Shown here: positions 1 to 57,235 of the stretch, piece by piece
How the letters are laid out: each line of letters starts with the position of its first letter
Position numbering within the stretch: the stretch's first letter is position 1
IMG/VR virus record: IMGVR_UViG_3300027747_001100
Span: 1-57,235 of that record
Direction: 5' to 3' (one strand)
Length of the DNA stretch: 57,235 nt
Source of the DNA: a virus
Taxonomy: Duplodnaviria; Caudoviricetes
Translations under genes and position numbers: made by a program
The notes under the pieces: model-generated
The model's database searches: none
The model's input: only the letters and a program-made list of their open reading frames with translations
What the model was told of the DNA's origin: nothing

Positions 1-1
1 T

Positions 2-499
2 TATCAGTTAGATGTACCTCGTGCAGTTAGCGTAACCACTGGTGCAGGTGCCCCTACTTCTGTTAATATTACAGTTTCAGGCTATGACTATTATGGCCAA
101 GCCATGAGTGAAGTAATCGCTACAGGCACCGTGGCTTCTACTACAACCGCTGGTGCAAAAGCTTTTTACATCATTACTAGCGTAGCTGCTTCTGGCGGTA
201 GCGTAGTTACTGTATCGGTTGGTACAGCTGATGTATTTGGTTGCCCAGTACGATTCATTGATAAGTCTTATGTTCTTCGTTATGGTTGGAACAATGCTAC
301 TACTGATGACACATCTGGTACTTTAACTGTAGCAGCAACACAAACAGCTACTACAGGCACTGGTGACGTACGTGGCACATTTGCTCCAAGTACAGCTGCT
401 GATGGCATTAAACGTGCGGTTGTCACATTAGCACTTCCTGCAATCGCTGTTGGACCAAATGCTACTCGCGTTGGTGCACTCGGTGTAACCCAAGCCTAA
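2..499 (+). CDS. 3' part of the virion structural (capsid decoration or head fibre-like) protein that starts at 56609
   Basis: The frame [16 protein letters not shown]...[11 protein letters not shown] continues the ORF left open at the window end. It is T/G/A-rich, beta-like, and follows the major capsid gene. Confidence 0.8.
   Translation, partial: YQLDVPRAVSVTTGAGAPTSVNITVSGYDYYGQAMSEVIATGTVASTTTAGAKAFYIITSVAASGGSVVTVSVGTADVFGCPVRFIDKSYVLRYGWNNATTDDTSGTLTVAATQTATTGTGDVRGTFAPSTAADGIKRAVVTLALPAIAVGPNATRVGALGVTQA
20..145. repeat. Terminal direct repeat, copy 1 (126 bp, identical to 57110-57235); indicates a circular or terminally redundant genome
   Basis: cgtgcagttagcgtaacc...gcttctactaca is identical at both ends. 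126 bp equals k-1 for k=127, so this is probably an assembly overlap. Confidence 0.95.
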
Positions 500-511
500 T
501 AGGAGAGCAAA

Positions 512-1159
512 ATGGGACAATACAAACCAATGCCAAAAATGAAAACAACCGAGCCATCTGTTGAGCTAAAACTCAGAAAAGGTGGTATGGCTTGTAAGTC
601 TGAAGGTGGCAAGATGGACAAAGCTCAAGACAAAGCTATGATTAAAAAAGCTTTTAAGCAGCATGATAGTCAAGAGCACAAAGGCGGTAAAGGCACTACA
701 TTAAAGCTTCGTATGGGGGGCGGTATGGCACCTAAAGCAGGCCCTAATGTTATGGGTGGATTAGCTGGTGGTATATCAGCTACTCGTCCTGATAGAAAAG
801 GTATGACTGGCAACATTGAACTGTCTAAATACAAGAAGGGCGGTATTGCTGCACAAGGCATGGCTACTGCCAATAAGTACCAAACTAAGATTAACGATGC
901 ATCAAAAGTAAAGTCTGTTAAAGGTGGAACCGGCGGCATTGAAATGTCTAAGTTTAAAAGAGGCGGCACTGTTGAAGCCAAAGGAATGGCCTCAGCTCTC
1001 AAGTATCAAAACAAAATCAATGATGCATCATCGCCTAAGAAAGTTAAGGGCGGTACTGGCGGAATTGAAGGGTCAAAGTACAAAGACGGTGGACACGCAG
1101 CCATGACTTGTAAAGCTGAAGGTGGCTTTGCCATGATGAAGAAAATGCAGAAGTGCTAA
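512..1159 (+). CDS. Basic low-complexity protein with repeated xx-GG motifs (putative internal capsid or DNA-condensing protein)
   Basis: SD aggag upstream. K/G/M-rich with LRKGG, YKKGG, FKRGG, YKDGG, KAEGG and internal repeats KINDAS...VKGGTGGIE. Confidence 0.75.
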   Translation: MGQYKPMPKMKTTEPSVELKLRKGGMACKSEGGKMDKAQDKAMIKKAFKQHDSQEHKGGKGTTLKLRMGGGMAPKAGPNVMGGLAGGISATRPDRKGMTGNIELSKYKKGGIAAQGMATANKYQTKINDASKVKSVKGGTGGIEMSKFKRGGTVEAKGMASALKYQNKINDASSPKKVKGGTGGIEGSKYKDGGHAAMTCKAEGGFAMMKKMQKC

Positions 1160-1165
1160 TTAATT

Positions 1166-1195
1166 GGATGGGTAGGGAAACCTACCCTCCTTTTT
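1166..1195 (+). terminator. Rho-independent terminator
   Basis: Stem-loop gggtagg-gaaa-cctaccc, extended by gga/tcc, followed by ttttt. Confidence 0.8.
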
Positions 1196-1211
1196 AACTT
1201 GGAGAAATACA

Positions 1212-1643
1212 ATGGCTGATGCAGTCGGAAGTCAAACAATTTTTGATGGTGAGCGTACTGCCATCATGAAATTTACCAACACCAGCGATGGTACTGGTGA
1301 AACCAATGTCGTTAAAGTAAACCCTGCTTTGCTTACTCCATCAGCATCTGGTTGTGCATGTACTCGTGTGTCTATTACTAAAATTACAGCATTAACTCAT
1401 GGCATGGAAGTGCAATTAAAGTGGAAAGCATCTACTCCTGTAGTTATTGAAACTGTTCCACAAAACAATGTCTATACTCAAGATTTCACTAACTTTGGTG
1501 GGTTAATAAATAATGCAGGTACTGGTGTGGACGGTGCAATTACTTTCACCACTCTAGATGCTTCAACAGGCGATACTTATTCTGTTGTTTTAGAAATGAT
1601 TAAGTACTATGCAAACCCTTATCAGACTCAAGCTAATCCATAA
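1212..1643 (+). CDS. Virion structural protein, hypothetical
   Basis: 143-aa beta-rich ORF with SD ggag in the structural operon. Confidence 0.7.
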   Translation: MADAVGSQTIFDGERTAIMKFTNTSDGTGETNVVKVNPALLTPSASGCACTRVSITKITALTHGMEVQLKWKASTPVVIETVPQNNVYTQDFTNFGGLINNAGTGVDGAITFTTLDASTGDTYSVVLEMIKYYANPYQTQANP

Positions 1644-1645
1644 TC

Positions 1646-2245
1646 ATGCCATTGATCAAAAGCAAATCCGACAAAGCATTTAAACAGAATATTGCAACTG
1701 AAATAAAAGCTGGGAAGCCTCAGAAGCAAGCTGTTGCCATTGCATATGCAGAGAAAAATGCTGCATCTAAGAAGTCAGGTGGCAGAGTAGGCTTATGGGC
1801 CAATATACATGCTAAGCAAGAGCGAATTAAGCATGGCTCAGGTGAGCATATGCGTAAACCAGGTAGCAAAGGCGCGCCTACAAACTATGATCTAAAGCAT
1901 TCACAGTCTAAAAAAGACGGCGGTGATGTTCGTCTTTCTGTAAAAAGAGGTGAAAAACTGCCTACAAGTCAAGGTGCAGGACTAACTGCTAAAGGTCGTG
2001 AAAAAGTGAACAATGCAACTGGTTCTCACTTAAAAGCACCTGCGCCACACCCAAAGACAGAAGCTGACAAAGGTAGAAAAGCTTCATTTTGTGCTCGTAT
2101 GTCAGGCGTTGTAAAGAATGCAAAAGGTGATGCACCAAGAGCAAAAGCATCATTAGAGCGTTGGAATTGCAAAGACGGTGGTACAGTTAAGAAAAAGTCA
2201 AAGTCTAGTTATGGCGGAGTAATTAAAAAAATAAGCGGCTGGTAA
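1646..2245 (+). CDS. Basic phage protein (DUF6496/DUF6321-like modules separated by xx-GG motifs)
   Basis: KPQKQAVAIA module; GLWANIHAK module; GAGLTAKGR...RKASFCARM...ASLERWNC module; linkers KKSGG, KKDGG, CKDGG. Confidence 0.7.
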   Translation: MPLIKSKSDKAFKQNIATEIKAGKPQKQAVAIAYAEKNAASKKSGGRVGLWANIHAKQERIKHGSGEHMRKPGSKGAPTNYDLKHSQSKKDGGDVRLSVKRGEKLPTSQGAGLTAKGREKVNNATGSHLKAPAPHPKTEADKGRKASFCARMSGVVKNAKGDAPRAKASLERWNCKDGGTVKKKSKSSYGGVIKKISGW

Positions 2246-2248
2246 ACA

Positions 2249-3307
2249 ATGTCAACTTCAGGTACTGTTAGCCAAACTGTAGTTACTGTTCAAAATCTAA
2301 TTGATTCTGGTGCAAGGCGCGCCGGAAAATTAGCGGAGGAGTTAACAGATGAACAAGTTGCGGCTGCTAAGCAATCACTGTATTATTTGCTATCTAGTCT
2401 TGCTAACTGGGGTGTTAACTATTGGTGTATTAATAAAGTTATTGTTGGGTTAAAACCTGATCAAAACTTTTATTATCTGCCTGAAGGCACAGTTGATGTT
2501 CTTAATGCCAATTACCGTACATTAACCAACGTTACTTCAGGTCAATACAGTTCATCTGGTAATACGGCAGCGGCATTTAATGGTGTTGGCAATCAAATTT
2601 GCCAACTAACCACAAATACCGGCTATATAGGCATTAATAATGGGTCTGGAAACCCAGTAATGATCACAACAATAGGTATTTTACCTGCTGTAACCGGTTC
2701 AGTGACTATAACTTTACAATATTCAACAGACAATTCAACTTGGGTAACATTGCAAAGCCCAGGTGCAACAAATTGGGTAGCAGGGACATGGATTTACTAT
2801 GATTTGCCTACTACAGTAACTCAGCCTTATTGGAGAATTAAACAGAGTGCTGGCGTTAACATGGGAATGTACCAAGTTGTATTCGGAACCAATCCGATGT
2901 CAATTAATATGGCCAGAATGAATAGAGATGACTATTCTAGCTTGCCAAACAGGAGTTTTGAAGCTTTACGACCATTGCAGTACTGGTTTAACCGTACCAT
3001 TCCACAACCAAACATGGAATTATGGCCAGTACCTAATTCGATTGGTCCTCAGCTTGAACTCTGGTTAAATCGATACATACAAGATGTAGGAGACTTAAGC
3101 GGAGAGATAGAAATACCTCAGTATATGTATTTAGCCATTCAGTGGGGTCTATCTCACCAAATGGCATCAGAACTACCTCAAGTCGACCCAGCTAGAATTG
3201 CTTATTGTGAGCAGCAGTATGAGAAGCACTTACTTATGGCTCAGAATGAGAATAGAGACAAGTCTCCAGTATACTATGCACCAAATATTAGCTATTACAC
3301 AAAATAA
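2249..3307 (+). CDS. Head-tail adaptor / tail tubular-like protein with an inserted beta-sandwich domain
   Basis: Helical N-terminus (AKQSLYYLLSSLANWG) and C-terminus (IEIPQYMYLAIQWGLSHQMA) typical of podovirus adaptors. Central LQYSTDNSTW...PYWRI segment is discoidin-like. Confidence 0.6.
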   Translation: MSTSGTVSQTVVTVQNLIDSGARRAGKLAEELTDEQVAAAKQSLYYLLSSLANWGVNYWCINKVIVGLKPDQNFYYLPEGTVDVLNANYRTLTNVTSGQYSSSGNTAAAFNGVGNQICQLTTNTGYIGINNGSGNPVMITTIGILPAVTGSVTITLQYSTDNSTWVTLQSPGATNWVAGTWIYYDLPTTVTQPYWRIKQSAGVNMGMYQVVFGTNPMSINMARMNRDDYSSLPNRSFEALRPLQYWFNRTIPQPNMELWPVPNSIGPQLELWLNRYIQDVGDLSGEIEIPQYMYLAIQWGLSHQMASELPQVDPARIAYCEQQYEKHLLMAQNENRDKSPVYYAPNISYYTK

Positions 3308-3309
3308 TC

Positions 3310-3681
3310 ATGCCAGTTTGGTTAGATACTTCCGGAAACACTGTTTTATCTATCGCCATATGCGACAGATGCAAAATGAAGCGTGCTTATTCGGATATTA
3401 GACCAGATGGCAATATTCCAGGTATTCGAGTATGCGGTGAAGGTTGTTCAGACCAATTTGACCCATATAGACTACCTGCAAGACAATCTGAAAAAGTTTC
3501 AATTAGATTTCCTCGACCTGATGCTAACGTAGATCAGTATAATGATGCTATAACCACAGACCCTAATGTTGCGAATGAGCCTACACCTTTCGACCTTACA
3601 GGAACACCTGGCGAATTCGGGATTGCTCCTGAGACGGCAGAAGATGATATCGATGGCAACTTGGATAACTTGAGTCCCTAA
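3310..3681 (+). CDS. Small Cys-rich (CDRC...CxxxC) phage protein with acidic tail
   Basis: AICDRCKMK...RVCGEGCSDQFDP; tightly packed in the operon. Confidence 0.7.
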   Translation: MPVWLDTSGNTVLSIAICDRCKMKRAYSDIRPDGNIPGIRVCGEGCSDQFDPYRLPARQSEKVSIRFPRPDANVDQYNDAITTDPNVANEPTPFDLTGTPGEFGIAPETAEDDIDGNLDNLSP

Positions 3682-3682
3682 T

Positions 3683-6205
3683 ATGGCAAATATAAGAATA
3701 TCGCAACTACCTGCTGCCCCAAGTGCTATTACTGGTGCAGAGCTAATTCCAGTTGTTCAAAATGGTCAAACTGTACAGACTACTGTACAAGCGATCACTC
3801 AAAGCCCAACACAGACACAAACATTTTTAACTGTTGGTGCTCAAGCATCACTGCCAAATTCTCGTTACATTGGTGGTGGATTAGGCATTGGTTCATCAGA
3901 CGGTGGTGCACAAGGCCTATACAGTTTATACTTAAATGGTACATCTGGTAGTTTAGAGAATGCATCTAATGGAATTATTGTTAAGACAGGCACAAGTACA
4001 GTTGCATCTAGACTAATTGCAGCAGGTACTTCTGGGTTAAGCATTTCTAATGGTAATGGAATTAGTGGCAACCCTACAATTTCTTTAACAGGCTTAGCTT
4101 TATCTGCTGCTACATTATCAGGCAGTGGCATGGTAAGCATTGTTGGTGGTTCATACTATCAACAAGTTCAGTTGACAGGAACTACAAATCAAATCAATAT
4201 TGCCAACCCTAATGGCGGCAGCAATCCTACATTTAGTATTGCAAATAACCCTATACTTCCTGGTTCTTCAGGCACTCTTCTTCCTTACGGCACTACTGGT
4301 GATCGACCAGCAGCACCAACAAACGGAACACTAAGATATAACACTACAACAGCAACATTTGAAGGTTATGCAAATAGTGTATGGGGTGCAATTACAACTG
4401 GAACAGGTGTTACTTCAATACTAACTGGCACAGGCTTAACAGGCGGCCCAATTACATCTATAGGCACTATCAGTATTGCTAACACAGGCGTAACAGCAGG
4501 TAGTTATACAAATGCTAACATTACAGTTAATGCGCAAGGCCAAATTACTGTTGCATCAAGTGGTTCAGCTGGGGGTGTTACAACATTTAGTGCTGGAACA
4601 ACAGGGTTTACGCCTAGTTCAGCATCAACAGGCGCGATTACTCTAGCTGGCACATTGAATGCTGTAAATGGTGGAACTGGCATAAACAGTTATGCCGTTG
4701 GTGATTTGCTTTATGCGTCTACAACCACAGCTTTATCTAATCTTGCTGACATAGCTACTGGAAATGCTCTTATTTCTGGCGGTGTTGGGGTTGCCCCAAG
4801 CTATGGAAAGATTGGGTTAACTACACATGTAAGCGGCACTTTACCTATAGCTAATGGTGGTACAGGACAAACAACAACGTCAGCAGCATTTAATGCTTTG
4901 TCACCAATCACCTCAACCGGTGATTTAATTGTTGGTAACGGAACTAACAGCGCAACCCGTTTAGCTATTGGTACAAATGGTTACGTGCTTACCTCTAACG
5001 GCACAACAGCAACTTGGCAGGCATCAACCGATGGTGTAACATCATTTAGTGCTGGCACAACAGGATTAACACCAAACACTGCGACAACAGGCGCTGTGGT
5101 ATTAGCAGGCACATTGAACGTTGCTAACGGCGGTACTGGTGTTACAACAAGCACAGGTTCTGGTAGTAACGTACTAAGTACTAGCCCAACATTGGTAACG
5201 CCAATACTGGGAACACCAACATCGGTTACGTTAACAAACGCAACTGGCTTGCCTTTGTCAACCGGCGTAACTGGCACTTTACCTATTGCTAATGGTGGTA
5301 CAGGTCAGACTACCGCATCAGCAGCCTTTAATGCTTTATCACCCATTACTACGACAGGTGATGTAATTATTGGCAATGGGACAAATAGTGCTACTAGACT
5401 AGGAATCGGTTCAAACGGTCAAGTTTTAACCAGTAACGGAACTACTGCTACTTGGACAACCCCAGCTTCAGGTGGCGTAACTACAATTTCTTTTGGTTCT
5501 ACAGGGTTAACACCTGCAACAGCCACATCAGGAGCAGTAGCTGTTGCTGGTACATTAGCCGTAGCCAATGGCGGTACGGGTGTAACGGCTTCAACTGGTG
5601 CAAGTAGCGTTATGTTGCGTGATGCCAACCAAAACACCACAATTAATAATATCGCATTTGGTACGGCAACCACCGCTACTGCTGGCGGTACAACTGTTTT
5701 AACTGTTGCTTCACCAGCCGTACAAAATTTTACTGGTACAAGTGCACAAAATGTTCAATTACCTGATGCTACAACATTAGTGCTTGGTCATCTTTATTAC
5801 ATTAACAATCAAGCTAATAATAATGTAAGTATTAAAAATAATGCTGGCACTACTTTATATACTGTATCTGGTGGTGGTGCAACTCAACTTACTTTAATTA
5901 CCAATAATACGGCAAACGGAACATGGCAACAAAGTGCTTTTATTCCTAATAATGTAAATTGGGGAACAACAGGATTATTTGCAACATCTACTACTGCATC
6001 ATTTTCTAGTTTAACTTTAGGTACTGCTTTATCTGTTGCTAATGGTGGAACTGGTCAAAATTCAGCATTTGTTGCTGGCGGTGCAGTTTATGGCGCTTCT
6101 ACAACAGCACTAGGCGTAACCGCTGCAGGTACAGCAGGGCAAGTTCTTTTAAGTAACGGCGCATCTGCGCCTACTTGGGGTAGCGTAAACGGAGGCACTT
6201 TTTAA
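3683..6205 (+). CDS. Tail fibre protein with internal repeats
   Basis: N-terminal ISQLPAA...ELIPVVQNGQT anchor; G/T/S-rich; repeated LPIANGGTG and VLTSNGTTATW; ends in GGTF. Confidence 0.8.
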   Translation: MANIRISQLPAAPSAITGAELIPVVQNGQTVQTTVQAITQSPTQTQTFLTVGAQASLPNSRYIGGGLGIGSSDGGAQGLYSLYLNGTSGSLENASNGIIVKTGTSTVASRLIAAGTSGLSISNGNGISGNPTISLTGLALSAATLSGSGMVSIVGGSYYQQVQLTGTTNQINIANPNGGSNPTFSIANNPILPGSSGTLLPYGTTGDRPAAPTNGTLRYNTTTATFEGYANSVWGAITTGTGVTSILTGTGLTGGPITSIGTISIANTGVTAGSYTNANITVNAQGQITVASSGSAGGVTTFSAGTTGFTPSSASTGAITLAGTLNAVNGGTGINSYAVGDLLYASTTTALSNLADIATGNALISGGVGVAPSYGKIGLTTHVSGTLPIANGGTGQTTTSAAFNALSPITSTGDLIVGNGTNSATRLAIGTNGYVLTSNGTTATWQASTDGVTSFSAGTTGLTPNTATTGAVVLAGTLNVANGGTGVTTSTGSGSNVLSTSPTLVTPILGTPTSVTLTNATGLPLSTGVTGTLPIANGGTGQTTASAAFNALSPITTTGDVIIGNGTNSATRLGIGSNGQVLTSNGTTATWTTPASGGVTTISFGSTGLTPATATSGAVAVAGTLAVANGGTGVTASTGASSVMLRDANQNTTINNIAFGTATTATAGGTTVLTVASPAVQNFTGTSAQNVQLPDATTLVLGHLYYINNQANNNVSIKNNAGTTLYTVSGGGATQLTLITNNTANGTWQQSAFIPNNVNWGTTGLFATSTTASFSSLTLGTALSVANGGTGQNSAFVAGGAVYGASTTALGVTAAGTAGQVLLSNGASAPTWGSVNGGTF

Positions 6206-6670
6206 TGTCTAAATATATAATGGCACAAAGGATTTAATATGGCAGCTACTGGATACACACCGATAATTCTGTTTAATAGCACGACTGCTGCGGCTGTGCC
6301 GACTACCAGCAATCTTGCTGTTGGCGAGCTTGCTCTTAATATCCCTGACGGAAAGCTTTATTACAATAAGTCAGGCACTATTACACTTCTTGCGAATGCA
6401 AATACTGCAGCGCCAGTAACTACGTTCTCAGCAGGTACAACAGGGCTTACGCCTAATACAGCTACTAGCGGTGCTATTACTCTTGCAGGTACATTAGCAA
6501 TTGCTAATGGCGGTACAGGGCAAACAACTGCAAGTGCTGCGTTTAATGCTTTATCACCGATTACAACTACAGGTGATTTAATTCTAGGCAATGGGACAAA
6601 CAGTGCTACTAGACTAGCAATTGGTGCAAGTACGTACATATTAACTTCTAATGGTACAACGGCAACATGG
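4835..6670 (+). repeat. Three dispersed imperfect 183-bp repeats (4835-5017, 5273-5455, 6488-6670) shared by two fibre genes
   Basis: Each encodes GTL[PA]IANGGTGQTTxSAAFNALSPITxTGDxIxGNGTNSATRLxIG...LTSNGTTATW. Confidence 0.85.
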
Positions 6671-6739
6671 GCTGCTCCAGCAGCATCAGGTGTTTCAACA
6701 GGTAAGGCAATTGCCTTGTCAATGATCTTCGGTTTTTAA
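6239..6739 (+). CDS. Short tail fibre / adaptor protein
   Basis: N-terminal LAVGELALNIPDGKLYY motif typical of fibre anchors; one fibre repeat; C-terminal GKAIALSMIFG. Confidence 0.7.
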   Translation: MAATGYTPIILFNSTTAAAVPTTSNLAVGELALNIPDGKLYYNKSGTITLLANANTAAPVTTFSAGTTGLTPNTATSGAITLAGTLAIANGGTGQTTASAAFNALSPITTTGDLILGNGTNSATRLAIGASTYILTSNGTTATWAAPAASGVSTGKAIALSMIFGF

Positions 6740-6750
6740 GGAACAATAAA

Positions 6751-7152
6751 ATGGCAAATCCAAACATAGTAAACGTAACGTCTATCTACGGTAACGTAGC
6801 GTACGTTACCCCTTCCACAACAAGTGTAACAACTAGTTGGACATACAACGGGACAACATCATTGACGGGTTTAACACCCGCCGCTGGTACTGTTAACCGT
6901 GTAACCGGTATTGTTGTCTCAAATACTACAGGCTCTGCAGTTAACGCAACAGTATCAATTGCAAACAATGCTACCTTTGGTAGTGGTACAGCATACCCAA
7001 TTGCTAGTGCAATCTCTGTGCCAGCAAACGCTTCATTAATTGTAACTGACAAAACAACTGATTTTTATGTAACAGAAAACCAATCTGTTGGCGTAATATC
7101 ATCAACAGGCAGTGCGCTGACATTTACAGCAACATTTGAAGCTATAACTTAA
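6751..7152 (+). CDS. Virion structural (tail-associated) protein
   Basis: MANPNIVNVTSIYG...ISVPANASLIV; beta-rich; SD aagga. Confidence 0.7.
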   Translation: MANPNIVNVTSIYGNVAYVTPSTTSVTTSWTYNGTTSLTGLTPAAGTVNRVTGIVVSNTTGSAVNATVSIANNATFGSGTAYPIASAISVPANASLIVTDKTTDFYVTENQSVGVISSTGSALTFTATFEAIT

Positions 7153-7162
7153 AGGTAGCACC

Positions 7163-8779
7163 ATGAGTATGCGCTACAAAGGCAGTGTCTTATCGGCAAC
7201 TGCCCCCGCAACAACTACATCTTATGGCGTCTGGACGCTTCAGCAACAGATGCAAGCAACTGGAAACGGTGTCTGGCCCACAACTCCTGGCGCACCTACA
7301 AGCGTCAGTGCCACCGCTGGCAGTTCATCCGCTATCGTAACTTTTGTAGCACCATCTAGTGCTGGGTATCCAGCACCAATTACTGGATATCAGGCAACTT
7401 CAACTCCTGGCAGTTTTGTTGCCACCGGATCAGCATCGCCTTTGACTGTAACAGGATTAACCAACGGCACAAGCTACACCATTGCCGTACAAGCCCTTAA
7501 TGCCTCTGGGTACGGTGCCGCTGGCACAAGTAACAGTGTCACACCAATTAACCCATACTTTTTAGGTATTTTGCTGCCCGCATCTGGGGATTACTACTTA
7601 CAATCAAACGCAGCCGTTGCGGCAACATCCACTGGATTTTTTGTTAGTGGCGGTGATACAAGTGGTGGGCGTATTCAAAAAATAAATAATAGTAAAACAA
7701 TTGCATTTCAAAATTTTGTAACAGTTTCTGGTTCTTCAACATATTTTGTAACGGTAACTGTTCCTTCCTCTGGGAATATTTACGTTGGCGGGTATAACGA
7801 CGGAAGTTCTGGCGGTCCTTGGATTACAAAAATGGACAGCGGGGGGTCAGTAACATGGTCAACAGGAACTCCATATTTAGCATACATTTCGGTCGCCATA
7901 ACAACAGACACATCTGAAAATGTTTATTATGTAGGTAATAAAAACACGGGTGATTATGACAGCGCAAATAGAATTGCAATTGCCAGCTTAACTTCTTCGG
8001 GATCAAATAGATGGAACACTCATTTTGGTTCTGGGCAATCATTCCAAGCTGCTGGTGTTAGTACTTACAGCACGTCAGTTTATGTCACTGGAACCGTGTA
8101 TCAAACAGGAATTTACCAGTCTGCTGGTGTTTTAATAAAAGTGGCACAAAGCAATGGTGCGCTTGAGTTTGAAAAGAAATACTCCGATGATACTAATTTC
8201 TGGAGCTTGGCTCAAAGTGCGTCCACTGGTAATTGTTATATTGGAGCAACAAGCAACACTGGCAGAAGTTCAGTAATAAAAACTGATTCTAGTGGAACTA
8301 AGCAATGGAGTGACAATATAAACGTAGGCTATACCAATACTAAAGTGGCTATTGATAGCAGTGAGAATTTATATTCACTTAGACGGGGAAATATTAATAG
8401 CAAAACGCTAGTTATATGCAAACACAATTCATCTGGCACTATTCAATGGCAACGTAATTTAACATTGGCTTATGACATCACTGGAGGTCAAAGTATAGCC
8501 GTAACAGCGGACGGGAAAATTTTTGTTGCAACACAGATGCAACAAACTGGTCCAACTCAATATTATCCGTTTATTGCGTTACTTAACTCAGATGGTTCAG
8601 GCACTGGCACGTATACACTCAATGGTCAGACTTACACTTACACCGCCTCCTCTTACACCACAAGTTCAGATAGCGGCTCATTTGCTGCCAGCACTTATGG
8701 CATAACAAGTCAAGGTAGAAGCGTAAATTCTTTAACAACCTCATCAGCAACAGATAATCTTTCACTGATCACAACATGA
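7163..8779 (+). CDS. Putative receptor-binding protein: N-terminal anchor, fibronectin type III domain, beta-propeller
   Basis: FN3-like PGAPTSVSATAG...LTVTGLTNGTSYTIAVQALNASG; propeller-like repeats DSSENxY and KxDSSGTxQW. Confidence 0.7.
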   Translation: MSMRYKGSVLSATAPATTTSYGVWTLQQQMQATGNGVWPTTPGAPTSVSATAGSSSAIVTFVAPSSAGYPAPITGYQATSTPGSFVATGSASPLTVTGLTNGTSYTIAVQALNASGYGAAGTSNSVTPINPYFLGILLPASGDYYLQSNAAVAATSTGFFVSGGDTSGGRIQKINNSKTIAFQNFVTVSGSSTYFVTVTVPSSGNIYVGGYNDGSSGGPWITKMDSGGSVTWSTGTPYLAYISVAITTDTSENVYYVGNKNTGDYDSANRIAIASLTSSGSNRWNTHFGSGQSFQAAGVSTYSTSVYVTGTVYQTGIYQSAGVLIKVAQSNGALEFEKKYSDDTNFWSLAQSASTGNCYIGATSNTGRSSVIKTDSSGTKQWSDNINVGYTNTKVAIDSSENLYSLRRGNINSKTLVICKHNSSGTIQWQRNLTLAYDITGGQSIAVTADGKIFVATQMQQTGPTQYYPFIALLNSDGSGTGTYTLNGQTYTYTASSYTTSSDSGSFAASTYGITSQGRSVNSLTTSSATDNLSLITT

Positions 8780-9048
8780 CCATATATATTAAATTATCCA
8801 CGGGCGAGTACCCCCGCCATCAAGGCGATGTGCGACTAGAGTACCCAGACATGGGCGATGTATTTGTGTTGCCAGAAACTTATGCCCACGTACAAAGAAC
8901 ACCAGAACCCGAGGTTACGGATACGCAAAGAGCCGTAGAAACCCCGCCTATTGAAATTGACGGGCAGTGGGTTATGCAGTGGCTAGTACGTGACGCAACG
9001 CAAGAAGAGTTAAATTTTGCCACCGAACAAAACGAGAATAGACAATGA
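8776..9048 (+). CDS. Small tail fibre assembly/chaperone-like protein
   Basis: ATGA overlaps on both sides; PIEIDGQWVMQWLVRD motif resembles the protein at 11056. Confidence 0.55.
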   Translation: MTIYIKLSTGEYPRHQGDVRLEYPDMGDVFVLPETYAHVQRTPEPEVTDTQRAVETPPIEIDGQWVMQWLVRDATQEELNFATEQNENRQ

Positions 9049-11045
9049 GTGAACGTTACCCTGGCGGAATAATTTCTAAAAACCCTGTTGTACCAAGTGG
9101 TCCATACCAAACAAGCACAGCATCTGGCACTTGGACACTAGATCAGCAAGCCTATTGGAAAGCACAAAACAACTGGCCCACTACTGGCAATGAACAGCTA
9201 TATGTAGAAGATGTATTTTCTACTTGGTTATATACAGGTAACGGCACTACACAAACTATTACCAATAGCATTGACTTGGCTACTTATGGTGGGTTGGTTT
9301 GGCAAAAAGATAGAGTATCTGCGGGTCAGAGCCATATTTTATGCGACACAGCAAGGGGAGTAAATTCCTTTTTAAGGTCAGATCTTACTTCTGCCGCCGG
9401 AAATAATGGTGGTACAGATGCGGTTTATGCCTTTAACAGCAATGGCTTTTCTACTGGCACAGTAAATGGTACGAGCATAAATTTATCTGGTGATGCTACT
9501 GTTGCTTGGACATTCCGTAAACAACCTAAGTTTTTTGATATAGTTACTTGGTCTGGAAATGACACGGCAGGAAGAACAATTAGCCATTCATTAGGCTCTG
9601 TACCTGGAATGATTATTGTTAAAGCAACTTCAAGAACATCTGGTTGGACTGTATATCATCGCTCTACTGGTGCTACACAATATTTAAATTTAAATACTAC
9701 GGCAGCGGCAGGAACAACTAATATTTATTGGAACGATACAGCGCCAACAAGTACAGTATTTACTGTAGGAAATTCGGCAGCGGTAAATGGTTCAGGTGAA
9801 ACCTATGTAGCCTACCTATTTGCCCATGATGCTGGTGGCTTTGGCACAACAGGAACAGATAATGTAATTAGTTGTAGTGGGTTTACTTCTGATGGTAGTG
9901 GTAATGCTACAGTAAATCTTGGTTATGAACCACAATATGTAATGTATAAAAGGTCAAGTGGAACTTCTGATTGGCTTGTATTCGATGTAATGCGTGGTAT
10001 GAGTTTAACAAGCGGAGCAAAATTAAATCCAAATACTGCAACAGCAGAAGCATCAAATTTATCAATCATTCCAACAGCAACAGGATTTAATCTTGTTAAC
10101 TATTTTGCTAGTTCAGATTACATTTATATGGCAATCCGTAGACCAATGAAAGTGCCTACAGATGCTACTACTGTGTTTAAGCCTGTTGTACAAGGATTTG
10201 ATGGTTTTGTAAATACTGGATTTGTTACGGATTTAATATTTGGAAATCAATATATAGGCAGCAACAATTGGAGATGGGTAGACCGCTTACGTGGTCAAGA
10301 TAGAACATTATTTTCTAATCTTACTAGCTCTGAAGGTATAGAACCTTATTGGAAATTAGATTACAACACAGGTGTTAATTTAACCTATGGTGGAACAATA
10401 CCAAATTGGGTTTGGAGTAATTTCCGCAGAGCACCAGGATTCTTTGATACTGTTTGTTACACAGGAACAGGAAGTGCAACAACACAAGCACATAACCTCG
10501 GAGTAGTTCCTGAGTTAATGATTTTTAAAAAACGAAGTGGCGCTTCAAATTGGTCGGTTTATTCAAAATCATTAAGTGCTACTGACCTTTTATATTTAAG
10601 TTACACAAACGGCGCGAGTACAGACACAAGTGTTTGGAATAGTACAGCACCAACATCTTCTGTTTTTTCTGTTGGAACTAGTGGCGGTGTAAATACTTCT
10701 GGAGGTACTTATGTAGCTTACCTATTTGCCACTTGTGCTGGAGTATCTAAAGTTGGCACTTATACAGGCAACGGAACTACACAAGCTATTTCATGTGGAT
10801 TTACTGGTGGAGCTAGATTTGTATTAATTAAGCGTACTGATGCTGCTGGTGATTGGTATGTTTACAATACCGCTAGAGGAATGACTACACTTACAGACCC
10901 ATATTTATTGTTAAATACTGGAGATGCAGAAGTCGCTACTTTAGGCTCTGTAACAACAACCGCTGGTGGCTTTACTCTTAACGCCGCAATACTTGCCGCA
11001 ATTAATACAAACGGCGCTTCTTACATATTTTTAGCAATAGCTTAA
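9045..11045 (+). CDS. Putative receptor-binding / tail protein with tandem YTGNG...YVAYLFA repeats (DUF7483-like)
   Basis: Repeated blocks FFDxVx[WY]xG, HxLGxVPxxxIxK, TAPTSxVFxVG and YVAYLFA; ends YIFLAIA. Confidence 0.7.
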   Translation: MSERYPGGIISKNPVVPSGPYQTSTASGTWTLDQQAYWKAQNNWPTTGNEQLYVEDVFSTWLYTGNGTTQTITNSIDLATYGGLVWQKDRVSAGQSHILCDTARGVNSFLRSDLTSAAGNNGGTDAVYAFNSNGFSTGTVNGTSINLSGDATVAWTFRKQPKFFDIVTWSGNDTAGRTISHSLGSVPGMIIVKATSRTSGWTVYHRSTGATQYLNLNTTAAAGTTNIYWNDTAPTSTVFTVGNSAAVNGSGETYVAYLFAHDAGGFGTTGTDNVISCSGFTSDGSGNATVNLGYEPQYVMYKRSSGTSDWLVFDVMRGMSLTSGAKLNPNTATAEASNLSIIPTATGFNLVNYFASSDYIYMAIRRPMKVPTDATTVFKPVVQGFDGFVNTGFVTDLIFGNQYIGSNNWRWVDRLRGQDRTLFSNLTSSEGIEPYWKLDYNTGVNLTYGGTIPNWVWSNFRRAPGFFDTVCYTGTGSATTQAHNLGVVPELMIFKKRSGASNWSVYSKSLSATDLLYLSYTNGASTDTSVWNSTAPTSSVFSVGTSGGVNTSGGTYVAYLFATCAGVSKVGTYTGNGTTQAISCGFTGGARFVLIKRTDAAGDWYVYNTARGMTTLTDPYLLLNTGDAEVATLGSVTTTAGGFTLNAAILAAINTNGASYIFLAIA

Positions 11046-11055
11046 AGGAAAAATC

Positions 11056-11562
11056 ATGGGATACAGAATTAAATCAACAGGCGAGTATGCGGCAACAGAC
11101 TTTGCGCTTTACTCACTTTTTAAAAACGAGCTGGCAAATAACACGCCTATCACGCCAGACGCTTTGCAAACCCTAGGTATTGACGTTGTCCTCGAGGGAC
11201 CACAAGCCACAGGCGGCACAGTCTACCAGTACAGTATGTTTAACGGTTTAGAGCAAATTGATGGCACTTGGTACACTAAGTACACACTGGGTCCTGTCTT
11301 TACCGACACACCTGCTACAGATGATAGCCCAGCTAAGACAGCAGCCGAAAACGAAGCAGCTTACAAAGCAATCAAAGATGCTGAACGGGCTCAAAACGTG
11401 CGTAACCAACGCAATGAACTGCTTAAAGATTCTGACTGGACACAGATAGCTGATTCCCCTGTTAATAAAGAAGATTGGGCGGCTTATCGTCAATCCTTAC
11501 GCAATTTGCCTAGCGCAGAAGGTTTTCCTTGGACAGTTACTTTTCCTAGCAAACCAGCATGA
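11056..11562 (+). CDS. Tail fibre assembly chaperone
   Basis: C-terminal RNQRNELLKDSDWTQIADSP...WAAYRQSLRNLP...FPW motif. Confidence 0.8.
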   Translation: MGYRIKSTGEYAATDFALYSLFKNELANNTPITPDALQTLGIDVVLEGPQATGGTVYQYSMFNGLEQIDGTWYTKYTLGPVFTDTPATDDSPAKTAAENEAAYKAIKDAERAQNVRNQRNELLKDSDWTQIADSPVNKEDWAAYRQSLRNLPSAEGFPWTVTFPSKPA

Positions 11563-11714
11563 AAAATATTCCACTATCAATAGCACTTATCAACAGCATT
11601 CTTGGTTATTTAGGTAAGCAACCATATGAAGAAACATTTCAGTTGATTGCTGCAATTCAAGAAGAAGCTAAGAACCAGACTAAAGATCAACCAATTGACT
11701 TAGCAAGCGAATGA
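11559..11714 (+). CDS. Small hypothetical protein (51 aa), not in the ORF track
   Basis: MKNIPLSIALINSILGYLGKQPYEETFQLIAAIQEEAK...; ATGA overlaps with both neighbours. Confidence 0.7.
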   Translation: MKNIPLSIALINSILGYLGKQPYEETFQLIAAIQEEAKNQTKDQPIDLASE

Positions 11715-11926
11715 ATATGTCTTTTGAAATTGACCCAGTTAAATACGGACAGCTTTGGGAAAAAGTTGATCAGTTAACCGCCAAAGTAGACAAGCTAGAA
11801 GAAGGCATGGAAGAGCTTTTAGCTTTAGCCAATAAAGGCAGAGGCGGTTTCTGGGCTGGCATGGTTATTGTGTCTGCTTTATCCACAATAGTCGGTTATA
11901 TAAGTCACTACTTTTCATCAAAATGA
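11711..11926 (+). CDS. Coiled-coil plus single C-terminal TM protein (holin or antiholin-like)
   Basis: Coiled coil followed by hydrophobic FWAGMVIVSALSTIVGYI; lies in the lysis region. Confidence 0.6.
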   Translation: MNMSFEIDPVKYGQLWEKVDQLTAKVDKLEEGMEELLALANKGRGGFWAGMVIVSALSTIVGYISHYFSSK

Positions 11927-12291
11927 TCTTAGAAACTATTATCGGTGCTTTAGTACCTGTTGGCATAGACGGAATTAAAAGTCTTATTGGCATGGTGACA
12001 GGCGGCGTTAAGCCTATTTCTGTTGATGAACAAATTAAACTAGACCAAAATGAAGTAAATAAGCTACAAGCTATCGCAGCATTAGACAATCCTTATGGCA
12101 CACCTAGTCAATGGGTTATTGATTTAAGAGCTTCTAGCCGCTACTTAGGCGCTTTATTTGTGATTGTTGTAGGTATTGGTACATTGTTCTTGTCTGTCAC
12201 TCCTGAAATACAAAGAATCGGTGTTGAAGCAGCAAACATTGCTTTTGGGTTTTTATTTGGCACTCGGATTATGGCTAATCTTAAAAAATGA
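11923..12291 (+). CDS. Putative holin
   Basis: Hydrophobic segments; WVIDLRASSRY and FGFLFGTR motifs; directly upstream of the endolysin. Confidence 0.65.
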   Translation: MILETIIGALVPVGIDGIKSLIGMVTGGVKPISVDEQIKLDQNEVNKLQAIAALDNPYGTPSQWVIDLRASSRYLGALFVIVVGIGTLFLSVTPEIQRIGVEAANIAFGFLFGTRIMANLKK

Positions 12292-12716
12292 AACTGACTG
12301 ATCACTTTACTCTTGAAGAACTAACTTATACTGACCATCGAGAGTTAAGTAATGAGCCTAATGAATCTGAAACAGCCAATTTAGAAAGACTAGCTCTGTT
12401 TCTCGAGTTAGTAAAAGAGACTCTTGGTGGCAAACCGATCATGGTTAATAGCGCATTTCGGTCCAAAGCAGTAAATGATGCGGTAGGTTCAAAAGATAGT
12501 AGTCAGCATCGCATTGGATGTGCAGCGGATATTCGTGTTCCAGGTGTAACACCAGATGAAGTGGTTAAAACCATCATTGCTAGTAAGATCGGATATGATC
12601 AGATTATTCGTGAGTTTGACCGATGGACACATATCAGTATTCCAAACAAATTAACTGACAACCCACGTCGTCAAGCTCTGATTATTGATAAAGCCGGTAC
12701 ACGGCCCTACGTATAA
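12288..12716 (+). CDS. Endolysin, peptidase M15A family
   Basis: HFTLEEL...NSAFRS...N.AVG...SQHRIGCAADI...WTHIS zinc-binding signature. Confidence 0.9.
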   Translation: MKLTDHFTLEELTYTDHRELSNEPNESETANLERLALFLELVKETLGGKPIMVNSAFRSKAVNDAVGSKDSSQHRIGCAADIRVPGVTPDEVVKTIIASKIGYDQIIREFDRWTHISIPNKLTDNPRRQALIIDKAGTRPYV

Positions 12717-12745
12717 TATAAAATGGCAAATAAAAGGGTTACCAA

Positions 12746-13378
12746 ATGACCGTTTCTTTCGTACTTACGTATGACTCGCTGACAACGACTGTGTTGCAGT
12801 ATTTAGAGCGCAACGATCCAGCAACTGTTAATCAGATACCTACTTTCATTACTATGTGCGAGTTTGAAATTGCACAGCAGATCAAGACTTTAGGTCAAAT
12901 GCAAGTTGTTGAAAGTACTATGCTAGCAGGCAATCCGGTTATACAGAAACCTGCTAGATGGCGTAAGACGGTATCATTTAATGTGGTTGTAGATGGGTCA
13001 CGAGAGCCGGTCTATTTACGGAAATATGAATACATTAAAGCCTATGCTCCGAATGCTTCAGTGACCGGGCAGCCCCTTTACTACGGGGATTATGACTATG
13101 AGCATTGGTTAGTTGGGCCAACGCCTGATAAAAATTACAATTTTGAAGTTTTATTTTATGAGCGTATTGCTCCTTTGTCTTCTGAAAACCAAACAAATTG
13201 GCTGACTCAGTATGCTCCAAATGCAATGCTATTTGGTACACTGTTACAAGCTATGCCATTCTTAAAGAATGATCAACGAGTTATATTCCAACAAAAATAT
13301 GATCAAGCTATGGCAATGCTGAAGACAGAAGACGTTACTCGCATTGGCGATCGCCAAGCAATTGCTATTGAAAGCTAA
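12746..13378 (+). CDS. Tail adaptor / tail tubular protein A-like
   Basis: IPTFITMCEFEI...GPTPDKNY...NWLTQYAPNAMLFGTLLQAMPFLKND pattern of podovirus adaptors. Confidence 0.7.
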   Translation: MTVSFVLTYDSLTTTVLQYLERNDPATVNQIPTFITMCEFEIAQQIKTLGQMQVVESTMLAGNPVIQKPARWRKTVSFNVVVDGSREPVYLRKYEYIKAYAPNASVTGQPLYYGDYDYEHWLVGPTPDKNYNFEVLFYERIAPLSSENQTNWLTQYAPNAMLFGTLLQAMPFLKNDQRVIFQQKYDQAMAMLKTEDVTRIGDRQAIAIES

Positions 13379-13380
13379 TT

Positions 13381-14610
13381 ATGACATCTTATGTAAACCC
13401 ATTCACAGGTCAAACAATTCAACCAAGTCAAGTTGGCTATGAAAAGCTAACAATTAGTACAGACACCATTCTTCAATGGCCTGTTAACGGTAACACAAAT
13501 GATGTAGTTGCTAACATTATTGAAGTTACTGCAACAGTTAATACAAATCTTAAACTAATTATGCCTGCTGCTACTCAAGTATCAGTAGGCCAAAGTGTTT
13601 TAGTTAAGAACATTGGTTCATACTCATTTACAGTCACAAAAAGTGACGGTACTACAATTATTTCAGTGGCTTCAGGTATTGCGCAATACATTTATCTTAC
13701 TGACAATACAACCATACCTGGAACTTGGTCAGTAGTTCAATTTGGTGCTGGAACAAGTTCTGCCAATGCTTCAGCTTTAGCAGGCTACGGATTAAAAGCA
13801 ATTGACACTACTTTAAATCAGTCATATAATCTTGTTGCTTACTATTCCAATACTGCTTTTACTGCCGCAAATAGAGCAGAATTTGCTGTTTGGCAAAGTG
13901 GTGTAGGTACATTTACTCTTCCGTCAGCTACAAGTGTAAGCAATAACTGGTTTATTAATATTCGTAATAATGGAACAGGCATTCTTACTATTGCTCCGGT
14001 AGGTTCTGACACTATTGACGGTGCTAGTAATAAACAGTTACAACTTACAGAGTCTTTAGTTCTTGTATCTGACGGTGCTGGAAAATTTAATTCGTTTGGT
14101 TATGGGCAATCTGCCACATTCTTTTTTACGCAATTAGCATTAGATCTTACAGGTCTTGGCCCTACTGTTACTCTTTCTTCAGCACAATCTGCCAATTTAA
14201 TTCAAGAATACTTTGGAACATTAGTAGCCAATACAACTATTATATTGCCACCTACAGTTCAGTTGTATACTGTTACAAACAATACTACAGGCGCATATAC
14301 TCTAAAGTTTTCAACAGGCACACTTGGCGCATCAACAGTACTTGTTGGACAAAACCAAACTTTAATTATTGTCTGTGATGGTACAAACGTCTATAATGCA
14401 AATAGTTCTGCAATTTCATCATTGCCTAGTTTAACTTTAAATCCAGGTTCTGCAGCTTCACCTTCATTAAATTTTTCAGGCAATACAACTACTGGCATAT
14501 ATCAACCGTCTAGTGGACAAATAGGCTTTTCATTAAACGGCACTAATAAAATGACATTAAGCTCAACCGGATTAGCTGTTATTAACGGCATTTCTGGAGG
14601 ATCATTTTGA
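13381..14610 (+). CDS. Tail structural protein
   Basis: Beta-repeat protein with xTLPxA...IxNxGxG modules; ends GGSF. Confidence 0.65.
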   Translation: MTSYVNPFTGQTIQPSQVGYEKLTISTDTILQWPVNGNTNDVVANIIEVTATVNTNLKLIMPAATQVSVGQSVLVKNIGSYSFTVTKSDGTTIISVASGIAQYIYLTDNTTIPGTWSVVQFGAGTSSANASALAGYGLKAIDTTLNQSYNLVAYYSNTAFTAANRAEFAVWQSGVGTFTLPSATSVSNNWFINIRNNGTGILTIAPVGSDTIDGASNKQLQLTESLVLVSDGAGKFNSFGYGQSATFFFTQLALDLTGLGPTVTLSSAQSANLIQEYFGTLVANTTIILPPTVQLYTVTNNTTGAYTLKFSTGTLGASTVLVGQNQTLIIVCDGTNVYNANSSAISSLPSLTLNPGSAASPSLNFSGNTTTGIYQPSSGQIGFSLNGTNKMTLSSTGLAVINGISGGSF

Positions 14611-16442
14611 CAGCTAAGGTTATATCTCTTCAGATTAAGCCAGGCATTCAGCGCGACGGTACATTATTTGATGCGCCAACATATGTTGATGGGCGCTGGG
14701 TAAGATTTCAGCGCGGTCGACCAAGGAAAATGAAAGGATATAGAGGCATTTTTATAAATGCTGCAGGCATTAGCCGTGGCATGTATATGAATTCTCAAAA
14801 TGGTCTAAACTATATCTATTCTGGAACAAATAACAAGTTACAGATGTGGACAACAGACAATAATAATGGTGTTGGTTCTGGGCCTTATGATATTGCTTTT
14901 GGCGGCGGTATACTAACACTAACTGGTAGAGTAGCTGGAACTTCATACACTACAGGAACATACACAGGAGTTAGTCTTACAGGTGGTACAGGCGCTGGTG
15001 CAAAAGCAACGATTGTTGTTTCTTCAGGCGGTGTTTCATCAGTAACACTAACTACAGCCGGCACAGGCTATACAGTAGGCGATGTTTTAAGCGCTACTTC
15101 AGCAACTATTGGTGGAACAGGTTCTGGGTTTAAAATCAATGTTGCAACTGTTATCACTTCTTATACTGCTAATGCTAATAATCTTTGGCAGTTTGACAAT
15201 GGTTTTGATGTGGCAGGCGGTGTGTCATACTTACTTGCACATCCTGGTCAAAATTTAACAGACATTGACAGTACTGTTAATGTTCCTGTACTATATGGTG
15301 ACTTTCCAGGCGGCACAATGGCTGAGTTAACTGATAGTCAAGGTTCAACTCCTTCAGGTGATGTCATTAGCGTGTCAGGTGGTTGTGTTATGCTTCACCC
15401 ATACTTATTTGTCTATGGCAATAATGGGTTTATTAAAAATAGCTCTGCAGGTAACTTCTTTGATTGGAACTCTGCAGATGCTAACGAAACAAACGTAGCC
15501 ACAGGTAAAATTGTTAAAGGGCTACCAGTTCGTGGCGGTACAACAGCACCTTCAGGTTTATTTTGGTCAACAGACTCTTTAGTTCGTGTGTCATATACGC
15601 CTACAACAGTAAGCGGTTCAACATTGTATTGGCGCTATGACATCATTACTAGTCAGTCTTCTATTATGTCTAGTCAATGTGTTATTGAATATGACGGTAT
15701 TTATTTCTGGGTTGGTGTTGATCGATTCTTAATGTACAACGGTGTTGTAACAGAAATACCAAATTCAATGAACTTTAACTATTTCTTTGACAATTTAAAC
15801 TATGCTCAAAGGCAAAAAGTCTGGGCTAGTAAGATTCCTCGTTGGGGTGAAATTTGGTGGTTCTTTCCTAACGGTGATTCTGAAGAATGTAATGATGCGG
15901 TAGTATTTAATGTTCGTGAACAAGTCTGGTATGATGCCGGAACTGCTATTGGTGCTCGTAGATCGGCTGGTGTATTCTCTGAAGTTTTCCGTTTTCCTGT
16001 CTGGGCAGGAACAGAACAAAATTCAACAAATGGTTATACTTTATGGCAGCATGAAACAGGCACTGATGAAATTTATTTAAACAATGTAGATGCAATTCAA
16101 AGCTATTTTGAAACTAACAATATTGGTTGGGTAACAGGCGGCCCAGGCGTTGATGAAGCTTCAGGGCCTAATAAATGGATTCATTTAGAACGTGTTGAGC
16201 CTAACTTTAACCAATCTGAAGACATGAATATGTACATTACAGGCCCAAGTTATGCACAAGGCCCTGATGATCTTAGTGACCCATATGTATTTGCACCTGA
16301 CACACTTAAAATTGATTTACGTGAACAACGACGTGAAATGAGAATTAAGTTTGAAAGCAATACAATTCGTGGCAACTATGAAATGGGTCAGATTTTACTC
16401 TCTGCAGATCTTGGAGACGAGAGAGGCACAGGCAACCCATGA
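14607..16442 (+). CDS. Tail nozzle / packaged-DNA stabilisation protein (P22 gp10 or T7 gp12-like)
   Basis: TTG start overlapping the upstream stop; PGIQRDGT...WVRFQRGRP; YFWVGVDRFLMYNG; EIWWFFP...ECNDAVVFN propeller features. Confidence 0.7.
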   Translation: MTAKVISLQIKPGIQRDGTLFDAPTYVDGRWVRFQRGRPRKMKGYRGIFINAAGISRGMYMNSQNGLNYIYSGTNNKLQMWTTDNNNGVGSGPYDIAFGGGILTLTGRVAGTSYTTGTYTGVSLTGGTGAGAKATIVVSSGGVSSVTLTTAGTGYTVGDVLSATSATIGGTGSGFKINVATVITSYTANANNLWQFDNGFDVAGGVSYLLAHPGQNLTDIDSTVNVPVLYGDFPGGTMAELTDSQGSTPSGDVISVSGGCVMLHPYLFVYGNNGFIKNSSAGNFFDWNSADANETNVATGKIVKGLPVRGGTTAPSGLFWSTDSLVRVSYTPTTVSGSTLYWRYDIITSQSSIMSSQCVIEYDGIYFWVGVDRFLMYNGVVTEIPNSMNFNYFFDNLNYAQRQKVWASKIPRWGEIWWFFPNGDSEECNDAVVFNVREQVWYDAGTAIGARRSAGVFSEVFRFPVWAGTEQNSTNGYTLWQHETGTDEIYLNNVDAIQSYFETNNIGWVTGGPGVDEASGPNKWIHLERVEPNFNQSEDMNMYITGPSYAQGPDDLSDPYVFAPDTLKIDLREQRREMRIKFESNTIRGNYEMGQILLSADLGDERGTGNP

Positions 16443-16669
16443 TAAGTTACGACCCTAGATATATGAAATGGGACAACTGGTGTGCTTTAATGGCAGAGCT
16501 ATTTGCGCCTAATCAACTTGGTACATTACCTGAAGACAAATGGGTTGATTGGGCAGCAGGTCTAAACGGTATTGGTTATTTTACAGAAAACGGTGTACCT
16601 GATCCACGTGGTTTTAAAACTTGGCAAGACTGGGCAGCTGCTCTTTGTGGCATAATTAGTATTCGATAA
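16439..16669 (+). CDS. Small Trp-rich hypothetical protein
   Basis: ATGA overlap; PDPRGFKTWQDWA. Confidence 0.7.
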   Translation: MISYDPRYMKWDNWCALMAELFAPNQLGTLPEDKWVDWAAGLNGIGYFTENGVPDPRGFKTWQDWAAALCGIISIR

Positions 16670-16670
16670 C

Positions 16671-19600
16671 ATGGCACTCGAAACTTTAAACTCTACTGAC
16701 CCGATTGCTGGACTATACGATAGTGTGTTTAAGCGTGCGCCTGATGCTGCTGGATTAGAATTTTGGAAAAATGCATATAACACAGGCACTTCACTAGAAC
16801 AAATTAAAAATGCGTTTCAAAATTCACAAGAAGCACAAGCAAACCCTTATGTTAATACACTTGGTGGTACAGGCGCCAATCTTGAGCAAGGTTTTGTAAA
16901 CCCAAATCGAGATAATGCTTTACCTAGTAATGTTCAAGCAACAACACAGCAAACATCACTGCCAACTGGAACAGCAGGCACAACACTTAATGCTACTCAA
17001 ATGGCTTCTACGGTTCCAGATCCAAATGAGGCAGCTATTACAAGTTTGTACGATAGTGTGCTTAAACGAACACCGGATGCTTCTGGTTTAGCATTTTGGA
17101 CACAAGCAGCAAAAAATGGAATGTCTTTAGCTGACATTAAATCGTCTATTGCGGCTTCACAAGAAGGCACAGCAACAACTGCAGTTAATAACCTTTACAC
17201 AAACTATACTGGAACAGCACCAACTGCAACTCAGTTAAATGATGCAAAGACACAGCTTAGTTCTGGCAAGACGGTAGATGATGTAACAAAGAGCTTATTA
17301 GCTACTCCGACTACTAAGACTTCTATTGAAAAATTAATTACTCAGATGTATGATGATCGTCTAGGTCGAGTACCTGATGCAAATGGGTTATCGTTCTGGT
17401 CTTCTAAAGTGCTTAACGGTCAAATGACATTAGCGGATGTTGCTAAACAAATTGGTACCTCATCAGAAGGATCAACAGCCGCTTCAGTTGCTAATATTTT
17501 CCAGCAATATACCGGAAAACTCCCTACGCCACAAGAATTAGCAGATGCTCAAGCTTTGTTAAGATCTGGTAAAACAATAGATGACGTAACAAAAAACTTA
17601 GCAGCTAATGTAGCTAATAAGCCTGCTGTTGAAAAACTAGTTTCTCAGATATATACAGACCGTTTAGGTCATTCGCCTGATGCAAGTGGTTTAGCTTTTT
17701 GGACTTCCAAAATAACCGCTGGAACAATGACATTAGCTGATGTTGCTAAACAGATTGGCGGGTCAACCGAAAGCACAGCATTCCAAAATGATCCTGTTAT
17801 AAAGCTCTATCAGCAATATGTAGGTCGTACACCTTCGTTAGCAGAGTCTGATTTTTGGAGAACACAACTGTCTAAAGGCATACCTCCAGCAGAGATTGCT
17901 AAAGGAATTGCTTTATCTGATGAAGGCATTAAATATTCAACAACTAATTTAAAAGCAATTTTAACAGCACAAATAGGTGCTGATTTTGTTAACAGTTTAA
18001 CTCCATCACAAATTACGCAATATGCTACTTTGCTTGCAGACCCTAGTTTAACTACTCGAGCACCAAAGTTGTCACAAGATCAATTTGACTCTAATTACTA
18101 TTTAGCTCAAAACCCCGATGTTGTTAGAAATGGTTTTGACCCTTATACGCATTACAAACAGTTCGGATATAATGAAGGCCGCGCCGGTAGTGCAACTGAT
18201 AAAATTCAAATAGCCAAAACTAATGACGACAAGATAAGAGATATTTATGGTCAAATGGCAAAAGACCCAGTGCTTGGTGAAAAGATAAAAGCAAGCAGTC
18301 CACTTTTATATGAGGCAGTAACGCCATTAACTGACATTGGTGGTAAGTTGATTAATGGAACGCTTAATTATAACTATGGCTCATACAATGATTTACCTAT
18401 TTTAAATGCAAATGTTGCACTTGCTGCTGTAGGCGATGGCAATGTAATGACTAACTTTTCTCATAAGCGTGGCCATATTACCGATAATCTTGGGTGGCAA
18501 GGAACTGGATATAGTGGGAAAATTTTACGAGGCGCTGACGCTGTTGGTGTAACTGTTAATCTTGATGAAGACGGTAATGTCGGTAGTTATTCCGGGTTAA
18601 ACGAAGCCGCTGATTTGCTTGGAATTGACAAGAATCAATTTAAAGATAAACAAGTTCCACTTTTAACTAAAGATGTAAGAGATAGTGACGGCAATGTAGT
18701 ATCAATAGCTGGCCAACCGGTTTATAAAACAGATGGAAACGGCGACTACCTATATGATGATAAGGGTCAGCTAATACCAAAAATGCGTACAATAACCGCA
18801 GAGTCACAGCTTTACGACGCCGTTGATAAAGCGTCAAAAAGCATTTGGTCTGTAACACTTAACTCACTTGAACCTGGCCAAGCAGTTGAAAAAGGTTCAA
18901 GAAGCTTCCAAACTGCACTATATAGACAAGAAGGCGATAAGTTATTAGCTATTTCTAAGGCTGTGTCACACGGCGGTGTGTATAACATGGATATATACAC
19001 TGGCGGTAGCGGATTTAACTTTGGTCGTGATATAGCACCAGGCCTTGTTTTTGTCGGAACAGCTGCATTAACCATGGCTACACTAGGAGGTTCAGCTCCA
19101 TTAACAGCAATTGGTGCAGGTGTAGGCTTAACTGGCTCAGCAGCCACCATTGCCGGTGGCGTTATTGTTGGTGCAACCATGGGAGGTCTAAATGCATCAG
19201 CATCTGGCCAAGACCCAGGCAAAGGCATATTAACTGGTGCTGCTATCGGCGGCATCACATCTTCGATGCAACCGCTAATGAATACAGGACCTGTAGCCGG
19301 CGTGCTTAAAGATGTTTCAGAAGCATCAGGTGGCTTTTATACTCAACAACAACTTGGAAGTATTGTTGGTACAACTTTAGCAACTACTGTAGGTAGTGCA
19401 GTTAAAGGCGCAAATGGAGATCAGATTTTTGAAGCATTTGCCACGTCTTTAGCGGCTAATGGTATTAGCCAAACTGGTGTAAGCGCCATTACTTCTGCAT
19501 TAAAAGATGTTGTATCTCCAGACACAATGGCTAAGATTGCACGAGCTACACAAATTGCTGGAAGCACTGTAGCAACATCTGCATTAAGCGGTAAGAACCA

Positions 19601-21317
19601 AGAGCAGATTTTTAATAATTTAATTAGTCAGTTTGCTGACCCAACTAAAGCAATTGGCACCATAGGCAGTGTTGTAACAGCAAAAGATACGACAGGTGGC
19701 GGTACAACTACGACAGGTGGCGGTACAACTACGACAGGCGGTGATACAACTACATCTACTGCAAACGACACTAAAATAAATGATATTGCTTCAAATTTTG
19801 GTATATCTGCAAATGATTTAAAGTCAATTTTATCTGATGCCCCAGATGTTGCTGACAAGTTATTTGGCACTGGAACTCAAGTTGCAGATATTTCAGGAAC
19901 AATGCCTTTTGGCAAAAGTAATGTGCCAGGCACTGAAGGCTATGACCCAAAACAGCCTACTATTGATTTACCTAAAGTAGCAACTGACTTAAAAGCTAGT
20001 CTAGATAATGTTCCAGCTACTGATTTGTCGCAAGGATTAAATGTTAATGCAACACACTTTACGCCTACATTAACATTACAAGATTACACAAATGACAAGA
20101 AAACATTACAAGACCAATATGATAAAAAAGAAATAACAGAAGAGCAATTTAAAAAAGATAATGCAGCATTAGACAAAGATTTTAATAATCAAACTCAAAA
20201 CTTAACTCAAGCATTAAATCTTCTTAACACTCTTATTAGTAAGGGTATGGATGCTAATACTGCATTAACAAAGTCTGCAGTTGCAACTAATTTAAACAAA
20301 CTAGACTTAGCCAGCGTAATTACAGGCAAAACAAACACTAATACACAAGTCACAGGAACTGGTACTAACACAACTAGTACTGTTACAACTAGTACTGTTA
20401 CAACAGGTACAGGAACAGGCACTAACCTAACAGGAACAGGCACTAACCTAACAGGAACAGGTACTAACCTAACAGGAACAGGCACTAACCTAACAGGAAC
20501 AGGCACTAACCTAACAGGAACAGGCACTAACCTAACAGGAACAGGCACTAACCTAACAGGAACAGGCACTAACCTAACAGGAACAGGCACTACAACACCG
20601 CCTAAAACTGTTCAACAGACTTCAACTTCATATGCAGTACCGTCTTCTGGATCTACAACAATAGGCGCATTGCCTGGAAATTTACAATCAACTTCATTAG
20701 CAGCAGCACCCGTGACAGGAACACAAATGAACTTAGCTCAATTAAAGCAACTCTATCCTCAACTTTCTAATGTTGACCCGAGAATACTTAATTCTCTTAC
20801 AGGGAAAAAAGCTCAAGCACCTGGCTATTTTACTTATGGCGCAGACTCGGCAGGCGGAACTAACTTGTCTATGCAAGGACAAGGTGGATTACCTAGTCCA
20901 GGTTACCCGACACAAGCTGCTGACACAAAAGGGCTAGAAACTAAGTTCGCTGCTCCACAAAGTGTAAATCCGAACTATAATGCTTTATCGTCGGCAGGAT
21001 TAAACTTGGTCAATACAGGCAATCTTGGGTATAAAGACGGTGGAAATGTACATATTCCTCAGTTTAAGACAGGCACTACAGGGCATTTTGTACAAGGCGC
21101 AGGTGATGGTCAATCAGATGACATTCCTGCCATGCTTGCTGATGGAGAATACGTATTTGATGCAGACACGGTTGCAGCCTTAGGTAACGGATCTTCAAAA
21201 GCAGGTGCATTACAGTTAGACAAAATGAGGAAATCAATCAGAAAGCACAAAAGAGGTGCATCTATTGATAAAATACCACCTAAGGCCAAATCGCCACTAG
21301 AATATTTGAAAGGTTAA
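16671..21317 (+). CDS. Large virion/ejection-type protein with N-terminal DUF4214-like repeats, a Gly-rich hydrophobic segment, TG repeats and a C-terminal GDGQSDDIPAMLADGEYV domain
   Basis: Repeated LYDSVxKRxPDAxGLxFW; FDSNYYLAQNPDV...HYKQFGYNEGR; C-terminal motif common in phage internal and tail proteins. Confidence 0.75.
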   Translation: MALETLNSTDPIAGLYDSVFKRAPDAAGLEFWKNAYNTGTSLEQIKNAFQNSQEAQANPYVNTLGGTGANLEQGFVNPNRDNALPSNVQATTQQTSLPTGTAGTTLNATQMASTVPDPNEAAITSLYDSVLKRTPDASGLAFWTQAAKNGMSLADIKSSIAASQEGTATTAVNNLYTNYTGTAPTATQLNDAKTQLSSGKTVDDVTKSLLATPTTKTSIEKLITQMYDDRLGRVPDANGLSFWSSKVLNGQMTLADVAKQIGTSSEGSTAASVANIFQQYTGKLPTPQELADAQALLRSGKTIDDVTKNLAANVANKPAVEKLVSQIYTDRLGHSPDASGLAFWTSKITAGTMTLADVAKQIGGSTESTAFQNDPVIKLYQQYVGRTPSLAESDFWRTQLSKGIPPAEIAKGIALSDEGIKYSTTNLKAILTAQIGADFVNSLTPSQITQYATLLADPSLTTRAPKLSQDQFDSNYYLAQNPDVVRNGFDPYTHYKQFGYNEGRAGSATDKIQIAKTNDDKIRDIYGQMAKDPVLGEKIKASSPLLYEAVTPLTDIGGKLINGTLNYNYGSYNDLPILNANVALAAVGDGNVMTNFSHKRGHITDNLGWQGTGYSGKILRGADAVGVTVNLDEDGNVGSYSGLNEAADLLGIDKNQFKDKQVPLLTKDVRDSDGNVVSIAGQPVYKTDGNGDYLYDDKGQLIPKMRTITAESQLYDAVDKASKSIWSVTLNSLEPGQAVEKGSRSFQTALYRQEGDKLLAISKAVSHGGVYNMDIYTGGSGFNFGRDIAPGLVFVGTAALTMATLGGSAPLTAIGAGVGLTGSAATIAGGVIVGATMGGLNASASGQDPGKGILTGAAIGGITSSMQPLMNTGPVAGVLKDVSEASGGFYTQQQLGSIVGTTLATTVGSAVKGANGDQIFEAFATSLAANGISQTGVSAITSALKDVVSPDTMAKIARATQIAGSTVATSALSGKNQEQIFNNLISQFADPTKAIGTIGSVVTAKDTTGGGTTTTGGGTTTTGGDTTTSTANDTKINDIASNFGISANDLKSILSDAPDVADKLFGTGTQVADISGTMPFGKSNVPGTEGYDPKQPTIDLPKVATDLKASLDNVPATDLSQGLNVNATHFTPTLTLQDYTNDKKTLQDQYDKKEITEEQFKKDNAALDKDFNNQTQNLTQALNLLNTLISKGMDANTALTKSAVATNLNKLDLASVITGKTNTNTQVTGTGTNTTSTVTTSTVTTGTGTGTNLTGTGTNLTGTGTNLTGTGTNLTGTGTNLTGTGTNLTGTGTNLTGTGTNLTGTGTTTPPKTVQQTSTSYAVPSSGSTTIGALPGNLQSTSLAAAPVTGTQMNLAQLKQLYPQLSNVDPRILNSLTGKKAQAPGYFTYGADSAGGTNLSMQGQGGLPSPGYPTQAADTKGLETKFAAPQSVNPNYNALSSAGLNLVNTGNLGYKDGGNVHIPQFKTGTTGHFVQGAGDGQSDDIPAMLADGEYVFDADTVAALGNGSSKAGALQLDKMRKSIRKHKRGASIDKIPPKAKSPLEYLKG
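19689..19753 (+). repeat. Tandem 21-bp repeat, about 3 copies (TTGGGTT)
   Basis: acgacaggtggcggtacaact twice, plus one imperfect copy. Confidence 0.85.
20409..20592 (+). repeat. Tandem 21-bp coding minisatellite, 8 full copies plus a partial (TGTGTNL)
   Basis: acaggaacaggcactaaccta repeated, with one synonymous change in copy 3. Confidence 0.95.
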
Positions 21318-21320
21318 GTC

Positions 21321-22376
21321 ATGGCACTTACACAAGGTTCACCATTACCGAATATTACAACCAACCAAACGCAAGCAACAACTGCGCCTAGTTGGTATAC
21401 TGATTATCTAAGCGGCTTAGCAAGCTCAGGAAATAAAGCAGCTGCAGGCGCTCAGTATGTAGGGGCTACACCTCTTCAAGAACAAGCATTTCAACAAACT
21501 GCTCAAAATGTTGGATCTTATCAGCCAAATCTACAAGCAGCTACAAACTTAGCTACTCAAGCTGGCGACTATGATGTTGCACAAGAAGCTGGTAGATTTA
21601 TGCAACCATATACTCAGCAAGTTGTAGGTGCTTTAGGCGATATCGGCAGACGTAATATAGAACAATACTTGGCGCCTAATGCCACAGCAGCTGCTGTAGG
21701 CTCTGGACAATTTGGATCTAAACGAGGAGCTGAAGTACTAGGTCAGTCTATGAACCAAGGCTTACAGAACTTAAACTTAGAACAGTCTAAAGCATTACAA
21801 ACAGGCTATACACAAGCACTACAAGCTGCTCAGAATCAAGAACAAGCAAAATTAGCAGCAAGTCAGAATTTTGGCGCTTTAGCACAGCAAAATCAGTCAC
21901 AAAATCTTGCAGACATTAATGCATTGTCTACCATGGGTGCACAACAGCAGCAAATTGAACAAAACAGATCTTTATTTCCAATGCAAACTGCAACACAACA
22001 AGCAGCATTGTTAAGAGGCTATACAGTACCTACCGCTGTTCAGTCTAGTTATTCAGGACCAATTCCTGGTGCTTATAGTTCTTCTCCATTAGCTCAAATT
22101 GCAGGTATTGGATCATTGCTTGGAGCATTAAATACGCCAACAGGAACAGGCAATAATACAGCTATGCAAAATATTCTTGGAGGCGTTACTACCGGTCTAT
22201 CTGGCATTGGCAGTTACCTTAAAGACTTATTAAAGCCGCAACCAGGGTTGGGAGAAATGGTTGATGCAAGTGGAAATATTGTAAAAGATCCAACATATGC
22301 TGTGTATGAAAATATGTCGCCAGAAGACATTATGAAAAGATGGGAAGATGTTAACCCTTATGAGAATATAATTTAA
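21321..22376 (+). CDS. DNA ejection / pilot-type internal virion protein
   Basis: Q/A-rich helical protein; FMQPYTQQVV and GQFGSKR; C-terminal Gly-rich hydrophobic LAQIAGIGSLLGAL. Confidence 0.65.
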   Translation: MALTQGSPLPNITTNQTQATTAPSWYTDYLSGLASSGNKAAAGAQYVGATPLQEQAFQQTAQNVGSYQPNLQAATNLATQAGDYDVAQEAGRFMQPYTQQVVGALGDIGRRNIEQYLAPNATAAAVGSGQFGSKRGAEVLGQSMNQGLQNLNLEQSKALQTGYTQALQAAQNQEQAKLAASQNFGALAQQNQSQNLADINALSTMGAQQQQIEQNRSLFPMQTATQQAALLRGYTVPTAVQSSYSGPIPGAYSSSPLAQIAGIGSLLGALNTPTGTGNNTAMQNILGGVTTGLSGIGSYLKDLLKPQPGLGEMVDASGNIVKDPTYAVYENMSPEDIMKRWEDVNPYENII

Positions 22377-22385
22377 GGAATAATT

Positions 22386-24131
22386 ATGGCAACACCGACA
22401 GTAGGTGCACTTCCAGCAGCTCCGACAGGATTAGCAGGCGATGATAATGCTCGACAAGAATATCTTGAAGCACTAAATAAAACACTAGGCGCTCTTGAGC
22501 AGCGTGGTGGCGTTAATATGTGGAATGTGGCTTCACAGTTTCTAAACCCTGGTCGTACAGGCAGTTTTGGTGAAGCTGTAGGCAATGTAGCAGGCTCTGT
22601 AGGTAGAGATGTAGAAAAGCAACAAGAAATGGCATTGCCTATGGCACAAATGCGTGCATCTGTTGCAGGTCAGAAGTTAACTTTAAACAATCAAGCTAAA
22701 GCATTGCAAATGCTAGGCGATAACTTAGGCGTATCACCAGGCCAAGTCACTAGTGCAATGTCTTCTGGAAATCTAAATAAGAACCAACTAGCACAACTGT
22801 CTGATCCAAGATTGTACTTAGCTGTGTCAGAACTATATCCACAACTAGGTGAAAGAATGACCAAGTTAGTAGATATGCAAGAGAAAGTTGCAGGACTAAA
22901 TATTAAACAAAACCAAGCAGATACAGATCTTCGTGGCAAGATTGCTGAGTACGGTCCAGGCTTCTTAAACTTGCCTACAAGTAATGCTGCTGTTTCACAG
23001 ACGAACGGCTTTGGGTTTAACTTACCTACGCCTAATGCAACCATTAGCAGCCCGTTTGGCACACGCCAAGACCCAATGGATAGGTCTAAGACAGCTATGC
23101 ATAACGGTATTGACTTTGCTGCTAAGCAAGGCGAGCCGGTTCAGGCTGTATTGCCAGGGACTATTAAAGCTATTAAGAATGAGCCTGGGTTTGGTAATAA
23201 GATTGAAGTTCAGCATAAAGACGGCTCTATTTCATATTATGCTCATTTGGATAAAGTTGACCCAAGTTTAAAACCAGGTGACACAATTCCAGAAGGCACA
23301 CTAATCGGTACAGTAGGCTCTACAGGTAAGTCTACCGGGCCTCATGTAGAATTTGGTATTCTTGATAAAGACGGCAAGCCTATTGATCCTACAATGCTGT
23401 TTAAAGCCCCACAGCAAGCTGGTACACAAGTTGCTTCATTAGGCAATGAAGGTATGCCATTAAAGTCACAAACTGAAGTTCAGAAGTCTAATGTTACGGA
23501 ACTAACTAAGCCGTTTATTGAGAAAAGAAATACTATTGCCACTAACTACGGTACTGCAACTACTGATAAATATGACAATGATTTAAAAGAGTTGTATAGT
23601 ATTACTAAGCGATCAGGCGACAAGATTTTCGGCATACTAAATAAAGAAGGCACTATTGCAGCACTTAAAGCTGGTGCTCAAGAAGGTATCACCATGGGCC
23701 AATTTGGTAGCATTAGCTTACCTGTTCAGAAGATGGCTGAAAAGTACAATCTTGGTCCTGATGAACAAAATGACTTACGAAGAGCTCAGCAATTAATGGC
23801 AGAAATCTTCTTTAACAATGGTGCTCAATACAAAGGCGTACTAGGTCCACAGATCTCTAACACTGATGCAAACTTAATGCGTGAACCTGGCGTTACAGCA
23901 GCTGATTCTAATAAGCTGATTCAGCACTGGATTAAAAATCAAGCATTGTTTAATGAGCAACGTAAAGCAATTTACGACACTCTTGACACATATGATGCTA
24001 AATACAAGAACGCGTCAACAGACCCAGGCGCATTCTTTAAATCATCTGAGTACAAACAAGTATTTAAAACATACAATGATTACTTTAAGCAACTTCGTGA
24101 AAATAACCCTCTGACAAGAATGAAAGACTAA
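22386..24131 (+). CDS. Internal virion protein with a peptidase M23 domain
   Basis: ISSPFGTRQDP...HNGIDF...GFGNKIEVQH...YAHL...VGSTGKSTGPHVEF. Confidence 0.8.
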   Translation: MATPTVGALPAAPTGLAGDDNARQEYLEALNKTLGALEQRGGVNMWNVASQFLNPGRTGSFGEAVGNVAGSVGRDVEKQQEMALPMAQMRASVAGQKLTLNNQAKALQMLGDNLGVSPGQVTSAMSSGNLNKNQLAQLSDPRLYLAVSELYPQLGERMTKLVDMQEKVAGLNIKQNQADTDLRGKIAEYGPGFLNLPTSNAAVSQTNGFGFNLPTPNATISSPFGTRQDPMDRSKTAMHNGIDFAAKQGEPVQAVLPGTIKAIKNEPGFGNKIEVQHKDGSISYYAHLDKVDPSLKPGDTIPEGTLIGTVGSTGKSTGPHVEFGILDKDGKPIDPTMLFKAPQQAGTQVASLGNEGMPLKSQTEVQKSNVTELTKPFIEKRNTIATNYGTATTDKYDNDLKELYSITKRSGDKIFGILNKEGTIAALKAGAQEGITMGQFGSISLPVQKMAEKYNLGPDEQNDLRRAQQLMAEIFFNNGAQYKGVLGPQISNTDANLMREPGVTAADSNKLIQHWIKNQALFNEQRKAIYDTLDTYDAKYKNASTDPGAFFKSSEYKQVFKTYNDYFKQLRENNPLTRMKD

Positions 24132-24132
24132 G

Positions 24133-24954
24133 ATGGCAGATGAAGTTAAAGAAAACCCTCTATCGGCATTAAACTCATTATTTGATGAGCCTTACGGTCA
24201 AGAAACTGGATCAATGTCTACCAGACAGTCTAGTGTGACTGTTATGAACCCTGATACAGGTAAGCCAATTGTAGCTGACCCTGTGGATGTAGCAGCAGTT
24301 TCAGGCGTAGGCGGTGCATTAGCTGGTCGTCAAATTCAGAAAGTTGCAGAACCGGTTGCTAAAGCTGCTACAGCAGTTAGTCAAGCTGTGCCTACTGTCG
24401 AGCCAAACAAACCTTATACAAATAAATGGGGCGAAAAGACAGGTTATGGGATCGGAGAAGGCTCTACAAGACAGCAATCTGAAGCATATCAAAAGCAATT
24501 TAGAAATATTGGTGAAGGTAAGCATCAAATTAAAGGCGGTCGTCTGTGGAATGTAGATGAGATTATGGCTGAGATTGCTCGTAAAGAGAAACTTGCAGCT
24601 GACGAAGCTGCTCGACTGGCTGAGCAAAAAGGTATATATGGCAAAGCAGTAAGAGCATCTGAGTCATTAGGTAAAAGTCTTGGCGCAGTAGGTAAAGTTA
24701 TGCCTAGAATGTCTACAGGTCTTGGATTAGCCGGTACAGGTTATCAAGGTGCTGATGCATTAAATCGTCTTAAAAGTGGTGATATCCCAGGCGCTGTAAT
24801 TTCAGGAGCAGGCGCATTAGGTTCATTAGCTGCAACGACACTACCTCCAACAAACCCCTATTTTGCAGTAAGCAAAGGTGTTGGGGCAGGCCTTGGCATG
24901 GCCGCTCCGGTTATGCTAGAAGGTTATGACTATTTAAGAGAAAAACTTAGATAA
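24133..24954 (+). CDS. Putative ejection/membrane-associated virion protein
   Basis: Gly/Ala-rich hydrophobic C-terminal helices; last gene of the ejection block. Confidence 0.55.
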   Translation: MADEVKENPLSALNSLFDEPYGQETGSMSTRQSSVTVMNPDTGKPIVADPVDVAAVSGVGGALAGRQIQKVAEPVAKAATAVSQAVPTVEPNKPYTNKWGEKTGYGIGEGSTRQQSEAYQKQFRNIGEGKHQIKGGRLWNVDEIMAEIARKEKLAADEAARLAEQKGIYGKAVRASESLGKSLGAVGKVMPRMSTGLGLAGTGYQGADALNRLKSGDIPGAVISGAGALGSLAATTLPPTNPYFAVSKGVGAGLGMAAPVMLEGYDYLREKLR

Positions 24955-25007
24955 GCTGTAACAAATATAAAGTATTGTCTACTTAATTATATTCTTTAAG
25001 GCATGGT

Positions 25008-25973
25008 ATGGCCAAACCTGCGTGTAGTGAGCAAGAGTTTATCGCATTATTTAAAGAACATAGGTCCCCTACGGCCGTAGCCAAAATATTGAATGTTGAT
25101 ACTAGAAGCGTCATAGCCCGTAGAAGAAATTTAGAGAAAAAACACGATATTGTGCTTGAATCAAATAATAATCGCGGTATTCCTCGATTTACCATTCCTG
25201 AAAGCAAGATTCGATGTGAGTATGAACTAATTGACGGTGTGATATTAGTAGGCTCTGATTGTCACTACAACCCAAACTATATCTCTACTGCACACAAAGC
25301 TTTTGTACACTTTGTAAAAAAATTAAAACCAAATATGGTCGTTTTAAATGGCGACTTATTTGATTTTGCACAAATTAGTGCGCATCACAGAATTGGTTAT
25401 CAACAACACCCAACTGTTAAGCAAGAACTAGAAGAAGTGCAAAACAGACTTGGCGATATTGAAAAAGTCAGACCTGCTGGATGTATATTGCATCGCACCA
25501 TTGGTAATCATGATCTTCGTTTTGATGGCAAACTGTCTAATGTTTTGCCTCAGTATGAAGGTGTAAAAGGTATGGCTTTAGCAGATCATTTGCCAGGCTG
25601 GTCATATAGCTGGTCAGTTGTAGTTAATAACAACACAATGATTAAACATCGTTGGCATAACGGTATTCATGCTGTGTACAACAACATACTTAAGGGCGGT
25701 ATGAGTATGGTTACAGGTCACCTACATTCTCTTAAAGTTACGCCATGGTCTAACTACAAAGGCGACATGTATGGTGTTGATACTGGAATGATGGCGGCAG
25801 TTAAAGATGACCAGTTTATGTACCATGAAGATTCTAGTGTTAACTGGAGAGCGGGGTTTGCAGTCCTTACTTATGTAAATGGTCATTTAATGCCGCCTGA
25901 GCTGGTTCAGGTCATTAGTGAAGATGACGGACTTGTGTTTTTTAGAGGTGAACTACATGAGATTAAACTCTGA
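25008..25973 (+). CDS. Calcineurin-like metallophosphoesterase with an N-terminal HTH-like segment
   Basis: SDCH, LNGDLFD, GNHD, HRWH and TGHLH motifs; N-terminal SPTAVAKILNVDTRSV. Confidence 0.85.
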   Translation: MAKPACSEQEFIALFKEHRSPTAVAKILNVDTRSVIARRRNLEKKHDIVLESNNNRGIPRFTIPESKIRCEYELIDGVILVGSDCHYNPNYISTAHKAFVHFVKKLKPNMVVLNGDLFDFAQISAHHRIGYQQHPTVKQELEEVQNRLGDIEKVRPAGCILHRTIGNHDLRFDGKLSNVLPQYEGVKGMALADHLPGWSYSWSVVVNNNTMIKHRWHNGIHAVYNNILKGGMSMVTGHLHSLKVTPWSNYKGDMYGVDTGMMAAVKDDQFMYHEDSSVNWRAGFAVLTYVNGHLMPPELVQVISEDDGLVFFRGELHEIKL

Positions 25974-26310
25974 AGCCATTAGCAATGCATATGCTAGTTT
26001 GTGCTGTATGTACCCGTTTACTAAATGGAAACTTCCTGTCCCTGAAGCAATTGACTTTGTAGTTGTTCATGACCCAGAAACAATGGGGACTTATTACTAT
26101 GATGATGGTGGAGACTATGAGCACACTATTACGATTAGTTCTGCTCGCTGTGGGCATTATTACACTATGCTCACAACTCTTTCACATGAAATGGTACATA
26201 TGAGTTTTTACCGTTGCAAAGGTGATAAATGGTCACAACACGGTAAAGCATTTAGAACTCGATGTAAGTTGATTGCAGATGAACTAGGCTTTGACGGCTT
26301 AGAACTTTAA
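25957..26310 (+). CDS. SprT-like zinc metalloprotease domain protein
   Basis: TTLSHEMVHM (HExxH) followed by HGKAF; ATG at 25957 follows SD gaggtg. Confidence 0.75.
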   Translation: MRLNSEAISNAYASLCCMYPFTKWKLPVPEAIDFVVVHDPETMGTYYYDDGGDYEHTITISSARCGHYYTMLTTLSHEMVHMSFYRCKGDKWSQHGKAFRTRCKLIADELGFDGLEL

Positions 26311-26423
26311 TTTCTGTGATAGTGGTCTTTTGGGTTATTAATCATTGATTTAATAAGATCATCTATACTAAAGAAGTATTGAATAACTCTTATGCCTTTA
26401 TGCGTGTAAATAGTAAAGCTCAT
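26307..26423 (-). CDS. Small hypothetical protein (38 aa)
   Basis: MSFTIYTHKGIRVIQYFFSIDDLIKSM...; ATGA overlap with the upstream gene. Confidence 0.5.
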   Translation of the reverse strand: MSFTIYTHKGIRVIQYFFSIDDLIKSMINNPKDHYHRN

Positions 26424-26566
26424 TTAGTGGCAATCAGATAAGCCCCATAATTTGCAAAAGCATATCCAGCATACATGCAACCCAGTCCAATATCTCCTTT
26501 AACCAATTGCTCAATACATATATATGCATAGATAAGCCCTGTAACAATAATTAGATTACTGCTCAT
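26420..26566 (-). CDS. Small membrane protein (48 aa)
   Basis: MSSNLIIVTGLIYAYICIEQLVKGDIGLGCMYAGYAFANYGAYLIATK; overlaps neighbours. Confidence 0.6.
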   Translation of the reverse strand: MSSNLIIVTGLIYAYICIEQLVKGDIGLGCMYAGYAFANYGAYLIATK

Positions 26567-26804
26567 CTTCTGCAATTAACTTTCTTGCTTTTCTAATCGT
26601 GGCTTTTTGATCTTCTGATAAGGGGAATGGAACAATTTCTTCGGATCCAATTCTATAGTCATTAAGTCCTTGGGTAATAAGACTAATAAGCCCATGTCGG
26701 ACGAGAGTTTCGAGACCTTCTTTATCGAAGTGAATGAGAGCATCAGCCGAACCATCTTTATTTTCCTTAATAATTTGTACAGAAATAGGCACTTTAGTCT
26801 CCAA
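26556..26804 (-). CDS. Hypothetical protein
   Basis: 82 aa with a KENKDGSADA motif; tiles with neighbouring genes. Confidence 0.6.
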   Translation of the reverse strand: METKVPISVQIIKENKDGSADALIHFDKEGLETLVRHGLISLITQGLNDYRIGSEEIVPFPLSEDQKATIRKARKLIAEDEQ

Positions 26805-26997
26805 AATGAATAGTAGGTTTTTCTAAGCAATCCAAAGCCCATGATAAGTATTGCTTAACTTCTTCAGGGCTTTCACCGCTCATTGTAGCCGTAGTGTGGC
26901 CTAGCGGCTTTCCAAGTTGATCATAATGAACTTCCCGAATCTCTACGTATGACTCATCCGAGTCACTCATATTAACTAGTCGAAGGTTCCATGTCAT
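26794..26997 (-). CDS. Hypothetical protein (WNxR...IxEVxYD phage family)
   Basis: MTWNLRLV...EIREVHYDQLGKP. Confidence 0.65.
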   Translation of the reverse strand: MTWNLRLVNMSDSDESYVEIREVHYDQLGKPLGHTTATMSGESPEEVKQYLSWALDCLEKPTIHFGD

Positions 26998-27160
26998 TTT
27001 TTATCTCCTGTTGTACGGTACTAACAGCATCATACACTTGTGAAGTTACAGACAACACATATTTAATGTCATTAGGCGTTAATTGTCCCATCAGTTGTAA
27101 TATTTTAACAACTGCAACATCATTGTCTAATGACATAGGCTTAACTATAGTTTCAATCAT
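26972..27160 (-). CDS. Hypothetical protein
   Basis: 62-aa ORF tiling the operon. Confidence 0.55.
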   Translation of the reverse strand: MIETIVKPMSLDNDVAVVKILQLMGQLTPNDIKYVLSVTSQVYDAVSTVQQEIKNDMEPSTS

Positions 27161-27162
27161 GA

Positions 27163-27414
27163 TTATATAATTTTCTTTTTGGTTAAAAATTTCTTATAAT
27201 GCATAACAGCTCTGTTTACAATTTGTTTCTGTAAATCGAGTTCTTTTGTTACAACTGCTTGGCTTTTTAGGCGAACTACAACAAGTCGTAAAGACTCTAT
27301 AGTTCGATCTATCCATCGAGGATGCTGCTCAATAAACTCATTAAACAAGTTTGTCCTGTCTTTAATGTTAAGCTTCTTTAGTTTTTCTTCTATGGCTGAC
27401 CAATGCTTAGACAT
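27163..27414 (-). CDS. Hypothetical basic helical protein, coupled to the ThyX-like gene
   Basis: Start MSKHWSAIEE at 27414 overlaps the ThyX-like stop; SD aggag upstream. Confidence 0.6.
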   Translation of the reverse strand: MSKHWSAIEEKLKKLNIKDRTNLFNEFIEQHPRWIDRTIESLRLVVVRLKSQAVVTKELDLQKQIVNRAVMHYKKFLTKKKII

Positions 27415-28336
27415 GAATATGCTCCTTTTTAATTGCATCAATTTGCTCTAATAAGTTCTTTCTAATGGTTTCATATATGTGACCACCTGGAAATTCATCA
27501 CGGCCGATCGGATGGTAAAACTGTTCTTCACACCAGTCAAAGTTGTCATTCTTAGCATTTGGTGGAAATATATTGGTTTTACCTTTGGCAGACTGACGCT
27601 GATAGAATGCATCAGGCTTACGGAAGTCCACAAGGCCTGATAAGAATGGATAGATCTTTAATACTTCTAACCACAACTTCATGGCAATAATATTATCTAC
27701 CGTTGTCTGAATTTGTTCATCACCTCGCATGATGCAGTAGCCAATAAGGTCTTTAATTGTACAGCGTACCATATAAAAGTGTTCAAAATTGCGAGGCATA
27801 ATAGTACGGGCATCAAGGCCGTGAACAAGACCACTATCAAGCATATCAACATACAAATCACGAGCCATTGTGGTAATTTCTCTATATCTGTTAGCAAATT
27901 CTTCATGTACCATAATCCCCGGTTTCATCATTACTCTGTCATCACGCATATCCCTATCACCATGAACTTGGGCCGCAAAACTAAACAGACGATGTCGTAT
28001 TAAATGAGTTGTGTCAATCATATCCATACCATTAACCGACCAAGTGATGTTGATCGTCTCCATGGCAGTAGGTAACAGTTCATACCTAAATAGCTCATCA
28101 ATGGTTTGGTCAATTTGGTCTTTAGGAAAGTCCCATTGAATCTTGTCATTCCATGTGTTTAATAGAAAGACTGATATTGTTTTACGAAACTCTGCAACGG
28201 TAGGTGCATGAACTATTTGTACATCAATGTTTGACAATTGATTTACAAACTCTATTGTCTTAGGTTTTTGCCCAAACTTAAGCTTTGTGTGCATTGGCTG
28301 GAGATTCTTAATCTCTGATTTATGTTTCTTAGGCAT
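27407..28336 (-). CDS. thyX: ThyX (FAD-dependent thymidylate synthase)-fold protein with a divergent active site
   Basis: HLIRHRLFSF core and DARTIMP motif identify the fold. The canonical SxRY is replaced by VHGDR, so activity is uncertain. Confidence 0.75.
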   Translation of the reverse strand: MPKKHKSEIKNLQPMHTKLKFGQKPKTIEFVNQLSNIDVQIVHAPTVAEFRKTISVFLLNTWNDKIQWDFPKDQIDQTIDELFRYELLPTAMETINITWSVNGMDMIDTTHLIRHRLFSFAAQVHGDRDMRDDRVMMKPGIMVHEEFANRYREITTMARDLYVDMLDSGLVHGLDARTIMPRNFEHFYMVRCTIKDLIGYCIMRGDEQIQTTVDNIIAMKLWLEVLKIYPFLSGLVDFRKPDAFYQRQSAKGKTNIFPPNAKNDNFDWCEEQFYHPIGRDEFPGGHIYETIRKNLLEQIDAIKKEHIHV

Positions 28337-28607
28337 TATTAATTTCCTTTAGTCGTAGTTCAACGAGTCTTGCATATCCGGCAATATCGGTCCAGCTATC
28401 GATGTGATCAGGACTTACAGCAAGTCTTGATAACTTCATAACAATCTTAGAGATGTATGTGGCATGAATCGGATGCATAGGCTCACCATGTTGCTTTAGG
28501 TGTCTATCCTTAATAGCTTCAAGTAAGTTAGCCTCAAGCTCAATACCTTCATAGAAATTGCCATATATATTGCCGCGCTCTTCTAGTACTTCATCAGTTG
28601 TAGTCAT
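28329..28607 (-). CDS. DUF6378-like small helical protein associated with phage nucleotide-metabolism loci
   Basis: LEERGNIYGNF...MKLSRL...HIDSWTDIAGYARL. Confidence 0.75.
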   Translation of the reverse strand: MTTTDEVLEERGNIYGNFYEGIELEANLLEAIKDRHLKQHGEPMHPIHATYISKIVMKLSRLAVSPDHIDSWTDIAGYARLVELRLKEINNA

Positions 28608-29116
28608 TTTGTCACCTTATAAGGTTGCAGTTTCTCTTCCATCTTTTCCATTCTTTTTGTGGTGTTTTTATAAACATCCACCATATAACCAGAATTTCCT
28701 AGACCGATTTCATTAGAAGAATATTGTAGGCATTGAAGTGCATCAGCATAGTGAACTATTAGTGCTTCAGGCGACTCATCATGATACATACGGCAGTAAT
28801 CTTTTACTTGTATAGGAAAGCCTTTATCAATCTCTTTTTCAGCTTCTAATAAAGCAGCTGCTACAGCTGGATAGTTCTTTTTAACCAGATGGTTTACATC
28901 CGAGATCTCCATTTCAGCCAAGTCATGGCATATGGCAATCTTAACCGCTGTATTGACATCAAAAGTATAGTCTTTGGACATCATTAAAACGCCTAGCGCC
29001 ACAAAGAAGCTATGCGTGGCAACAGATTCTTGATGCACAACTGGTTTCATACTGTAACGCTTAGTATGCTCCAATGAATAGCTACGCATAAAGAAATCCA
29101 TGTCTTCATTATTCAT
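28604..29116 (-). CDS. HD-domain 5'-deoxynucleotidase / dNTP hydrolase (YfbR/DatZ-like)
   Basis: KRY...ESVATHSF...CHDLAEMEISD...VKK...IVHYADALQ; start MNNEDMD at 29116 follows SD gagg. Confidence 0.85.
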   Translation of the reverse strand: MNNEDMDFFMRSYSLEHTKRYSMKPVVHQESVATHSFFVALGVLMMSKDYTFDVNTAVKIAICHDLAEMEISDVNHLVKKNYPAVAAALLEAEKEIDKGFPIQVKDYCRMYHDESPEALIVHYADALQCLQYSSNEIGLGNSGYMVDVYKNTTKRMEKMEEKLQPYKVTK

Positions 29117-29567
29117 AGTGCATCTCCTCTGACCCCCAATTACGGCGGTTAAACACACCTGTTTCACGAATCTCATACAAAGCTTTATCAAGTTCATGAT
29201 ATGATCTCACAACTGATCCTGATGCGGCCAATACAAGGTTAAACTTCTGACCAGGCTCTCCGGTTAGCCAAATATACACAATAGGAATACCCATAGCATA
29301 ACACCAGCCGGCCTCAAAGAACGTTCCAGGGTCTTTTCCATCAGTGATACACACCAATAAATTAGTGCAATTAAGAGCTGCAATATTCTCAGTAAGAATA
29401 CCTTCAGGAGTTGTGACACCGGGTTTAAATAAGCATTCATCTTTTGGGCTAAAGTATTTAAGACCGCGGTGTTCTAATATACACTTGGTCTCTTCTATTT
29501 GTTTAAGTTGTTGAGGGTTAAAAAAAGGACCGGCTAAATAAACATACGGATTCTTACCGATCATCAT
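29109..29567 (-). CDS. Nucleoside 2'-deoxyribosyltransferase family protein
   Basis: YLAGPFFN...FSP...DPGTFFEAGWCYAMGIPIV...FNLVL, with the catalytic Glu conserved. Confidence 0.85.
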   Translation of the reverse strand: MMIGKNPYVYLAGPFFNPQQLKQIEETKCILEHRGLKYFSPKDECLFKPGVTTPEGILTENIAALNCTNLLVCITDGKDPGTFFEAGWCYAMGIPIVYIWLTGEPGQKFNLVLAASGSVVRSYHELDKALYEIRETGVFNRRNWGSEEMHYE

Positions 29568-29758
29568 TTTTTCACCACCTTTTTATTCGTTGAGCCTAGT
29601 GGTCTGCCACGTTTCTTGGCTGGCGGCTCTAAATGCTTAAGAATCTTATTTAGTACACTTTCAATAGCGCTAAGCTTAAATGTAAGATCATCAACTGAAT
29701 CGTCTAATGTGTCAAGTCTAAGCTTAATTAAGTCTTTTTCTTCTTTAGTTATAAACAT
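29564..29758 (-). CDS. Small coiled-coil protein with an AT-hook-like KRGRPLGS tail
   Basis: KKRGRPLGSTNKK; strong SD aaggag. Confidence 0.7.
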   Translation of the reverse strand: MFITKEEKDLIKLRLDTLDDSVDDLTFKLSAIESVLNKILKHLEPPAKKRGRPLGSTNKKVVKK

Positions 29759-29775
29759 TTCCTTCTCCTTTAGTT

Positions 29776-29807
29776 AAGTAAACAACTACATTATACACAA
29801 GTAAACA
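29776..29807 (-). promoter_or_regulatory. Sigma70-type promoter (TG-n-TATAAT-like) flanked by two TGTTTACTT boxes, driving the NDT-HD-DUF6378-ThyX operon
   Basis: Minus strand reads TGTTTACTT-gtg-TATAAT-gtagt-TGTTTACTT. Confidence 0.6.
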
Positions 29808-29813
29808 TTACAT

Positions 29814-31181
29814 TTACTTATTTGCGTATTCTTTTATTGCTAGCATTAGTGACTGCTGAGTCTTATCTTTGGAATTAATAGCAGCAACAATTGCTTCATC
29901 AATCGTCTTCTTGGCAATGATTTGATGCACAACAATATTATTTCTTTGTCCTTGTCTCCACAATCTTCGAATAAACTGCTCAAAGATTTCTAATGACCAT
30001 GTATTACTAAACCAAATAACAGCATGACCAGCGCCTTGCAAATTAAGACCGTGGCCTGCTGACTGTGGATGAGCTAGTAATACAGGAGTGTATCCCATGT
30101 TCCATCTATTAATAATACCTGTCATCTTGTCACCAGACACACCAGAACCAATCACAGGGGCATCAGGAAAAAGCTTTTGTAGTCTTTCCAAGTCATGCTT
30201 AAAATGATAACCGATGATGCATGGTTGACCTGACAATTCCTCTACAATATCCGCTACTGCGGTTAGCTTTTCATCATGTATTTCTTGTGTGACTCTTTCT
30301 TCACCGTCTAAATAAATAGCGCCATTAGCAATTTGTTGGCATTTACCGACAGCAACTGCTGCATTCATAGCAGTAACTTGACCATTCTCGATGTCTATCA
30401 ATAACTTATCTTCTAAGTCTTTGTAAAACTTCATTGCTTTTTCAGGCAAATGCACATATACACGATTGTAGATTAGTTCTGGGAGATCCAAGTAATCCTG
30501 AGCTGACATCCGAAGAACTTTGTGTGCCAATGCTTCATGAATTTTTTCTTCTGCTCCGGCTTGTATTTGCCATGTATAACCACCGTAACCAGTCGGATAG
30601 AAGTAGTTAGTTCTAAAATGAGTAATGTACTTTCCAAATGTAGCCCCTCTATCAATAACTAATTGCGGCCCAAATATATCCATTAGACTATTTGGTGCAG
30701 GCGATCCTGTTAAGCCGAACCGCCTTTTAAACTGATCAAGCATTGGTGACAATGCTTTAAATCTTTGAGTTCGTGTATTTTTTAAATAACTAATCTCATC
30801 AACAACAAGCATGTCATATGGCATTTTGATGCCTAAACGTCTAAGAGTTGTGGACAACCATTGCAATCCTTCAAAATTAATAACATGAATTAATGAATTG
30901 TCATGCAGCTTTTTATCTTTTGTAGAACCGTGTAATACGCTGATTGTCATATCATTAAAGTTATCCCATTTCTGAATCTCTTCAGGCCAAACAGCATAGC
31001 ATGGTCGTAATGGTGCAAGAATTAATACTTTACTAATGGCATTTGCTGCTTTTAGAATCTTAATGGCTTCTAATGTAATAGAGGTTTTGCCAAGCCCTGG
31101 GTCAAGCCATAACTGACCTGATCCATTCTCAACTAAGAACTTAACCGCGTTTTGCTGATACTGATGCGGATTCCAGAGCAT
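29814..31181 (-). CDS. SNF2-family (SF2) helicase
   Basis: DPGLGKT, VVDEIS, LTGSPAPN, SAGHGLNLQ and RLWRQGQ motifs. Confidence 0.9.
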   Translation of the reverse strand: MLWNPHQYQQNAVKFLVENGSGQLWLDPGLGKTSITLEAIKILKAANAISKVLILAPLRPCYAVWPEEIQKWDNFNDMTISVLHGSTKDKKLHDNSLIHVINFEGLQWLSTTLRRLGIKMPYDMLVVDEISYLKNTRTQRFKALSPMLDQFKRRFGLTGSPAPNSLMDIFGPQLVIDRGATFGKYITHFRTNYFYPTGYGGYTWQIQAGAEEKIHEALAHKVLRMSAQDYLDLPELIYNRVYVHLPEKAMKFYKDLEDKLLIDIENGQVTAMNAAVAVGKCQQIANGAIYLDGEERVTQEIHDEKLTAVADIVEELSGQPCIIGYHFKHDLERLQKLFPDAPVIGSGVSGDKMTGIINRWNMGYTPVLLAHPQSAGHGLNLQGAGHAVIWFSNTWSLEIFEQFIRRLWRQGQRNNIVVHQIIAKKTIDEAIVAAINSKDKTQQSLMLAIKEYANK

Positions 31182-31449
31182 TCGTAATTTCCTCTTTTGT
31201 TCTTAGTATTAAGACTGTATGATTAAGTGATCTAAGCATTTCATGTATTAGTTTTTGACGTTCAGACACAATGCCTGTTAGCGTCTTAAGTTCCACCCAT
31301 AAAACTTTACCAAGCAAAATAACAACACGGTCAGGCCAACCTGTACTGAAACGCAAATGTAACTTAACTGCATTGAGCTTAAGCCTTTTAGCTTCTTTAC
31401 TAAAGTGCCTTTCAAGATCTCTCTCCAGAACTTTTTTTACCACTTGCAT
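31141..31449 (-). CDS. VRR-NUC domain nuclease
   Basis: ERDLE...GWPDRVV...WVELKT...SERQKLIHEML; exact start uncertain. Confidence 0.8.
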   Translation of the reverse strand: MQVVKKVLERDLERHFSKEAKRLKLNAVKLHLRFSTGWPDRVVILLGKVLWVELKTLTGIVSERQKLIHEMLRSLNHTVLILRTKEEITNALESASVSAKRG

Positions 31450-32078
31450 GGGCCACCGTTTGATTTGCGGTAGTGGCACCATTTGCATAGCATGGAAGGA
31501 TTGGGGGCAAACACTTTATCTTTTTCGATTGTACTAATTCTGTTTTTAAGCTGTATTTGTAAGACAGGTAGCTCTTTTCTGGTAAGTGTTTTATACTTAT
31601 CAGTTTTAGCAAGATCAATGAACTCAATAACATTTTCAACCTCTTCAATTTCAGGCATTGTTGACAAAATTACTGTAGAATAAACTGAAACTTGGTCTGT
31701 ATAGTCACGATGCTTACCTGATTTAAAGTCTAATACAGTGGCTTTGGTAGGCTCATCTTTAATAAATAAGTCGATAATGCCACGAAACATAGCAGATTTG
31801 TCATCAAACGGTACAGGTTCCCATTTATCAGTAACTGCAAATTCCATTTCAGACTGTGCGTTTACTTTAATCCAGTTATCTAGTTTGTCTGATAAGTACT
31901 GAATCTCTTTAGATAAAAGATTTAATCCGCCTTTAAGAACTGTTTCAATCTCTGAATGTAATTGCTTACCACGATTAGCTGCTTCTCCAGATGGCTCAGG
32001 GATTTTATCTATTCGGCCAAGCTTATACTTCAGTGGGCACTGCTCATAAGTCTTTATTGCCGAATAAGAATACGTCAT
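31437..32078 (-). CDS. PD-(D/E)XK (RecB/Cas4-like) exonuclease
   Basis: SYS...QCP...RGKQLH...E...RGIIDL...DFKSGK...CKWCHY...C with an Fe-S-type Cys pattern. Confidence 0.85.
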   Translation of the reverse strand: MTYSYSAIKTYEQCPLKYKLGRIDKIPEPSGEAANRGKQLHSEIETVLKGGLNLLSKEIQYLSDKLDNWIKVNAQSEMEFAVTDKWEPVPFDDKSAMFRGIIDLFIKDEPTKATVLDFKSGKHRDYTDQVSVYSTVILSTMPEIEEVENVIEFIDLAKTDKYKTLTRKELPVLQIQLKNRISTIEKDKVFAPNPSMLCKWCHYRKSNGGPCKW

Positions 32079-33901
32079 TTAACCTCCGAAAAATTGTTTC
32101 CGACTTTAGCTTCTGCTATAAGCGGTACATCAAGTGTAAATGCATGAACCATACAATGCTCCAACTTCTTAGCTTCACGTTCTACTACATCTTCTTGAAC
32201 AGTAATGATTAGTTCATCATGTAAAGACAGCAATAATCGACTGTTCTCTGCTATTCTATAATAGTCGATCATAGCCTGCTTAGCCATATCAGCGCCTGAC
32301 CCTTGGATCAGCGTATTTAATGACTTAAAGCCAAATTCCATCATCTTGCCATTAATTAGCTTAGGCGGTTCACCTTTGACTAATCTACCACCAATAGTAG
32401 AAAATGGCGTTCTTAGCTTGTATCGTTTATTTAAGTCATCATTAATCTTTACTAGGCCAGATGCTACCTCAGTCTTATACAAATCAACCAATTGCTTAGC
32501 TTCTGTATATGTGATCTTAAGCATTTCACTAATCTTCTTAGGTCCAGCGCCATACAAAATACCAAATGATAGTGTCTTGGCATAGTCACGAATAACAAGT
32601 CTGCCTGCTTTTTCCGACATCAGATTGGCAGCAAAGGTGTGTAAATCAGCCATTGGGTCTTGTCTGTATTGCTCAGCTAACTTACCGTCCTCAAAGTGTG
32701 CAAATAACCGTAGCTCTTGAGCTTGGAAATCGCATGCTACCATCTTATGGCCTTCATCAGGTAAGATAAATGACCTGACTTTAGGTATAATTAGATCATG
32801 AATTTCAGAGGGCAGAGGAGTCTTTGGGCCTCGTGTAGGCATGGTCTGAAGTGTAGGCTTAGCCGATAGACGGCCTGTTCTAGTACCACCAACTTCACCT
32901 CTAACCGTGTTCCACTCTGTATAGATTCGGCCAGTGCCTTCAGACTGTTCTAACCACGGCTCTACATATGTGCCAGTTAACTTAACAAGCACATCACGAT
33001 GCCTTAAGACAGATGCTAAATCCAGATCAGTTACTAGATCTGCAAGTGTATCTTTATCTGATAGAGCTGTGCCTTTAGCACTAGTTGGCCATTCTTTTGT
33101 CTTATCATAACAACCTTTATCTTTAATGATTTGAACAAGTTGAGCACCAGAATTATAGTTAATATCATTGACATTAAAGTATTTATCCAGCCACTTATGG
33201 CATTGCAAAATATCTGCATTAGCCTTGTCTAGACATGCCTGTAATCCATCCCTATCAACTCGGACACCTAGCATAGAGTTTTCCAATAAAACTGGCATAA
33301 GCTCTATTTCACGAAGGTATGCTTCTGGCATATCCTCACGGACTTCCAATGTATGGTCAAACAGTTTGGCTGTTAAAGTTACGTCAGCTAAGGCGTACTT
33401 ACCTACCAGATCAGCAGGACCACGTGCAATGAAAGCACCTGCAGACTTAGGCTTTTTAGCCACGGCCGGCACATTGGCCACCAGCCATTCAAAGAGTTCA
33501 TCACGTTCTTCTGGTTGTATTCCTAACCACTCAACACATAGTTCTTTCAGGGACAAGCTACGAACATATGGATCATGCAGAAAGGCCAATACAAGAGTAT
33601 CATGTACTCTTTCAGGTTGTGGAAATAGCATACCAAACCGTTCTATAATCACTGCCATATCAAACATGGCATTATGAAAGCATATACTTCTGCCTGATTC
33701 CCATATACGTTGTATCAGTCTGTGTACAGTCTCATATGTACAGTTATTGTTATGGTCATGACCAAATGCCCAATACTTAGTTTCGAACTGGCCTGTTTTA
33801 TCAAGGACCGCCAGTCCAACCGGCTTAGGGGGGTATTCCTTAGGCCGTGGACCAATTGCTTCTGTTTCAAAGTCTAAAAAGATAGGATCTGTCATTACCA
33901 T
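32075..33901 (-). CDS. polA: Family A DNA polymerase with 3'-5' exonuclease and no 5'-3' exonuclease
   Basis: Exo motifs DFET, HNAMFD, YALAD; TGRLS; motif A DFQAQELR; motif B RDYAKTLSFGILYG; NTLIQGSGAD; motif C SLHDE. Confidence 0.93.
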   Translation of the reverse strand: MVMTDPIFLDFETEAIGPRPKEYPPKPVGLAVLDKTGQFETKYWAFGHDHNNNCTYETVHRLIQRIWESGRSICFHNAMFDMAVIIERFGMLFPQPERVHDTLVLAFLHDPYVRSLSLKELCVEWLGIQPEERDELFEWLVANVPAVAKKPKSAGAFIARGPADLVGKYALADVTLTAKLFDHTLEVREDMPEAYLREIELMPVLLENSMLGVRVDRDGLQACLDKANADILQCHKWLDKYFNVNDINYNSGAQLVQIIKDKGCYDKTKEWPTSAKGTALSDKDTLADLVTDLDLASVLRHRDVLVKLTGTYVEPWLEQSEGTGRIYTEWNTVRGEVGGTRTGRLSAKPTLQTMPTRGPKTPLPSEIHDLIIPKVRSFILPDEGHKMVACDFQAQELRLFAHFEDGKLAEQYRQDPMADLHTFAANLMSEKAGRLVIRDYAKTLSFGILYGAGPKKISEMLKITYTEAKQLVDLYKTEVASGLVKINDDLNKRYKLRTPFSTIGGRLVKGEPPKLINGKMMEFGFKSLNTLIQGSGADMAKQAMIDYYRIAENSRLLLSLHDELIITVQEDVVEREAKKLEHCMVHAFTLDVPLIAEAKVGNNFSEVK

Positions 33902-34170
33902 AACCTGTGTCTAGGAATACATTGAACATCGATAATAATGTCGGACAACATGCCTGACACATTACGCTTGGACATTACCGGAGAAGCTCTCATGCCAGCA
34001 CTTTCACAATCAAGTGTAGCTGATATAACTTCTTGTCGACTCATTTGCTGAACTTGTGCTTCATACCGAAGCTGTACAGCAGGTGCTGTAATGTTCATTG
34101 GAATGTTAGGTGGTGGTGTTGAACTACATGCAGCTAATGCAAGACTACTTAAAATTATTATTTTTTTCAT
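33895..34170 (-). CDS. Lipoprotein (91 aa)
   Basis: MKKIIILSSLALAAC signal II with lipobox; SD aagga upstream. Confidence 0.75.
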   Translation of the reverse strand: MKKIIILSSLALAACSSTPPPNIPMNITAPAVQLRYEAQVQQMSRQEVISATLDCESAGMRASPVMSKRNVSGMLSDIIIDVQCIPRHRLW

Positions 34171-34185
34171 ACCATTTCCTTTATG

Positions 34186-34229
34186 TAGGTGGGGTACTCG
34201 CTCCGTGATGCTTTCCCCCGTCAAACCTA
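34186..34229 (-). ncRNA. Candidate cis-acting structured RNA with a loop-E / sarcin-ricin-type internal loop
   Basis: Transcript reads UAGGU-UUGAC-GGGG-GAAA-GC-AUCACGGA-GC-GAGUA-CCCC-ACCUA. Confidence 0.5.
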
Positions 34230-34231
34230 TG

Positions 34232-35011
34232 TTAGTATTTTTTTGATGCTTCAACAGTTGGAGCAACATCAGGTATGTCAGTGTCTTCAACACCTGCAGT
34301 AGCTACAGCATTTCCCATTTCCTCTTCACCACGTGCAATTAATGCCTGCACAATAGCTAGATCATCAATAGTTCTTACAAACTTAAATTGCAGTTTAAAC
34401 TGAGTTTTTGGATCAGGAACAATAGAGATATTGGTTACAACCGCTGACAATGGCCGCTTTGTAGCTGATGCTACGGTTTGCAAGTAGGTTGCAAAACCAC
34501 GAACACTGGTGACAGGAGTGCGTAATGCTGCAACTTCTGCCATCTTTACAGCCTCAACCGAACCAATTGAGTCAGCCGTTGTAATTAGTAACCTGCGCTT
34601 TTCAGCACAAGCTTTACCTTTACCACCGTTGGCCGCACTACCCCATTGGTCTTTAGGGCAGTTAGCACACATTTCTGATTGTGGCTCTGGTGATGTAGGA
34701 TTAGGTTTAAGACCTGTCAATGTAGGACCAACTGCATAGCATACAGGAGGAGACGGGTTGGTTGGATCATAGCGTTGTGTATAGTACAAGCGCTCTACAG
34801 GTGATGCAATGATCACAACATCTAATGAATTGCCTGCAATAGGCTCATCACGGTATGTCAATGTTCCACCTTTAGCACTTAAAAATACTGTGCCTGCTGT
34901 ACTACGCTCTGCCAACATACTTTGGCTTGCTAGCTTTTGTAATTGGTCTTCAAATACAGTTAATTCTGCTGCTGGTTTGGCATTCTGTGTTGCCGGACTA
35001 GTTTTGCTCAT
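34232..35011 (-). CDS. Putative ssDNA-binding / annealing protein with a Cys cluster
   Basis: CANCPKDQWGS...GKGKACAEKRRL; acidic C-terminal tail; next to the polymerase. Confidence 0.55.
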   Translation of the reverse strand: MSKTSPATQNAKPAAELTVFEDQLQKLASQSMLAERSTAGTVFLSAKGGTLTYRDEPIAGNSLDVVIIASPVERLYYTQRYDPTNPSPPVCYAVGPTLTGLKPNPTSPEPQSEMCANCPKDQWGSAANGGKGKACAEKRRLLITTADSIGSVEAVKMAEVAALRTPVTSVRGFATYLQTVASATKRPLSAVVTNISIVPDPKTQFKLQFKFVRTIDDLAIVQALIARGEEEMGNAVATAGVEDTDIPDVAPTVEASKKY

Positions 35012-35026
35012 TTGCGTAATTCCTTC

Positions 35027-35401
35027 TTAGTTGCGTGATGCACGTACAGATAATTCCCAGACTTCTGATGTTGAGGTGCCTGGGATTCCCTCTCCTGAGC
35101 TTAACCGGTCTTTAAAAGCGGTTGAGCTAAGTCTTTTGTGTAGCAAATCAAAGCTTCTTGTTTCTGCTATATACTTATAAAATGCATCCCAATCAGTAAT
35201 AATAGGGTGCGTCTTTTTATTCATTGCAACTGAATGACCGTCTTCTGTAGCTGCTTTGGTAGTACCTACCTCGGACATAGCATGCATAATATCGGCTTCA
35301 AGTCTTGCAGCTTCTTTAGATAAATCACTGTCTTTAGCTGATAGTTCAGTGCGTTGACGTTTAACATCAACAAGTTTATTAATTAGTTCAGTAAGATTCA
35401 T
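35027..35401 (-). CDS. Conserved replication-module hypothetical protein
   Basis: Coiled coil plus ITDWDAFYKYI...FDLLHKRLS...IPG. Confidence 0.65.
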   Translation of the reverse strand: MNLTELINKLVDVKRQRTELSAKDSDLSKEAARLEADIMHAMSEVGTTKAATEDGHSVAMNKKTHPIITDWDAFYKYIAETRSFDLLHKRLSSTAFKDRLSSGEGIPGTSTSEVWELSVRASRN

Positions 35402-35847
35402 AGTAAGTCCGTTAAAGAGTAGTAGTTAGTTTTGACTTGTGCTTCTTTAAACATTTCATTGGCTAATTCAAACGACTTTTGCCAACGTTCTGGTTGATAT
35501 GACAATGACACATGGCGCTTAATGCCTGCTTGTATAGCCATGGCTGCACATTCAGAACAGCATTGCATAGGAAACGTATAAAGTGTGCAATCTTTTAATG
35601 ATTGCTTAGCAAATAAAATTGCATTACGCTCAGCATGTAAAGTGATTGCATACTTTAGTTCACGGTTGTTTAAGCGTGACTCTGTATCTGCAACGCCTTT
35701 AGGAAAGCCGTTAAAGCCTACACTAACAATTTCATTGTCTGCATTTACAATCACTGCGCCACATTGAGTTGATGGGTCTTTTGACCATGATGCCACAACC
35801 TTAGCCATGTCAAGATAGCGCTTATTCCATTTAAGTTCGTTATGCAT
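35398..35847 (-). CDS. dCMP deaminase
   Basis: SKDPSTQCGAVIV...GFNGFP...HAERNA...CSEC zinc motifs. Confidence 0.9.
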   Translation of the reverse strand: MHNELKWNKRYLDMAKVVASWSKDPSTQCGAVIVNADNEIVSVGFNGFPKGVADTESRLNNRELKYAITLHAERNAILFAKQSLKDCTLYTFPMQCCSECAAMAIQAGIKRHVSLSYQPERWQKSFELANEMFKEAQVKTNYYSLTDLL

Positions 35848-36319
35848 TTAGCATCCAATCAGGTGCATAAGCATTATCTCTATTCCATTTCATAGACATA
35901 ATGTTTTTCTTATGGCGATAATATTGACGGTATGCTTGTACAGTATCATCAGCTTTACATTCATCTGGCATGCATTGTGGTGGGTTAGTCCAGCCGCCAA
36001 ATGTAAGCGTATCTGGTGCAGTGCTTAACTCGTTTTTTAGAATAGCTTCGCATGCATGAGTTTTGCCATAGCGCTTTGTGTATTCTTTACATAAAGCAAT
36101 AGCTAGGTCATAAACATAGTTGTAATGCAGCTTAGATGATCGTGTCCAGATAGCAGACGGATGATTTTTATGTGTAGGCTTATATGAAACTGGATGACCG
36201 TGTTCATGATGTGCAGTTGCTAATAACTGTGCTGACTCTATAATCATTTTGACTACATGCTTATCGCAATGGAATATAGCAGCCATTTTGGCATTGGAAT
36301 GTAAGAAGAAGATATTCAT
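35840..36319 (-). CDS. Pyrimidine-dimer DNA glycosylase / endonuclease V-like protein
   Basis: MNIFFL...DKHVVKMIIESAQLL...THKNHPSAIW...EYTKRYGKTH...PPQCMP...AYRQYY. Confidence 0.65.
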   Translation of the reverse strand: MNIFFLHSNAKMAAIFHCDKHVVKMIIESAQLLATAHHEHGHPVSYKPTHKNHPSAIWTRSSKLHYNYVYDLAIALCKEYTKRYGKTHACEAILKNELSTAPDTLTFGGWTNPPQCMPDECKADDTVQAYRQYYRHKKNIMSMKWNRDNAYAPDWMLNA

Positions 36320-36348
36320 AAGTTTAGCCTTTTAGTATTTAAGAAGTG

Positions 36349-36391
36349 AAGTAAACATATTTATTATACACATGTTCTGACAAAGTAAACA
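36349..36391 (-). promoter_or_regulatory. Sigma70-type promoter (TG-n-TATAAT-like) flanked by two TGTTTACTT boxes
   Basis: Minus strand reads TGTTTACTT-tgtcagaacatgtg-TATAAT-aaata-TGTTTACTT. Confidence 0.6.
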
Positions 36392-36832
36392 TTATCTTGT
36401 AGTGTTTAAAAGCAATAAAGCGATGTGGTCTTCAGGGCCTGTCCAGCCTTCTGGCTTCTGAGCATCTTGCTTATGACCTCTACGAGTGGTACCAGGAACC
36501 TTCTGCATGTTCGCCATGTGTACGATTTCAAGGATCTTAGGTAACGGTAATCCCATATGATGAGCACACCCCATGGCCACATAAGATAAGTCTGCTAATG
36601 CATCAGCTGCCGCCACCAGATCACCGTCTTCATGCGCTTTTAATAGCTCGGATAGTTCTTCCATAAGAAACCTGGCATAAAAACTAATGTCCTGAGGTTC
36701 TAAAAGCTGAGACTTGTGGTTTACAGGTAAGTTTAGTTTGGTTCTAAATTCACGAACTTTATCAAACATTGCTTGATCAGTCAATGAGACGCGTTGTGCA
36801 TCTATGCGGTCTTCAGTTGTAAAAGTAGTCAT
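36392..36832 (-). CDS. All-alpha NTP pyrophosphohydrolase (MazG / dimeric dUTPase-like)
   Basis: LMEELSEL...ADALADLSYV...VHMANMQK...KPEGWTGP. Confidence 0.8.
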   Translation of the reverse strand: MTTFTTEDRIDAQRVSLTDQAMFDKVREFRTKLNLPVNHKSQLLEPQDISFYARFLMEELSELLKAHEDGDLVAAADALADLSYVAMGCAHHMGLPLPKILEIVHMANMQKVPGTTRRGHKQDAQKPEGWTGPEDHIALLLLNTTR

Positions 36833-37011
36833 TTCTCTTGTGCCTTTCCAGTTACTAATTCATCAATTAGCCTTAACTCAGTTTTCAACGCCTCTATTTC
36901 AGCTTGTTGCTGGCGTATAAAGTTGGCATAGTGTTGGAACGGCTTAGCTTTTGCACCGTCTTGTAGCCAATGAATAGACTCTAGTTCTTCTGCTATTTCA
37001 TTTGCATTCAT
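36829..37011 (-). CDS. Hypothetical protein
   Basis: MNANEIAEEL...IRQQQAEIEALK; ATGA overlap. Confidence 0.6.
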   Translation of the reverse strand: MNANEIAEELESIHWLQDGAKAKPFQHYANFIRQQQAEIEALKTELRLIDELVTGKAQEK

Positions 37012-37127
37012 TTCTTTTCACCTCGCCATATCTGATACATAATGTATGACATAATAAATAATGGCGTTGTAAATACGCCAAGCATAAAGCATAGAAACAA
37101 CACAGTAAGTAAATTAACTTCAAACAT
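37008..37127 (-). CDS. Small membrane protein (39 aa)
   Basis: MFEVNLLTVLFLCFMLGVFTTPLFIMSYIMYQIWRGEKK; tiles between neighbours. Confidence 0.5.
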   Translation of the reverse strand: MFEVNLLTVLFLCFMLGVFTTPLFIMSYIMYQIWRGEKK

Positions 37128-37128
37128 G

Positions 37129-37401
37129 TTATTGCCTTTGACTTGGAATGCGGTTAAGAATCTTTTCGACTAAATCTTTGCAAACATCAAAGTCATCTTT
37201 TAGCCAGTCCGTGTATTCTTCAACCAGTTTAGCACATGCTTCACGCTCCATTAGCACTGCTTGCTTTACTGTGTCAATAGCAAATGCCATAATCTCAGTT
37301 TTAGCTTCTTCAAGAGCATCATCAAACTCTTTTTGCGTAAATAATGTAGCTTGTGTACCTTTAGCAAAGAACTGCTTTTGGAAATCATTCATCTCCGCCA
37401 T
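37129..37401 (-). CDS. Hypothetical protein (EREACAK-type phage family)
   Basis: AVLMEREACAKLVE. Confidence 0.65.
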   Translation of the reverse strand: MAEMNDFQKQFFAKGTQATLFTQKEFDDALEEAKTEIMAFAIDTVKQAVLMEREACAKLVEEYTDWLKDDFDVCKDLVEKILNRIPSQRQ

Positions 37402-37807
37402 TTAGCTTCTCCTTCTTCTTTTTAATAGGCTTTTGTGTCTCAATTACATCAGGCATAGATGTAGATTCTTGTGGGACAGGCACAGGATCTGATGGAGCCA
37501 ATGTAATTATTTCAATAGGCTCAGGTTCAGGGCTTTCAAGATCAGTAGCTTGTACAACATCAAGAGGCGAAATATCACGTGGCTTTACTTGTAATGGCTC
37601 AAAGTCTATATCTTCTGCATCAAGTACGTCTTGTATTTCTTTTAGCAATGATTTGCCAATCGGTACAAAGCATAGTGGTGTAACAGGCAAGCCTGTTGGG
37701 CTAACTACTGACACCAATACAGTATCTTCCGGTATGATGCGACTATGTGCCATTGCTTCAGCTTTACTTGCAAGACCGCCGAATATTACTAGTTCTTTAA
37801 GCTTCAT
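37385..37807 (-). CDS. Hypothetical Pro/Glu-rich protein
   Basis: 140-aa ORF tiling the operon. Confidence 0.55.
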   Translation of the reverse strand: MKLKELVIFGGLASKAEAMAHSRIIPEDTVLVSVVSPTGLPVTPLCFVPIGKSLLKEIQDVLDAEDIDFEPLQVKPRDISPLDVVQATDLESPEPEPIEIITLAPSDPVPVPQESTSMPDVIETQKPIKKKKEKLNGGDE

Positions 37808-37808
37808 T

Positions 37809-37937
37809 TTATTTTCCTGTTGTGATTTGAACTTGTTTTACTTTAGCAAAAGCAATATCAACTGCTTCAGCTACACCTGTGATGCCATATGTTGTTATGC
37901 AAAAGCCAACAACCATTCCAATTATAAAATTAAACAT
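37809..37937 (-). CDS. Small membrane protein (42 aa)
   Basis: MFNFIIGMVVGFCITTYGITGVA...; SD ggag. Confidence 0.55.
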   Translation of the reverse strand: MFNFIIGMVVGFCITTYGITGVAEAVDIAFAKVKQVQITTGK

Positions 37938-38088
37938 TTTTTCTCCACCAATGAATTGTTTTACGACGACCATACTTTAAACGAAGCTTAAATGCATGAT
38001 AATAGTTAAAAATCTTAATGACTGTTTTGTGTTGACGACGCATTGATGCCATACGTGTTTTAGCATACCGCGTTCTAATTATTCCCAT
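37930..38088 (-). CDS. Small very basic protein (52 aa)
   Basis: MGIIRTRYAKTRMASMRRQHK...GRRKTIHWWRKNV; fills the gap and overlaps both neighbours. Confidence 0.45.
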   Translation of the reverse strand: MGIIRTRYAKTRMASMRRQHKTVIKIFNYYHAFKLRLKYGRRKTIHWWRKNV

Positions 38089-38471
38089 GGAAACACCAAC
38101 CAATTGTCTAAGCGCATTTTCTTACCGTAAAAATCTAATTGATCTAATCCAACATTGTGATACAACACAGCAAACTGAGTCATAGGGTTAACTTGTTTTA
38201 AGTCTTGCATTGTTTTACCGGTGTCATAGATCTCGTCTATAATCAGTGTTTTCTCAGCTAATGAAATAGGCAATATAGCATCTTCTTTAGTGATAGCCAT
38301 CATAGGTAGTTCAAGCCGATGTGATAACATTACAGCAGGAATAAGACCGCCTCTTGTAACACCTGCAATCATTTCAAACTTTTCGCCTGAATCTTTAATT
38401 TGCTTTTGTATAACATCTAAAAGCTCATTAATTTCAGTCCAACTAACAAATGTTTTATTCTTTTTAGTCAT
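38079..38471 (-). CDS. Type I phosphoribosyltransferase (xanthine/guanine PRT-like)
   Basis: AGVTRGGLIPA...LIIDEIYDTGKT (PRPP-binding motif)...WLVFPWE. Confidence 0.85.
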   Translation of the reverse strand: MTKKNKTFVSWTEINELLDVIQKQIKDSGEKFEMIAGVTRGGLIPAVMLSHRLELPMMAITKEDAILPISLAEKTLIIDEIYDTGKTMQDLKQVNPMTQFAVLYHNVGLDQLDFYGKKMRLDNWLVFPWE

Positions 38472-38671
38472 AGCAATTCCTTTTTAAGAGCAATTACAGT
38501 TTCTTCTAAATTACCGTGTGGTTGCTTACTTTCAACAATACCAATAGCAACCATTGCTACATGGCGCCAAGCTTCATCCCATACCGCTTTAGGTTCTTGA
38601 AGTAAGTCTTCTGCATTAGCAGTCTTTAAAAGCTTATTCCAATCTTCAAAGTGCTGTTCCCATTTTTGCAT
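38468..38671 (-). CDS. Hypothetical protein
   Basis: 67 aa; ATGA overlap. Confidence 0.6.
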   Translation of the reverse strand: MQKWEQHFEDWNKLLKTANAEDLLQEPKAVWDEAWRHVAMVAIGIVESKQPHGNLEETVIALKKELL

Positions 38672-38672
38672 G

Positions 38673-38954
38673 TTATATAAGCCCCAAGTATTTCATACCT
38701 TTAGTTGTAACAGAACAGTTTTTAACTCTATTATCTTCTGCTTCTTGCGTAACTTTAATGAACCCATTATCTCTAAGCCATTTTAGTTGCGTGTAAATAG
38801 ATGCACTGTTTTGAACGCCTTCTGTTGTGCCTCTAAGCATGACATTAGTAACTGTCATAACACCTTCATCCATGACCATGTCTAAAAGTATTTCAGCAGC
38901 ATAATGCATATCATGCTGTTTTCGTTTACGATGCCAATGTATTGGTGATGTCAT
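38673..38954 (-). CDS. Winged-helix (MarR-like) DNA-binding protein
   Basis: SASIYTQLKWLRDNGFI...DNRVKNCSVTTKG wing motif; start MTSPIHW at 38954. Confidence 0.6.
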   Translation of the reverse strand: MTSPIHWHRKRKQHDMHYAAEILLDMVMDEGVMTVTNVMLRGTTEGVQNSASIYTQLKWLRDNGFIKVTQEAEDNRVKNCSVTTKGMKYLGLI

Positions 38955-38962
38955 ACAAACCT

Positions 38963-39064
38963 TTAAAAAGATAAAAATAAAACTATAAACAAATACACCG
39001 CAACCACACCAAGTGCAGTTGCGGCTATAAACTGAATGCCGGTGAGTTCTTTTACTGGTCCCAT
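38963..39064 (-). CDS. Small single-TM protein (33 aa)
   Basis: MGPVKELTGIQFIAATALGVVAVYLFIVLFLSF. Confidence 0.4.
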   Translation of the reverse strand: MGPVKELTGIQFIAATALGVVAVYLFIVLFLSF

Positions 39065-39324
39065 CCTGGTAACCTTCCTTTTTTAGTAAACAATAATTTA
39101 GGCGGCTTATCTTGTGAATATTGTGAATAGCCATATAGCTCAAGTTCATAATGAAGACGAGCTTCATCTTCGTCAGTGCTACTGAAGACTAGTTCATCAT
39201 TTTCAAAAACACCATAGCCTTCTTTGTTTTCTTCTTCGGTGTGCCAGTACCAAGCGTCTTCGTTTAAGTAACGAACTGATAAATTTTCATATGATTCCAA
39301 TACTTTGCCGTCGTGCTTATGCAT
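39052..39324 (-). CDS. Acidic hypothetical early protein
   Basis: 90 aa, E/D/Y-rich; SD gagga. Confidence 0.6.
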   Translation of the reverse strand: MHKHDGKVLESYENLSVRYLNEDAWYWHTEEENKEGYGVFENDELVFSSTDEDEARLHYELELYGYSQYSQDKPPKLLFTKKGRLPGWDQ

Positions 39325-39523
39325 GATCTTCCTCTACTGTGATGTTATATGTTTTGCCTTGTAAGTCTTTTATTTTAAATGTTTTCTTAGATGATACAAG
39401 AGAACCATTTGTGTCGGTGTCGTATGTAGTAACACCGATTGCTAGGATCATCTTTTCTTTATCTAACATTGACAAACCCTGTTTTATAACATGAGTTATA
39501 TAGTCGCAATATGCCATTTTCAT
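39317..39523 (-). CDS. Hypothetical early protein
   Basis: Start MKMAYCDYI at 39523 follows SD aaggag. Confidence 0.6.
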   Translation of the reverse strand: MKMAYCDYITHVIKQGLSMLDKEKMILAIGVTTYDTDTNGSLVSSKKTFKIKDLQGKTYNITVEEDHA

Positions 39524-39533
39524 AATAGACTCC

Positions 39534-39659
39534 TTAGAATAAGCAAGAAACAAACCAAACGATTGCGGAATAAATACATACATCAGCTATAAAATAGCAA
39601 GGGAAATACTTTTGGCCAAATACGCGTTTTTGTGTGAGGTTATAAATGATTTTGTTCAT
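39534..39659 (-). CDS. Small hypothetical protein (41 aa), first gene of the leftward arm
   Basis: MNKIIYNLTQKRVFG...; SD aagga upstream. Confidence 0.45.
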   Translation of the reverse strand: MNKIIYNLTQKRVFGQKYFPCYFIADVCIYSAIVWFVSCLF

Positions 39660-39669
39660 GATAGTTAAG

Positions 39670-39850
39670 TCCTTTAGAAGTTAAGAAAAGCTACTACAAG
39701 AGCATAGTACCATAAGTTTTTAGTATATTTACATTATTTTATAAATTTATAAGATATTTCACTATATGACAAAAGTAAACATTTTGTTCGATAAATGAGA
39801 AAAGTAAACAGTTTCATGATACAGTGCTTCTTATGGCTTCGGCCATATAA
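39670..39850. promoter_or_regulatory. Divergent AT-rich early promoter region with two AAGTAAACA boxes
   Basis: Genes diverge here; boxes at 39773-39781 and 39802-39810; minus-strand TG-g-TACTAT -10-like element near 39705. Confidence 0.55.
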
Positions 39851-39866
39851 CTTAAAGGAAACTAAA

Positions 39867-40163
39867 ATGCTAAAAACTCAACTTCAAAGCCTTACAGATA
39901 TTACCCTCTATGATCAACTCGGTTTTATTAAAGCCGAAATTGCTCACCTTCAGGACCAAGAAAAAGCTATTAAAGAGCAGATCATCGCTCAAGGCTTCGG
40001 TTCATACAGCGGTCAGATGTTTGATGTAACAGTATCCTCAACAACCCGTGACACATTGGACATGGAAGCAGTTAGAGCTAAGCTCTCACCTCAGTTTATC
40101 AGATCACACACAAAAACAACCACTTACCCAACAGTTCGCGTAACAGCACGGAAAGGCAACTAA
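39867..40163 (+). CDS. Hypothetical early protein
   Basis: MLKTQLQSL...DQLGFIKAEIAHL; ATG at 39867 follows SD aagga. Confidence 0.65.
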   Translation: MLKTQLQSLTDITLYDQLGFIKAEIAHLQDQEKAIKEQIIAQGFGSYSGQMFDVTVSSTTRDTLDMEAVRAKLSPQFIRSHTKTTTYPTVRVTARKGN

Positions 40164-40165
40164 TC

Positions 40166-41149
40166 ATGGCACACGAAATCGATATGTCAAACGGACAAGC
40201 TAACATGGCATACGTGGGGGAAACCCCATGGCATGGCCTTGGTCAACAACTTAAGGCAGGCGCCACAATCGAGCAATGGCGTAAAGCAGCCGGTATGAAT
40301 TTCTCTATTTATACCAGCCCAGTACAGTTCGAAAGCCCTGAAGCGGTCGGTGACCCAATGACCTTTGACGGTCATAATGTTCTATACCGCTCAGACACCA
40401 AGGTTCCACTTGCAGTGGTTTCTAATAAGTATCAGGTAGTTCAACCTAAAGAAGTACTAGAGTTTTACCGTGACCTTACGGCTGGTGCCGGCTTTAGCTT
40501 AGAAACAGCCGGTGTTCTTAAAGGCGGTAAAAAGTACTGGGCATTGGCATCCATTGGCAAAGAAGCCAAAATTCTTGATGACCAGATCAAAGGCTACCTC
40601 CTGCTAGGCTCAGCATGTGATGGCTCAATGGCTACTACAGCTATGTTTACCTCAATCCGCGTAGTGTGCAACAACACACTTGGCTTTGCAGTGTCCGAGG
40701 CTGATAACGGTACTGCCAAAGCAGTGGTTCGTATTAACCACCGCACCTCATTCGATGAAGCCAAAGTTAAGGCACAACTAGGCCTAGCCGCCAACAGCTG
40801 GGATTCTTTCCTTTACAATGTAAACGTTTGGTCCAAGACCAAGGTCGATCTGGTACAGGCACAGGCCTACTTTGATAAGGTTGCCTCATACACAACCACA
40901 GAAGGCGAGGAAAGAGTATCAGATCGTACATCCAAGTACCTCATGGAACTATTTGCTGGCGGTGGCAAAGGCAGTGATTTAAAATCGGCTAATGGAACAG
41001 CATGGGGCTTAATCAATGCAGTTACTGAGTTTGTTGACCATCACCGTGGTCGTTCTAATGATGTTCGTATCGACCGTGCTTGGTTTGGTGACGGCATTAA
41101 AACGAAAGAGCTCGCAACTGATTTAGCCAATGATCTTTGCTTTGCATGA
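40166..41149 (+). CDS. DUF932 family phage/plasmid protein
   Basis: MAHEID...MAYVGETPWHGLG...YQVVQP...ETAGVLKGGKKYW...RVVCNNTL...TAWGLINAVTEFVDH. Confidence 0.85.
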   Translation: MAHEIDMSNGQANMAYVGETPWHGLGQQLKAGATIEQWRKAAGMNFSIYTSPVQFESPEAVGDPMTFDGHNVLYRSDTKVPLAVVSNKYQVVQPKEVLEFYRDLTAGAGFSLETAGVLKGGKKYWALASIGKEAKILDDQIKGYLLLGSACDGSMATTAMFTSIRVVCNNTLGFAVSEADNGTAKAVVRINHRTSFDEAKVKAQLGLAANSWDSFLYNVNVWSKTKVDLVQAQAYFDKVASYTTTEGEERVSDRTSKYLMELFAGGGKGSDLKSANGTAWGLINAVTEFVDHHRGRSNDVRIDRAWFGDGIKTKELATDLANDLCFA

Positions 41150-41193
41150 TATGATGTTCTTCCTGCCGTCACTTATGTAGTGGCGGCACTAAA

Positions 41194-41225
41194 TAAAAAA
41201 ATCCCCGAACGTTAGTTCGGGGATT
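41194..41225. terminator. Perfect 11-bp inverted repeat with an upstream A-run (minus-strand or bidirectional terminator-like)
   Basis: aatccccgaac-gtta-gttcggggatt preceded by aaaaaa; a second hairpin lies at 41164-41188. Confidence 0.6.
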
Positions 41226-41253
41226 CAAGGTGTTTCACGTAAAGGAAATGGAA

Positions 41254-43323
41254 ATGTCATCAGGGTTTGCATCCCATACAACACAACCAGAACAATTATA
41301 CTACAATGATCTTAAAAACAGAAAAATCACTGATGAAGATGCAAAAATCTTAGGCTTAGAGTTACTGAATCCAGAGCAAACACAAGCTCTGATCGGACAC
41401 ACTAAAGACTGGGCAATCAAGATACCGTATTTTGATTTGCAAGGGCAAGCTACTGGCTTTACTCGTATTCGGCTTTTAATGCCAAAAACTAAGATGAAGT
41501 ATAGCCAGCGTAGGTCTAGTGGCGCTCACATCTATTTTCCGCCAACCATCAATTGGCAGTCATACATTAAAGATGTTAGATTACCGCTGATTATTACAGA
41601 AGGTGAGTTTAAAAGCTGGGCTATCGTAAAAGCAGTGTCTAATGAAGGCCTGAACCATGCTGTGATTGGCTTAGCAGGCGTTACTAGTTGGGGTGATAAG
41701 GCCAATGAAACGCCATTGCATAAAGACCTGATGGAGATCATGTGGAAAAAGACTACCGGTTACGAAACAGTTAACCGCCAAGTCTACGTTCTATTTGACT
41801 ATGACGGTAAAGAAGATAATGGCGAGCCTAATGAACAAGTTGCTATAGCAGAAGCACAATTAGCCAAGACACTGAGAGGACTAGGCGCTGATGTGCATCT
41901 ATGCCGCATCGGTAAATATGCTAATGCTCAATACGATAAATACGCTATTGATGACCACCTGAATGACGGCAAAACATTAGGTGAAGTGTTACTAAATGCT
42001 GAGCAATTAAGTGTCATGGGAATAGCCGATCTTAAAACGCTACTCTACGAATTTAGAACACAATATGCATTCTTTAATGGTGATGTGATTCGCTTACATG
42101 ATGGCCATGGGTTTGCATACAGTAAAGCTAAGATCGATGCCGGCCATTTGCGCTATCAATTTACCAATGCACAAGGTCAAGTTAAGAATACAGACTTGTT
42201 GGATGAGTATAAAGCTTGGCCAAAGAAGCTAAACCTAAAAGCTATTGATGTATACCCTGAGTACCAAGGTTATACCATCACACCAGATGGTGCATACAAT
42301 CTACTTAAAGATTGGCGCTATGCACCTATGGACGGTGATGTGCAGGCTTACTTAGACTTTTGTAAGTACTTTTTTCGCGACCTACCAGAGTTTGAGGATT
42401 TCTTTCACAACTGGGTAGCACAGATAGTTCAACAACCTTGGAAAAAGAACTTTACATCCATTATCTTTGCATCTAGTTTAGAAGGTGTAGGTAAATCAGC
42501 TTTGGCTGAGTTTATAGCTACTATGATGGGCATCGGCCTTAACTGGCCTGCAGGCATTTGTGGCCCTGATGAAATCTTTAAAGAAAAGAATGATGTATTA
42601 AGTGGCAAACTACTGGTAGTGGTTAACGAACCTAGCAGTGACCGTGACGACCACCAGAAGACACTCAAACACCTAGTCACATCCGACTTTATTAACATTG
42701 ATAAAAAGTACGGCCTGAAGTACACGACTAGGAATTACATTAATCTAATTCTGACCACCAATGCTTCATATGTAACCAAAATGAGCAAAAATAGCCGTCG
42801 CGATGCTATTTACATGCCTAAAACGCTGACACGCGAAGAAGGATCTATGCGATACAAAACTCTAGAACACTGGGCTAAGCATGAACACGGTTATTCTAAA
42901 GTTCTAAACTGGTACATGTGTAGAAATCTAGAAGACTATAGTCCAACAGCAGCCGCACCAACATCGGCACACAAGGACGAAGCAGTTAAGATGAGCCAAA
43001 CCAGTATTGAAGACTTTGCTGATGAGCTATATGAGATTATCGAGCATGAAATGCAAGGCATTGCAGCATTTCGGCCTAACCAGATAGAGATATTAGCAGA
43101 AGCTCTAAGCGGTCTAAAGAACGTAAAAGCCAAAGCTTTGGTCTATGCATTTAGCAAAATAGGTGAGGTTGACATGTCAGCAGTAGTTAAGATAGACGGT
43201 GTTGCTACTAGATTTCATGTGTATGTAACAAAGAGTGGAAGTTACAAAAGTAAAGTTACAAAATTGCATGATGTGATTTTAGCGACCAAAGACATGGTGA
43301 ATAAGAGGCTCAGCCTTGGATAA
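41254..43323 (+). CDS. Primase-helicase (Toprim DUF3854-like plus SF3/DUF5906-like NTPase)
   Basis: IITEGEFK, IGLAGVTSW, FDYD and IDD Toprim motifs; EGVGKS Walker A; VVVNE; INIDKKY; ILTTN. Start could be 41230, 41248 or 41254. Confidence 0.85.
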   Translation: MSSGFASHTTQPEQLYYNDLKNRKITDEDAKILGLELLNPEQTQALIGHTKDWAIKIPYFDLQGQATGFTRIRLLMPKTKMKYSQRRSSGAHIYFPPTINWQSYIKDVRLPLIITEGEFKSWAIVKAVSNEGLNHAVIGLAGVTSWGDKANETPLHKDLMEIMWKKTTGYETVNRQVYVLFDYDGKEDNGEPNEQVAIAEAQLAKTLRGLGADVHLCRIGKYANAQYDKYAIDDHLNDGKTLGEVLLNAEQLSVMGIADLKTLLYEFRTQYAFFNGDVIRLHDGHGFAYSKAKIDAGHLRYQFTNAQGQVKNTDLLDEYKAWPKKLNLKAIDVYPEYQGYTITPDGAYNLLKDWRYAPMDGDVQAYLDFCKYFFRDLPEFEDFFHNWVAQIVQQPWKKNFTSIIFASSLEGVGKSALAEFIATMMGIGLNWPAGICGPDEIFKEKNDVLSGKLLVVVNEPSSDRDDHQKTLKHLVTSDFINIDKKYGLKYTTRNYINLILTTNASYVTKMSKNSRRDAIYMPKTLTREEGSMRYKTLEHWAKHEHGYSKVLNWYMCRNLEDYSPTAAAPTSAHKDEAVKMSQTSIEDFADELYEIIEHEMQGIAAFRPNQIEILAEALSGLKNVKAKALVYAFSKIGEVDMSAVVKIDGVATRFHVYVTKSGSYKSKVTKLHDVILATKDMVNKRLSLG

Positions 43324-43505
43324 AGTGGTTGTTTTTGTAACTTGTAACCGTATTTGTAACCTATTTGTAACGGGGTTGCGGAGTATACTGAGCTTAGCTA
43401 CGAAGTATCTGAGTTACAAAGGTTACATTATTCTATTTAAAATTAAAATATGTATATGTATATCGTATAAAAGAGTCTGCAGCATTTTGTAACCGTTTTT
43501 GTAAC
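43224..43505. other. Putative replication origin: 11 TGTAAC/GTTACA iterons around an AT-rich core
   Basis: TGTAAC at 43224, 43336, 43343, 43355, 43366, 43488, 43500; GTTACA at 43241, 43255, 43413, 43422; AT-rich 43428-43472; directly after the primase-helicase. Confidence 0.7.
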
Positions 43506-43536
43506 CGAGAGATCAGAAAGTGTGTAGAATTGCATC

Positions 43537-43980
43537 ATGACAGCAGAAAAGAAAATTGGTAGACCTACGAAATATGATCCAGCGTACTGTGAGATCGCGA
43601 TAGAGCTCGGACGGCAGGGCAAGAGCCGTGAGTCGATTGCGGCAAACTTAAACGTAAGCTGGAATACACTCAACATATGGGCTGAAACTCATCCAGAATT
43701 TTTAGAGGCCTTGAGCAATGCCAAGACCTTAGAGCAGGATTACTGGGAAGATCTAGGCTTACGCTACATCGTAGAGGCTCCTGGAGGATCCAAACTTAAT
43801 TCGGCGGTCTGGGGCAGATCAATGGCTGCTCGGTTTCCACAAAAGTGGCGCGATAATTCTAAGATGGAAGTTGTTGGCAAGGACAATGGCGCAATACAGG
43901 TCGATGTGGTTCATGACTTTTCACAAGGCTTATTGAATGATTTGCTAGCTACTAGACAAGACGATGCCGATAAAGAGTGA
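43537..43980 (+). CDS. terS: Terminase small subunit
   Basis: GRPTKYDP...IAANLNVSWNTLNIW...HPEFLEAL HTH; RFPQKWRD; upstream of terL. Confidence 0.85.
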   Translation: MTAEKKIGRPTKYDPAYCEIAIELGRQGKSRESIAANLNVSWNTLNIWAETHPEFLEALSNAKTLEQDYWEDLGLRYIVEAPGGSKLNSAVWGRSMAARFPQKWRDNSKMEVVGKDNGAIQVDVVHDFSQGLLNDLLATRQDDADKE

Positions 43981-45400
43981 CACAGCACTAGAATTCGCTG
44001 AAAAGCTAAAAAATAATAAGCAAATCAACCACTTACCGCCGGAATACCAAGCGGCGTTTAAAGCACGTGCCATCTGGCTACACATAGCCAACAATCATCA
44101 GCTACCGCCAAGTGGCGACTGGTGGGACATATGGCTTCTGTTGGCAGGCCGTGGTGCCGGTAAGACACGTTGTGCCGCTGAATGGGCTTGGTGGGAAGCA
44201 TGGAACTCTAAGACACCGATTCGTCTACTCGTCTCAGCGCCGACATTCGGTGACTTACGAGACGTTTGCTTTGAAGGTGACTCGGGGCTGCTTAACGTGA
44301 TGCCAACTAGTCTCATCAAGAACTATTCTAAGTCCGTGACTGAGCTGGAGCTAATCAACGGATCTCTAATCAAAGGCATTGCAGCGTCTGAACCAGAACG
44401 TTTTCGTGGTCCTCAGTTTCACGGCGGCTGGCTTGACGAGCTTGCCGCTTGGATGTACCTTGACGAGGCATGGGACATGATTCAGTTCGGCATGCGTCTT
44501 GGTCAACACCCTCGGCTGATCTGTACGTCGACGCCAAAGCCAAAGCCACGAGTCTTAGAGCTGATTGGCCGAGATGGCGATGACGTGGCTTATACAACGG
44601 CCACTACGTATGACAACATCATGAACTTGGCGCCTACGTTCCAGAAACAGATTCTTCAGTATGAAGGCACATCCATCGGCCGCCAAGAGATTTACGCCGA
44701 GATCATTGACCCTGAAGAGTCTGGCATCATTAAGCGAAACTGGTTTAGGCTTTGGAACAACGACAAACCGTTGCCACAGTTCCAGTACGTGGTGCAATCG
44801 TATGACTGTGCTACGTCCGACAAGACAATCAACGATCCAACCGCATGCTCTGTTTGGGGTGTCTTTAAGCCAAGCGATGACAAGCCAATGTCCGTGATGC
44901 TGATCGACTGCTGGACTGAGCACATGCAATACCCAGAGCTACGACCAAGAGTCGTGGAAGAGTATGCCTCGATCTATGGCGATGAGGACGAATGGGGCCA
45001 TGGTAAGAAGGTCGATCTGGTGCTGATCGAGGACAAGTCGGCCGGTATTTCCCTGATTCAAGACCTACAGCGTGCTGGCTTGCCTGTCCGTGCTTACAAT
45101 CCTGGAATGGCCGACAAGACGCAACGGCTTAACATCGTTAGTCCTATCATAGCCAAGGGCTTGGTCTACATACCTGAGTCTACGGTCAAAAAAGGTGCAC
45201 CAAGAGACTGGGTTGAACCGCTTCTAAATCAGATATGCGCGTTCCCTGAGGTTCGGCATGACGACTTGGTTGACACAACCAGCCAAGCACTACGTATTCT
45301 TCGTGACATGGGCTTCCTAACTGTGGACTACATACCGAATGACAATGACATGTATGTCGATGAGACTAAGCCAAAATATGTAAACCCGTATGCCGTTTGA
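43964..45400 (+). CDS. terL: Terminase large subunit
   Basis: AGRGAGKT, RGPQFHGGWLDE, TSTPKP, QSYDCA, IEDKSAG and FPEVRHDDLVD motifs. Confidence 0.95.
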   Translation: MPIKSDTALEFAEKLKNNKQINHLPPEYQAAFKARAIWLHIANNHQLPPSGDWWDIWLLLAGRGAGKTRCAAEWAWWEAWNSKTPIRLLVSAPTFGDLRDVCFEGDSGLLNVMPTSLIKNYSKSVTELELINGSLIKGIAASEPERFRGPQFHGGWLDELAAWMYLDEAWDMIQFGMRLGQHPRLICTSTPKPKPRVLELIGRDGDDVAYTTATTYDNIMNLAPTFQKQILQYEGTSIGRQEIYAEIIDPEESGIIKRNWFRLWNNDKPLPQFQYVVQSYDCATSDKTINDPTACSVWGVFKPSDDKPMSVMLIDCWTEHMQYPELRPRVVEEYASIYGDEDEWGHGKKVDLVLIEDKSAGISLIQDLQRAGLPVRAYNPGMADKTQRLNIVSPIIAKGLVYIPESTVKKGAPRDWVEPLLNQICAFPEVRHDDLVDTTSQALRILRDMGFLTVDYIPNDNDMYVDETKPKYVNPYAV

Positions 45401-45434
45401 CAGTATAATCGCTTAAAGAACGGAGAGCCCTTCC

Positions 45435-48400
45435 ATGCCCTATGATGAGCTAGGCAATTACATTCCTGCTGATACTTTGACCTTGGACGAAATGCGCTAT
45501 GCATTGGCTCATTCAGGACAAAAAGCACCGCCATCTGGCTACGAATACGCTAAAGCCGGAAGCATGCCTTTAAGACCTGGCGGCTCTGATGTGCCGATGC
45601 TACCTGAGGAAGTGTTAAAAACTTTAGTACGTACTCCTCCTCCTGAGCCTAAACCGCCTGTCAGCACGGCAACCAACTTACCTCAAGCAGTAGCCGACCG
45701 TCTTGGTATGAGCGCTATTCCTCAAGCAGCTTTACAGATCGCAACCGCATTCCCAGCTGAACTTGCCAAAGGTATGGGTCAACCTGAAGCTTCAAGGGCA
45801 ATTGCCAATTTTGGTCGACCAACATCGTCTTATGCCAATGCGATCAATGAAGCTTTGGCCGTGGCGCCACAGGTAATTACCGGTTCGCACATGGGCTTTG
45901 GCCCTATGCCTGAGACCTGGATCTCTGGATTAGGCAACATGTCGGCTAACGATGCTCGAGTACTTGCCAAGCAGAACATAGAGCGTGCTCGTGAAATTAG
46001 AGCTATTCCTGAAGATTTCCGGAATGCACGAGCTGGACTTCAAAGAGAGTCAGCACTTGGTGGCAACACATATGGTGGCAATCTACAAAGAGCAGCCGAC
46101 GACATTGGTGATGTCATGTCAAGGAACCAAGCACGTAGATCCGAGTATGCAAGCCCTATGTCTGGGTCGGTCGAAGTCTTTGGTAACATGATGCCTGATA
46201 CAGCGATGTACGCGGTTCGGCCTAACAAGTCCGGTAGTCAAGTTATTCGTGAAGTACCAACGCCTTTGAACCCAGCATATGCAATCACAGGCGATGCAAG
46301 ATTATCGGAAGACTTGGTTGACATTGTTGACCAACAAGGGCCTCGAACAGAGGATCAAAAATCATATCAGCATCTTGATCAATATACGAACTACATTCCA
46401 GGTGACTTTAATAAGTCAGCTAAGGACATGTTCCGTGAATTTATTCGACCTATCATAGCTCAAGAATTCCCTACCACTGAGATGTCGGACTATAGCCGTG
46501 CAATTCATGCAAAGTATGGCAATAAAGCAAATGACTGGTACAAAAAGCACCTTGAAGCGTTTGCTCAGCTTCCTGAAGCTAAGATACACAATGAAAAAGC
46601 TTTCCACATGGCAATGTCTGACCCAGATATTCCGAACCCATTTGAGTTCCTTCGCGATGTGTTAATCATTCCGCCTAGTGCTGAGTTCAAAGGCAAGAAA
46701 GCCGCTGATGATTGGGTAATGAACAACCTACAAAACTACTTGGTTGAACATCTTGGTACACCTAATGACCCAGCACTAAAGGTTGTTGCCGAGACAGGGC
46801 GAACAGGATTAGATGAAGAAAAGCTAAACCAAATTGTGGGCAATCAACGATTGGCTGATGAAGCCAGAGACTTACGTGCAAGAGCAGGTATGCCAACAGA
46901 AGGCACCTATGAGCGTGAGATTGACCAAACAAGAAACTTGCTAGGTGAAAACAATACGGTTATTCAGATTCTCCAAGACAGAGAGAATGAGCTTATAGAA
47001 GCAAACCCAGGTGTTCGGCCACAAGACATCCCAGGTTGGAAAGAAGCTCGTAAGGAAGTCACACAAGCTACTAAGCGTAAAGATGAGACAACCAAGAAAC
47101 TTGACAACTTAACTAAAGCACAAGCTCTTGAAAACTATAATGACACGCAAATCAAAATAGCTAACGAGGCAGACTTTGCCACAAACATGGAACCGTACTT
47201 TAAAGAGCGGTTTCCAATGCTTCCTACGAACAAGGATATTGCATTCCAAATGCGTGTTCCTGCTCAGTTCCGAGAGCTTGCTAAAGACACTCAAAATCGT
47301 CTTGCCGTTTCCGGAGCACCCGGCATTAAGAACATAGTTAAGGCCGAAGACATTGCTAGTTATTCCGTGCCTAAGGCAGTACAAATCCGCGCTGAGATGA
47401 TGATGCAACGCGAAAAGATGACTGCAAAAGCAGCTAAAGCTAATGAACAAAAGCTGATGGCTCACACCAAGAATCGCATGGATTCTATGCCACAAGATGG
47501 CACATTCGGCCCTGCAACCGTGGGTCGTATCGGCGTCGGACTTGGGTCTGATCAAGTTAAGGCCGACTTATCCGACATTACGTATTGGATGGACCATTGT
47601 ATTGGTCGTGGTGGCAGCCCTTCTAGCAAGACATTGTCGCCATTTGCGCTAATGCTTGGCGCTGATAACGCGCCTTCACGTGGCAAGTATCGCCAATACC
47701 AACCTTTAGTACTAAGTCATTTAGGCAATAGAGTGCCGCCTGGTTCATCAGGTGCAATGACAAGCTACATAAACGACGTTATGAGTGGCTCATCACAGAT
47801 CATAGACTTCCGTGATACAGCTACTGGCATTCCATATGCAACGCTAAACTTAAAGCCGTCTAATAACGATAAAACTAAGTTCCGAATTGGTGAGTTCTAC
47901 GGTTATCAAGACGGCAAAGTGCAAGGCCCTATGGTTCCAGGCCGTGGTCGTGAGTACACCGCTGAAGAAATTCAACCGTATCGCCAAGCAGTTGCTGATT
48001 GGGCAAATAGCCAAGCCGATTCTTTAGTACCTACATCAGGTGACTACTTAATTGACCATGCAGACGTCTACGATTTAGAGTATTCTGACCATAGAAACAG
48101 TTTGGCTAGGCAGCTTGGCGTTAATGTTAAAGAAGCCAAAGAAATGGCATTCACTATGGGCAAGCGCTTTGTCACAGGCGATGAAGCTAAGCAGCTTTGG
48201 AAAGCCAGCAAAGAAGTGACTAAGGAATCAGTTGAAAGCTTAAGAGCTGCTCGTGATGAGTTATCTGACCAGATTAGAGAAGGTGAAGACCCAGATAGCA
48301 GCTACGGTGAAGAAGCACTAGATGATCTTCGTAACCAACTTGCCGATCTTGATAGTCGTATTGCTGCCATGGAAAATCGTCCGCCTATTGGTGCAAGAGC

Positions 48401-49871
48401 AGTCACACAAACAGTCCAATTGATGCCTGACTGGAATCGTATGGTCAACGACATTCGTGAAGACACTCGTACTCAGCTAGACACAAATGATGCAGCAGCA
48501 ATGGCTAATGCAATTGTGGAAACACAGAATCTATTTACATTTAGTCAGCAGCCGCATGAGTTTGTAGCCGAGCTTGAACGACGTGCAGATCAATTTGAGA
48601 ATAACAATGAGAACCGCGAAGAAGTTGCTAGAGCAATTCGTAACGTAGCTATGGGCTATGACAGTCAGATCATTAATGACCCTGTACCTGTCATAGCTCA
48701 AGCACCTGCACCACAAATTGAGGACTTAGACACACAGTTGTTTGGTATAACTAATATTATTCGTGAAAACTATGGCAATACTGTTGCCAACGTAGTAGAC
48801 TTTACTGTTGCTAGTGTAACTGACCAAGCAGGTAGTATTAATGACAACCCACGTCGATGGATTGACACATTGCGTCAAGACTCATTGAACTATCGAAATG
48901 AGACTCGTCAAGCATTAGATGAATTAGCAAATGAACTAGAAGCAGCATACACTGTACAAGAGCCTGATGAACAAGTTCTGCCGCTTACTGACATACAGAT
49001 CTCAGATATAGCATCAGACTATGTTAACAGTCTTGATGATCAGCACCCTAATGCAATTCGTCAAGAAGCTCAAGACATGAGAAACGGTATGACCGATCTT
49101 CCTGAGCTTCTTGGCTTACATGATGAGCAAGAACTTGATGCTCGAAATCAAATAGCTAATGCAATGGAAGCATATGCTGACATGATGGAAGACATGGAGC
49201 CACCGGCTCAACTAACAGATCAACAGCAATTTGAGCAACGAATTATAGATGAAGCTTTGCATTTTCCAAGGCATTGGTATCAACGCTACCCAGATATTCC
49301 GCATGGTGTAGTAACAGGGATTATGCAAAGACTTCGTGCTGCAGATCGTGATTTTGTAGGTATGAGAGAAGCTGCTCAAGATAGAGAACAAGGCACAATC
49401 TTTGCAGGAATTGGTCAACATGCTCGTGACCAAGCTGTTGCAATGATCAATGATATTGGAAATCGTTATCAGAATGAAATACAACGTTTAGATAATCAGC
49501 CACAACTACCGCCACCTGAAGGCCATAAGCGCGGTGGGTATATTAAGAAAAACACTGGTGGTAAAATAGAGCCCATGTCTCCTTCGCCAAGCGTTAATGA
49601 CCAAAGCAAACCAGTTATACCAGTAAAGAAGATACATAACCCAGATGCTCCGGAATTTAAAGACATACTGAACCGTGAAAGAGATGCACTAAAGCAAATA
49701 CTTAGCGACTCACAAATCGGCGACAAAATTAGAGGCAGTGCTATTCGTCCAAGTGGCGGCGGTGGCGGGGCTGATATTAAGCAGATGATGAACCCAAGAA
49801 ATATTACATATCGAAAAGGTGGCGATGTCAATCTTGACACCATGCGCTACGAACTATTAAGGAAACACTGA
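45435..49871 (+). CDS. Very large protein of unknown function with a PcfJ-like central domain (putative internal/ejected protein)
   Basis: MDHCIG...IIDFRDxxTGIPYATL...IGEFYG; acidic helical C-terminal half; terminal HKRGG and YRKGG. Confidence 0.7.
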   Translation: MPYDELGNYIPADTLTLDEMRYALAHSGQKAPPSGYEYAKAGSMPLRPGGSDVPMLPEEVLKTLVRTPPPEPKPPVSTATNLPQAVADRLGMSAIPQAALQIATAFPAELAKGMGQPEASRAIANFGRPTSSYANAINEALAVAPQVITGSHMGFGPMPETWISGLGNMSANDARVLAKQNIERAREIRAIPEDFRNARAGLQRESALGGNTYGGNLQRAADDIGDVMSRNQARRSEYASPMSGSVEVFGNMMPDTAMYAVRPNKSGSQVIREVPTPLNPAYAITGDARLSEDLVDIVDQQGPRTEDQKSYQHLDQYTNYIPGDFNKSAKDMFREFIRPIIAQEFPTTEMSDYSRAIHAKYGNKANDWYKKHLEAFAQLPEAKIHNEKAFHMAMSDPDIPNPFEFLRDVLIIPPSAEFKGKKAADDWVMNNLQNYLVEHLGTPNDPALKVVAETGRTGLDEEKLNQIVGNQRLADEARDLRARAGMPTEGTYEREIDQTRNLLGENNTVIQILQDRENELIEANPGVRPQDIPGWKEARKEVTQATKRKDETTKKLDNLTKAQALENYNDTQIKIANEADFATNMEPYFKERFPMLPTNKDIAFQMRVPAQFRELAKDTQNRLAVSGAPGIKNIVKAEDIASYSVPKAVQIRAEMMMQREKMTAKAAKANEQKLMAHTKNRMDSMPQDGTFGPATVGRIGVGLGSDQVKADLSDITYWMDHCIGRGGSPSSKTLSPFALMLGADNAPSRGKYRQYQPLVLSHLGNRVPPGSSGAMTSYINDVMSGSSQIIDFRDTATGIPYATLNLKPSNNDKTKFRIGEFYGYQDGKVQGPMVPGRGREYTAEEIQPYRQAVADWANSQADSLVPTSGDYLIDHADVYDLEYSDHRNSLARQLGVNVKEAKEMAFTMGKRFVTGDEAKQLWKASKEVTKESVESLRAARDELSDQIREGEDPDSSYGEEALDDLRNQLADLDSRIAAMENRPPIGARAVTQTVQLMPDWNRMVNDIREDTRTQLDTNDAAAMANAIVETQNLFTFSQQPHEFVAELERRADQFENNNENREEVARAIRNVAMGYDSQIINDPVPVIAQAPAPQIEDLDTQLFGITNIIRENYGNTVANVVDFTVASVTDQAGSINDNPRRWIDTLRQDSLNYRNETRQALDELANELEAAYTVQEPDEQVLPLTDIQISDIASDYVNSLDDQHPNAIRQEAQDMRNGMTDLPELLGLHDEQELDARNQIANAMEAYADMMEDMEPPAQLTDQQQFEQRIIDEALHFPRHWYQRYPDIPHGVVTGIMQRLRAADRDFVGMREAAQDREQGTIFAGIGQHARDQAVAMINDIGNRYQNEIQRLDNQPQLPPPEGHKRGGYIKKNTGGKIEPMSPSPSVNDQSKPVIPVKKIHNPDAPEFKDILNRERDALKQILSDSQIGDKIRGSAIRPSGGGGGADIKQMMNPRNITYRKGGDVNLDTMRYELLRKH

Positions 49872-52435
49872 TGCCTGAAATGCCAATTGAACAAGACTAT
49901 GGTCGTTATATAGAAGGTCAAGAGTCAGTCAACAATGAGAACAACCTTGAAGGTGAAGAGTCTATTTATGAGATCTTCGATCAGCCTTCTGATGTAGAAG
50001 AGCTTGAAGATGGCTCTGCAATTGTTAAGCTTAGTGATCTAAAAGGCCCTGAAGAGAACCCTGACTTCTACGAAAACTTAGCTGAGTCGATTCCATCTTA
50101 TGAGCTAGACAAAATTGCTCTTAAGTTTCTAGATCTAATTGATAAAGATAAACAAGCTCGTGAAGAGCGTGACAAGCAATATGAAGAAGGATTACGTCGC
50201 ACAGGACTAGGCCATGATGCCCCTGGCGGTGCTCAGTTCCAAGGAGCTTCCAAGGTAGTCCATCCAATTATGGCAGAAGCATGTGTGGACTTTGCTGCGA
50301 AAGCAGTTAAGGAATTGTTCCCACCTGACGGACCTGTTAAAACCAAGATCATTGGTGAAACTACAGAAGCTAAAGTTGAAAAAGCCGAGCGTAAGCGCGA
50401 CTACATGAACTGGCAGCTAACAGAGCAAATTGAAGAGTATCGAGACGAGCAAGAGCAGATGCTAACGCAATTGCCACTTGGCGGTTCTCAGTTTATGAAG
50501 CTCTGGTATGATGACCAAAAGAAACGGCCTTGTGCCGAGTTTGTGCCAATTGATAACATCTACTTGCCATTTTCTGCAGGTAACTTTTATACAGCAGCTC
50601 GTGTTACTGAAGTCCAAGATATTACCGAAGAAGAGTTTGAGATTCGTATATCTTCAAATCTTTACACTGACATTAACGTGTTTAGAACAACTGAACTGCC
50701 TGAAGAGTCTAAGCCTGAAAAAGCAAACAATAAGATCGAAGGACGTTCATCAAAGTCTGACAACATAGACGGTATACGTCGTGTGTACCACATCACCACA
50801 TGGCTTGAGTTAGAAGATGACAAGTTTTCTAATGCAGAAAGAGCACCGTACATTCTTATGATTGATGAGAATGAGCGGTGTGTTGTAGGCCTTTATAGGA
50901 ACTGGGAAGATGGAGACGACACATATACTAAGTTGGATTGGATCATTGAGTTTAAATTCATTCCTTGGCGTGGGGCTTATGCTATCGGTTTGCCTCATCT
51001 CATTGGTGGTCTTTCTGCTGCTCTTACTGGCGCATTGCGTGCTTTATTGGATTCTGCACACATTAATACTGCTCCTACCATGCTCAAACTCAAAGGAGCC
51101 AAGATCAGTGGACAAAGCCAAACAATCGAGCCAACACAAGTAGCCGAAATAGAAGGTGCGCCAGGAGTAGATGATGTTCGTAAAATCGCCATGCCAGTTC
51201 CATTTAACCAGCCAAGCCCAGTGCTATTCTCTTTACTCGGATGGCTTAACGATGCAGCGAAAGGCGTGGTTACAACATCAGAAGAGAAGATCGCCGATGC
51301 AGGCAACAACATGCCTGTTGGTACAGCCCAAGCTCTCATCGAGCAAGGCGCATCGGTTTACTCTTCAATCCATGCAAGACTGCATGATTCGCAAAAACGA
51401 GTCTTTAAGATTCTGGCACGACTCAATCGCTGGTATTTGGATGAGCAACGTAAAGTTGATATGCCTGAAGGCTTGGAAGTTAGCCCTGAAGACTTTACTG
51501 TTAATACCGATATTGTTCCTGTGTCTGATCCTCATATCTTTGCAGAAAGTCAACGCTATGCTCAGATTCAGACTCTTGCAGCAAGAGCACAAGCAAACCC
51601 CGACTTATACAATCGTCTTGCAGTGGAAAAACGTATCCTCAAACAGATCAAACTACCTGATGTAAATGAAGTATTGCCTGACCCACAAGATGTAAAAGAT
51701 ATGAATGCCGCATTGGAAAACGTAGCAATGACACTAGGCAAACCTGCTGGTGCATTCCCAATGCAAGACCATTTAGCACATTTACAAGTGCACTTAGACT
51801 ATCTAAAAGATCCAATGTATGGAGCAAACCCAATCATTGCACCGGCATTTATACCACAATGCTTAGAGCATATTAAGCAGCATTTAACATTGTGGTACTT
51901 AAACCAAATGGACGGATATACTTCAGCGGCATTGGATAGACCGTTTAATGTGCTTAAAGTAGAGCCTATCATGAGAGAAGCTCAGCAATTGTTAGCAGCT
52001 GCTGGACAACACGTTCATCAAGATGTGCAGCAACAATTGGCAGGCATACAACCAATGGTTCAAGCAGCATTACAAATGTTGCAACAAACTAAGCAACAGC
52101 AACCACAAGACCCAAGTGTTCAAGCAATTGTTCAGACTCAGATGGCTGAAACGCAGCGTAAAGCTCAAGCGGATCAAGCAAGAGCACAGATTGACAATAA
52201 GAAGATCGATGCTGATATGAAGAAAGCAACTGATCGTCTAATTGCTGATGAGCAGATGAAAGCAGCTGAGTTAACGCATGACATCAACACATTAACAATT
52301 GAGCGGAAATACGAACTTCAACAAGCTCAACAAGATCAAATGGCAGCAATGCAGCAAGCCGAGCAGCAAAAACAGTCTGAAGCTCAAGCAGCAATGCCAG
52401 CACCTCAGACTGCTCAACAACCAGTCCAACCTTAG
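49871..52435 (+). CDS. Portal protein (P22-like, long C-terminal barrel)
   Basis: ASKVVHPIMAEAC...LFPPDGPVKT...LPLGGSQFMK...PVSDPHIF; Q-rich C-terminal coiled coil. Confidence 0.85.
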   Translation: MPEMPIEQDYGRYIEGQESVNNENNLEGEESIYEIFDQPSDVEELEDGSAIVKLSDLKGPEENPDFYENLAESIPSYELDKIALKFLDLIDKDKQAREERDKQYEEGLRRTGLGHDAPGGAQFQGASKVVHPIMAEACVDFAAKAVKELFPPDGPVKTKIIGETTEAKVEKAERKRDYMNWQLTEQIEEYRDEQEQMLTQLPLGGSQFMKLWYDDQKKRPCAEFVPIDNIYLPFSAGNFYTAARVTEVQDITEEEFEIRISSNLYTDINVFRTTELPEESKPEKANNKIEGRSSKSDNIDGIRRVYHITTWLELEDDKFSNAERAPYILMIDENERCVVGLYRNWEDGDDTYTKLDWIIEFKFIPWRGAYAIGLPHLIGGLSAALTGALRALLDSAHINTAPTMLKLKGAKISGQSQTIEPTQVAEIEGAPGVDDVRKIAMPVPFNQPSPVLFSLLGWLNDAAKGVVTTSEEKIADAGNNMPVGTAQALIEQGASVYSSIHARLHDSQKRVFKILARLNRWYLDEQRKVDMPEGLEVSPEDFTVNTDIVPVSDPHIFAESQRYAQIQTLAARAQANPDLYNRLAVEKRILKQIKLPDVNEVLPDPQDVKDMNAALENVAMTLGKPAGAFPMQDHLAHLQVHLDYLKDPMYGANPIIAPAFIPQCLEHIKQHLTLWYLNQMDGYTSAALDRPFNVLKVEPIMREAQQLLAAAGQHVHQDVQQQLAGIQPMVQAALQMLQQTKQQQPQDPSVQAIVQTQMAETQRKAQADQARAQIDNKKIDADMKKATDRLIADEQMKAAELTHDINTLTIERKYELQQAQQDQMAAMQQAEQQKQSEAQAAMPAPQTAQQPVQP

Positions 52436-52444
52436 GAGATAGAC

Positions 52445-52726
52445 ATGACTGAAGCAATTAACGCCCATAAAAAGATGGCTATGGGTATTACAGAGGGCAA
52501 TGTGATGAAGAAGGGCGGAGCCGTTAAGCGTTATGCCAGCGGTGGCGCAGTTTCTGAATCAAAAGCAGCAAACCTTCCAGCAATGGGTGACAAACGCAAT
52601 GCGGGTGTTGACTTTAATGCAGGTAAGGCTAAAGTAGCAACCATGAAAAAAGGTGGAATGACTAAAAAGCCTTCGATCATGATCGCAGTGGCGATCCCTA
52701 AAAAGAGCGCTGGCCGAGGCCGTTAA
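52445..52726 (+). CDS. Small basic protein with xx-GG motifs
   Basis: MKKGG, YASGG, MKKGG; SD aggag. Confidence 0.7.
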   Translation: MTEAINAHKKMAMGITEGNVMKKGGAVKRYASGGAVSESKAANLPAMGDKRNAGVDFNAGKAKVATMKKGGMTKKPSIMIAVAIPKKSAGRGR

Positions 52727-52914
52727 TGCAATTTATTAATGTCTTCATTGGGAGGATTAACGAGAAAAAGCAAGAAATTGCTGAAGCAATGGTAAACGGT
52801 AATTGTGTAAACTTTGAAAGTTACCAGAGACTCGTTGGTCAAAGCATAGGCCTGCAAGAGGCCTTGAATGTTTTAAATGACTTATTAGAAGAGGACAAAA
52901 AAGATGTCGAATGA
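52726..52914 (+). CDS. Small conserved head-module protein
   Basis: FESYQRLVGQSIGL motif; precedes GroES. Confidence 0.65.
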   Translation: MQFINVFIGRINEKKQEIAEAMVNGNCVNFESYQRLVGQSIGLQEALNVLNDLLEEDKKDVE

Positions 52915-53326
52915 CATGGAACAAACGCTTGAAGAAGCGTTTCCAATAGTAGACCCACTCATGGCACCTTACGGTGCAAGAGTCCTTGTTCAGTTAAGGG
53001 CTGTAAAAGAGAAGGTTACTAGCGCTGGGATTTATATTCCAGAAGAAGTAAAAGAAACAGAGAAGTGGAACACGATGATCGGTAAAGTAATTGCCATCGG
53101 ACCTTTAGCATTTTGTATGCGTGAAAGTGCAGAACCTTGGCCTGAAGGAGCATGGGCTAAAGTTGGTGACTTTGTACGTGTACCAAAATGGGGTGGGGAT
53201 CGTTGGGAAATTGACTTTAAAGATGAGCAAGGCGCTAAAGGTAAAGCATTATTTACATTCTTTAACGACCATGAACTTATTGGCAAAGTAACCGGTGACC
53301 CTCGTGATATTAAAGCATTCATTTAA
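52904..53326 (+). CDS. groES: GroES-like co-chaperonin
   Basis: PYGARVLVQ...TSAGIYIP...GKVIAIGP...KVGDFV...NDHELIG. Confidence 0.85.
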   Translation: MSNDMEQTLEEAFPIVDPLMAPYGARVLVQLRAVKEKVTSAGIYIPEEVKETEKWNTMIGKVIAIGPLAFCMRESAEPWPEGAWAKVGDFVRVPKWGGDRWEIDFKDEQGAKGKALFTFFNDHELIGKVTGDPRDIKAFI

Positions 53327-53347
53327 AGTTTTGAAAGGACAAACTGT

Positions 53348-54319
53348 ATGAATCCGACTGAAAAGATGGAAATGCAAGTGGAAGAATCACAAGATGGTAG
53401 TGCAATTGTTGCATTGCCTGAAGGAGAAGAAAATCCGCAAGTAGTAGCAAACAGTAATGATCAAGATGATTTTGATGATGACAATGATGATGCATTAGAT
53501 CATCAAGATGCAAAGAGCGATGACTCTGATCAAAATAGCATGACGATCGAAGAACTTCGCAATACAAGACGTGAAGAGCGACGTTTACGCCGTAAGATTC
53601 ATAAACAAAAGAATAATCATTTAGTTGATGCACTAAAGAAGCAGAATGCTGATCTATCTAACCGACTGGCAGCAGTTGAGAAGAAGACATCAGGTGCTGA
53701 ATTAGCTCGTGTGGACAAGGCAATTGAAGATGCTGGTGTTCAGGTCGAGTACGCCAAGATGAAAATGAAAGAAGCAGTGTCCATCAGTGACGGTGAAGGA
53801 CTAGCTAAAGCACAAGAGCTATGGTACGAATCAAAGAGAAAGATGGAATCTCTTGAGACACTAAAGCAAAATGCCACAAAGCACATGTCTCAAACTAATC
53901 AGAACATTCAAGCGCCGGACCCAATGGTTCAGAGATTGGCCGCTGATTGGATGGAAGACAACCCATGGTATGACCCAAACGGTCGAAATGAAGAGTCACA
54001 GATTGCTCAGATGATTGATAAGCGATTGACAGAAGAAGGGTTTGACCCCACTTCTGAAGATTATTGGGATGAACTTGATTCTAGAATGAGAAGATATATG
54101 CCTAGACAGCAAAGCAACCAAAAAGCTGCAAGGCCTAGATCTGTTATGACTAGTTCAGGCAGAGACTCAACTGCAACAACTAAATCTAATGAGTTTAGAC
54201 TCAGTCCAGATCGTGTTGCGGCAATCAAAGAAGCAGGATTGTGGGATAACCCACAAACTCGTCAAAATGCCATTCGGAAGTATGCCGAGTGGGACCGTAA
54301 CAATAAGAATAGAGGTTAA
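53348..54319 (+). CDS. Putative capsid scaffolding protein
   Basis: Acidic N-terminus, long coiled coil and WMEDNPWY; lies between portal and capsid. Confidence 0.6.
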   Translation: MNPTEKMEMQVEESQDGSAIVALPEGEENPQVVANSNDQDDFDDDNDDALDHQDAKSDDSDQNSMTIEELRNTRREERRLRRKIHKQKNNHLVDALKKQNADLSNRLAAVEKKTSGAELARVDKAIEDAGVQVEYAKMKMKEAVSISDGEGLAKAQELWYESKRKMESLETLKQNATKHMSQTNQNIQAPDPMVQRLAADWMEDNPWYDPNGRNEESQIAQMIDKRLTEEGFDPTSEDYWDELDSRMRRYMPRQQSNQKAARPRSVMTSSGRDSTATTKSNEFRLSPDRVAAIKEAGLWDNPQTRQNAIRKYAEWDRNNKNRG

Positions 54320-54321
54320 TC

Positions 54322-54855
54322 ATGGAACAACGTATTAAGAAAAATCTACATGCAGGCCGTGAAAGCCGTGGTGCAGAAGACAGAGCAAGAACTGAACCTG
54401 CAGAGAAGTTTGTCTCCAATGAAGAGAAACGTAGAATGTTCAGAAATGAGTGGGTTCAAGAAGCTTTGCCTACTCCTCCGGAAATTCCTGGTTTTCATCT
54501 TTGCTGGCTTGCAACCAATAATCAGTATGACCCAATTCATAAGCGTATGCGTATGGGCTATACACCAGTTCGTGCTGATGAGATGCCAGGATTCGAGAAC
54601 TATCGAGTCAAGGCTGGTGAACAAGAAGGCTTTATTGCATGTAATGAAATGATGCTTTATAAACTTCCTGAAGAAGTTTATCAAGACATTATGGCAGAAA
54701 TGCATCACCATGCACCAATGGATGAGCAAGAAAAGATCAAAGTGCAACAAGATCAACTTCTAAATGCCAAGGACAGTAACGGTAAGCGTCTTGGTTCTAT
54801 AGAAGGCGACGGTATGGAATTTGACTTAAGCCGTAAAACTCCGAAATTTGATTAA
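54322..54855 (+). CDS. Conserved head-module protein, hypothetical
   Basis: LPTPPEIPGFHLCW...RMRMGYTPV...MMLYKLPEE. Confidence 0.7.
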   Translation: MEQRIKKNLHAGRESRGAEDRARTEPAEKFVSNEEKRRMFRNEWVQEALPTPPEIPGFHLCWLATNNQYDPIHKRMRMGYTPVRADEMPGFENYRVKAGEQEGFIACNEMMLYKLPEEVYQDIMAEMHHHAPMDEQEKIKVQQDQLLNAKDSNGKRLGSIEGDGMEFDLSRKTPKFD

Positions 54856-54866
54856 AAATAGTTGTG

Positions 54867-55001
54867 AACACCGTGTTCTTTTCTCAGAGCACGGTGTTAA
54901 AATGCTCTCATATATTTAAGCGGAGTAGTTATTCGCTTAGTCAAGTCCAACGACTTAAAATTGCGGTAATAGCAATTTTGCCATTCAGCTTTGTAGAAAG
55001 C
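54867..55001 (+). promoter_or_regulatory. Structured intergenic leader with five consecutive hairpins upstream of the capsid genes
   Basis: Inverted repeats at 54867-54898, 54917-54939, 54943-54956, 54957-54979 and 54988-55001. Confidence 0.5.
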
Positions 55002-55042
55002 AGAAAACTTAATTTTTATTGACCCATTTTAAGGAGCAACTT

Positions 55043-55609
55043 ATGTCTGCAACATCTGCACCATTTGGCATGCGCCCTGTGTACCATCCGACTGGTTTGG
55101 ATCGTGCTTTTGTGCTAGCAAATGGTATTACTTCGGGCTATGCCCAAAACTTATTAAAAGGTCAACCTGTCTATCTGTCTGGTGGTGTTATCGTCCGTTC
55201 TGACGGTACTGACACAATCCAAGGCGCATTTGACGGTGTTGAATGGACCGACACAACTGGTCGTCGTCGTGTAAGTAACTATTGGCCTGCTAGTACTTCT
55301 GGCACATCAATCGTTGCTTATTTCTACCAAGATCAGCAAATCGTATACGAGATTCAATCTGATGCAACTTTGGCACAAACCTCTATTGGTAGCCAATTTG
55401 ACATTAGCTCTCCATACGCCGGTTCAACAACTACTGGTCTTTCAGCCTGCACATTGAGTGCAAGTTCTGGTACAACCAGCGGTAACAATCTCCTTCGCGT
55501 GATTGACATTGCTCCGTATCCGGACAACAACTGGGGCGATGCATATGTCATCGTACGTGTTCAAATCTCGCAACAGCAGTTTACTGCTAACGTTGCAGCC
55601 ATTAGTTAA
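55043..55609 (+). CDS. Capsid-associated (cement/decoration) protein
   Basis: MSATSAPFGMRP...; ATG at 55043 follows SD aaggag; directly upstream of the major capsid gene. Confidence 0.7.
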   Translation: MSATSAPFGMRPVYHPTGLDRAFVLANGITSGYAQNLLKGQPVYLSGGVIVRSDGTDTIQGAFDGVEWTDTTGRRRVSNYWPASTSGTSIVAYFYQDQQIVYEIQSDATLAQTSIGSQFDISSPYAGSTTTGLSACTLSASSGTTSGNNLLRVIDIAPYPDNNWGDAYVIVRVQISQQQFTANVAAIS

Positions 55610-55621
55610 GGAGAGTAGAAC

Positions 55622-56536
55622 ATGGCAGCTCCGATGAGAAGTACGGATTTCCGTTCAATTGTAGAACCAATCCTAAATGAAGCTTTTGATGGTGTATATG
55701 ACCAACGTGCAGACGAATGGTCTACTGTATTCCGTGAACAAGCTGGTATCCCACGCAACTACCACGAAGAACCAGTGTTGTACGGTTTTGGTGCCGCTCC
55801 TCAGTTACCTGATGGCAGCCCAGTAACCTATCAACAAGGTGGCGTGTTGTTCTTGCAGCGTTATGTTTACCAAGTATTCGGCTTGGCATTTGCTTTAACC
55901 AAAGTATTGGTTGAAGACGGTGACCACATCCGTATTGGTCAAGTATACGCTAAGCACTTAGCTCAATCATTGGTGGAAACCAAAGAATTGCTTTGTGCTA
56001 ACATCTTGAACCGCGCGTTTAACTCAGCTTACACTGGTGGCGATGGCGTTCAGTTATCCTCGAATGCTCACCCAATCGTGTCAGGCACTGCAAGCAACTT
56101 GTTAAGCACAGCCGCTAACTTGTCACAAACATCTCTAGAGCAGATGTTGATTCAAGTTCGTCAAGCTGCAGATAACAACGGTAAGAAAATCCGTTTGCAA
56201 CCACTAAAACTGGTTGTTGCACCGGGTAACGTCTTCCAAGCTGAAGTGTTATTGAAGTCAGTTTTACGTACTGGTACCGCTAACAATGACATCAACCCGA
56301 TCAAATCGATTGGTTTGTTGCCTGAAGGCGCAACAGTAATTAGCCGTTTGACATCAGCCACAAACTGGTGGGTACAAACAGATGCCCCAGAAGGTATGAA
56401 ACTCTTGATGCGTCGTGCATTGGAAAAGACCATGGAAGGCGATTTCGAAACCGACTCCATGCGTTATAAAGCCACTGAGCGTTACATCCCGGGTTGGACC
56501 GACTGGCGTTCCATGTACGGAACTCCTGGCGTTTAA
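55622..56536 (+). CDS. Major capsid protein
   Basis: Strong SD aaggag and biased codons; GGDGVQL...HP, LVVAP and GDFETDSMRYKATERY motifs; terminator downstream. Confidence 0.85.
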   Translation: MAAPMRSTDFRSIVEPILNEAFDGVYDQRADEWSTVFREQAGIPRNYHEEPVLYGFGAAPQLPDGSPVTYQQGGVLFLQRYVYQVFGLAFALTKVLVEDGDHIRIGQVYAKHLAQSLVETKELLCANILNRAFNSAYTGGDGVQLSSNAHPIVSGTASNLLSTAANLSQTSLEQMLIQVRQAADNNGKKIRLQPLKLVVAPGNVFQAEVLLKSVLRTGTANNDINPIKSIGLLPEGATVISRLTSATNWWVQTDAPEGMKLLMRRALEKTMEGDFETDSMRYKATERYIPGWTDWRSMYGTPGV

Positions 56537-56544
56537 TGCAGCTT

Positions 56545-56575
56545 GGGGCTAGGTCAAAAGCTTAGCCCCTTTTTT
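56545..56575 (+). terminator. Rho-independent terminator after the capsid gene
   Basis: ggggctagg...cttagcccc stem followed by tttttt. Confidence 0.8.
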
Positions 56576-56608
56576 AATATTGTCTAAGCTTTTCAAGGAG
56601 AAAGACGC

Positions 56609-57235
56609 ATGCCACAATTTTCAGATGACTTATTTCTAGGTCCAGCAACAACTTACATGGGTACAGGTATTCGCCCATACACAACAACTTTCACAGGTAC
56701 GATTTCAACAACAACATTAAACGTTACTGCTTTACTGCAAGGCGCGCCATTAGTTTTAGGCATGTATGTTGACGGTACAAGCGTAACTGATGGTTCATAT
56801 ATTACAGCATTCGGTACAGGTACTGGCGGTACAGGTACTTATACATTAAGTGCTTCTTCTACAGTTTCTAGTGCTGCAACATTAACAGCTCATACAAACA
56901 TTCCTTTTGATAACCCTGCTCCAATGAGCATAGGTGTTGGCCCACTAGGTCGCGTTTATGTTTGGGATATCGTTCCACAAGCTAAAGGTAATGCTAACCT
57001 TGTTGCTGCTGCAATTACAACAGCTGCAAACTTAACATTAGTTGCAGGAACTTCTGTTAAACTAGTAACATTGCCTAATGGCACAACTGGTTACCAACTA
57101 GATTGCCCACGTGCAGTTAGCGTAACCACTGGTGCAGGTGCCCCTACTTCTGTTAATATTACAGTTTCAGGCTATGACTATTATGGCCAAGCCATGAGTG
57201 AAGTAATCGCTACAGGCACCGTGGCTTCTACTACA
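56609..57235 (+). CDS. Virion structural protein (decoration / head fibre-like), 5' part; about 326 aa when joined to 146-499
   Basis: [13 protein letters not shown]... follows SD aaggag; open to the window end and continues in frame across the terminal repeat. Not in the ORF track. Confidence 0.8.
57110..57235. repeat. Terminal direct repeat, copy 2
   Basis: Identical to 20-145. Confidence 0.95.

Follow-up and report, generated by a model that had tools for sequence, protein, structure and literature searches.

A phage-specific ThyX-fold clade with an altered substrate pocket is linked to nucleoside 2-deoxyribosyltransferase and may make a modified pyrimidine nucleotide

The DNA analysed here, referred to as the window, is the whole 57,235-nucleotide stretch (positions 1 to 57,235) of the IMG/VR virus record IMGVR_UViG_3300027747_001100, from a member of the Caudoviricetes. 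It carries a compact run of genes on one strand, in which a nucleoside 2-deoxyribosyltransferase (NDT) homologue, an HD phosphohydrolase and a small DUF6378 protein precede a gene for a ThyX-like protein, while a dCMP deaminase and a MazG/HisE-type NTP pyrophosphatase lie farther off as looser members of the set (Table 1). The best solved relative of the NDT homologue is a true NDT (6evs, E 4.7e-7), and across 20 sequences Y10, D79, E85 and N61 are invariant, with N110 and a C-terminal Glu nearly so. The HD protein matches 2cqz, 1xx7 and HDDC2 in the PDB, and since its homologues measure about 170-180 aa, the true start of its ORF is probably an internal Met. The DUF6378 gene, whose last 8 nt overlap the start of the ThyX-like gene, encodes a predicted four-helix bundle (AF2 pLDDT 95.6) for which we found no PDB sequence match, no Foldseek PDB match at E<=0.001 and, in the Atlas, DUF6378 clusters only. 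A role for this protein as a MazG-type pyrophosphatase was dropped: hhalign comparison of DUF6378, clusters c31 and c35 and the MazG-like clusters related only c11 to c12 (at 98%). Within the window we found no recognisable kinase and no glycosyltransferase, amidoligase or other decorating enzyme, and a megablast of positions 26000-31500 against cultured phages gave no match.

Table 1 Features of the ThyX-like gene and its partners in the window
Feature	Position	Strand	Basis
ThyX-like gene, 309 aa, phage-specific clade of the Thy1/ThyX fold	27407..28336	-	ORF; ATG start; Pfam Thy1
Clade-specific C-terminal extension, residues 232-309 (~78 aa)	27410..27643	-	beyond Pfam match
Retained DAR(R177)...P and ...MR(R204) elements	27725..27814	-	clade columns
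Rewired ThyX motif TTHLIRHRLFSFAAQVHGDRD, residues 109-129; 110-129 = T-H-L-I-RHR-xx-S-F-A-A-Q-V-H-G-D-R-D	27950..28012	-	clade vs canonical columns
LLPTAME, residues 87-93; L88 in place of the canonical His five residues before the conserved Glu	28058..28078	-	clade columns
DUF6378 small protein, 92 aa	28329..28607	-	Pfam DUF6378 33.2 bits
HD phosphohydrolase, YfbR/HDDC2/OxsA type, 5'-deoxynucleotidase-like	28604..29197	-	Pfam HD_3 57.8, YfbR-like 56.4 bits; PHROG 7076
NDT homologue, 152 aa	29109..29567	-	Pfam Nuc_deoxyrib_tr 48.9 bits
dCMP deaminase, looser set member, 7 kb from the ThyX-like gene	35398..35847	-	Pfam dCMP_cyt_deam_1 71.9 bits
MazG/HisE-type all-alpha NTP pyrophosphatase, looser set member	36392..36832	-	Pfam PRA-PH 55.3 bits

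At the level of the fold, structure and Pfam gathering score place the ThyX-like protein in the ThyX superfamily, in agreement with the original prediction, which had been made from the DNA letters alone. It scores 42.3 bits against Pfam Thy1 (PF02511; cut-off 24.8) over profile positions 36-189 of 191, and in a VIA search its AF2 model (pLDDT 96.6) matches Mycobacterium tuberculosis (Mtb) ThyX 3gwc_B with Z 16.8 and an rmsd of 3.0 over 209 aligned residues. The top 47 PDB entries are all ThyX or PolB (Z 13.1-16.8) and the next entry has Z 5.0; Foldseek likewise assigns the ThyX fold (E 2.8e-10). Canonical ThyX (EC 2.1.1.148; 3GWC/2AF6, 1O26) thus shares the fold at Z 15-16.8 and about 3.0 Å over some 200 aligned residues, but at an identity of only 13-18%. 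The score against the NCBIfam thyX equivalog TIGR02170 is 30.9 bits, below the cut-off of 87.9, which speaks against an ordinary dTMP synthase, and PHROGs holds no family for the protein. Some clade members carry the name 'thymidylate synthase (FAD)' from JGI sources. The Pfam match stops at residue 229 and about 80 further residues follow, slightly more than the roughly 70 that had been predicted; unlike canonical ThyX, the clade has this conserved C-terminal extension (P259 is invariant in 18 sequences, alignment A2), and in the AF2 model its pLDDT is mostly above 95.

The sequences that bear the substitutions described below form a clade of their own (89 of the 146 tree rows, SH-like support 100), and the enzyme occurs in at least 106 IMG/VR loci. 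The pocket pattern is kept down to about 30% identity, far beyond chance, and the clade is under strong purifying selection, with dN/dS between 0.006 and 0.119 (median 0.057; 68 of 630 pairs, those with 0.1<dS<1.5), far from the value near 1 that would have indicated decay. The original prediction of selection rather than decay is therefore borne out, and the substitutions do define a conserved clade. Two representatives have additional parts: in P0143 (551 aa) the ThyX-like domain is fused to an N-terminal part resembling viral GT-2 glycosyltransferase clusters, a lead with Atlas scores of 0.96-0.97 and fewer than 170 shared features, and in P0122 the added C-terminal part resembles an HNH-type insertion.

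Comparison of 83 clade members with 14 canonical ThyX sequences separates what the pocket has kept from what it has lost. R114 (Mtb R95) is Arg in 83/83 members and R116 in 79/83, R177 (Mtb R172) and R204 (Mtb R199) are Arg in 81/83 each, and E93 and DAR (D175-A176-R177) are kept; this core on the flavin side, with RHR and DAR, survives as predicted, although the central His of RHR varies (H64, Y12, S3, N2). The elements DARTIMP, TIKDLIGYCIMR and IQTTVD occupy residues 175-181, 193-204 and 209-214; the 'LR' element had been thought replaced, but its final Arg is retained as R204. The ThyX motif reads RHRxxSxxxxSxR(Y), and here RHR and the first Ser are kept while the second Ser, the Arg and the Tyr are replaced, the clade reading C/V-x-G-D for S-x-R-Y. 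This loss had been attributed in part to a one-residue insertion; HMMER aligns residues 92-166 gaplessly to Mtb ThyX residues 73-147, so S-Q-R-Y is replaced in place by V-H-G-D in the window protein, and R128 comes directly after the Tyr position.

Column by column, the exchanges are nearly uniform. Position 88 is Leu in 75/83 members where all 14 canonical sequences have the His five residues before the conserved Glu, which we take to be the folate pterin-stacking His (Tm H53), and position 89 is Pro in 83/83. The column of Mtb R87 (Arg in 13/14) is hydrophobic in the clade, with M106 in the window protein. Mtb H91 and E92 are both replaced: position 110 is Thr in 71/83 (canonical His, 12/14) and position 111 is His in 81/83 (canonical Gln or Glu), the latter being the predicted Gln-to-His change before RHR. 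Position 122 (Mtb Q103) is Ala in 78/83 against Gln in 12/14; position 124 (Mtb S105) is Cys in 66/83 and Val in the window protein against Ser in 14/14; position 125 (Mtb Q106) is His in the window protein; position 126 (Mtb R107) is Gly in 58 and Ala in 25 against Arg in 14/14; position 127 (Mtb Y108) is Asp in 82/83 against Tyr in 12 and His in 2. Basic residues appear at position 128 (R55/K23, where nine of the 14 canonical sequences have Val) and at position 131 (Arg in 43/83). The conserved Cys at position 124 was considered as a nucleophile and ruled out; V, T, A or L takes its place in the window protein and its near relatives. Among the residues given as dUMP contacts of Mtb ThyX (R87, R95, Q103, Q106, R107, R172 and R199; PMC9571937), R95, R172 and R199 are kept and R87, Q103, Q106 and R107 replaced, the same account assigning R172 to the phosphate and R199 to uracil N3/O2.

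These exchanges can be read in several ways. A very divergent but true dUMP-to-dTMP ThyX would retain R204, R177, R114 and R116, and R128 (or Lys) and R131 would assume the roles of Mtb R107 and R87; against this, between six and eight contacts with substrate or folate have been exchanged, and the replacements are clade-invariant. A pocket that has lost the O4-contacting Arg next to an invariant Asp would be no less suited to cytosine than to uracil. The enzyme could then be a flavin-dependent dCMP C5-hydroxymethylase or methylase, a ThyX-fold counterpart of T4 gp42, in which the O4-donating Arg (Mtb R107) is gone, Asp127 accepts from the cytosine N4 amino group and R204 still binds N3/O2. Positions 126 (G or A in every member) and 127 favour this possibility, but the Arg that holds the N3-deprotonated uracil, on which known ThyX chemistry is described as relying (PMC12004180), is retained here. 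Three of the four phosphate ligands (Mtb R87, Q106, R107) and the 3'-OH ligand Q103 are lost, as might be expected of a methylase that acts on deoxyuridine, deoxycytidine or a free base with Asp127 replacing the substrate phosphate as catalytic base. Such an enzyme would also suit the strict linkage to two nucleoside-level partners, NDT and a nucleotidase, with an NDT-fused kinase giving re-entry to the nucleotide pool. However, the phosphate ligand R177 persists almost throughout, and the new basic residues at 128 (R/K in 78/83) and 131 leave the phosphate site with roughly the same positive charge; we consider action at the nucleoside or base level very improbable. A flavin redox enzyme that works on a pyrimidine but transfers no carbon, a subunit that regulates or binds nucleotides, or a remnant without catalysis could accommodate the Leu in place of the supposed pterin-stacking His, the variable His of RHR and, directly upstream in Geobacillus phage GR1, a nitroreductase-family flavin reductase. 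Very strong purifying selection, invariant charged pocket residues and constant linkage to nucleotide enzymes argue instead for an enzyme acting on nucleotides, and a role of this other kind seems improbable.

Gene context, the main new result, also distinguishes the clade from canonical ThyX. Across 36 distant IMG/VR loci the ThyX-like gene occurs with NDT in 35 and with the HD 5'-deoxynucleotidase in 32, the four loci without HD having a dUTPase_2-NT5C fusion instead; the DUF6378 gene is present in 17/36, PolA in 6/36 and SNF2 in 4/36. At least five different genome layouts share the order NDT-HD-small gene-ThyX-like. The cassette is often accompanied by MazG-like pyrophosphatases, P-loop kinases and dCMP deaminase: small MazG-like genes (clusters c11 and c12) stand beside the ThyX-like gene in 20/49 loci, the deaminase, present in 12/25 genome records, adjoins it in the L035-L041, L040 and L067 types, and the kinase occupies the slot between HD and the ThyX-like gene in some lineages or is fused to NDT (tested in L073). 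Sister group B lies beside NDT and a MazG-like gene in 4/6 close loci. NDT itself occurs in at least 240 IMG/VR loci; the 80 of these 240 relatives kept from a search, seeded with NDT, for cassettes in which a canonical synthase replaces the ThyX-like gene are mostly close kin of the window.

The classical 5-hydroxymethyl-deoxyuridine (5-hmdU) pathway is described as dUMP hydroxymethylase, dTTPase, dTMPase, dCMP deaminase and dNMP kinase (PMC8989533). Across the cassette, candidate counterparts of these partners can be found at the level of protein family, namely MazG-like or dUTPase_2 proteins, HD or NT5C, dCMP deaminase and P-loop kinase; if the enzyme is a dUMP hydroxymethylase, they would correspond to the classical parts one for one, a possible pathway match that we count in its favour. 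On the dCMP reading, the MazG-like, HD and NDT proteins would instead clear dCTP, dCMP and dC. NT5C and dUTPase_2 are, however, families named for dUMP/dTMP and dUTP, and we know of no hydroxymethyl-C pathway with a 5'-deoxynucleotidase among its parts.

Further evidence comes from the other thymidylate synthases in the same genomes. A canonical ThyX or ThyA-family gene is also present in 5/25 genome records: canonical ThyX stands beside the clade member in four (131-182 bits), and a ThyA-family gene exceeds the cut-off in two, as a full-length gene in G012 (226 bits) and as a divergent one in G015 (53.6 bits), the latter also being among the four with canonical ThyX. The genomes with both types of synthase are small (40-57 kb), and in two further loci (L157 and L159) NDT, HD, the ThyX-like gene, MazG, dCMP deaminase, canonical ThyX and ligase form one block. 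A second synthase in so small a genome, twice within the same block, tells against plain dTMP synthesis. It would be natural if the substrate were dCMP, and the pyrophosphatase, ThyX-like, dCMP deaminase and canonical ThyX genes of this block mirror dCTPase, dCMP hydroxymethylase, dCMP deaminase and thymidylate synthase of T4. For a dUMP hydroxymethylase, a canonical ThyX in the same block sits oddly with the removal of dTTP and dTMP, so replacement would be partial there, as in Bacillus phage SP-15.

In the other 20/25 records, 12 of which have dCMP deaminase, the ThyX-like gene is the only gene of thymidylate synthase type, and this fits plain dTMP synthesis equally well. The cassette would then be a salvage funnel to thymidylate for an AT-rich phage (window GC about 0.41), in which every part has a role: dNTP to dNMP by the MazG-like protein, dNMP to deoxynucleoside by HD, deoxynucleoside plus uracil to deoxyuridine by NDT, deoxyuridine to dUMP by the kinase, dCMP to dUMP by the deaminase and dUMP to dTMP by the ThyX-like enzyme. 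Adjacency of the deaminase in several lineages and the JGI name of some members also favour this. So does DNA composition: palindromic 4-mers are rarer than expected in the window (mean z -2.29, 9/16 below -2), unlike non-palindromic ones (mean z +0.15, 28% below -2), likewise in 7/9 related loci, a weak hint that the window DNA is not blanket-protected from restriction and is ordinary. The under-representation of GGCC and CCGG in the window (z -6.2 and -5.5) counts against a dCMP enzyme. Overall, we regard such an enzyme as unlikely. Plain dTMP synthesis is in our judgement doubtful, yet a strong rival.

Cultured phages add further lines of evidence. Geobacillus phage GR1, for which our full-text literature search found no paper, has a complete genome that encodes NDT and HD as well as a clade member (36% identity), and the latter is the only gene of thymidylate synthase type there, no ThyA-family gene being found in that genome. 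GR1 also encodes a T-even alpha-glucosyltransferase homologue (phrog_2888, E 6e-53) with 35% identity to Bacillus phage G gp313 and 22.5% identity to the alpha-glucosyltransferase of one T4-like phage (E 8e-6), for which PDB sequence and Pfam searches gave no match, together with an adjacent Amidoligase_2 and GGACT pair and a P-loop kinase (145 aa). For this glucosyltransferase homologue the clade member is the only candidate source of a hydroxymethyl group, which counts against a plain dTMP synthase; the homologue's distant relation to the T4-like enzyme would suit a dCMP substrate. A dUMP hydroxymethylase is harder to reconcile with the thymidine kinase that GR1 also encodes, with the lack of a decorating enzyme among the genes recognised in the window and, as a weak hint, with palindrome avoidance. 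Homologues of the GR1 glucosyltransferase and nitroreductase were not found in the window or the fetched loci, most of which are partial genomes.

A second group of phages shows a similar context around a different protein. SP-15 has hypermodified thymine with about half of its thymine replaced, and its SP15_130 (gp130) has been hypothesised as a hydroxymethyl-dUMP synthase (PMC5977210). Its NDT gene lies three genes upstream of SP15_130, and in Streptococcus phage vB_SagM-GXN1 NDT and HD directly precede a 411-aa ThyX-like protein with 40.5% identity to SP15_130 (E 5e-85). This group of long, divergent phage Thy1-family proteins extends to Cobetia phage Carin-5, where a pyrophosphatase is directly upstream, to Vibrio phages and, weakly, to Yersinia phage YerA41, whose DNA is described as modified and could not be sequenced (PMC7354516). 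It is nevertheless a separate lineage of about 411-413 aa against about 300 aa in the clade: tblastn with the window protein retrieved no member of the group at E<=1e-3, and the SP-15 protein shows a weak fold match only (11% identity, E 1.5e-5). The link between the SP-15/GXN1 family and the window is thus one of shared NDT/HD context, not of orthology.

A precedent for neofunctionalisation within the fold is PolB (4P5A/4P5B), a ThyX paralogue of polyoxin biosynthesis described as a C5-methylase of UMP and dUMP (PMC5954106). It is a paralogue that took on another substrate, as the clade enzyme may have done, and matches the ThyX-like model at Z 15.2-15.7, but it belongs to Streptomyces secondary metabolism, and the phage clade has other changed residues and another gene context. 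The cassette would work like the ThyA-family hydroxymethylases, SPO1-type dUMP hydroxymethylase and T4 gp42, with their pathway partners (PMC8989533); the fold and chemistry of these enzymes are unrelated (ThyA, with a cysteine nucleophile and no flavin), and the classical pathway lacks NDT.

Weighing these lines, we favour a flavin-dependent enzyme of the dUMP hydroxymethylase type within a thymidine-replacement cassette, its product being 5-hydroxymethyl-dUMP or a close 5-substituted dUMP, at a probability of roughly 0.4. In broader terms, and judging from sequence comparisons, the product of the clade enzyme is probably a modified pyrimidine building block for DNA and not ordinary thymidylate, and the balance tilts somewhat against a plain dTMP synthase. 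The changed substrate or chemistry claimed by the original prediction gains considerable circumstantial support from co-existence with canonical synthases, the NDT/deoxynucleotidase cassette and the GR1 glucosyltransferase homologue, but ordinary dTMP synthesis still competes with it. In the model we propose, a selected, working flavoenzyme of the ThyX fold would have been re-specialised. The uracil deoxynucleotide would still be stacked on FAD and held by R204 (N3/O2), R177 (phosphate) and the two RHR arginines, and one carbon would still be transferred to C5. Where canonical residues cover O4, the 3'-OH, the phosphate and the folate, the clade would have the new invariant set L88-P89, T110-H111, A122 and G126-D127-R128, and the exocyclic methylene intermediate may be hydrated rather than reduced, giving 5-hydroxymethyl-dUMP or a close 5-substituted dUMP. 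This would be the synthetic step of a portable cassette in which the NTP pyrophosphatase (MazG-like or dUTPase_2) stands for the dTTPase and the 5'-deoxynucleotidase (HD, or NT5C in loci that lack HD) for the dTMPase, dCMP deaminase supplies dUMP, a P-loop dNMP kinase takes part in several lineages, and NDT would transfer deoxyribose from the discarded nucleoside to other bases. In a form that leaves the base open, we see even odds for a portable phage base-replacement cassette that uses the ThyX fold in place of ThyA, in which a flavin-dependent C5-hydroxymethylase or methylase acts on dUMP or dCMP, the pyrophosphatase and 5'-deoxynucleotidase clear the canonical nucleotide and NDT recycles deoxyribose, sometimes with a kinase or glycosyltransferase.

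We know of no ThyX-family enzyme shown to yield anything but (ribo)thymidylate, and our full-text literature searches found none, the sole suggestion in print that they returned being the SP-15 gp130 hypothesis. The fixed partnership of the ThyX-like gene with NDT is new and lends itself to direct testing, since Geobacillus phage GR1, one of its carriers, is in culture. If the favoured reading is true, the entry step to hypermodified phage DNA would have been invented a second time, independently and on the ThyX fold, and such a hydroxymethylase would be a candidate for the origin of the modification in phages of the SP-15 type and possibly of the YerA41 type. Many auxiliary metabolic genes labelled 'thyX' in aquatic viromes would then be mis-annotated, and many uncultured aquatic phages would carry non-canonical pyrimidines behind genes annotated as 'thymidylate synthase'. 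Should the enzyme prove to be an ordinary dTMP synthase, the cassette would constitute an undescribed phage route from any deoxynucleotide to thymidylate.

The main new result is the gene context of the ThyX-like gene. With the window's proteins as queries we compared 80 of the 106 related IMG/VR loci, many of them genome fragments: 36 distant loci (ThyX-like identity 33-45%) and 44 close ones. The nucleoside 2-deoxyribosyltransferase (NDT) recurred in 35/36 distant and 41/44 close loci, the 5'-deoxynucleotidase-like phosphohydrolase (HD) in 32/36 and 43/44, and DUF6378, the small gene between HD and the ThyX-like gene, in 17/36 and 37/44. SNF2 helicase (4/36), DNA polymerase A (6/36) and dCMP deaminase (2/36) were far less frequent among the distant loci. 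ORF clustering over 49 sources gave ThyX-like 49, NDT 46, HD 45 and DUF6378 24. The order NDT-HD-small gene-ThyX-like or ThyX-like-NDT-HD was seen again across at least five distinct genome layouts, in which the polymerase differs, being family A in some and Pol III alpha-type in others.

In its catalytic pattern the window NDT agrees with true transferases, with a true NDT as its best solved relative; the HD protein belongs to the YfbR/HDDC2/OxsA type. The four distant loci that lack HD encode a dUTPase_2 domain fused to an NT5C 5'-deoxynucleotidase; there, judged by sequence similarity, the place of HD is filled by an enzyme unrelated to it but with the same activity. NDT ORFs reach 307-348 aa in seven loci, and the single one tested (L073) is a P-loop kinase-NDT fusion (phrog_761 'thymidylate kinase', E 3.6e-10; NDT part against 6evs, E 1.9e-13). 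A homologue of the P-loop kinase of the cultured Geobacillus phage GR1 adjoins the ThyX-like gene in L047, L058 and L061, between HD and the ThyX-like gene, and in L076, just downstream of it. Next to the gene in 20/49 loci are MazG-like pyrophosphatases, from clusters c11 and c12, which hhalign relates at 98%. In P0143, a metagenome representative of 551 aa, a clade member is joined to about 262 N-terminal residues that look like viral family-2 glycosyltransferase clusters (ESM Atlas 0.96-0.97, <170 shared features) and include a D-N-D stretch, making a glycosyltransferase-ThyX-like fusion possible.

The window spans an entire IMG/VR virus record (57,235 bases, estimated completeness 93%) of a tailed phage with a T4-type large terminase, Mu gpT-like and Phage_capsid_4 capsid matches and SU10-adaptor proteins. 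Its minus-strand replication block holds a family A DNA polymerase, a PD-(D/E)XK nuclease and an SNF2 helicase. The longest HD ORF overlaps NDT by 89 nt at the latter's 3' end; since HD homologues measure 166-199 aa and the Pfam match begins at residue 35-42, translation probably begins at an internal Met. The early block also has a purine-salvage gene, which encodes a phosphoribosyltransferase akin to xanthine/hypoxanthine-guanine PRTases (66.5 bits to NCBIfam PRK09177, whose cut-off of 138 it does not reach), and a DUF932 gene and a primase-helicase-like gene sit where the minus-strand block switches to the plus-strand block.

Coordinates of the features discussed
Feature	Record	Position	Strand	Remarks
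ThyX-like ORF	window	27407-28336	-	ATG start, 309 aa
HD, longest ORF	window	28604-29197	-	
NDT	window	29109-29567	-	
Phosphoribosyltransferase	window	38079-38471	-	130 aa
DUF932, then DUF3854/DUF5906 protein	window	40166-43323	+	205 bits; 697 aa
Divergent ThyA-family protein	G015 (L083)	17810-18718	-	302 aa
ThyX-like gene, shorter motif	L159	9126-10076		
ORF-less region	GXN1 (L088, PQ819873.1)	8839-14462		about 5.6 kb
Amidoligase_2 + GGACT pair; T-even alpha-glucosyltransferase homologue	GR1, OK896991.1	40057-41289 and 25303-26682		

The window protein matches 150 of 1.84 billion representative proteins at E<=0.001. A 90%-clustered collection gave 218 matches, metagenomic throughout, the best 120 of the 218 at 63-98% identity. 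In a FastTree tree of 146 rows (excluding rows <230 aa and a Streptococcus phage protein), proteins with the new signature fall into a single 89-row group (SH-like support 100), and 36 close genes gave dN/dS of 0.006-0.119, median 0.057 (Nei-Gojobori; 68/630 pairs with 0.1<dS<1.5). Unconserved substitutions with dN/dS near 1, which the original observation named as grounds against it, were thus not found. Sister group B shares C-T-G-D with the clade yet retains R87, H, Q and Q103; its genes have NDT and MazG-like neighbours, without HD, in 4/6 close loci.

The protein passes Pfam Thy1 (42.3 bits, cut-off 24.8) and falls short of the NCBIfam thyX equivalog (30.9 bits versus 87.9); a PHROG search gave no match. 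An AlphaFold2 model from 96 sequences (mean pLDDT 96.6) finds its best structural match in M. tuberculosis (Mtb) ThyX (3gwc_B; Z 16.8, rmsd 3.0 A, 209 aligned residues, 16% identity; Foldseek/VIA), and 47 ThyX or PolB entries outrank the first unrelated one (Z 5.0), placing the modelled protein squarely within the ThyX fold.

All the motif strings quoted earlier occur in the ORF; the one-residue insertion proposed with them is unnecessary, since HMMER aligns residues 92-166 with Mtb ThyX 73-147 free of gaps. In L159 the clade motif is one residue shorter (A-Q-C-S-D-R-D versus A-Q-C-T-G-D-R-D), so the Gly/Ala position can be deleted with the Asp-Arg pair kept. In the clade the canonical AQxEIR element becomes IQxxxDN, and about 78 further residues at the C terminus are conserved. 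The canonical His five residues before the conserved Glu, which we take to be T. maritima H53, stacking on the folate pterin, is also replaced. Mtb ThyX is described as contacting dUMP through R199 (O2 and N3), R107 (O4), R95 and Q103 (3'-OH), and R87, Q106, R172 and R107 (phosphate) (PMC9571937).

Residues of 83 clade members compared with 14 canonical ThyX sequences
Window position	Mtb ThyX	Clade	Canonical
88	(His 5 before conserved Glu)	L 75/83	H 14/14
106	R87	hydrophobic	R 13/14
110	H91	T 71/83	H 12/14
111	E92	H 81/83	Q/E
R114	R95	R 83/83	R 14/14
122	Q103	A 78/83	Q 12/14
124	S105	C 66/83, window V	S 14/14
126	R107	G 58, A 25	R 14/14
127	Y108	D 82/83	Y 12, H 2
128	V109	R 55, K 23	V 9/14
R177	R172	R 81/83	R 13/14
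R204	R199	R 81/83	R 14/14

Our functional statements rest on sequence, model and context. Loss of phosphate ligands would suit an enzyme acting on nucleosides, a reading that the invariant R177 speaks against and that we hold very unlikely, the least probable of those weighed; other roles, taken together, are scarcely more probable. The Arg-to-Gly change at the O4 contact and the Tyr-to-Asp change next to it, together with a T4-like gene set in L159, would fit a dCMP-directed enzyme, which we consider unlikely.

Ordinary thymidylate synthesis comes closer, though we regard it as doubtful. Among 25 virus records holding the ThyX-like gene, it is the sole thymidylate synthase (TS)-like gene in 20. 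A dCMP deaminase occurs in 12/25, with a canonical TS in none of those 12, and this link fits dTMP synthesis equally; all cassette parts would also suit a funnel from any deoxynucleotide to dUMP. Decorating enzymes were looked for in the window and none found, and palindromic 4-mers are under-represented, which also counts towards ordinary synthesis. Some palindromes in the window fall strongly below the Markov expectation (CATG 223 observed versus 314 expected, GGTACC 3 versus 15, GGCGCC 6 versus 14, GGCC 112 versus 155); GATC does not. Against ordinary synthesis, a canonical-scoring ThyX (131-182 bits, 210-250 aa) accompanies the gene in G010, G014, G015 and G021, with R-H-R...S-x-S-x-x-S-x-R-Y intact in three of the four, and G012 has a full ThyA homologue (226 bits). 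G015 holds three TS-type genes, the third a divergent ThyA-family protein adjoining the ThyX-like gene (Pfam Thymidylat_synt 53.8 bits; phrog_5131 E 5.9e-34). The NDT-seeded loci L157 and L159, which overlap the first locus set and are not independent of it, have a single block, all on one strand, that reads NDT-HD-ThyX-like-MazG-dCMP deaminase-canonical ThyX-ligase. That phage genomes of about 40-57 kb (46 kb for the complete G010, 42 kb for the complete G014) have two TS-type genes, twice in one block, argues against simple redundancy. In phages related to G015 (L066-L082-type loci) the slot of its ThyA-family gene, just downstream of the ThyX-like gene, encodes a 196-aa protein with no more than a faint ThyA-like match (phrog_160 E 9e-5).

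By tblastn against 50,697 phage records, the window protein matches GR1 only (36% identity, E 1e-49), which is also the best match for NDT (E 4e-23) and HD (E 5e-11); open full texts yielded no paper naming this phage. GR1 has one Thy1 gene, and a search for a ThyA-family gene found none, so its clade member is the sole TS-superfamily gene beside a T-even-type alpha-glucosyltransferase homologue (459 aa; phrog_2888 E 6e-53; Bacillus phage G gp313 35%; a T4-like coliphage 22.5%, E 8e-6). That gene lies between HD and the ThyX-like gene with a P-loop kinase and a nitroreductase-family gene, the latter directly upstream of the ThyX-like gene. Elsewhere, Amidoligase_2 (96.7 bits) and GGACT (76.8 bits) stand side by side, and amidoligases are associated with thymidine-hypermodification clusters (PMC8989533); this pair and the glucosyltransferase homologue suggest that GR1 may hypermodify its own DNA.

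In Streptococcus phage vB_SagM-GXN1 the pair NDT-HD precedes the gene of a 411-aa protein that matches Thy1 weakly and shares 40.5% identity (E 5e-85) with SP15_130 of phage SP-15. An NDT gene of SP-15 lies three genes upstream of SP15_130. About half of the thymine of SP-15 is replaced, and its authors proposed as a hypothesis that hydroxymethyl-dUMP synthase is gp130, and that the true synthase is the other Thy1 protein (PMC5977210). The GXN1 record (40 annotated features over 176 kb) includes a region with no ORF >=70 aa in any frame, which is either peculiar in itself or reflects a fault in sequence quality. YerA41, whose modified DNA could not be sequenced (PMC7354516), holds a weak relative (22%, E 6e-6).

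The best single reading, at a probability of about 0.38, is that the ThyX-like protein is a flavin-dependent hydroxymethylase-type enzyme, because the uracil-side arginines are kept, the folate/O4 side is replaced and the GR1 context fits. In known ThyX chemistry FADH2 reduces an exocyclic methylene (PMC8989533); here the methylene might instead be hydrated, possibly with D127. The classical 5-hydroxymethyl-dU pathway comprises a dUMP hydroxymethylase homologous to thymidylate synthase, a phage dTTPase and dTMPase, a dUMP-supplying dCMP deaminase and a dNMP kinase (PMC8989533). Each part would have a family-level counterpart in the cassette, with NDT as the cassette's own addition.

What the first reader, a model, noticed from the sequence alone, without database searches (positions are those of the whole stretch)
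27163..29807. Candidate new non-canonical DNA base pathway: coupled NDT, HD hydrolase, DUF6378-like and divergent ThyX operon with no PurZ
Seen: four overlapping genes behind their own promoter encode a nucleoside 2'-deoxyribosyltransferase, a YfbR/DatZ-like HD hydrolase, a DUF6378-like protein and a ThyX-fold enzyme with an altered catalytic motif. They sit beside SNF2 helicase, VRR-NUC, exonuclease and PolA. Known: base-substituting phages pair a synthase with an enzyme that destroys the competing canonical dNTP; in Z-genome phages these are PurZ with DatZ and MazZ, near a family A DpoZ. Inference: this phage has the same layout, but the synthase slot holds a flavin enzyme plus a base-swapping transferase. 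It may therefore make and incorporate a different modified nucleotide, probably a pyrimidine. No PurZ, 7-deazaguanine, ThyA-type hydroxymethylase, glycosyltransferase or dNMP kinase gene is recognisable, so it matches no pathway I know.
Basis: partly seen in the sequence, partly recalled or inferred. Interest (0 to 1): 0.88.

Follow-up and report, generated by a model that had tools for sequence, protein, structure and literature searches.

The report
Phage base-swap module with divergent ThyX
A freshwater phage packs together a nucleotide phosphatase, a base-swapping enzyme and an unusual relative of thymidylate synthase; the same set recurs in many otherwise unrelated phages and probably rewires the supply of thymine-type DNA building blocks, possibly to make a modified base.

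Summary
The genes are real. A translationally coupled minus-strand operon (29758 to 27163) encodes orf64, a nucleoside 2'-deoxyribosyltransferase (NDT), a YfbR/HD_3-type HD nucleotidase, DUF6378, a ThyX-fold protein (ThyXL) and orf83.

ThyXL keeps the RHR motif and both conserved arginines. It replaces the canonical S-x-R-Y loop with V-H-G-D-R (family consensus C-x-G-D-R/K).

New here: ThyXL is a small, distinct, almost wholly uncultured family. Only 1 of 50,697 phage records, Geobacillus phage GR1, carries it.
- Across 82 loci in 21 lineages it travels with NDT in 21/21 lineages.
- Every lineage has one 5'-deoxynucleotidase, either HD (13) or the unrelated NT5C/HAD type (8), never both.
- An all-alpha dNTP pyrophosphatase and a Tmk/dNK-like kinase are each present in 19/21.
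- Fusions occur: pyrophosphatase-NT5C and kinase-NDT.
- Some loci also carry a canonical ThyX.
- PurZ is absent (0/10 records).

Best reading (about 0.4): a thymidine-replacement module that strips dT/dU nucleotides to nucleosides, recycles the deoxyribose by base exchange, and uses ThyXL to make a C5-modified uracil nucleotide. Ordinary dTMP supply and salvage remains a serious rival (about 0.3). The substrate and product are not shown. DUF6378 could not be tied to MazG or MazZ.

The parts
29790..29795 (-). Perfect TATAAT hexamer in the 55-nt gap between the SNF2 gene and orf64. It is a possible -10 element only.
   Evidence: Read directly. The consensus scan did not call a promoter here. A 189-nt contig from an RNA library spans 29629-29817 across the gap. 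That could be read-through transcription or contaminating DNA.
29564..29758 (-). orf64, the first gene of the coupled operon. Function unknown.
   Evidence: ORF. AAGGAG lies 7 nt upstream. No Pfam or PHROG hit. tblastn found it in 1 of 80 close-relative loci, but the query is short and sensitivity is low.
29109..29567 (-). Nucleoside 2'-deoxyribosyltransferase (NDT), nucleoside-type.
   Evidence: PF05014 at 8.7e-13. It aligns to solved NDT and PTD chains. In 76 relatives, K78-D79 is kept in 72, E85 in 70 and Y10 in 71, with the remainder gaps, and the C-terminal end is conserved.
28604..29116 (-). HD-domain phosphohydrolase of the YfbR/HD_3 5'-deoxynucleotidase kind.
   Evidence: PF13023 at 1.6e-15 and PF12917 at 3.9e-15. 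The nearest solved relatives are 2cqz, 1xx7 and HDDC2. GAGGAG precedes the ATG at 29116.
28329..28607 (-). DUF6378 protein, a four-helix protein of unknown role, specific to this phage clade.
   Evidence: PF19905 at 6.4e-8. Present in 80/80 close loci and 0/80 distant loci. Model pLDDT 86.3. No informative fold match.
27407..28336 (-). ThyXL, a divergent ThyX-fold flavoenzyme paralogue.
   Evidence: PF02511 at 9.3e-11. Model pLDDT 95.5. Foldseek hits ThyX at 1e-10. Motif analysis.
27163..27414 (-). 83-aa ORF coupled to the ThyXL stop codon. Function unknown.
   Evidence: GGAG and the ATG at 27414 overlap the ThyXL stop by 8 nt. tblastn found it in 77 of 80 close loci. No family hit.
35398..35847 (-). 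dCMP (or dCTP) deaminase, which would supply deoxyuridine nucleotides.
   Evidence: PF00383 at 4.4e-20. phrog_174 at 3.5e-43.
36392..36832 (-). All-alpha (MazG/PRA-PH type) nucleotide pyrophosphohydrolase. It is the window's candidate for the dNTP-to-dNMP step.
   Evidence: PF01503 at 9.2e-15. phrog_671 at 9e-27. Its similarity to the relatives' dUTPase_2-like proteins is not significant by hhalign.
38079..38471 (-). Phosphoribosyltransferase-like protein, possibly for salvage of freed bases.
   Evidence: PF00156 at 2e-7. phrog_8995 at 4.3e-20. Its link to the module is an inference only.

Best explanation
The operon is this phage's version of a conserved five-activity nucleotide-pool module.
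1. An all-alpha pyrophosphatase cuts a pyrimidine dNTP to the dNMP.
2. A 5'-deoxynucleotidase takes the dNMP to the deoxynucleoside. It is the HD type here and the unrelated NT5C/HAD type elsewhere.
3. The NDT moves the deoxyribose onto another base.
4. In most relatives a Tmk/dNK-like kinase, sometimes fused to the NDT, re-phosphorylates the product.
5. A ThyX paralogue (ThyXL) with a rebuilt catalytic loop adds a one-carbon unit to a uracil ring.

The most likely purpose is thymidine replacement. dTTP and dTMP would be drained to thymidine, as in dU- and 5-hmU-DNA phages. The deoxyribose would be recycled by base swap, for example dT + uracil giving dU + thymine. ThyXL would then turn the uracil nucleotide into a C5-modified product, of the 5-hydroxymethyl type, rather than plain dTMP. 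In some lineages the product may then be glycosylated.

Shown: gene identities, fold, motif change, conservation, complementary distribution of the two nucleotidases, and the fusions.
Inferred: every substrate, the direction of flux, and the product.
For: 1. ThyXL is a distinct family. Of 1.84 billion cluster representatives, 150 match at E <= 1e-3 and 75 at E <= 1e-10. Family members carry C-x-G-D-R/K, and the canonical S-x-R-Y appears only among the weakest hits.

2. The changed residues matter in canonical ThyX.
- T. maritima S88, R90 and Y91 are needed for consumption of the flavin carbinolamine (PMC8316439, passages).
- R78, R80, S88 and R90 hydrogen-bond dUMP (PMC3498832, passage).
- In the window these positions read R114, R116, V124 and G126, and the Y91 position is D127.

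3. Linkage across 82 loci (80 distant, plus the window and GR1), which fall into 21 lineages:
- NDT in 21/21 lineages. By ORF plus HMM it is in 74/82 loci. Adding three loci found only by tblastn gives 77/82. The other five are cut by contig ends.
- HD in 13 lineages (25 loci) and NT5C in 8 lineages (53 loci), with both together in 0 loci.
- Pyrophosphatase in 19/21 lineages and kinase in 19/21.
- The median gap between NDT and ThyXL is 572 nt.

4. Fusions. 43 of 53 NT5C proteins carry the dUTPase_2-like domain. 18 of 74 NDTs carry an N-terminal Tmk/dNK-like domain.

5. The flanking replication genes differ. The window's SNF2, nuclease and PolA genes are found in 0/80 distant loci.

6. The module also occurs in a 467-kb phage. 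In 100-kb phages NDT lies about 25 kb from ThyXL.

7. Precedent. The dTMP phosphatases of dU-DNA phages come from exactly these two families: PF06941 in PBS1 and YfbR-type HD in DSS3_VP1 (PMC12697855, passages).

8. A canonical ThyX (221 aa, PF02511 at 1.3e-34, with the E-S-A-R-Y motif) lies within 4 kb of ThyXL in 15/82 loci.

9. The window also has a dCMP deaminase and a MazG-type pyrophosphatase.

10. Hints of a hydroxyl handle on the base:
- a glycosyltransferase lies between HD and ThyXL in GR1;
- one family member has a weak GT2 domain fused to ThyXL;
- an NAD-dependent epimerase lies next to NDT in 27 loci.

11. The NDT Asp six residues before the catalytic Glu aligns with the Asp of nucleoside NDTs and with a Ser in BlsM.
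Against: - No chemistry was measured, and no virion DNA composition is known for any carrier.
- The window (93% complete), three further records tested and GR1 (a complete record) have no other thymidylate synthase gene. ThyA is absent in 0/5 records, and ThyXL is the only Thy1 hit in 4 of 5. ThyXL could therefore simply be their thymidylate synthase.
- The RHR motif and both conserved arginines (equivalents of M. tuberculosis R172 and R199) are retained. A dUMP-like substrate and ordinary methylation therefore remain possible with a differently built loop.
- The position that is Cys in most of the family is Val in the window, so that residue is not essential.
- The window has no detectable kinase or glycosyltransferase.
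- Most of the 21 lineages share a PolIII-alpha replication module (18/21). They are therefore not fully independent samples.
- Counts rest on my own simple ORF caller. It lost at least two ThyXL and three NDT ORFs.
- The role of the NDT Asp, and the mapping of M. tuberculosis residue roles, are partly recalled and not tested here.
Confidence: 0.4

Rival explanations
1. Ordinary dTTP supply plus deoxynucleoside salvage. ThyXL is a divergent but functional flavin-dependent thymidylate synthase. The nucleotidase, NDT and kinase re-balance host-derived deoxynucleotides, for example moving deoxyribose from dG or dC to A or T for a 40% G+C phage. No modified base is made.
For: - ThyXL is the only thymidylate-synthase-like gene in the window, in GR1 and in two other records.
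- A dCMP deaminase is present.
- The RHR motif and the two arginines are kept.
- Authors of the Asgard-virus preprint read a dUTPase-ThyX-DUF1599 block as plain dTMP synthesis (passage).
- The window is 37-41% G+C in this region.
Against: - S88, R90 and Y91, whose mutation cripples T. maritima ThyX, are all replaced across the family.
- A canonical ThyX sits beside ThyXL in 15/82 loci.
- A 5'-nucleotidase fused to a dUTPase-like domain (43/53) would destroy dUMP, the thymidylate synthase substrate.
- Both nucleotidase families are dTMP-preferring in the phages where they have been assayed.
- The strict pairing of this particular ThyX clade with this particular NDT clade is not expected for generic salvage. 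Both clades are found strongly in only one and the same isolate among 50,697 phage records.
Confidence: 0.3
2. Thymidine is made at the nucleoside or base level. ThyXL methylates deoxyuridine or free uracil rather than dUMP. NDT puts the thymine on deoxyribose supplied by the pyrophosphatase and nucleotidase, and a kinase finishes the job. The product is normal T made by a new route.
For: - Two of the four residues said to hydrogen-bond dUMP (S88, R90) are lost, and the M. tuberculosis R87 position is also lost. The uracil-side arginines are kept.
- The partners are nucleoside-type: an NDT with the Asp, nucleotidases and a kinase fused to NDT.
Against: - It has no obvious advantage over dUMP methylation.
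- The equivalents of R78, R80 and M. tuberculosis R172 are retained, so a phosphate site may still exist.
- It does not explain the co-resident canonical ThyX.
Confidence: 0.12
3. A purine-side system. The HD enzyme is a DatZ-like dATPase and the NDT drains deoxyadenosine, as proposed for aquatic Z-genome phages. ThyXL is only a neighbouring thymidylate synthase.
For: - The best PHROG for the HD is 'dATP triphosphohydrolase' at 1.2e-13.
- A preprint reports NDT co-occurring with DatZ-type HD and PolA in aquatic dZ contigs, and one NDT preferring dA as donor (bioRxiv 10.1101/2025.10.22.683976, passages).
- DmtZ is an NDT-family enzyme of Z phages (PMC12884076, passages).
Against: - No PurZ or PurA homologue in 0/10 records, six of them estimated 100% complete.
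- DatZ is not among the solved relatives of the HD at E <= 1.
- In 8 lineages the HD is replaced by NT5C fused to a dUTPase-like domain, which points to pyrimidines.
- The constant partner is ThyXL, not PolA. PolA is found in 0/80 distant loci.
Confidence: 0.08

Closest known systems
Thymidine-excluding pathways of dU-DNA and 5-hmdU-DNA phages (PBS1, DSS3_VP1, phiR1-37; SPO1-type)
   Same: - dT nucleotides are removed by a dTTP pyrophosphatase and/or a dTMP phosphatase. The phosphatases come from the same two families seen here, PF06941 and YfbR-type HD.
- A dCMP/dCTP deaminase feeds the uracil branch.
- In the 5-hmdU phages a thymidylate-synthase-like enzyme makes the replacement nucleotide (as described in PMC8989533, passage).
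   Different: - The synthase candidate here has the ThyX fold, not the ThyA fold. ThyA is absent in 0/5 records.
- An NDT, and usually a kinase, are constant partners. In the passages I read, no NDT is described for those systems.
- No replacement base has been demonstrated.
Z-genome cluster (PurZ, DatZ, MazZ, DpoZ; DutZ and DmtZ)
   Same: The logic is the same: a synthase paired with enzymes that destroy the competing canonical nucleotide. An HD hydrolase and an NDT-family enzyme take part in some Z phages.
   Different: - No PurZ in 0/10 records.
- DmtZ works on dAMP, while the NDT here has the nucleoside-type Asp.
- The partner is a pyrimidine-type enzyme.
Canonical flavin-dependent thymidylate synthase ThyX (T. 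maritima, M. tuberculosis, PBCV-1) and PolB, the UMP/dUMP methylase
   Same: The fold (Foldseek 1e-10 to 1e-8), the RHR motif, and the equivalents of M. tuberculosis R172 and R199.
   Different: - The S-x-R-Y loop is replaced by C/V-x-G-D-R/K.
- The protein is about 90 residues longer.
- Identity is 14-18%.
- A direct phmmer search against the PDB gives only E = 0.04.
Bacillus phage SP-15, with two Thy1 proteins (gp9, gp130)
   Same: It is a phage with hypermodified thymidine that carries two ThyX-family genes. Its authors hypothesised that one is a hydroxymethyluridylate synthase (PMC5977210, passage). This parallels the loci here that hold both ThyX and ThyXL.
   Different: tblastn with three ThyXL queries did not hit SP-15 at E <= 1e-4 or 1e-5. 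That idea is also untested.
MilA/MilB and BlsM in nucleoside-antibiotic biosynthesis
   Same: A pyrimidine C5-modifying thymidylate-synthase-like enzyme is paired with an NDT-superfamily enzyme. MilB and BlsM were among the solved relatives of the NDT. The MilA pairing itself is recalled.
   Different: Those enzymes act on ribonucleotides as hydrolases and carry Ser where this NDT has Asp. They are ThyA-type and not from phages.

Membership tests
ThyX (Pfam Thy1, flavin-dependent thymidylate synthase) | Thy1 profile match above the curated cut-off, and the ThyX fold | tested here: met
   42.3 bits against a cut-off of 24.8. Model pLDDT 95.5. Foldseek hits to ThyX chains at E = 1.4e-10, TM (target-normalised) 0.64-0.73.
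ThyX (Pfam Thy1, flavin-dependent thymidylate synthase) | RHR motif (T. maritima R78-H79-R80) | tested here: met
   R114-H115-R116 in the window. R114 is invariant and R116 is kept in at least 90% of 41 sequences. Some family members have Y, S, T, N or Q at the His position.
ThyX (Pfam Thy1, flavin-dependent thymidylate synthase) | S-x-R-Y substrate and catalytic loop (T. maritima S88, R90, Y91) | tested here: not met
   The window has V124, G126 and D127. The family consensus is C-x-G-D-R/K. The roles of these residues come from PMC8316439 and PMC3498832.
ThyX (Pfam Thy1, flavin-dependent thymidylate synthase) | Arginines of the ARxxLP and R...Q motifs (M. tuberculosis R172, R199) | tested here: met
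   R177 and R204 are nearly invariant and align to the M. tuberculosis ThyX motifs. The residue numbering and roles are recalled.
ThyX (Pfam Thy1, flavin-dependent thymidylate synthase) | Converts dUMP to dTMP and complements thyA | not testable with these tools
   Needs an enzyme assay or a genetic complementation test.
Nucleoside 2'-deoxyribosyltransferase (PF05014) | Profile match above the cut-off, and a catalytic Glu in D-x-G-T/S-x-x-E-x-G | tested here: met
   48.9 bits against a cut-off of 28.8. E85 aligns with the Glu of 6evs and 1s2d. It is kept in 70 of 76 relatives, with the rest gaps.
Nucleoside 2'-deoxyribosyltransferase (PF05014) | Asp six residues before the Glu (nucleoside type), where nucleotide hydrolases have Ser | tested here: met
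   D79 aligns with the Asp of 6evs and 1s2d and with the Ser of BlsM 5vto. It is kept in 72 of 76. The meaning of this position is recalled from work on engineered NDTs, not tested here.
Nucleoside 2'-deoxyribosyltransferase (PF05014) | Transglycosylation activity and donor/acceptor range | not testable with these tools
   Needs an assay.
YfbR/HD_3 5'-deoxynucleotidase | Profile matches above the cut-offs, and the H...HD...D metal motif | tested here: met
   PF13023 at 57.8 bits and PF12917 at 56.4 bits. H-S-F, H-D-L-A-E and A-D align with those of 2cqz, 1xx7 and HDDC2.
DatZ (dATP triphosphohydrolase of Z phages) | Close kinship to DatZ, and its dA-specific residues | tested here: inconclusive
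   The best PHROG bears that name. No DatZ chain was among the PDB hits at E <= 1. The specificity residues were not aligned.
   - The model is four helices, pLDDT 86.
- Foldseek gave nothing at E <= 0.001.
- The VIA-align best Z was 7.7, to unrelated helical proteins.
- hhalign against the relatives' dUTPase_2-like family gave probability 0.1%.
Z-genome system | PurZ (adenylosuccinate-synthetase homologue) | tested here: not met
   PF00709 was found in 0 of 10 virus records, while the control genomes scored 14/14.
SPO1-type 5-hmdU pathway | ThyA-family dUMP hydroxymethylase | tested here: not met
   PF00303 was found in 0 of 5 records, including the window and GR1. A short ThyA-like protein exists only in 12 distant loci.

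The most novel reading that the evidence does not exclude
ThyXL is the first flavin-dependent (ThyX-fold) pyrimidine C5-hydroxymethylase, or another non-methyl one-carbon transferase. It makes a thymine-replacing nucleotide. The nucleotidase-NDT-kinase chain converts the host's thymidine nucleotides into its uracil substrate by base swap. On this reading a widespread set of uncultured freshwater, marine and gut phages, and Geobacillus phage GR1, have T-substituted DNA, glycosylated in some lineages, made by a pathway with no ThyA-type enzyme.
Probability: 0.3. Interest if true: 0.92.

Novelty: new variant of a known kind. Interest (0 to 1): 0.78.

Why it matters
Phage DNA base replacement is known from a handful of pathways: ThyA-type hydroxymethylases, PurZ, 7-deazaguanine and dU.

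This would be a module built from different enzyme families: a ThyX paralogue, a true nucleoside deoxyribosyltransferase, and interchangeable HD or HAD nucleotidases. It is conserved across at least 21 lineages, from 43-kb to 467-kb phages, in freshwater, marine and gut samples.

If the modified-base reading holds, it gives:
- a new flavoenzyme chemistry;
- a new way of recycling deoxyribose from an excluded nucleotide;
- a marker gene pair for finding modified-DNA phages in metagenomes.

If the ordinary reading holds, it still defines an unrecognised ThyX subfamily that works without the residues thought essential in canonical ThyX.

It is directly testable, because one isolate (GR1) carries the whole module.

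Tried and rejected
DUF6378:
- As a MazG/MazZ-like pyrophosphatase. hhalign against the relatives' dUTPase_2-like family gave nothing. Foldseek and VIA-align gave only generic helical matches. The protein atlas returned only DUF6378 clusters.
- As a relative of DUF1599/NMAD1. Only an 11-column E-x-x-x-x-Y-G stretch aligned, at E = 0.32. This stays a lead.
- As a subunit of ThyXL. The complex-prediction job gave no verdict, score 0.00.

Searches that reached nothing or little:
- The window's PRA-PH protein against the relatives' pyrophosphatase family: motifs line up, but probability is 4%.
- A scan of viral contigs with P0136 found no relative.
- Three alignments were too diverse for pattern scans.
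- Scans of genome contigs found nothing with the window's protein. With P0133 they found one Ruminococcus MAG contig.
- megablast of the region against phages gave no match.

Other tests:
- The 411-aa 'thymidylate synthetase' of Streptococcus phage GXN1 is not a family member. Its Thy1 hit is below the cut-off at E = 2.4e-4, hhalign probability is 2.7%, and the ThyXL HMM does not hit it.
- The promoter scan found no site in the gap.
- RNA-library contigs from two studies lie on parts of the operon at 100% identity. They are short contigs, DNA carry-over cannot be excluded, and uncovered parts say nothing.
- A treekit tree call gave no answer. A FastTree run replaced it.

Closed or unseen:
- Supplements were not opened. 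The domain lists and NDT sequences of the dZ metaGPA preprint, and the NDT-like HMM of PMC12884076, could show whether their 'inactive' NDTs belong to this clade.

Literature. Searches listed no paper whose title or abstract describes a ThyX-NDT module or a ThyX-family hydroxymethylase. Only the passages cited above were opened, and no hit of one search was opened. The searches for GR1 and for DUF6378 gave nothing useful.

Full report
**What is in the window**

The window is a 57,235-base virus record estimated 93% complete. It has no close relative among 50,697 phage genome records.

Six ORFs lie head to tail on the minus strand between 29758 and 27163, with overlaps of 4 to 8 nt.

| Gene | Coordinates | Identification |
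|---|---|---|
| orf64 | 29564-29758 | no family hit |
| NDT | 29109-29567 | PF05014, 8.7e-13 |
| HD hydrolase | 28604-29116 | PF13023 1.6e-15; PF12917 YfbR-like 3.9e-15 |
| DUF6378 | 28329-28607 | PF19905, 6.4e-8 |
| ThyX-like (ThyXL) | 27407-28336 | PF02511, 9.3e-11 |
| 83-aa ORF | 27163-27414 | no family hit |

All four named matches exceed the curated cut-offs.

Upstream lie an SNF2 helicase, a small nuclease, a PD-(D/E)XK nuclease and PolA. The nuclease matches only a PHROG family and has no Pfam VRR-NUC hit. Further along the same strand are a dCMP deaminase (35398-35847), a MazG/PRA-PH pyrophosphatase (36392-36832) and a phosphoribosyltransferase-like protein (38079-38471).

No kinase, glycosyltransferase, ThyA or PurZ was found in the window.

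The 55-nt gap before orf64 holds a perfect TATAAT with a poor -35. The promoter scan did not flag it, and the region had 12 promoter-like sites against 14.6 expected.

**The ThyX-like protein**

The AlphaFold2 model is confident, with pLDDT 95.5. Its best structural matches are M. tuberculosis and T. maritima ThyX and the UMP/dUMP methylase PolB, at 14-18% identity. Plain sequence search of the PDB gives only E = 0.04. A profile of 41 family members reaches 5e-13.

- The RHR motif is kept (R114-H115-R116).
- The arginines that align with M. tuberculosis R172 and R199 are kept (R177, R204).
- The loop that reads S-x-R-Y in canonical enzymes reads V-H-G-D-R in the window and C-x-G-D-R/K in most of the family.
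- In T. maritima ThyX, S88, R90 and Y91 are needed for the step in which dUMP consumes the flavin carbinolamine (PMC8316439, passages).
- R78, R80, S88 and R90 are named as the residues that hydrogen-bond dUMP (PMC3498832, passage).

Half of the dUMP contacts, and the proposed acid catalysts, are therefore replaced.

The family is small. Of 1.84 billion cluster representatives, 150 match at E <= 1e-3 and 75 at E <= 1e-10. Canonical S-x-R-Y proteins appear only among the weakest hits.

**Who else has it**

- Close relatives (81-98% identity) are common in viral contigs: 105 of 107 candidate stretches were confirmed and 80 kept.
- In those 80 loci, tblastn found NDT in 71, HD in 77, DUF6378 in 80 and the 83-aa ORF in 77. 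The misses are mostly short contigs.
- Among 50,697 phage records only Geobacillus phage GR1 has a full-length relative, at 36% identity.
- In GR1, NDT, HD, a glycosyltransferase, a P-loop kinase-like protein, a nitroreductase and ThyXL lie within 6 kb.
- The window's NDT and HD also find GR1 as one of only 3 and 2 records respectively.

**The module in distant phages**

A profile scan fetched 80 distant loci, 41-63% identical to the query P0133 and about 30-37% identical to the window. Their flanking replication genes are different: the window's SNF2, nucleases and PolA are found in 0 of 80.

I called ORFs with a simple script, clustered them and built HMMs. This covered 82 loci: these 80 plus the window and GR1. 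They fall into 21 lineages at 70% ThyXL identity.

| Component | Lineages (of 21) | Loci (of 82) |
|---|---|---|
| NDT | 21 | 74 by ORF+HMM; 77 with tblastn |
| HD nucleotidase | 13 | 25 |
| NT5C (HAD-family 5'-deoxynucleotidase, PF06941) | 8 | 53 |
| All-alpha dUTPase_2-like pyrophosphatase | 19 | 77 |
| Tmk/dNK-like kinase | 19 | 42 |

- The five loci without NDT are all cut by contig ends.
- No locus has both nucleotidases. Four loci have neither; two of these are cut short, and L136 and L154 are not.
- 43 of 53 NT5C proteins are fused to the pyrophosphatase domain.
- 18 of 74 NDTs carry the kinase at their N-terminus.
- The median gap between NDT and ThyXL is 572 nt.
- A 467-kb phage has kinase, ThyXL, NDT and HD within 7 kb.
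- Four 90-108-kb records (three of them complete) have ThyXL with NDT about 25 kb away.
- A FastTree of 68 ThyXL sequences was rooted on three canonical ThyX, with no support values inspected. All HD-bearing loci, including the window and GR1, fall in one clade. Three NT5C-bearing loci (L095, L109, L126) nest inside it. If the root is right, the nucleotidase changed at least twice.

**What the partners say**

- The NDT keeps Y10, K78-D79 and E85 and has a conserved C-terminal end. D79 aligns with the Asp of nucleoside transferases and with a Ser in the nucleotide hydrolase BlsM. From memory, that position separates nucleoside from nucleotide substrates.
- Three lines of evidence describe one route: nucleotidases of two unrelated folds, pyrophosphatase-nucleotidase fusions, and kinase-NDT fusions. 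The route is to dephosphorylate a dNTP to the nucleoside, swap the base, and re-phosphorylate.
- The dUTPase-like domain points to pyrimidine nucleotides. So does the finding that the dTMP phosphatases of dU-DNA phages PBS1 and DSS3_VP1 belong to PF06941 and to the YfbR HD family respectively (PMC12697855, passages).
- In 15 of 82 loci (4 lineages) a canonical 221-aa ThyX lies a few kb upstream of ThyXL. It has the E-S-A-R-Y motif and matches PF02511 at 1.3e-34. The two are therefore unlikely to be redundant.
- In 12 loci (7 lineages) a 198-aa ThyA-like protein follows ThyXL. It keeps a Cys and an R-S-x-D motif. By my recalled E. coli numbering, it has Asp at the Asn177 position.
- Hints of glycosylation: the GR1 glycosyltransferase, a weak GT2-ThyXL fusion in P0143, and an NAD-dependent epimerase beside NDT in 27 loci.

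**Interpretation**

The best-supported reading is a thymidine-replacement module. dT (or dU) nucleotides are drained to nucleosides. The deoxyribose is recycled by NDT. ThyXL installs a one-carbon group that is not simply reduced to methyl.

This reading accounts for four things: the two interchangeable nucleotidase families, the fusions, the rebuilt catalytic loop, and the coexistence with canonical ThyX. It matches the enzyme list of known T-excluding phages, apart from the fold of the synthase and the added NDT.

It is not proven. In the window and in GR1, ThyXL is the only thymidylate-synthase-like gene, and the RHR and arginine residues are kept. Plain dTMP synthesis with salvage remains a strong rival.

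A purine-side (DatZ-like) reading draws on recent reports of NDTs in Z phages. It fits poorly: PurZ is absent from 0 of 10 records, DatZ is not among the HD's solved relatives, and the constant partner is ThyXL rather than PolA.

**DUF6378**

It is confined to the window's clade. It models as a four-helix protein. No significant fold or profile link to MazG, to the relatives' pyrophosphatases or to DUF1599 was found. Its role is open.

**Other data**

- Freshwater metagenome runs hold the region.
- Short contigs from two metatranscriptome studies lie on ThyXL, HD, NDT and orf64 at 100% identity. One spans the gap before orf64. DNA carry-over cannot be excluded.
- Literature searches listed no paper whose title or abstract describes this module or a ThyX-family hydroxymethylase; I opened only the passages cited.
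- The nearest idea in print is the untested suggestion that SP-15 gp130, a Thy1 protein, makes hydroxymethyl-dUMP (PMC5977210, passage).
Supplements were not seen.

**Verdict**

The function is unproven.

I rate it a new variant of a known kind: a phage module that pairs a nucleotide synthase with enzymes that remove a canonical nucleotide. It can be tested directly in one isolate, GR1.

Noticed in passing
L084:9002-9598 and 11 other distant loci (cluster c27): A 198-aa ThyA-like protein lies directly downstream of ThyXL (phrog_160 at 3.5e-10; Pfam Thymidylat_synt only at 0.0023). It keeps a Cys, an R-S-x-D motif and G-S-L-H-x-Y. By recalled E. coli numbering it has Asp at the Asn177 position, the change that marks dCMP-specific enzymes such as T4 gp42. 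It may be a minimal dCMP-modifying enzyme.
   Followed up: partly
L125:4178-4843 and 14 other distant loci (cluster c23): A canonical ThyX (221 aa, E-S-A-R-Y motif, PF02511 at 1.3e-34) lies a few kb upstream of ThyXL. These phages therefore carry two ThyX-family genes, like Bacillus phage SP-15.
   Followed up: yes
L113:4484-6441 and 33 other distant loci (cluster c5): Fpg/Nei-type DNA glycosylase genes (PF01149, PF06831), often two per locus (55 proteins in 34 loci), lie just upstream of the pyrophosphatase-NT5C-ThyXL block in the large phages. This is unusual for phages and unexplained.
   Followed up: no
L169 (Streptococcus phage vB_SagM-GXN1, PQ819873) 7501-9838: An unannotated NDT and an HD gene, 42-45% identical to those of the L084-type loci, are followed by a 411-aa protein annotated as thymidylate synthetase. 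That protein has only a sub-threshold Thy1 hit and lacks the RHR motif. It may be a still more divergent partner in a second cultured phage.
   Followed up: partly
L168 (467,383-base viral contig with terminal repeats) 6985-13978: A jumbo phage carries a kinase-like gene, ThyXL, NDT and HD within 7 kb.
   Followed up: partly
L170 (contig binned in a Ruminococcus sp. MAG) 6101-12231: The contig holds a complete L084-type module: pyrophosphatase, kinase-NDT fusion, HD, ThyXL, ThyA-like protein and PolIII alpha. This suggests gut Firmicutes as hosts for that lineage. It is probably a phage contig.
   Followed up: partly
P0122 (515 aa) and P0143 (551 aa), family members: P0122 is ThyXL followed by an HNH homing-endonuclease domain. 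P0143 has a weak N-terminal GT2 glycosyltransferase match (E = 1.6e-4, below the cut-off) fused to ThyXL. P0229, a weaker relative, has a weak DUF1599 (nucleotide modification associated domain 1) match before its Thy1 domain.
   Followed up: partly
window 52904-53326 (+): A Cpn10/GroES-like co-chaperonin gene (PF00166, 4.9e-8) lies in the structural region, just upstream of the ORFs that precede the capsid gene (55622-56536).
   Followed up: no
window 40166-43323 (+): A DUF932 protein (1.4e-60) is followed by a 697-aa DUF3854/DUF5906 protein. This is probably the primase-helicase of the phage. It is on the opposite strand to the PolA block.
   Followed up: no
window 25008-26310 (+): A calcineurin-like phosphoesterase (PF00149, 5.1e-5) and an SprT-like metalloprotease (PF10263, 4.1e-7) close the plus-strand structural block and face the operon.
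   Followed up: no
L001 (GR1) 7286-7885 and five related loci: A nitroreductase-family flavoprotein (PF00881, 6.9e-24) lies immediately upstream of ThyXL. It may be a dedicated flavin reductase for it.
   Followed up: no
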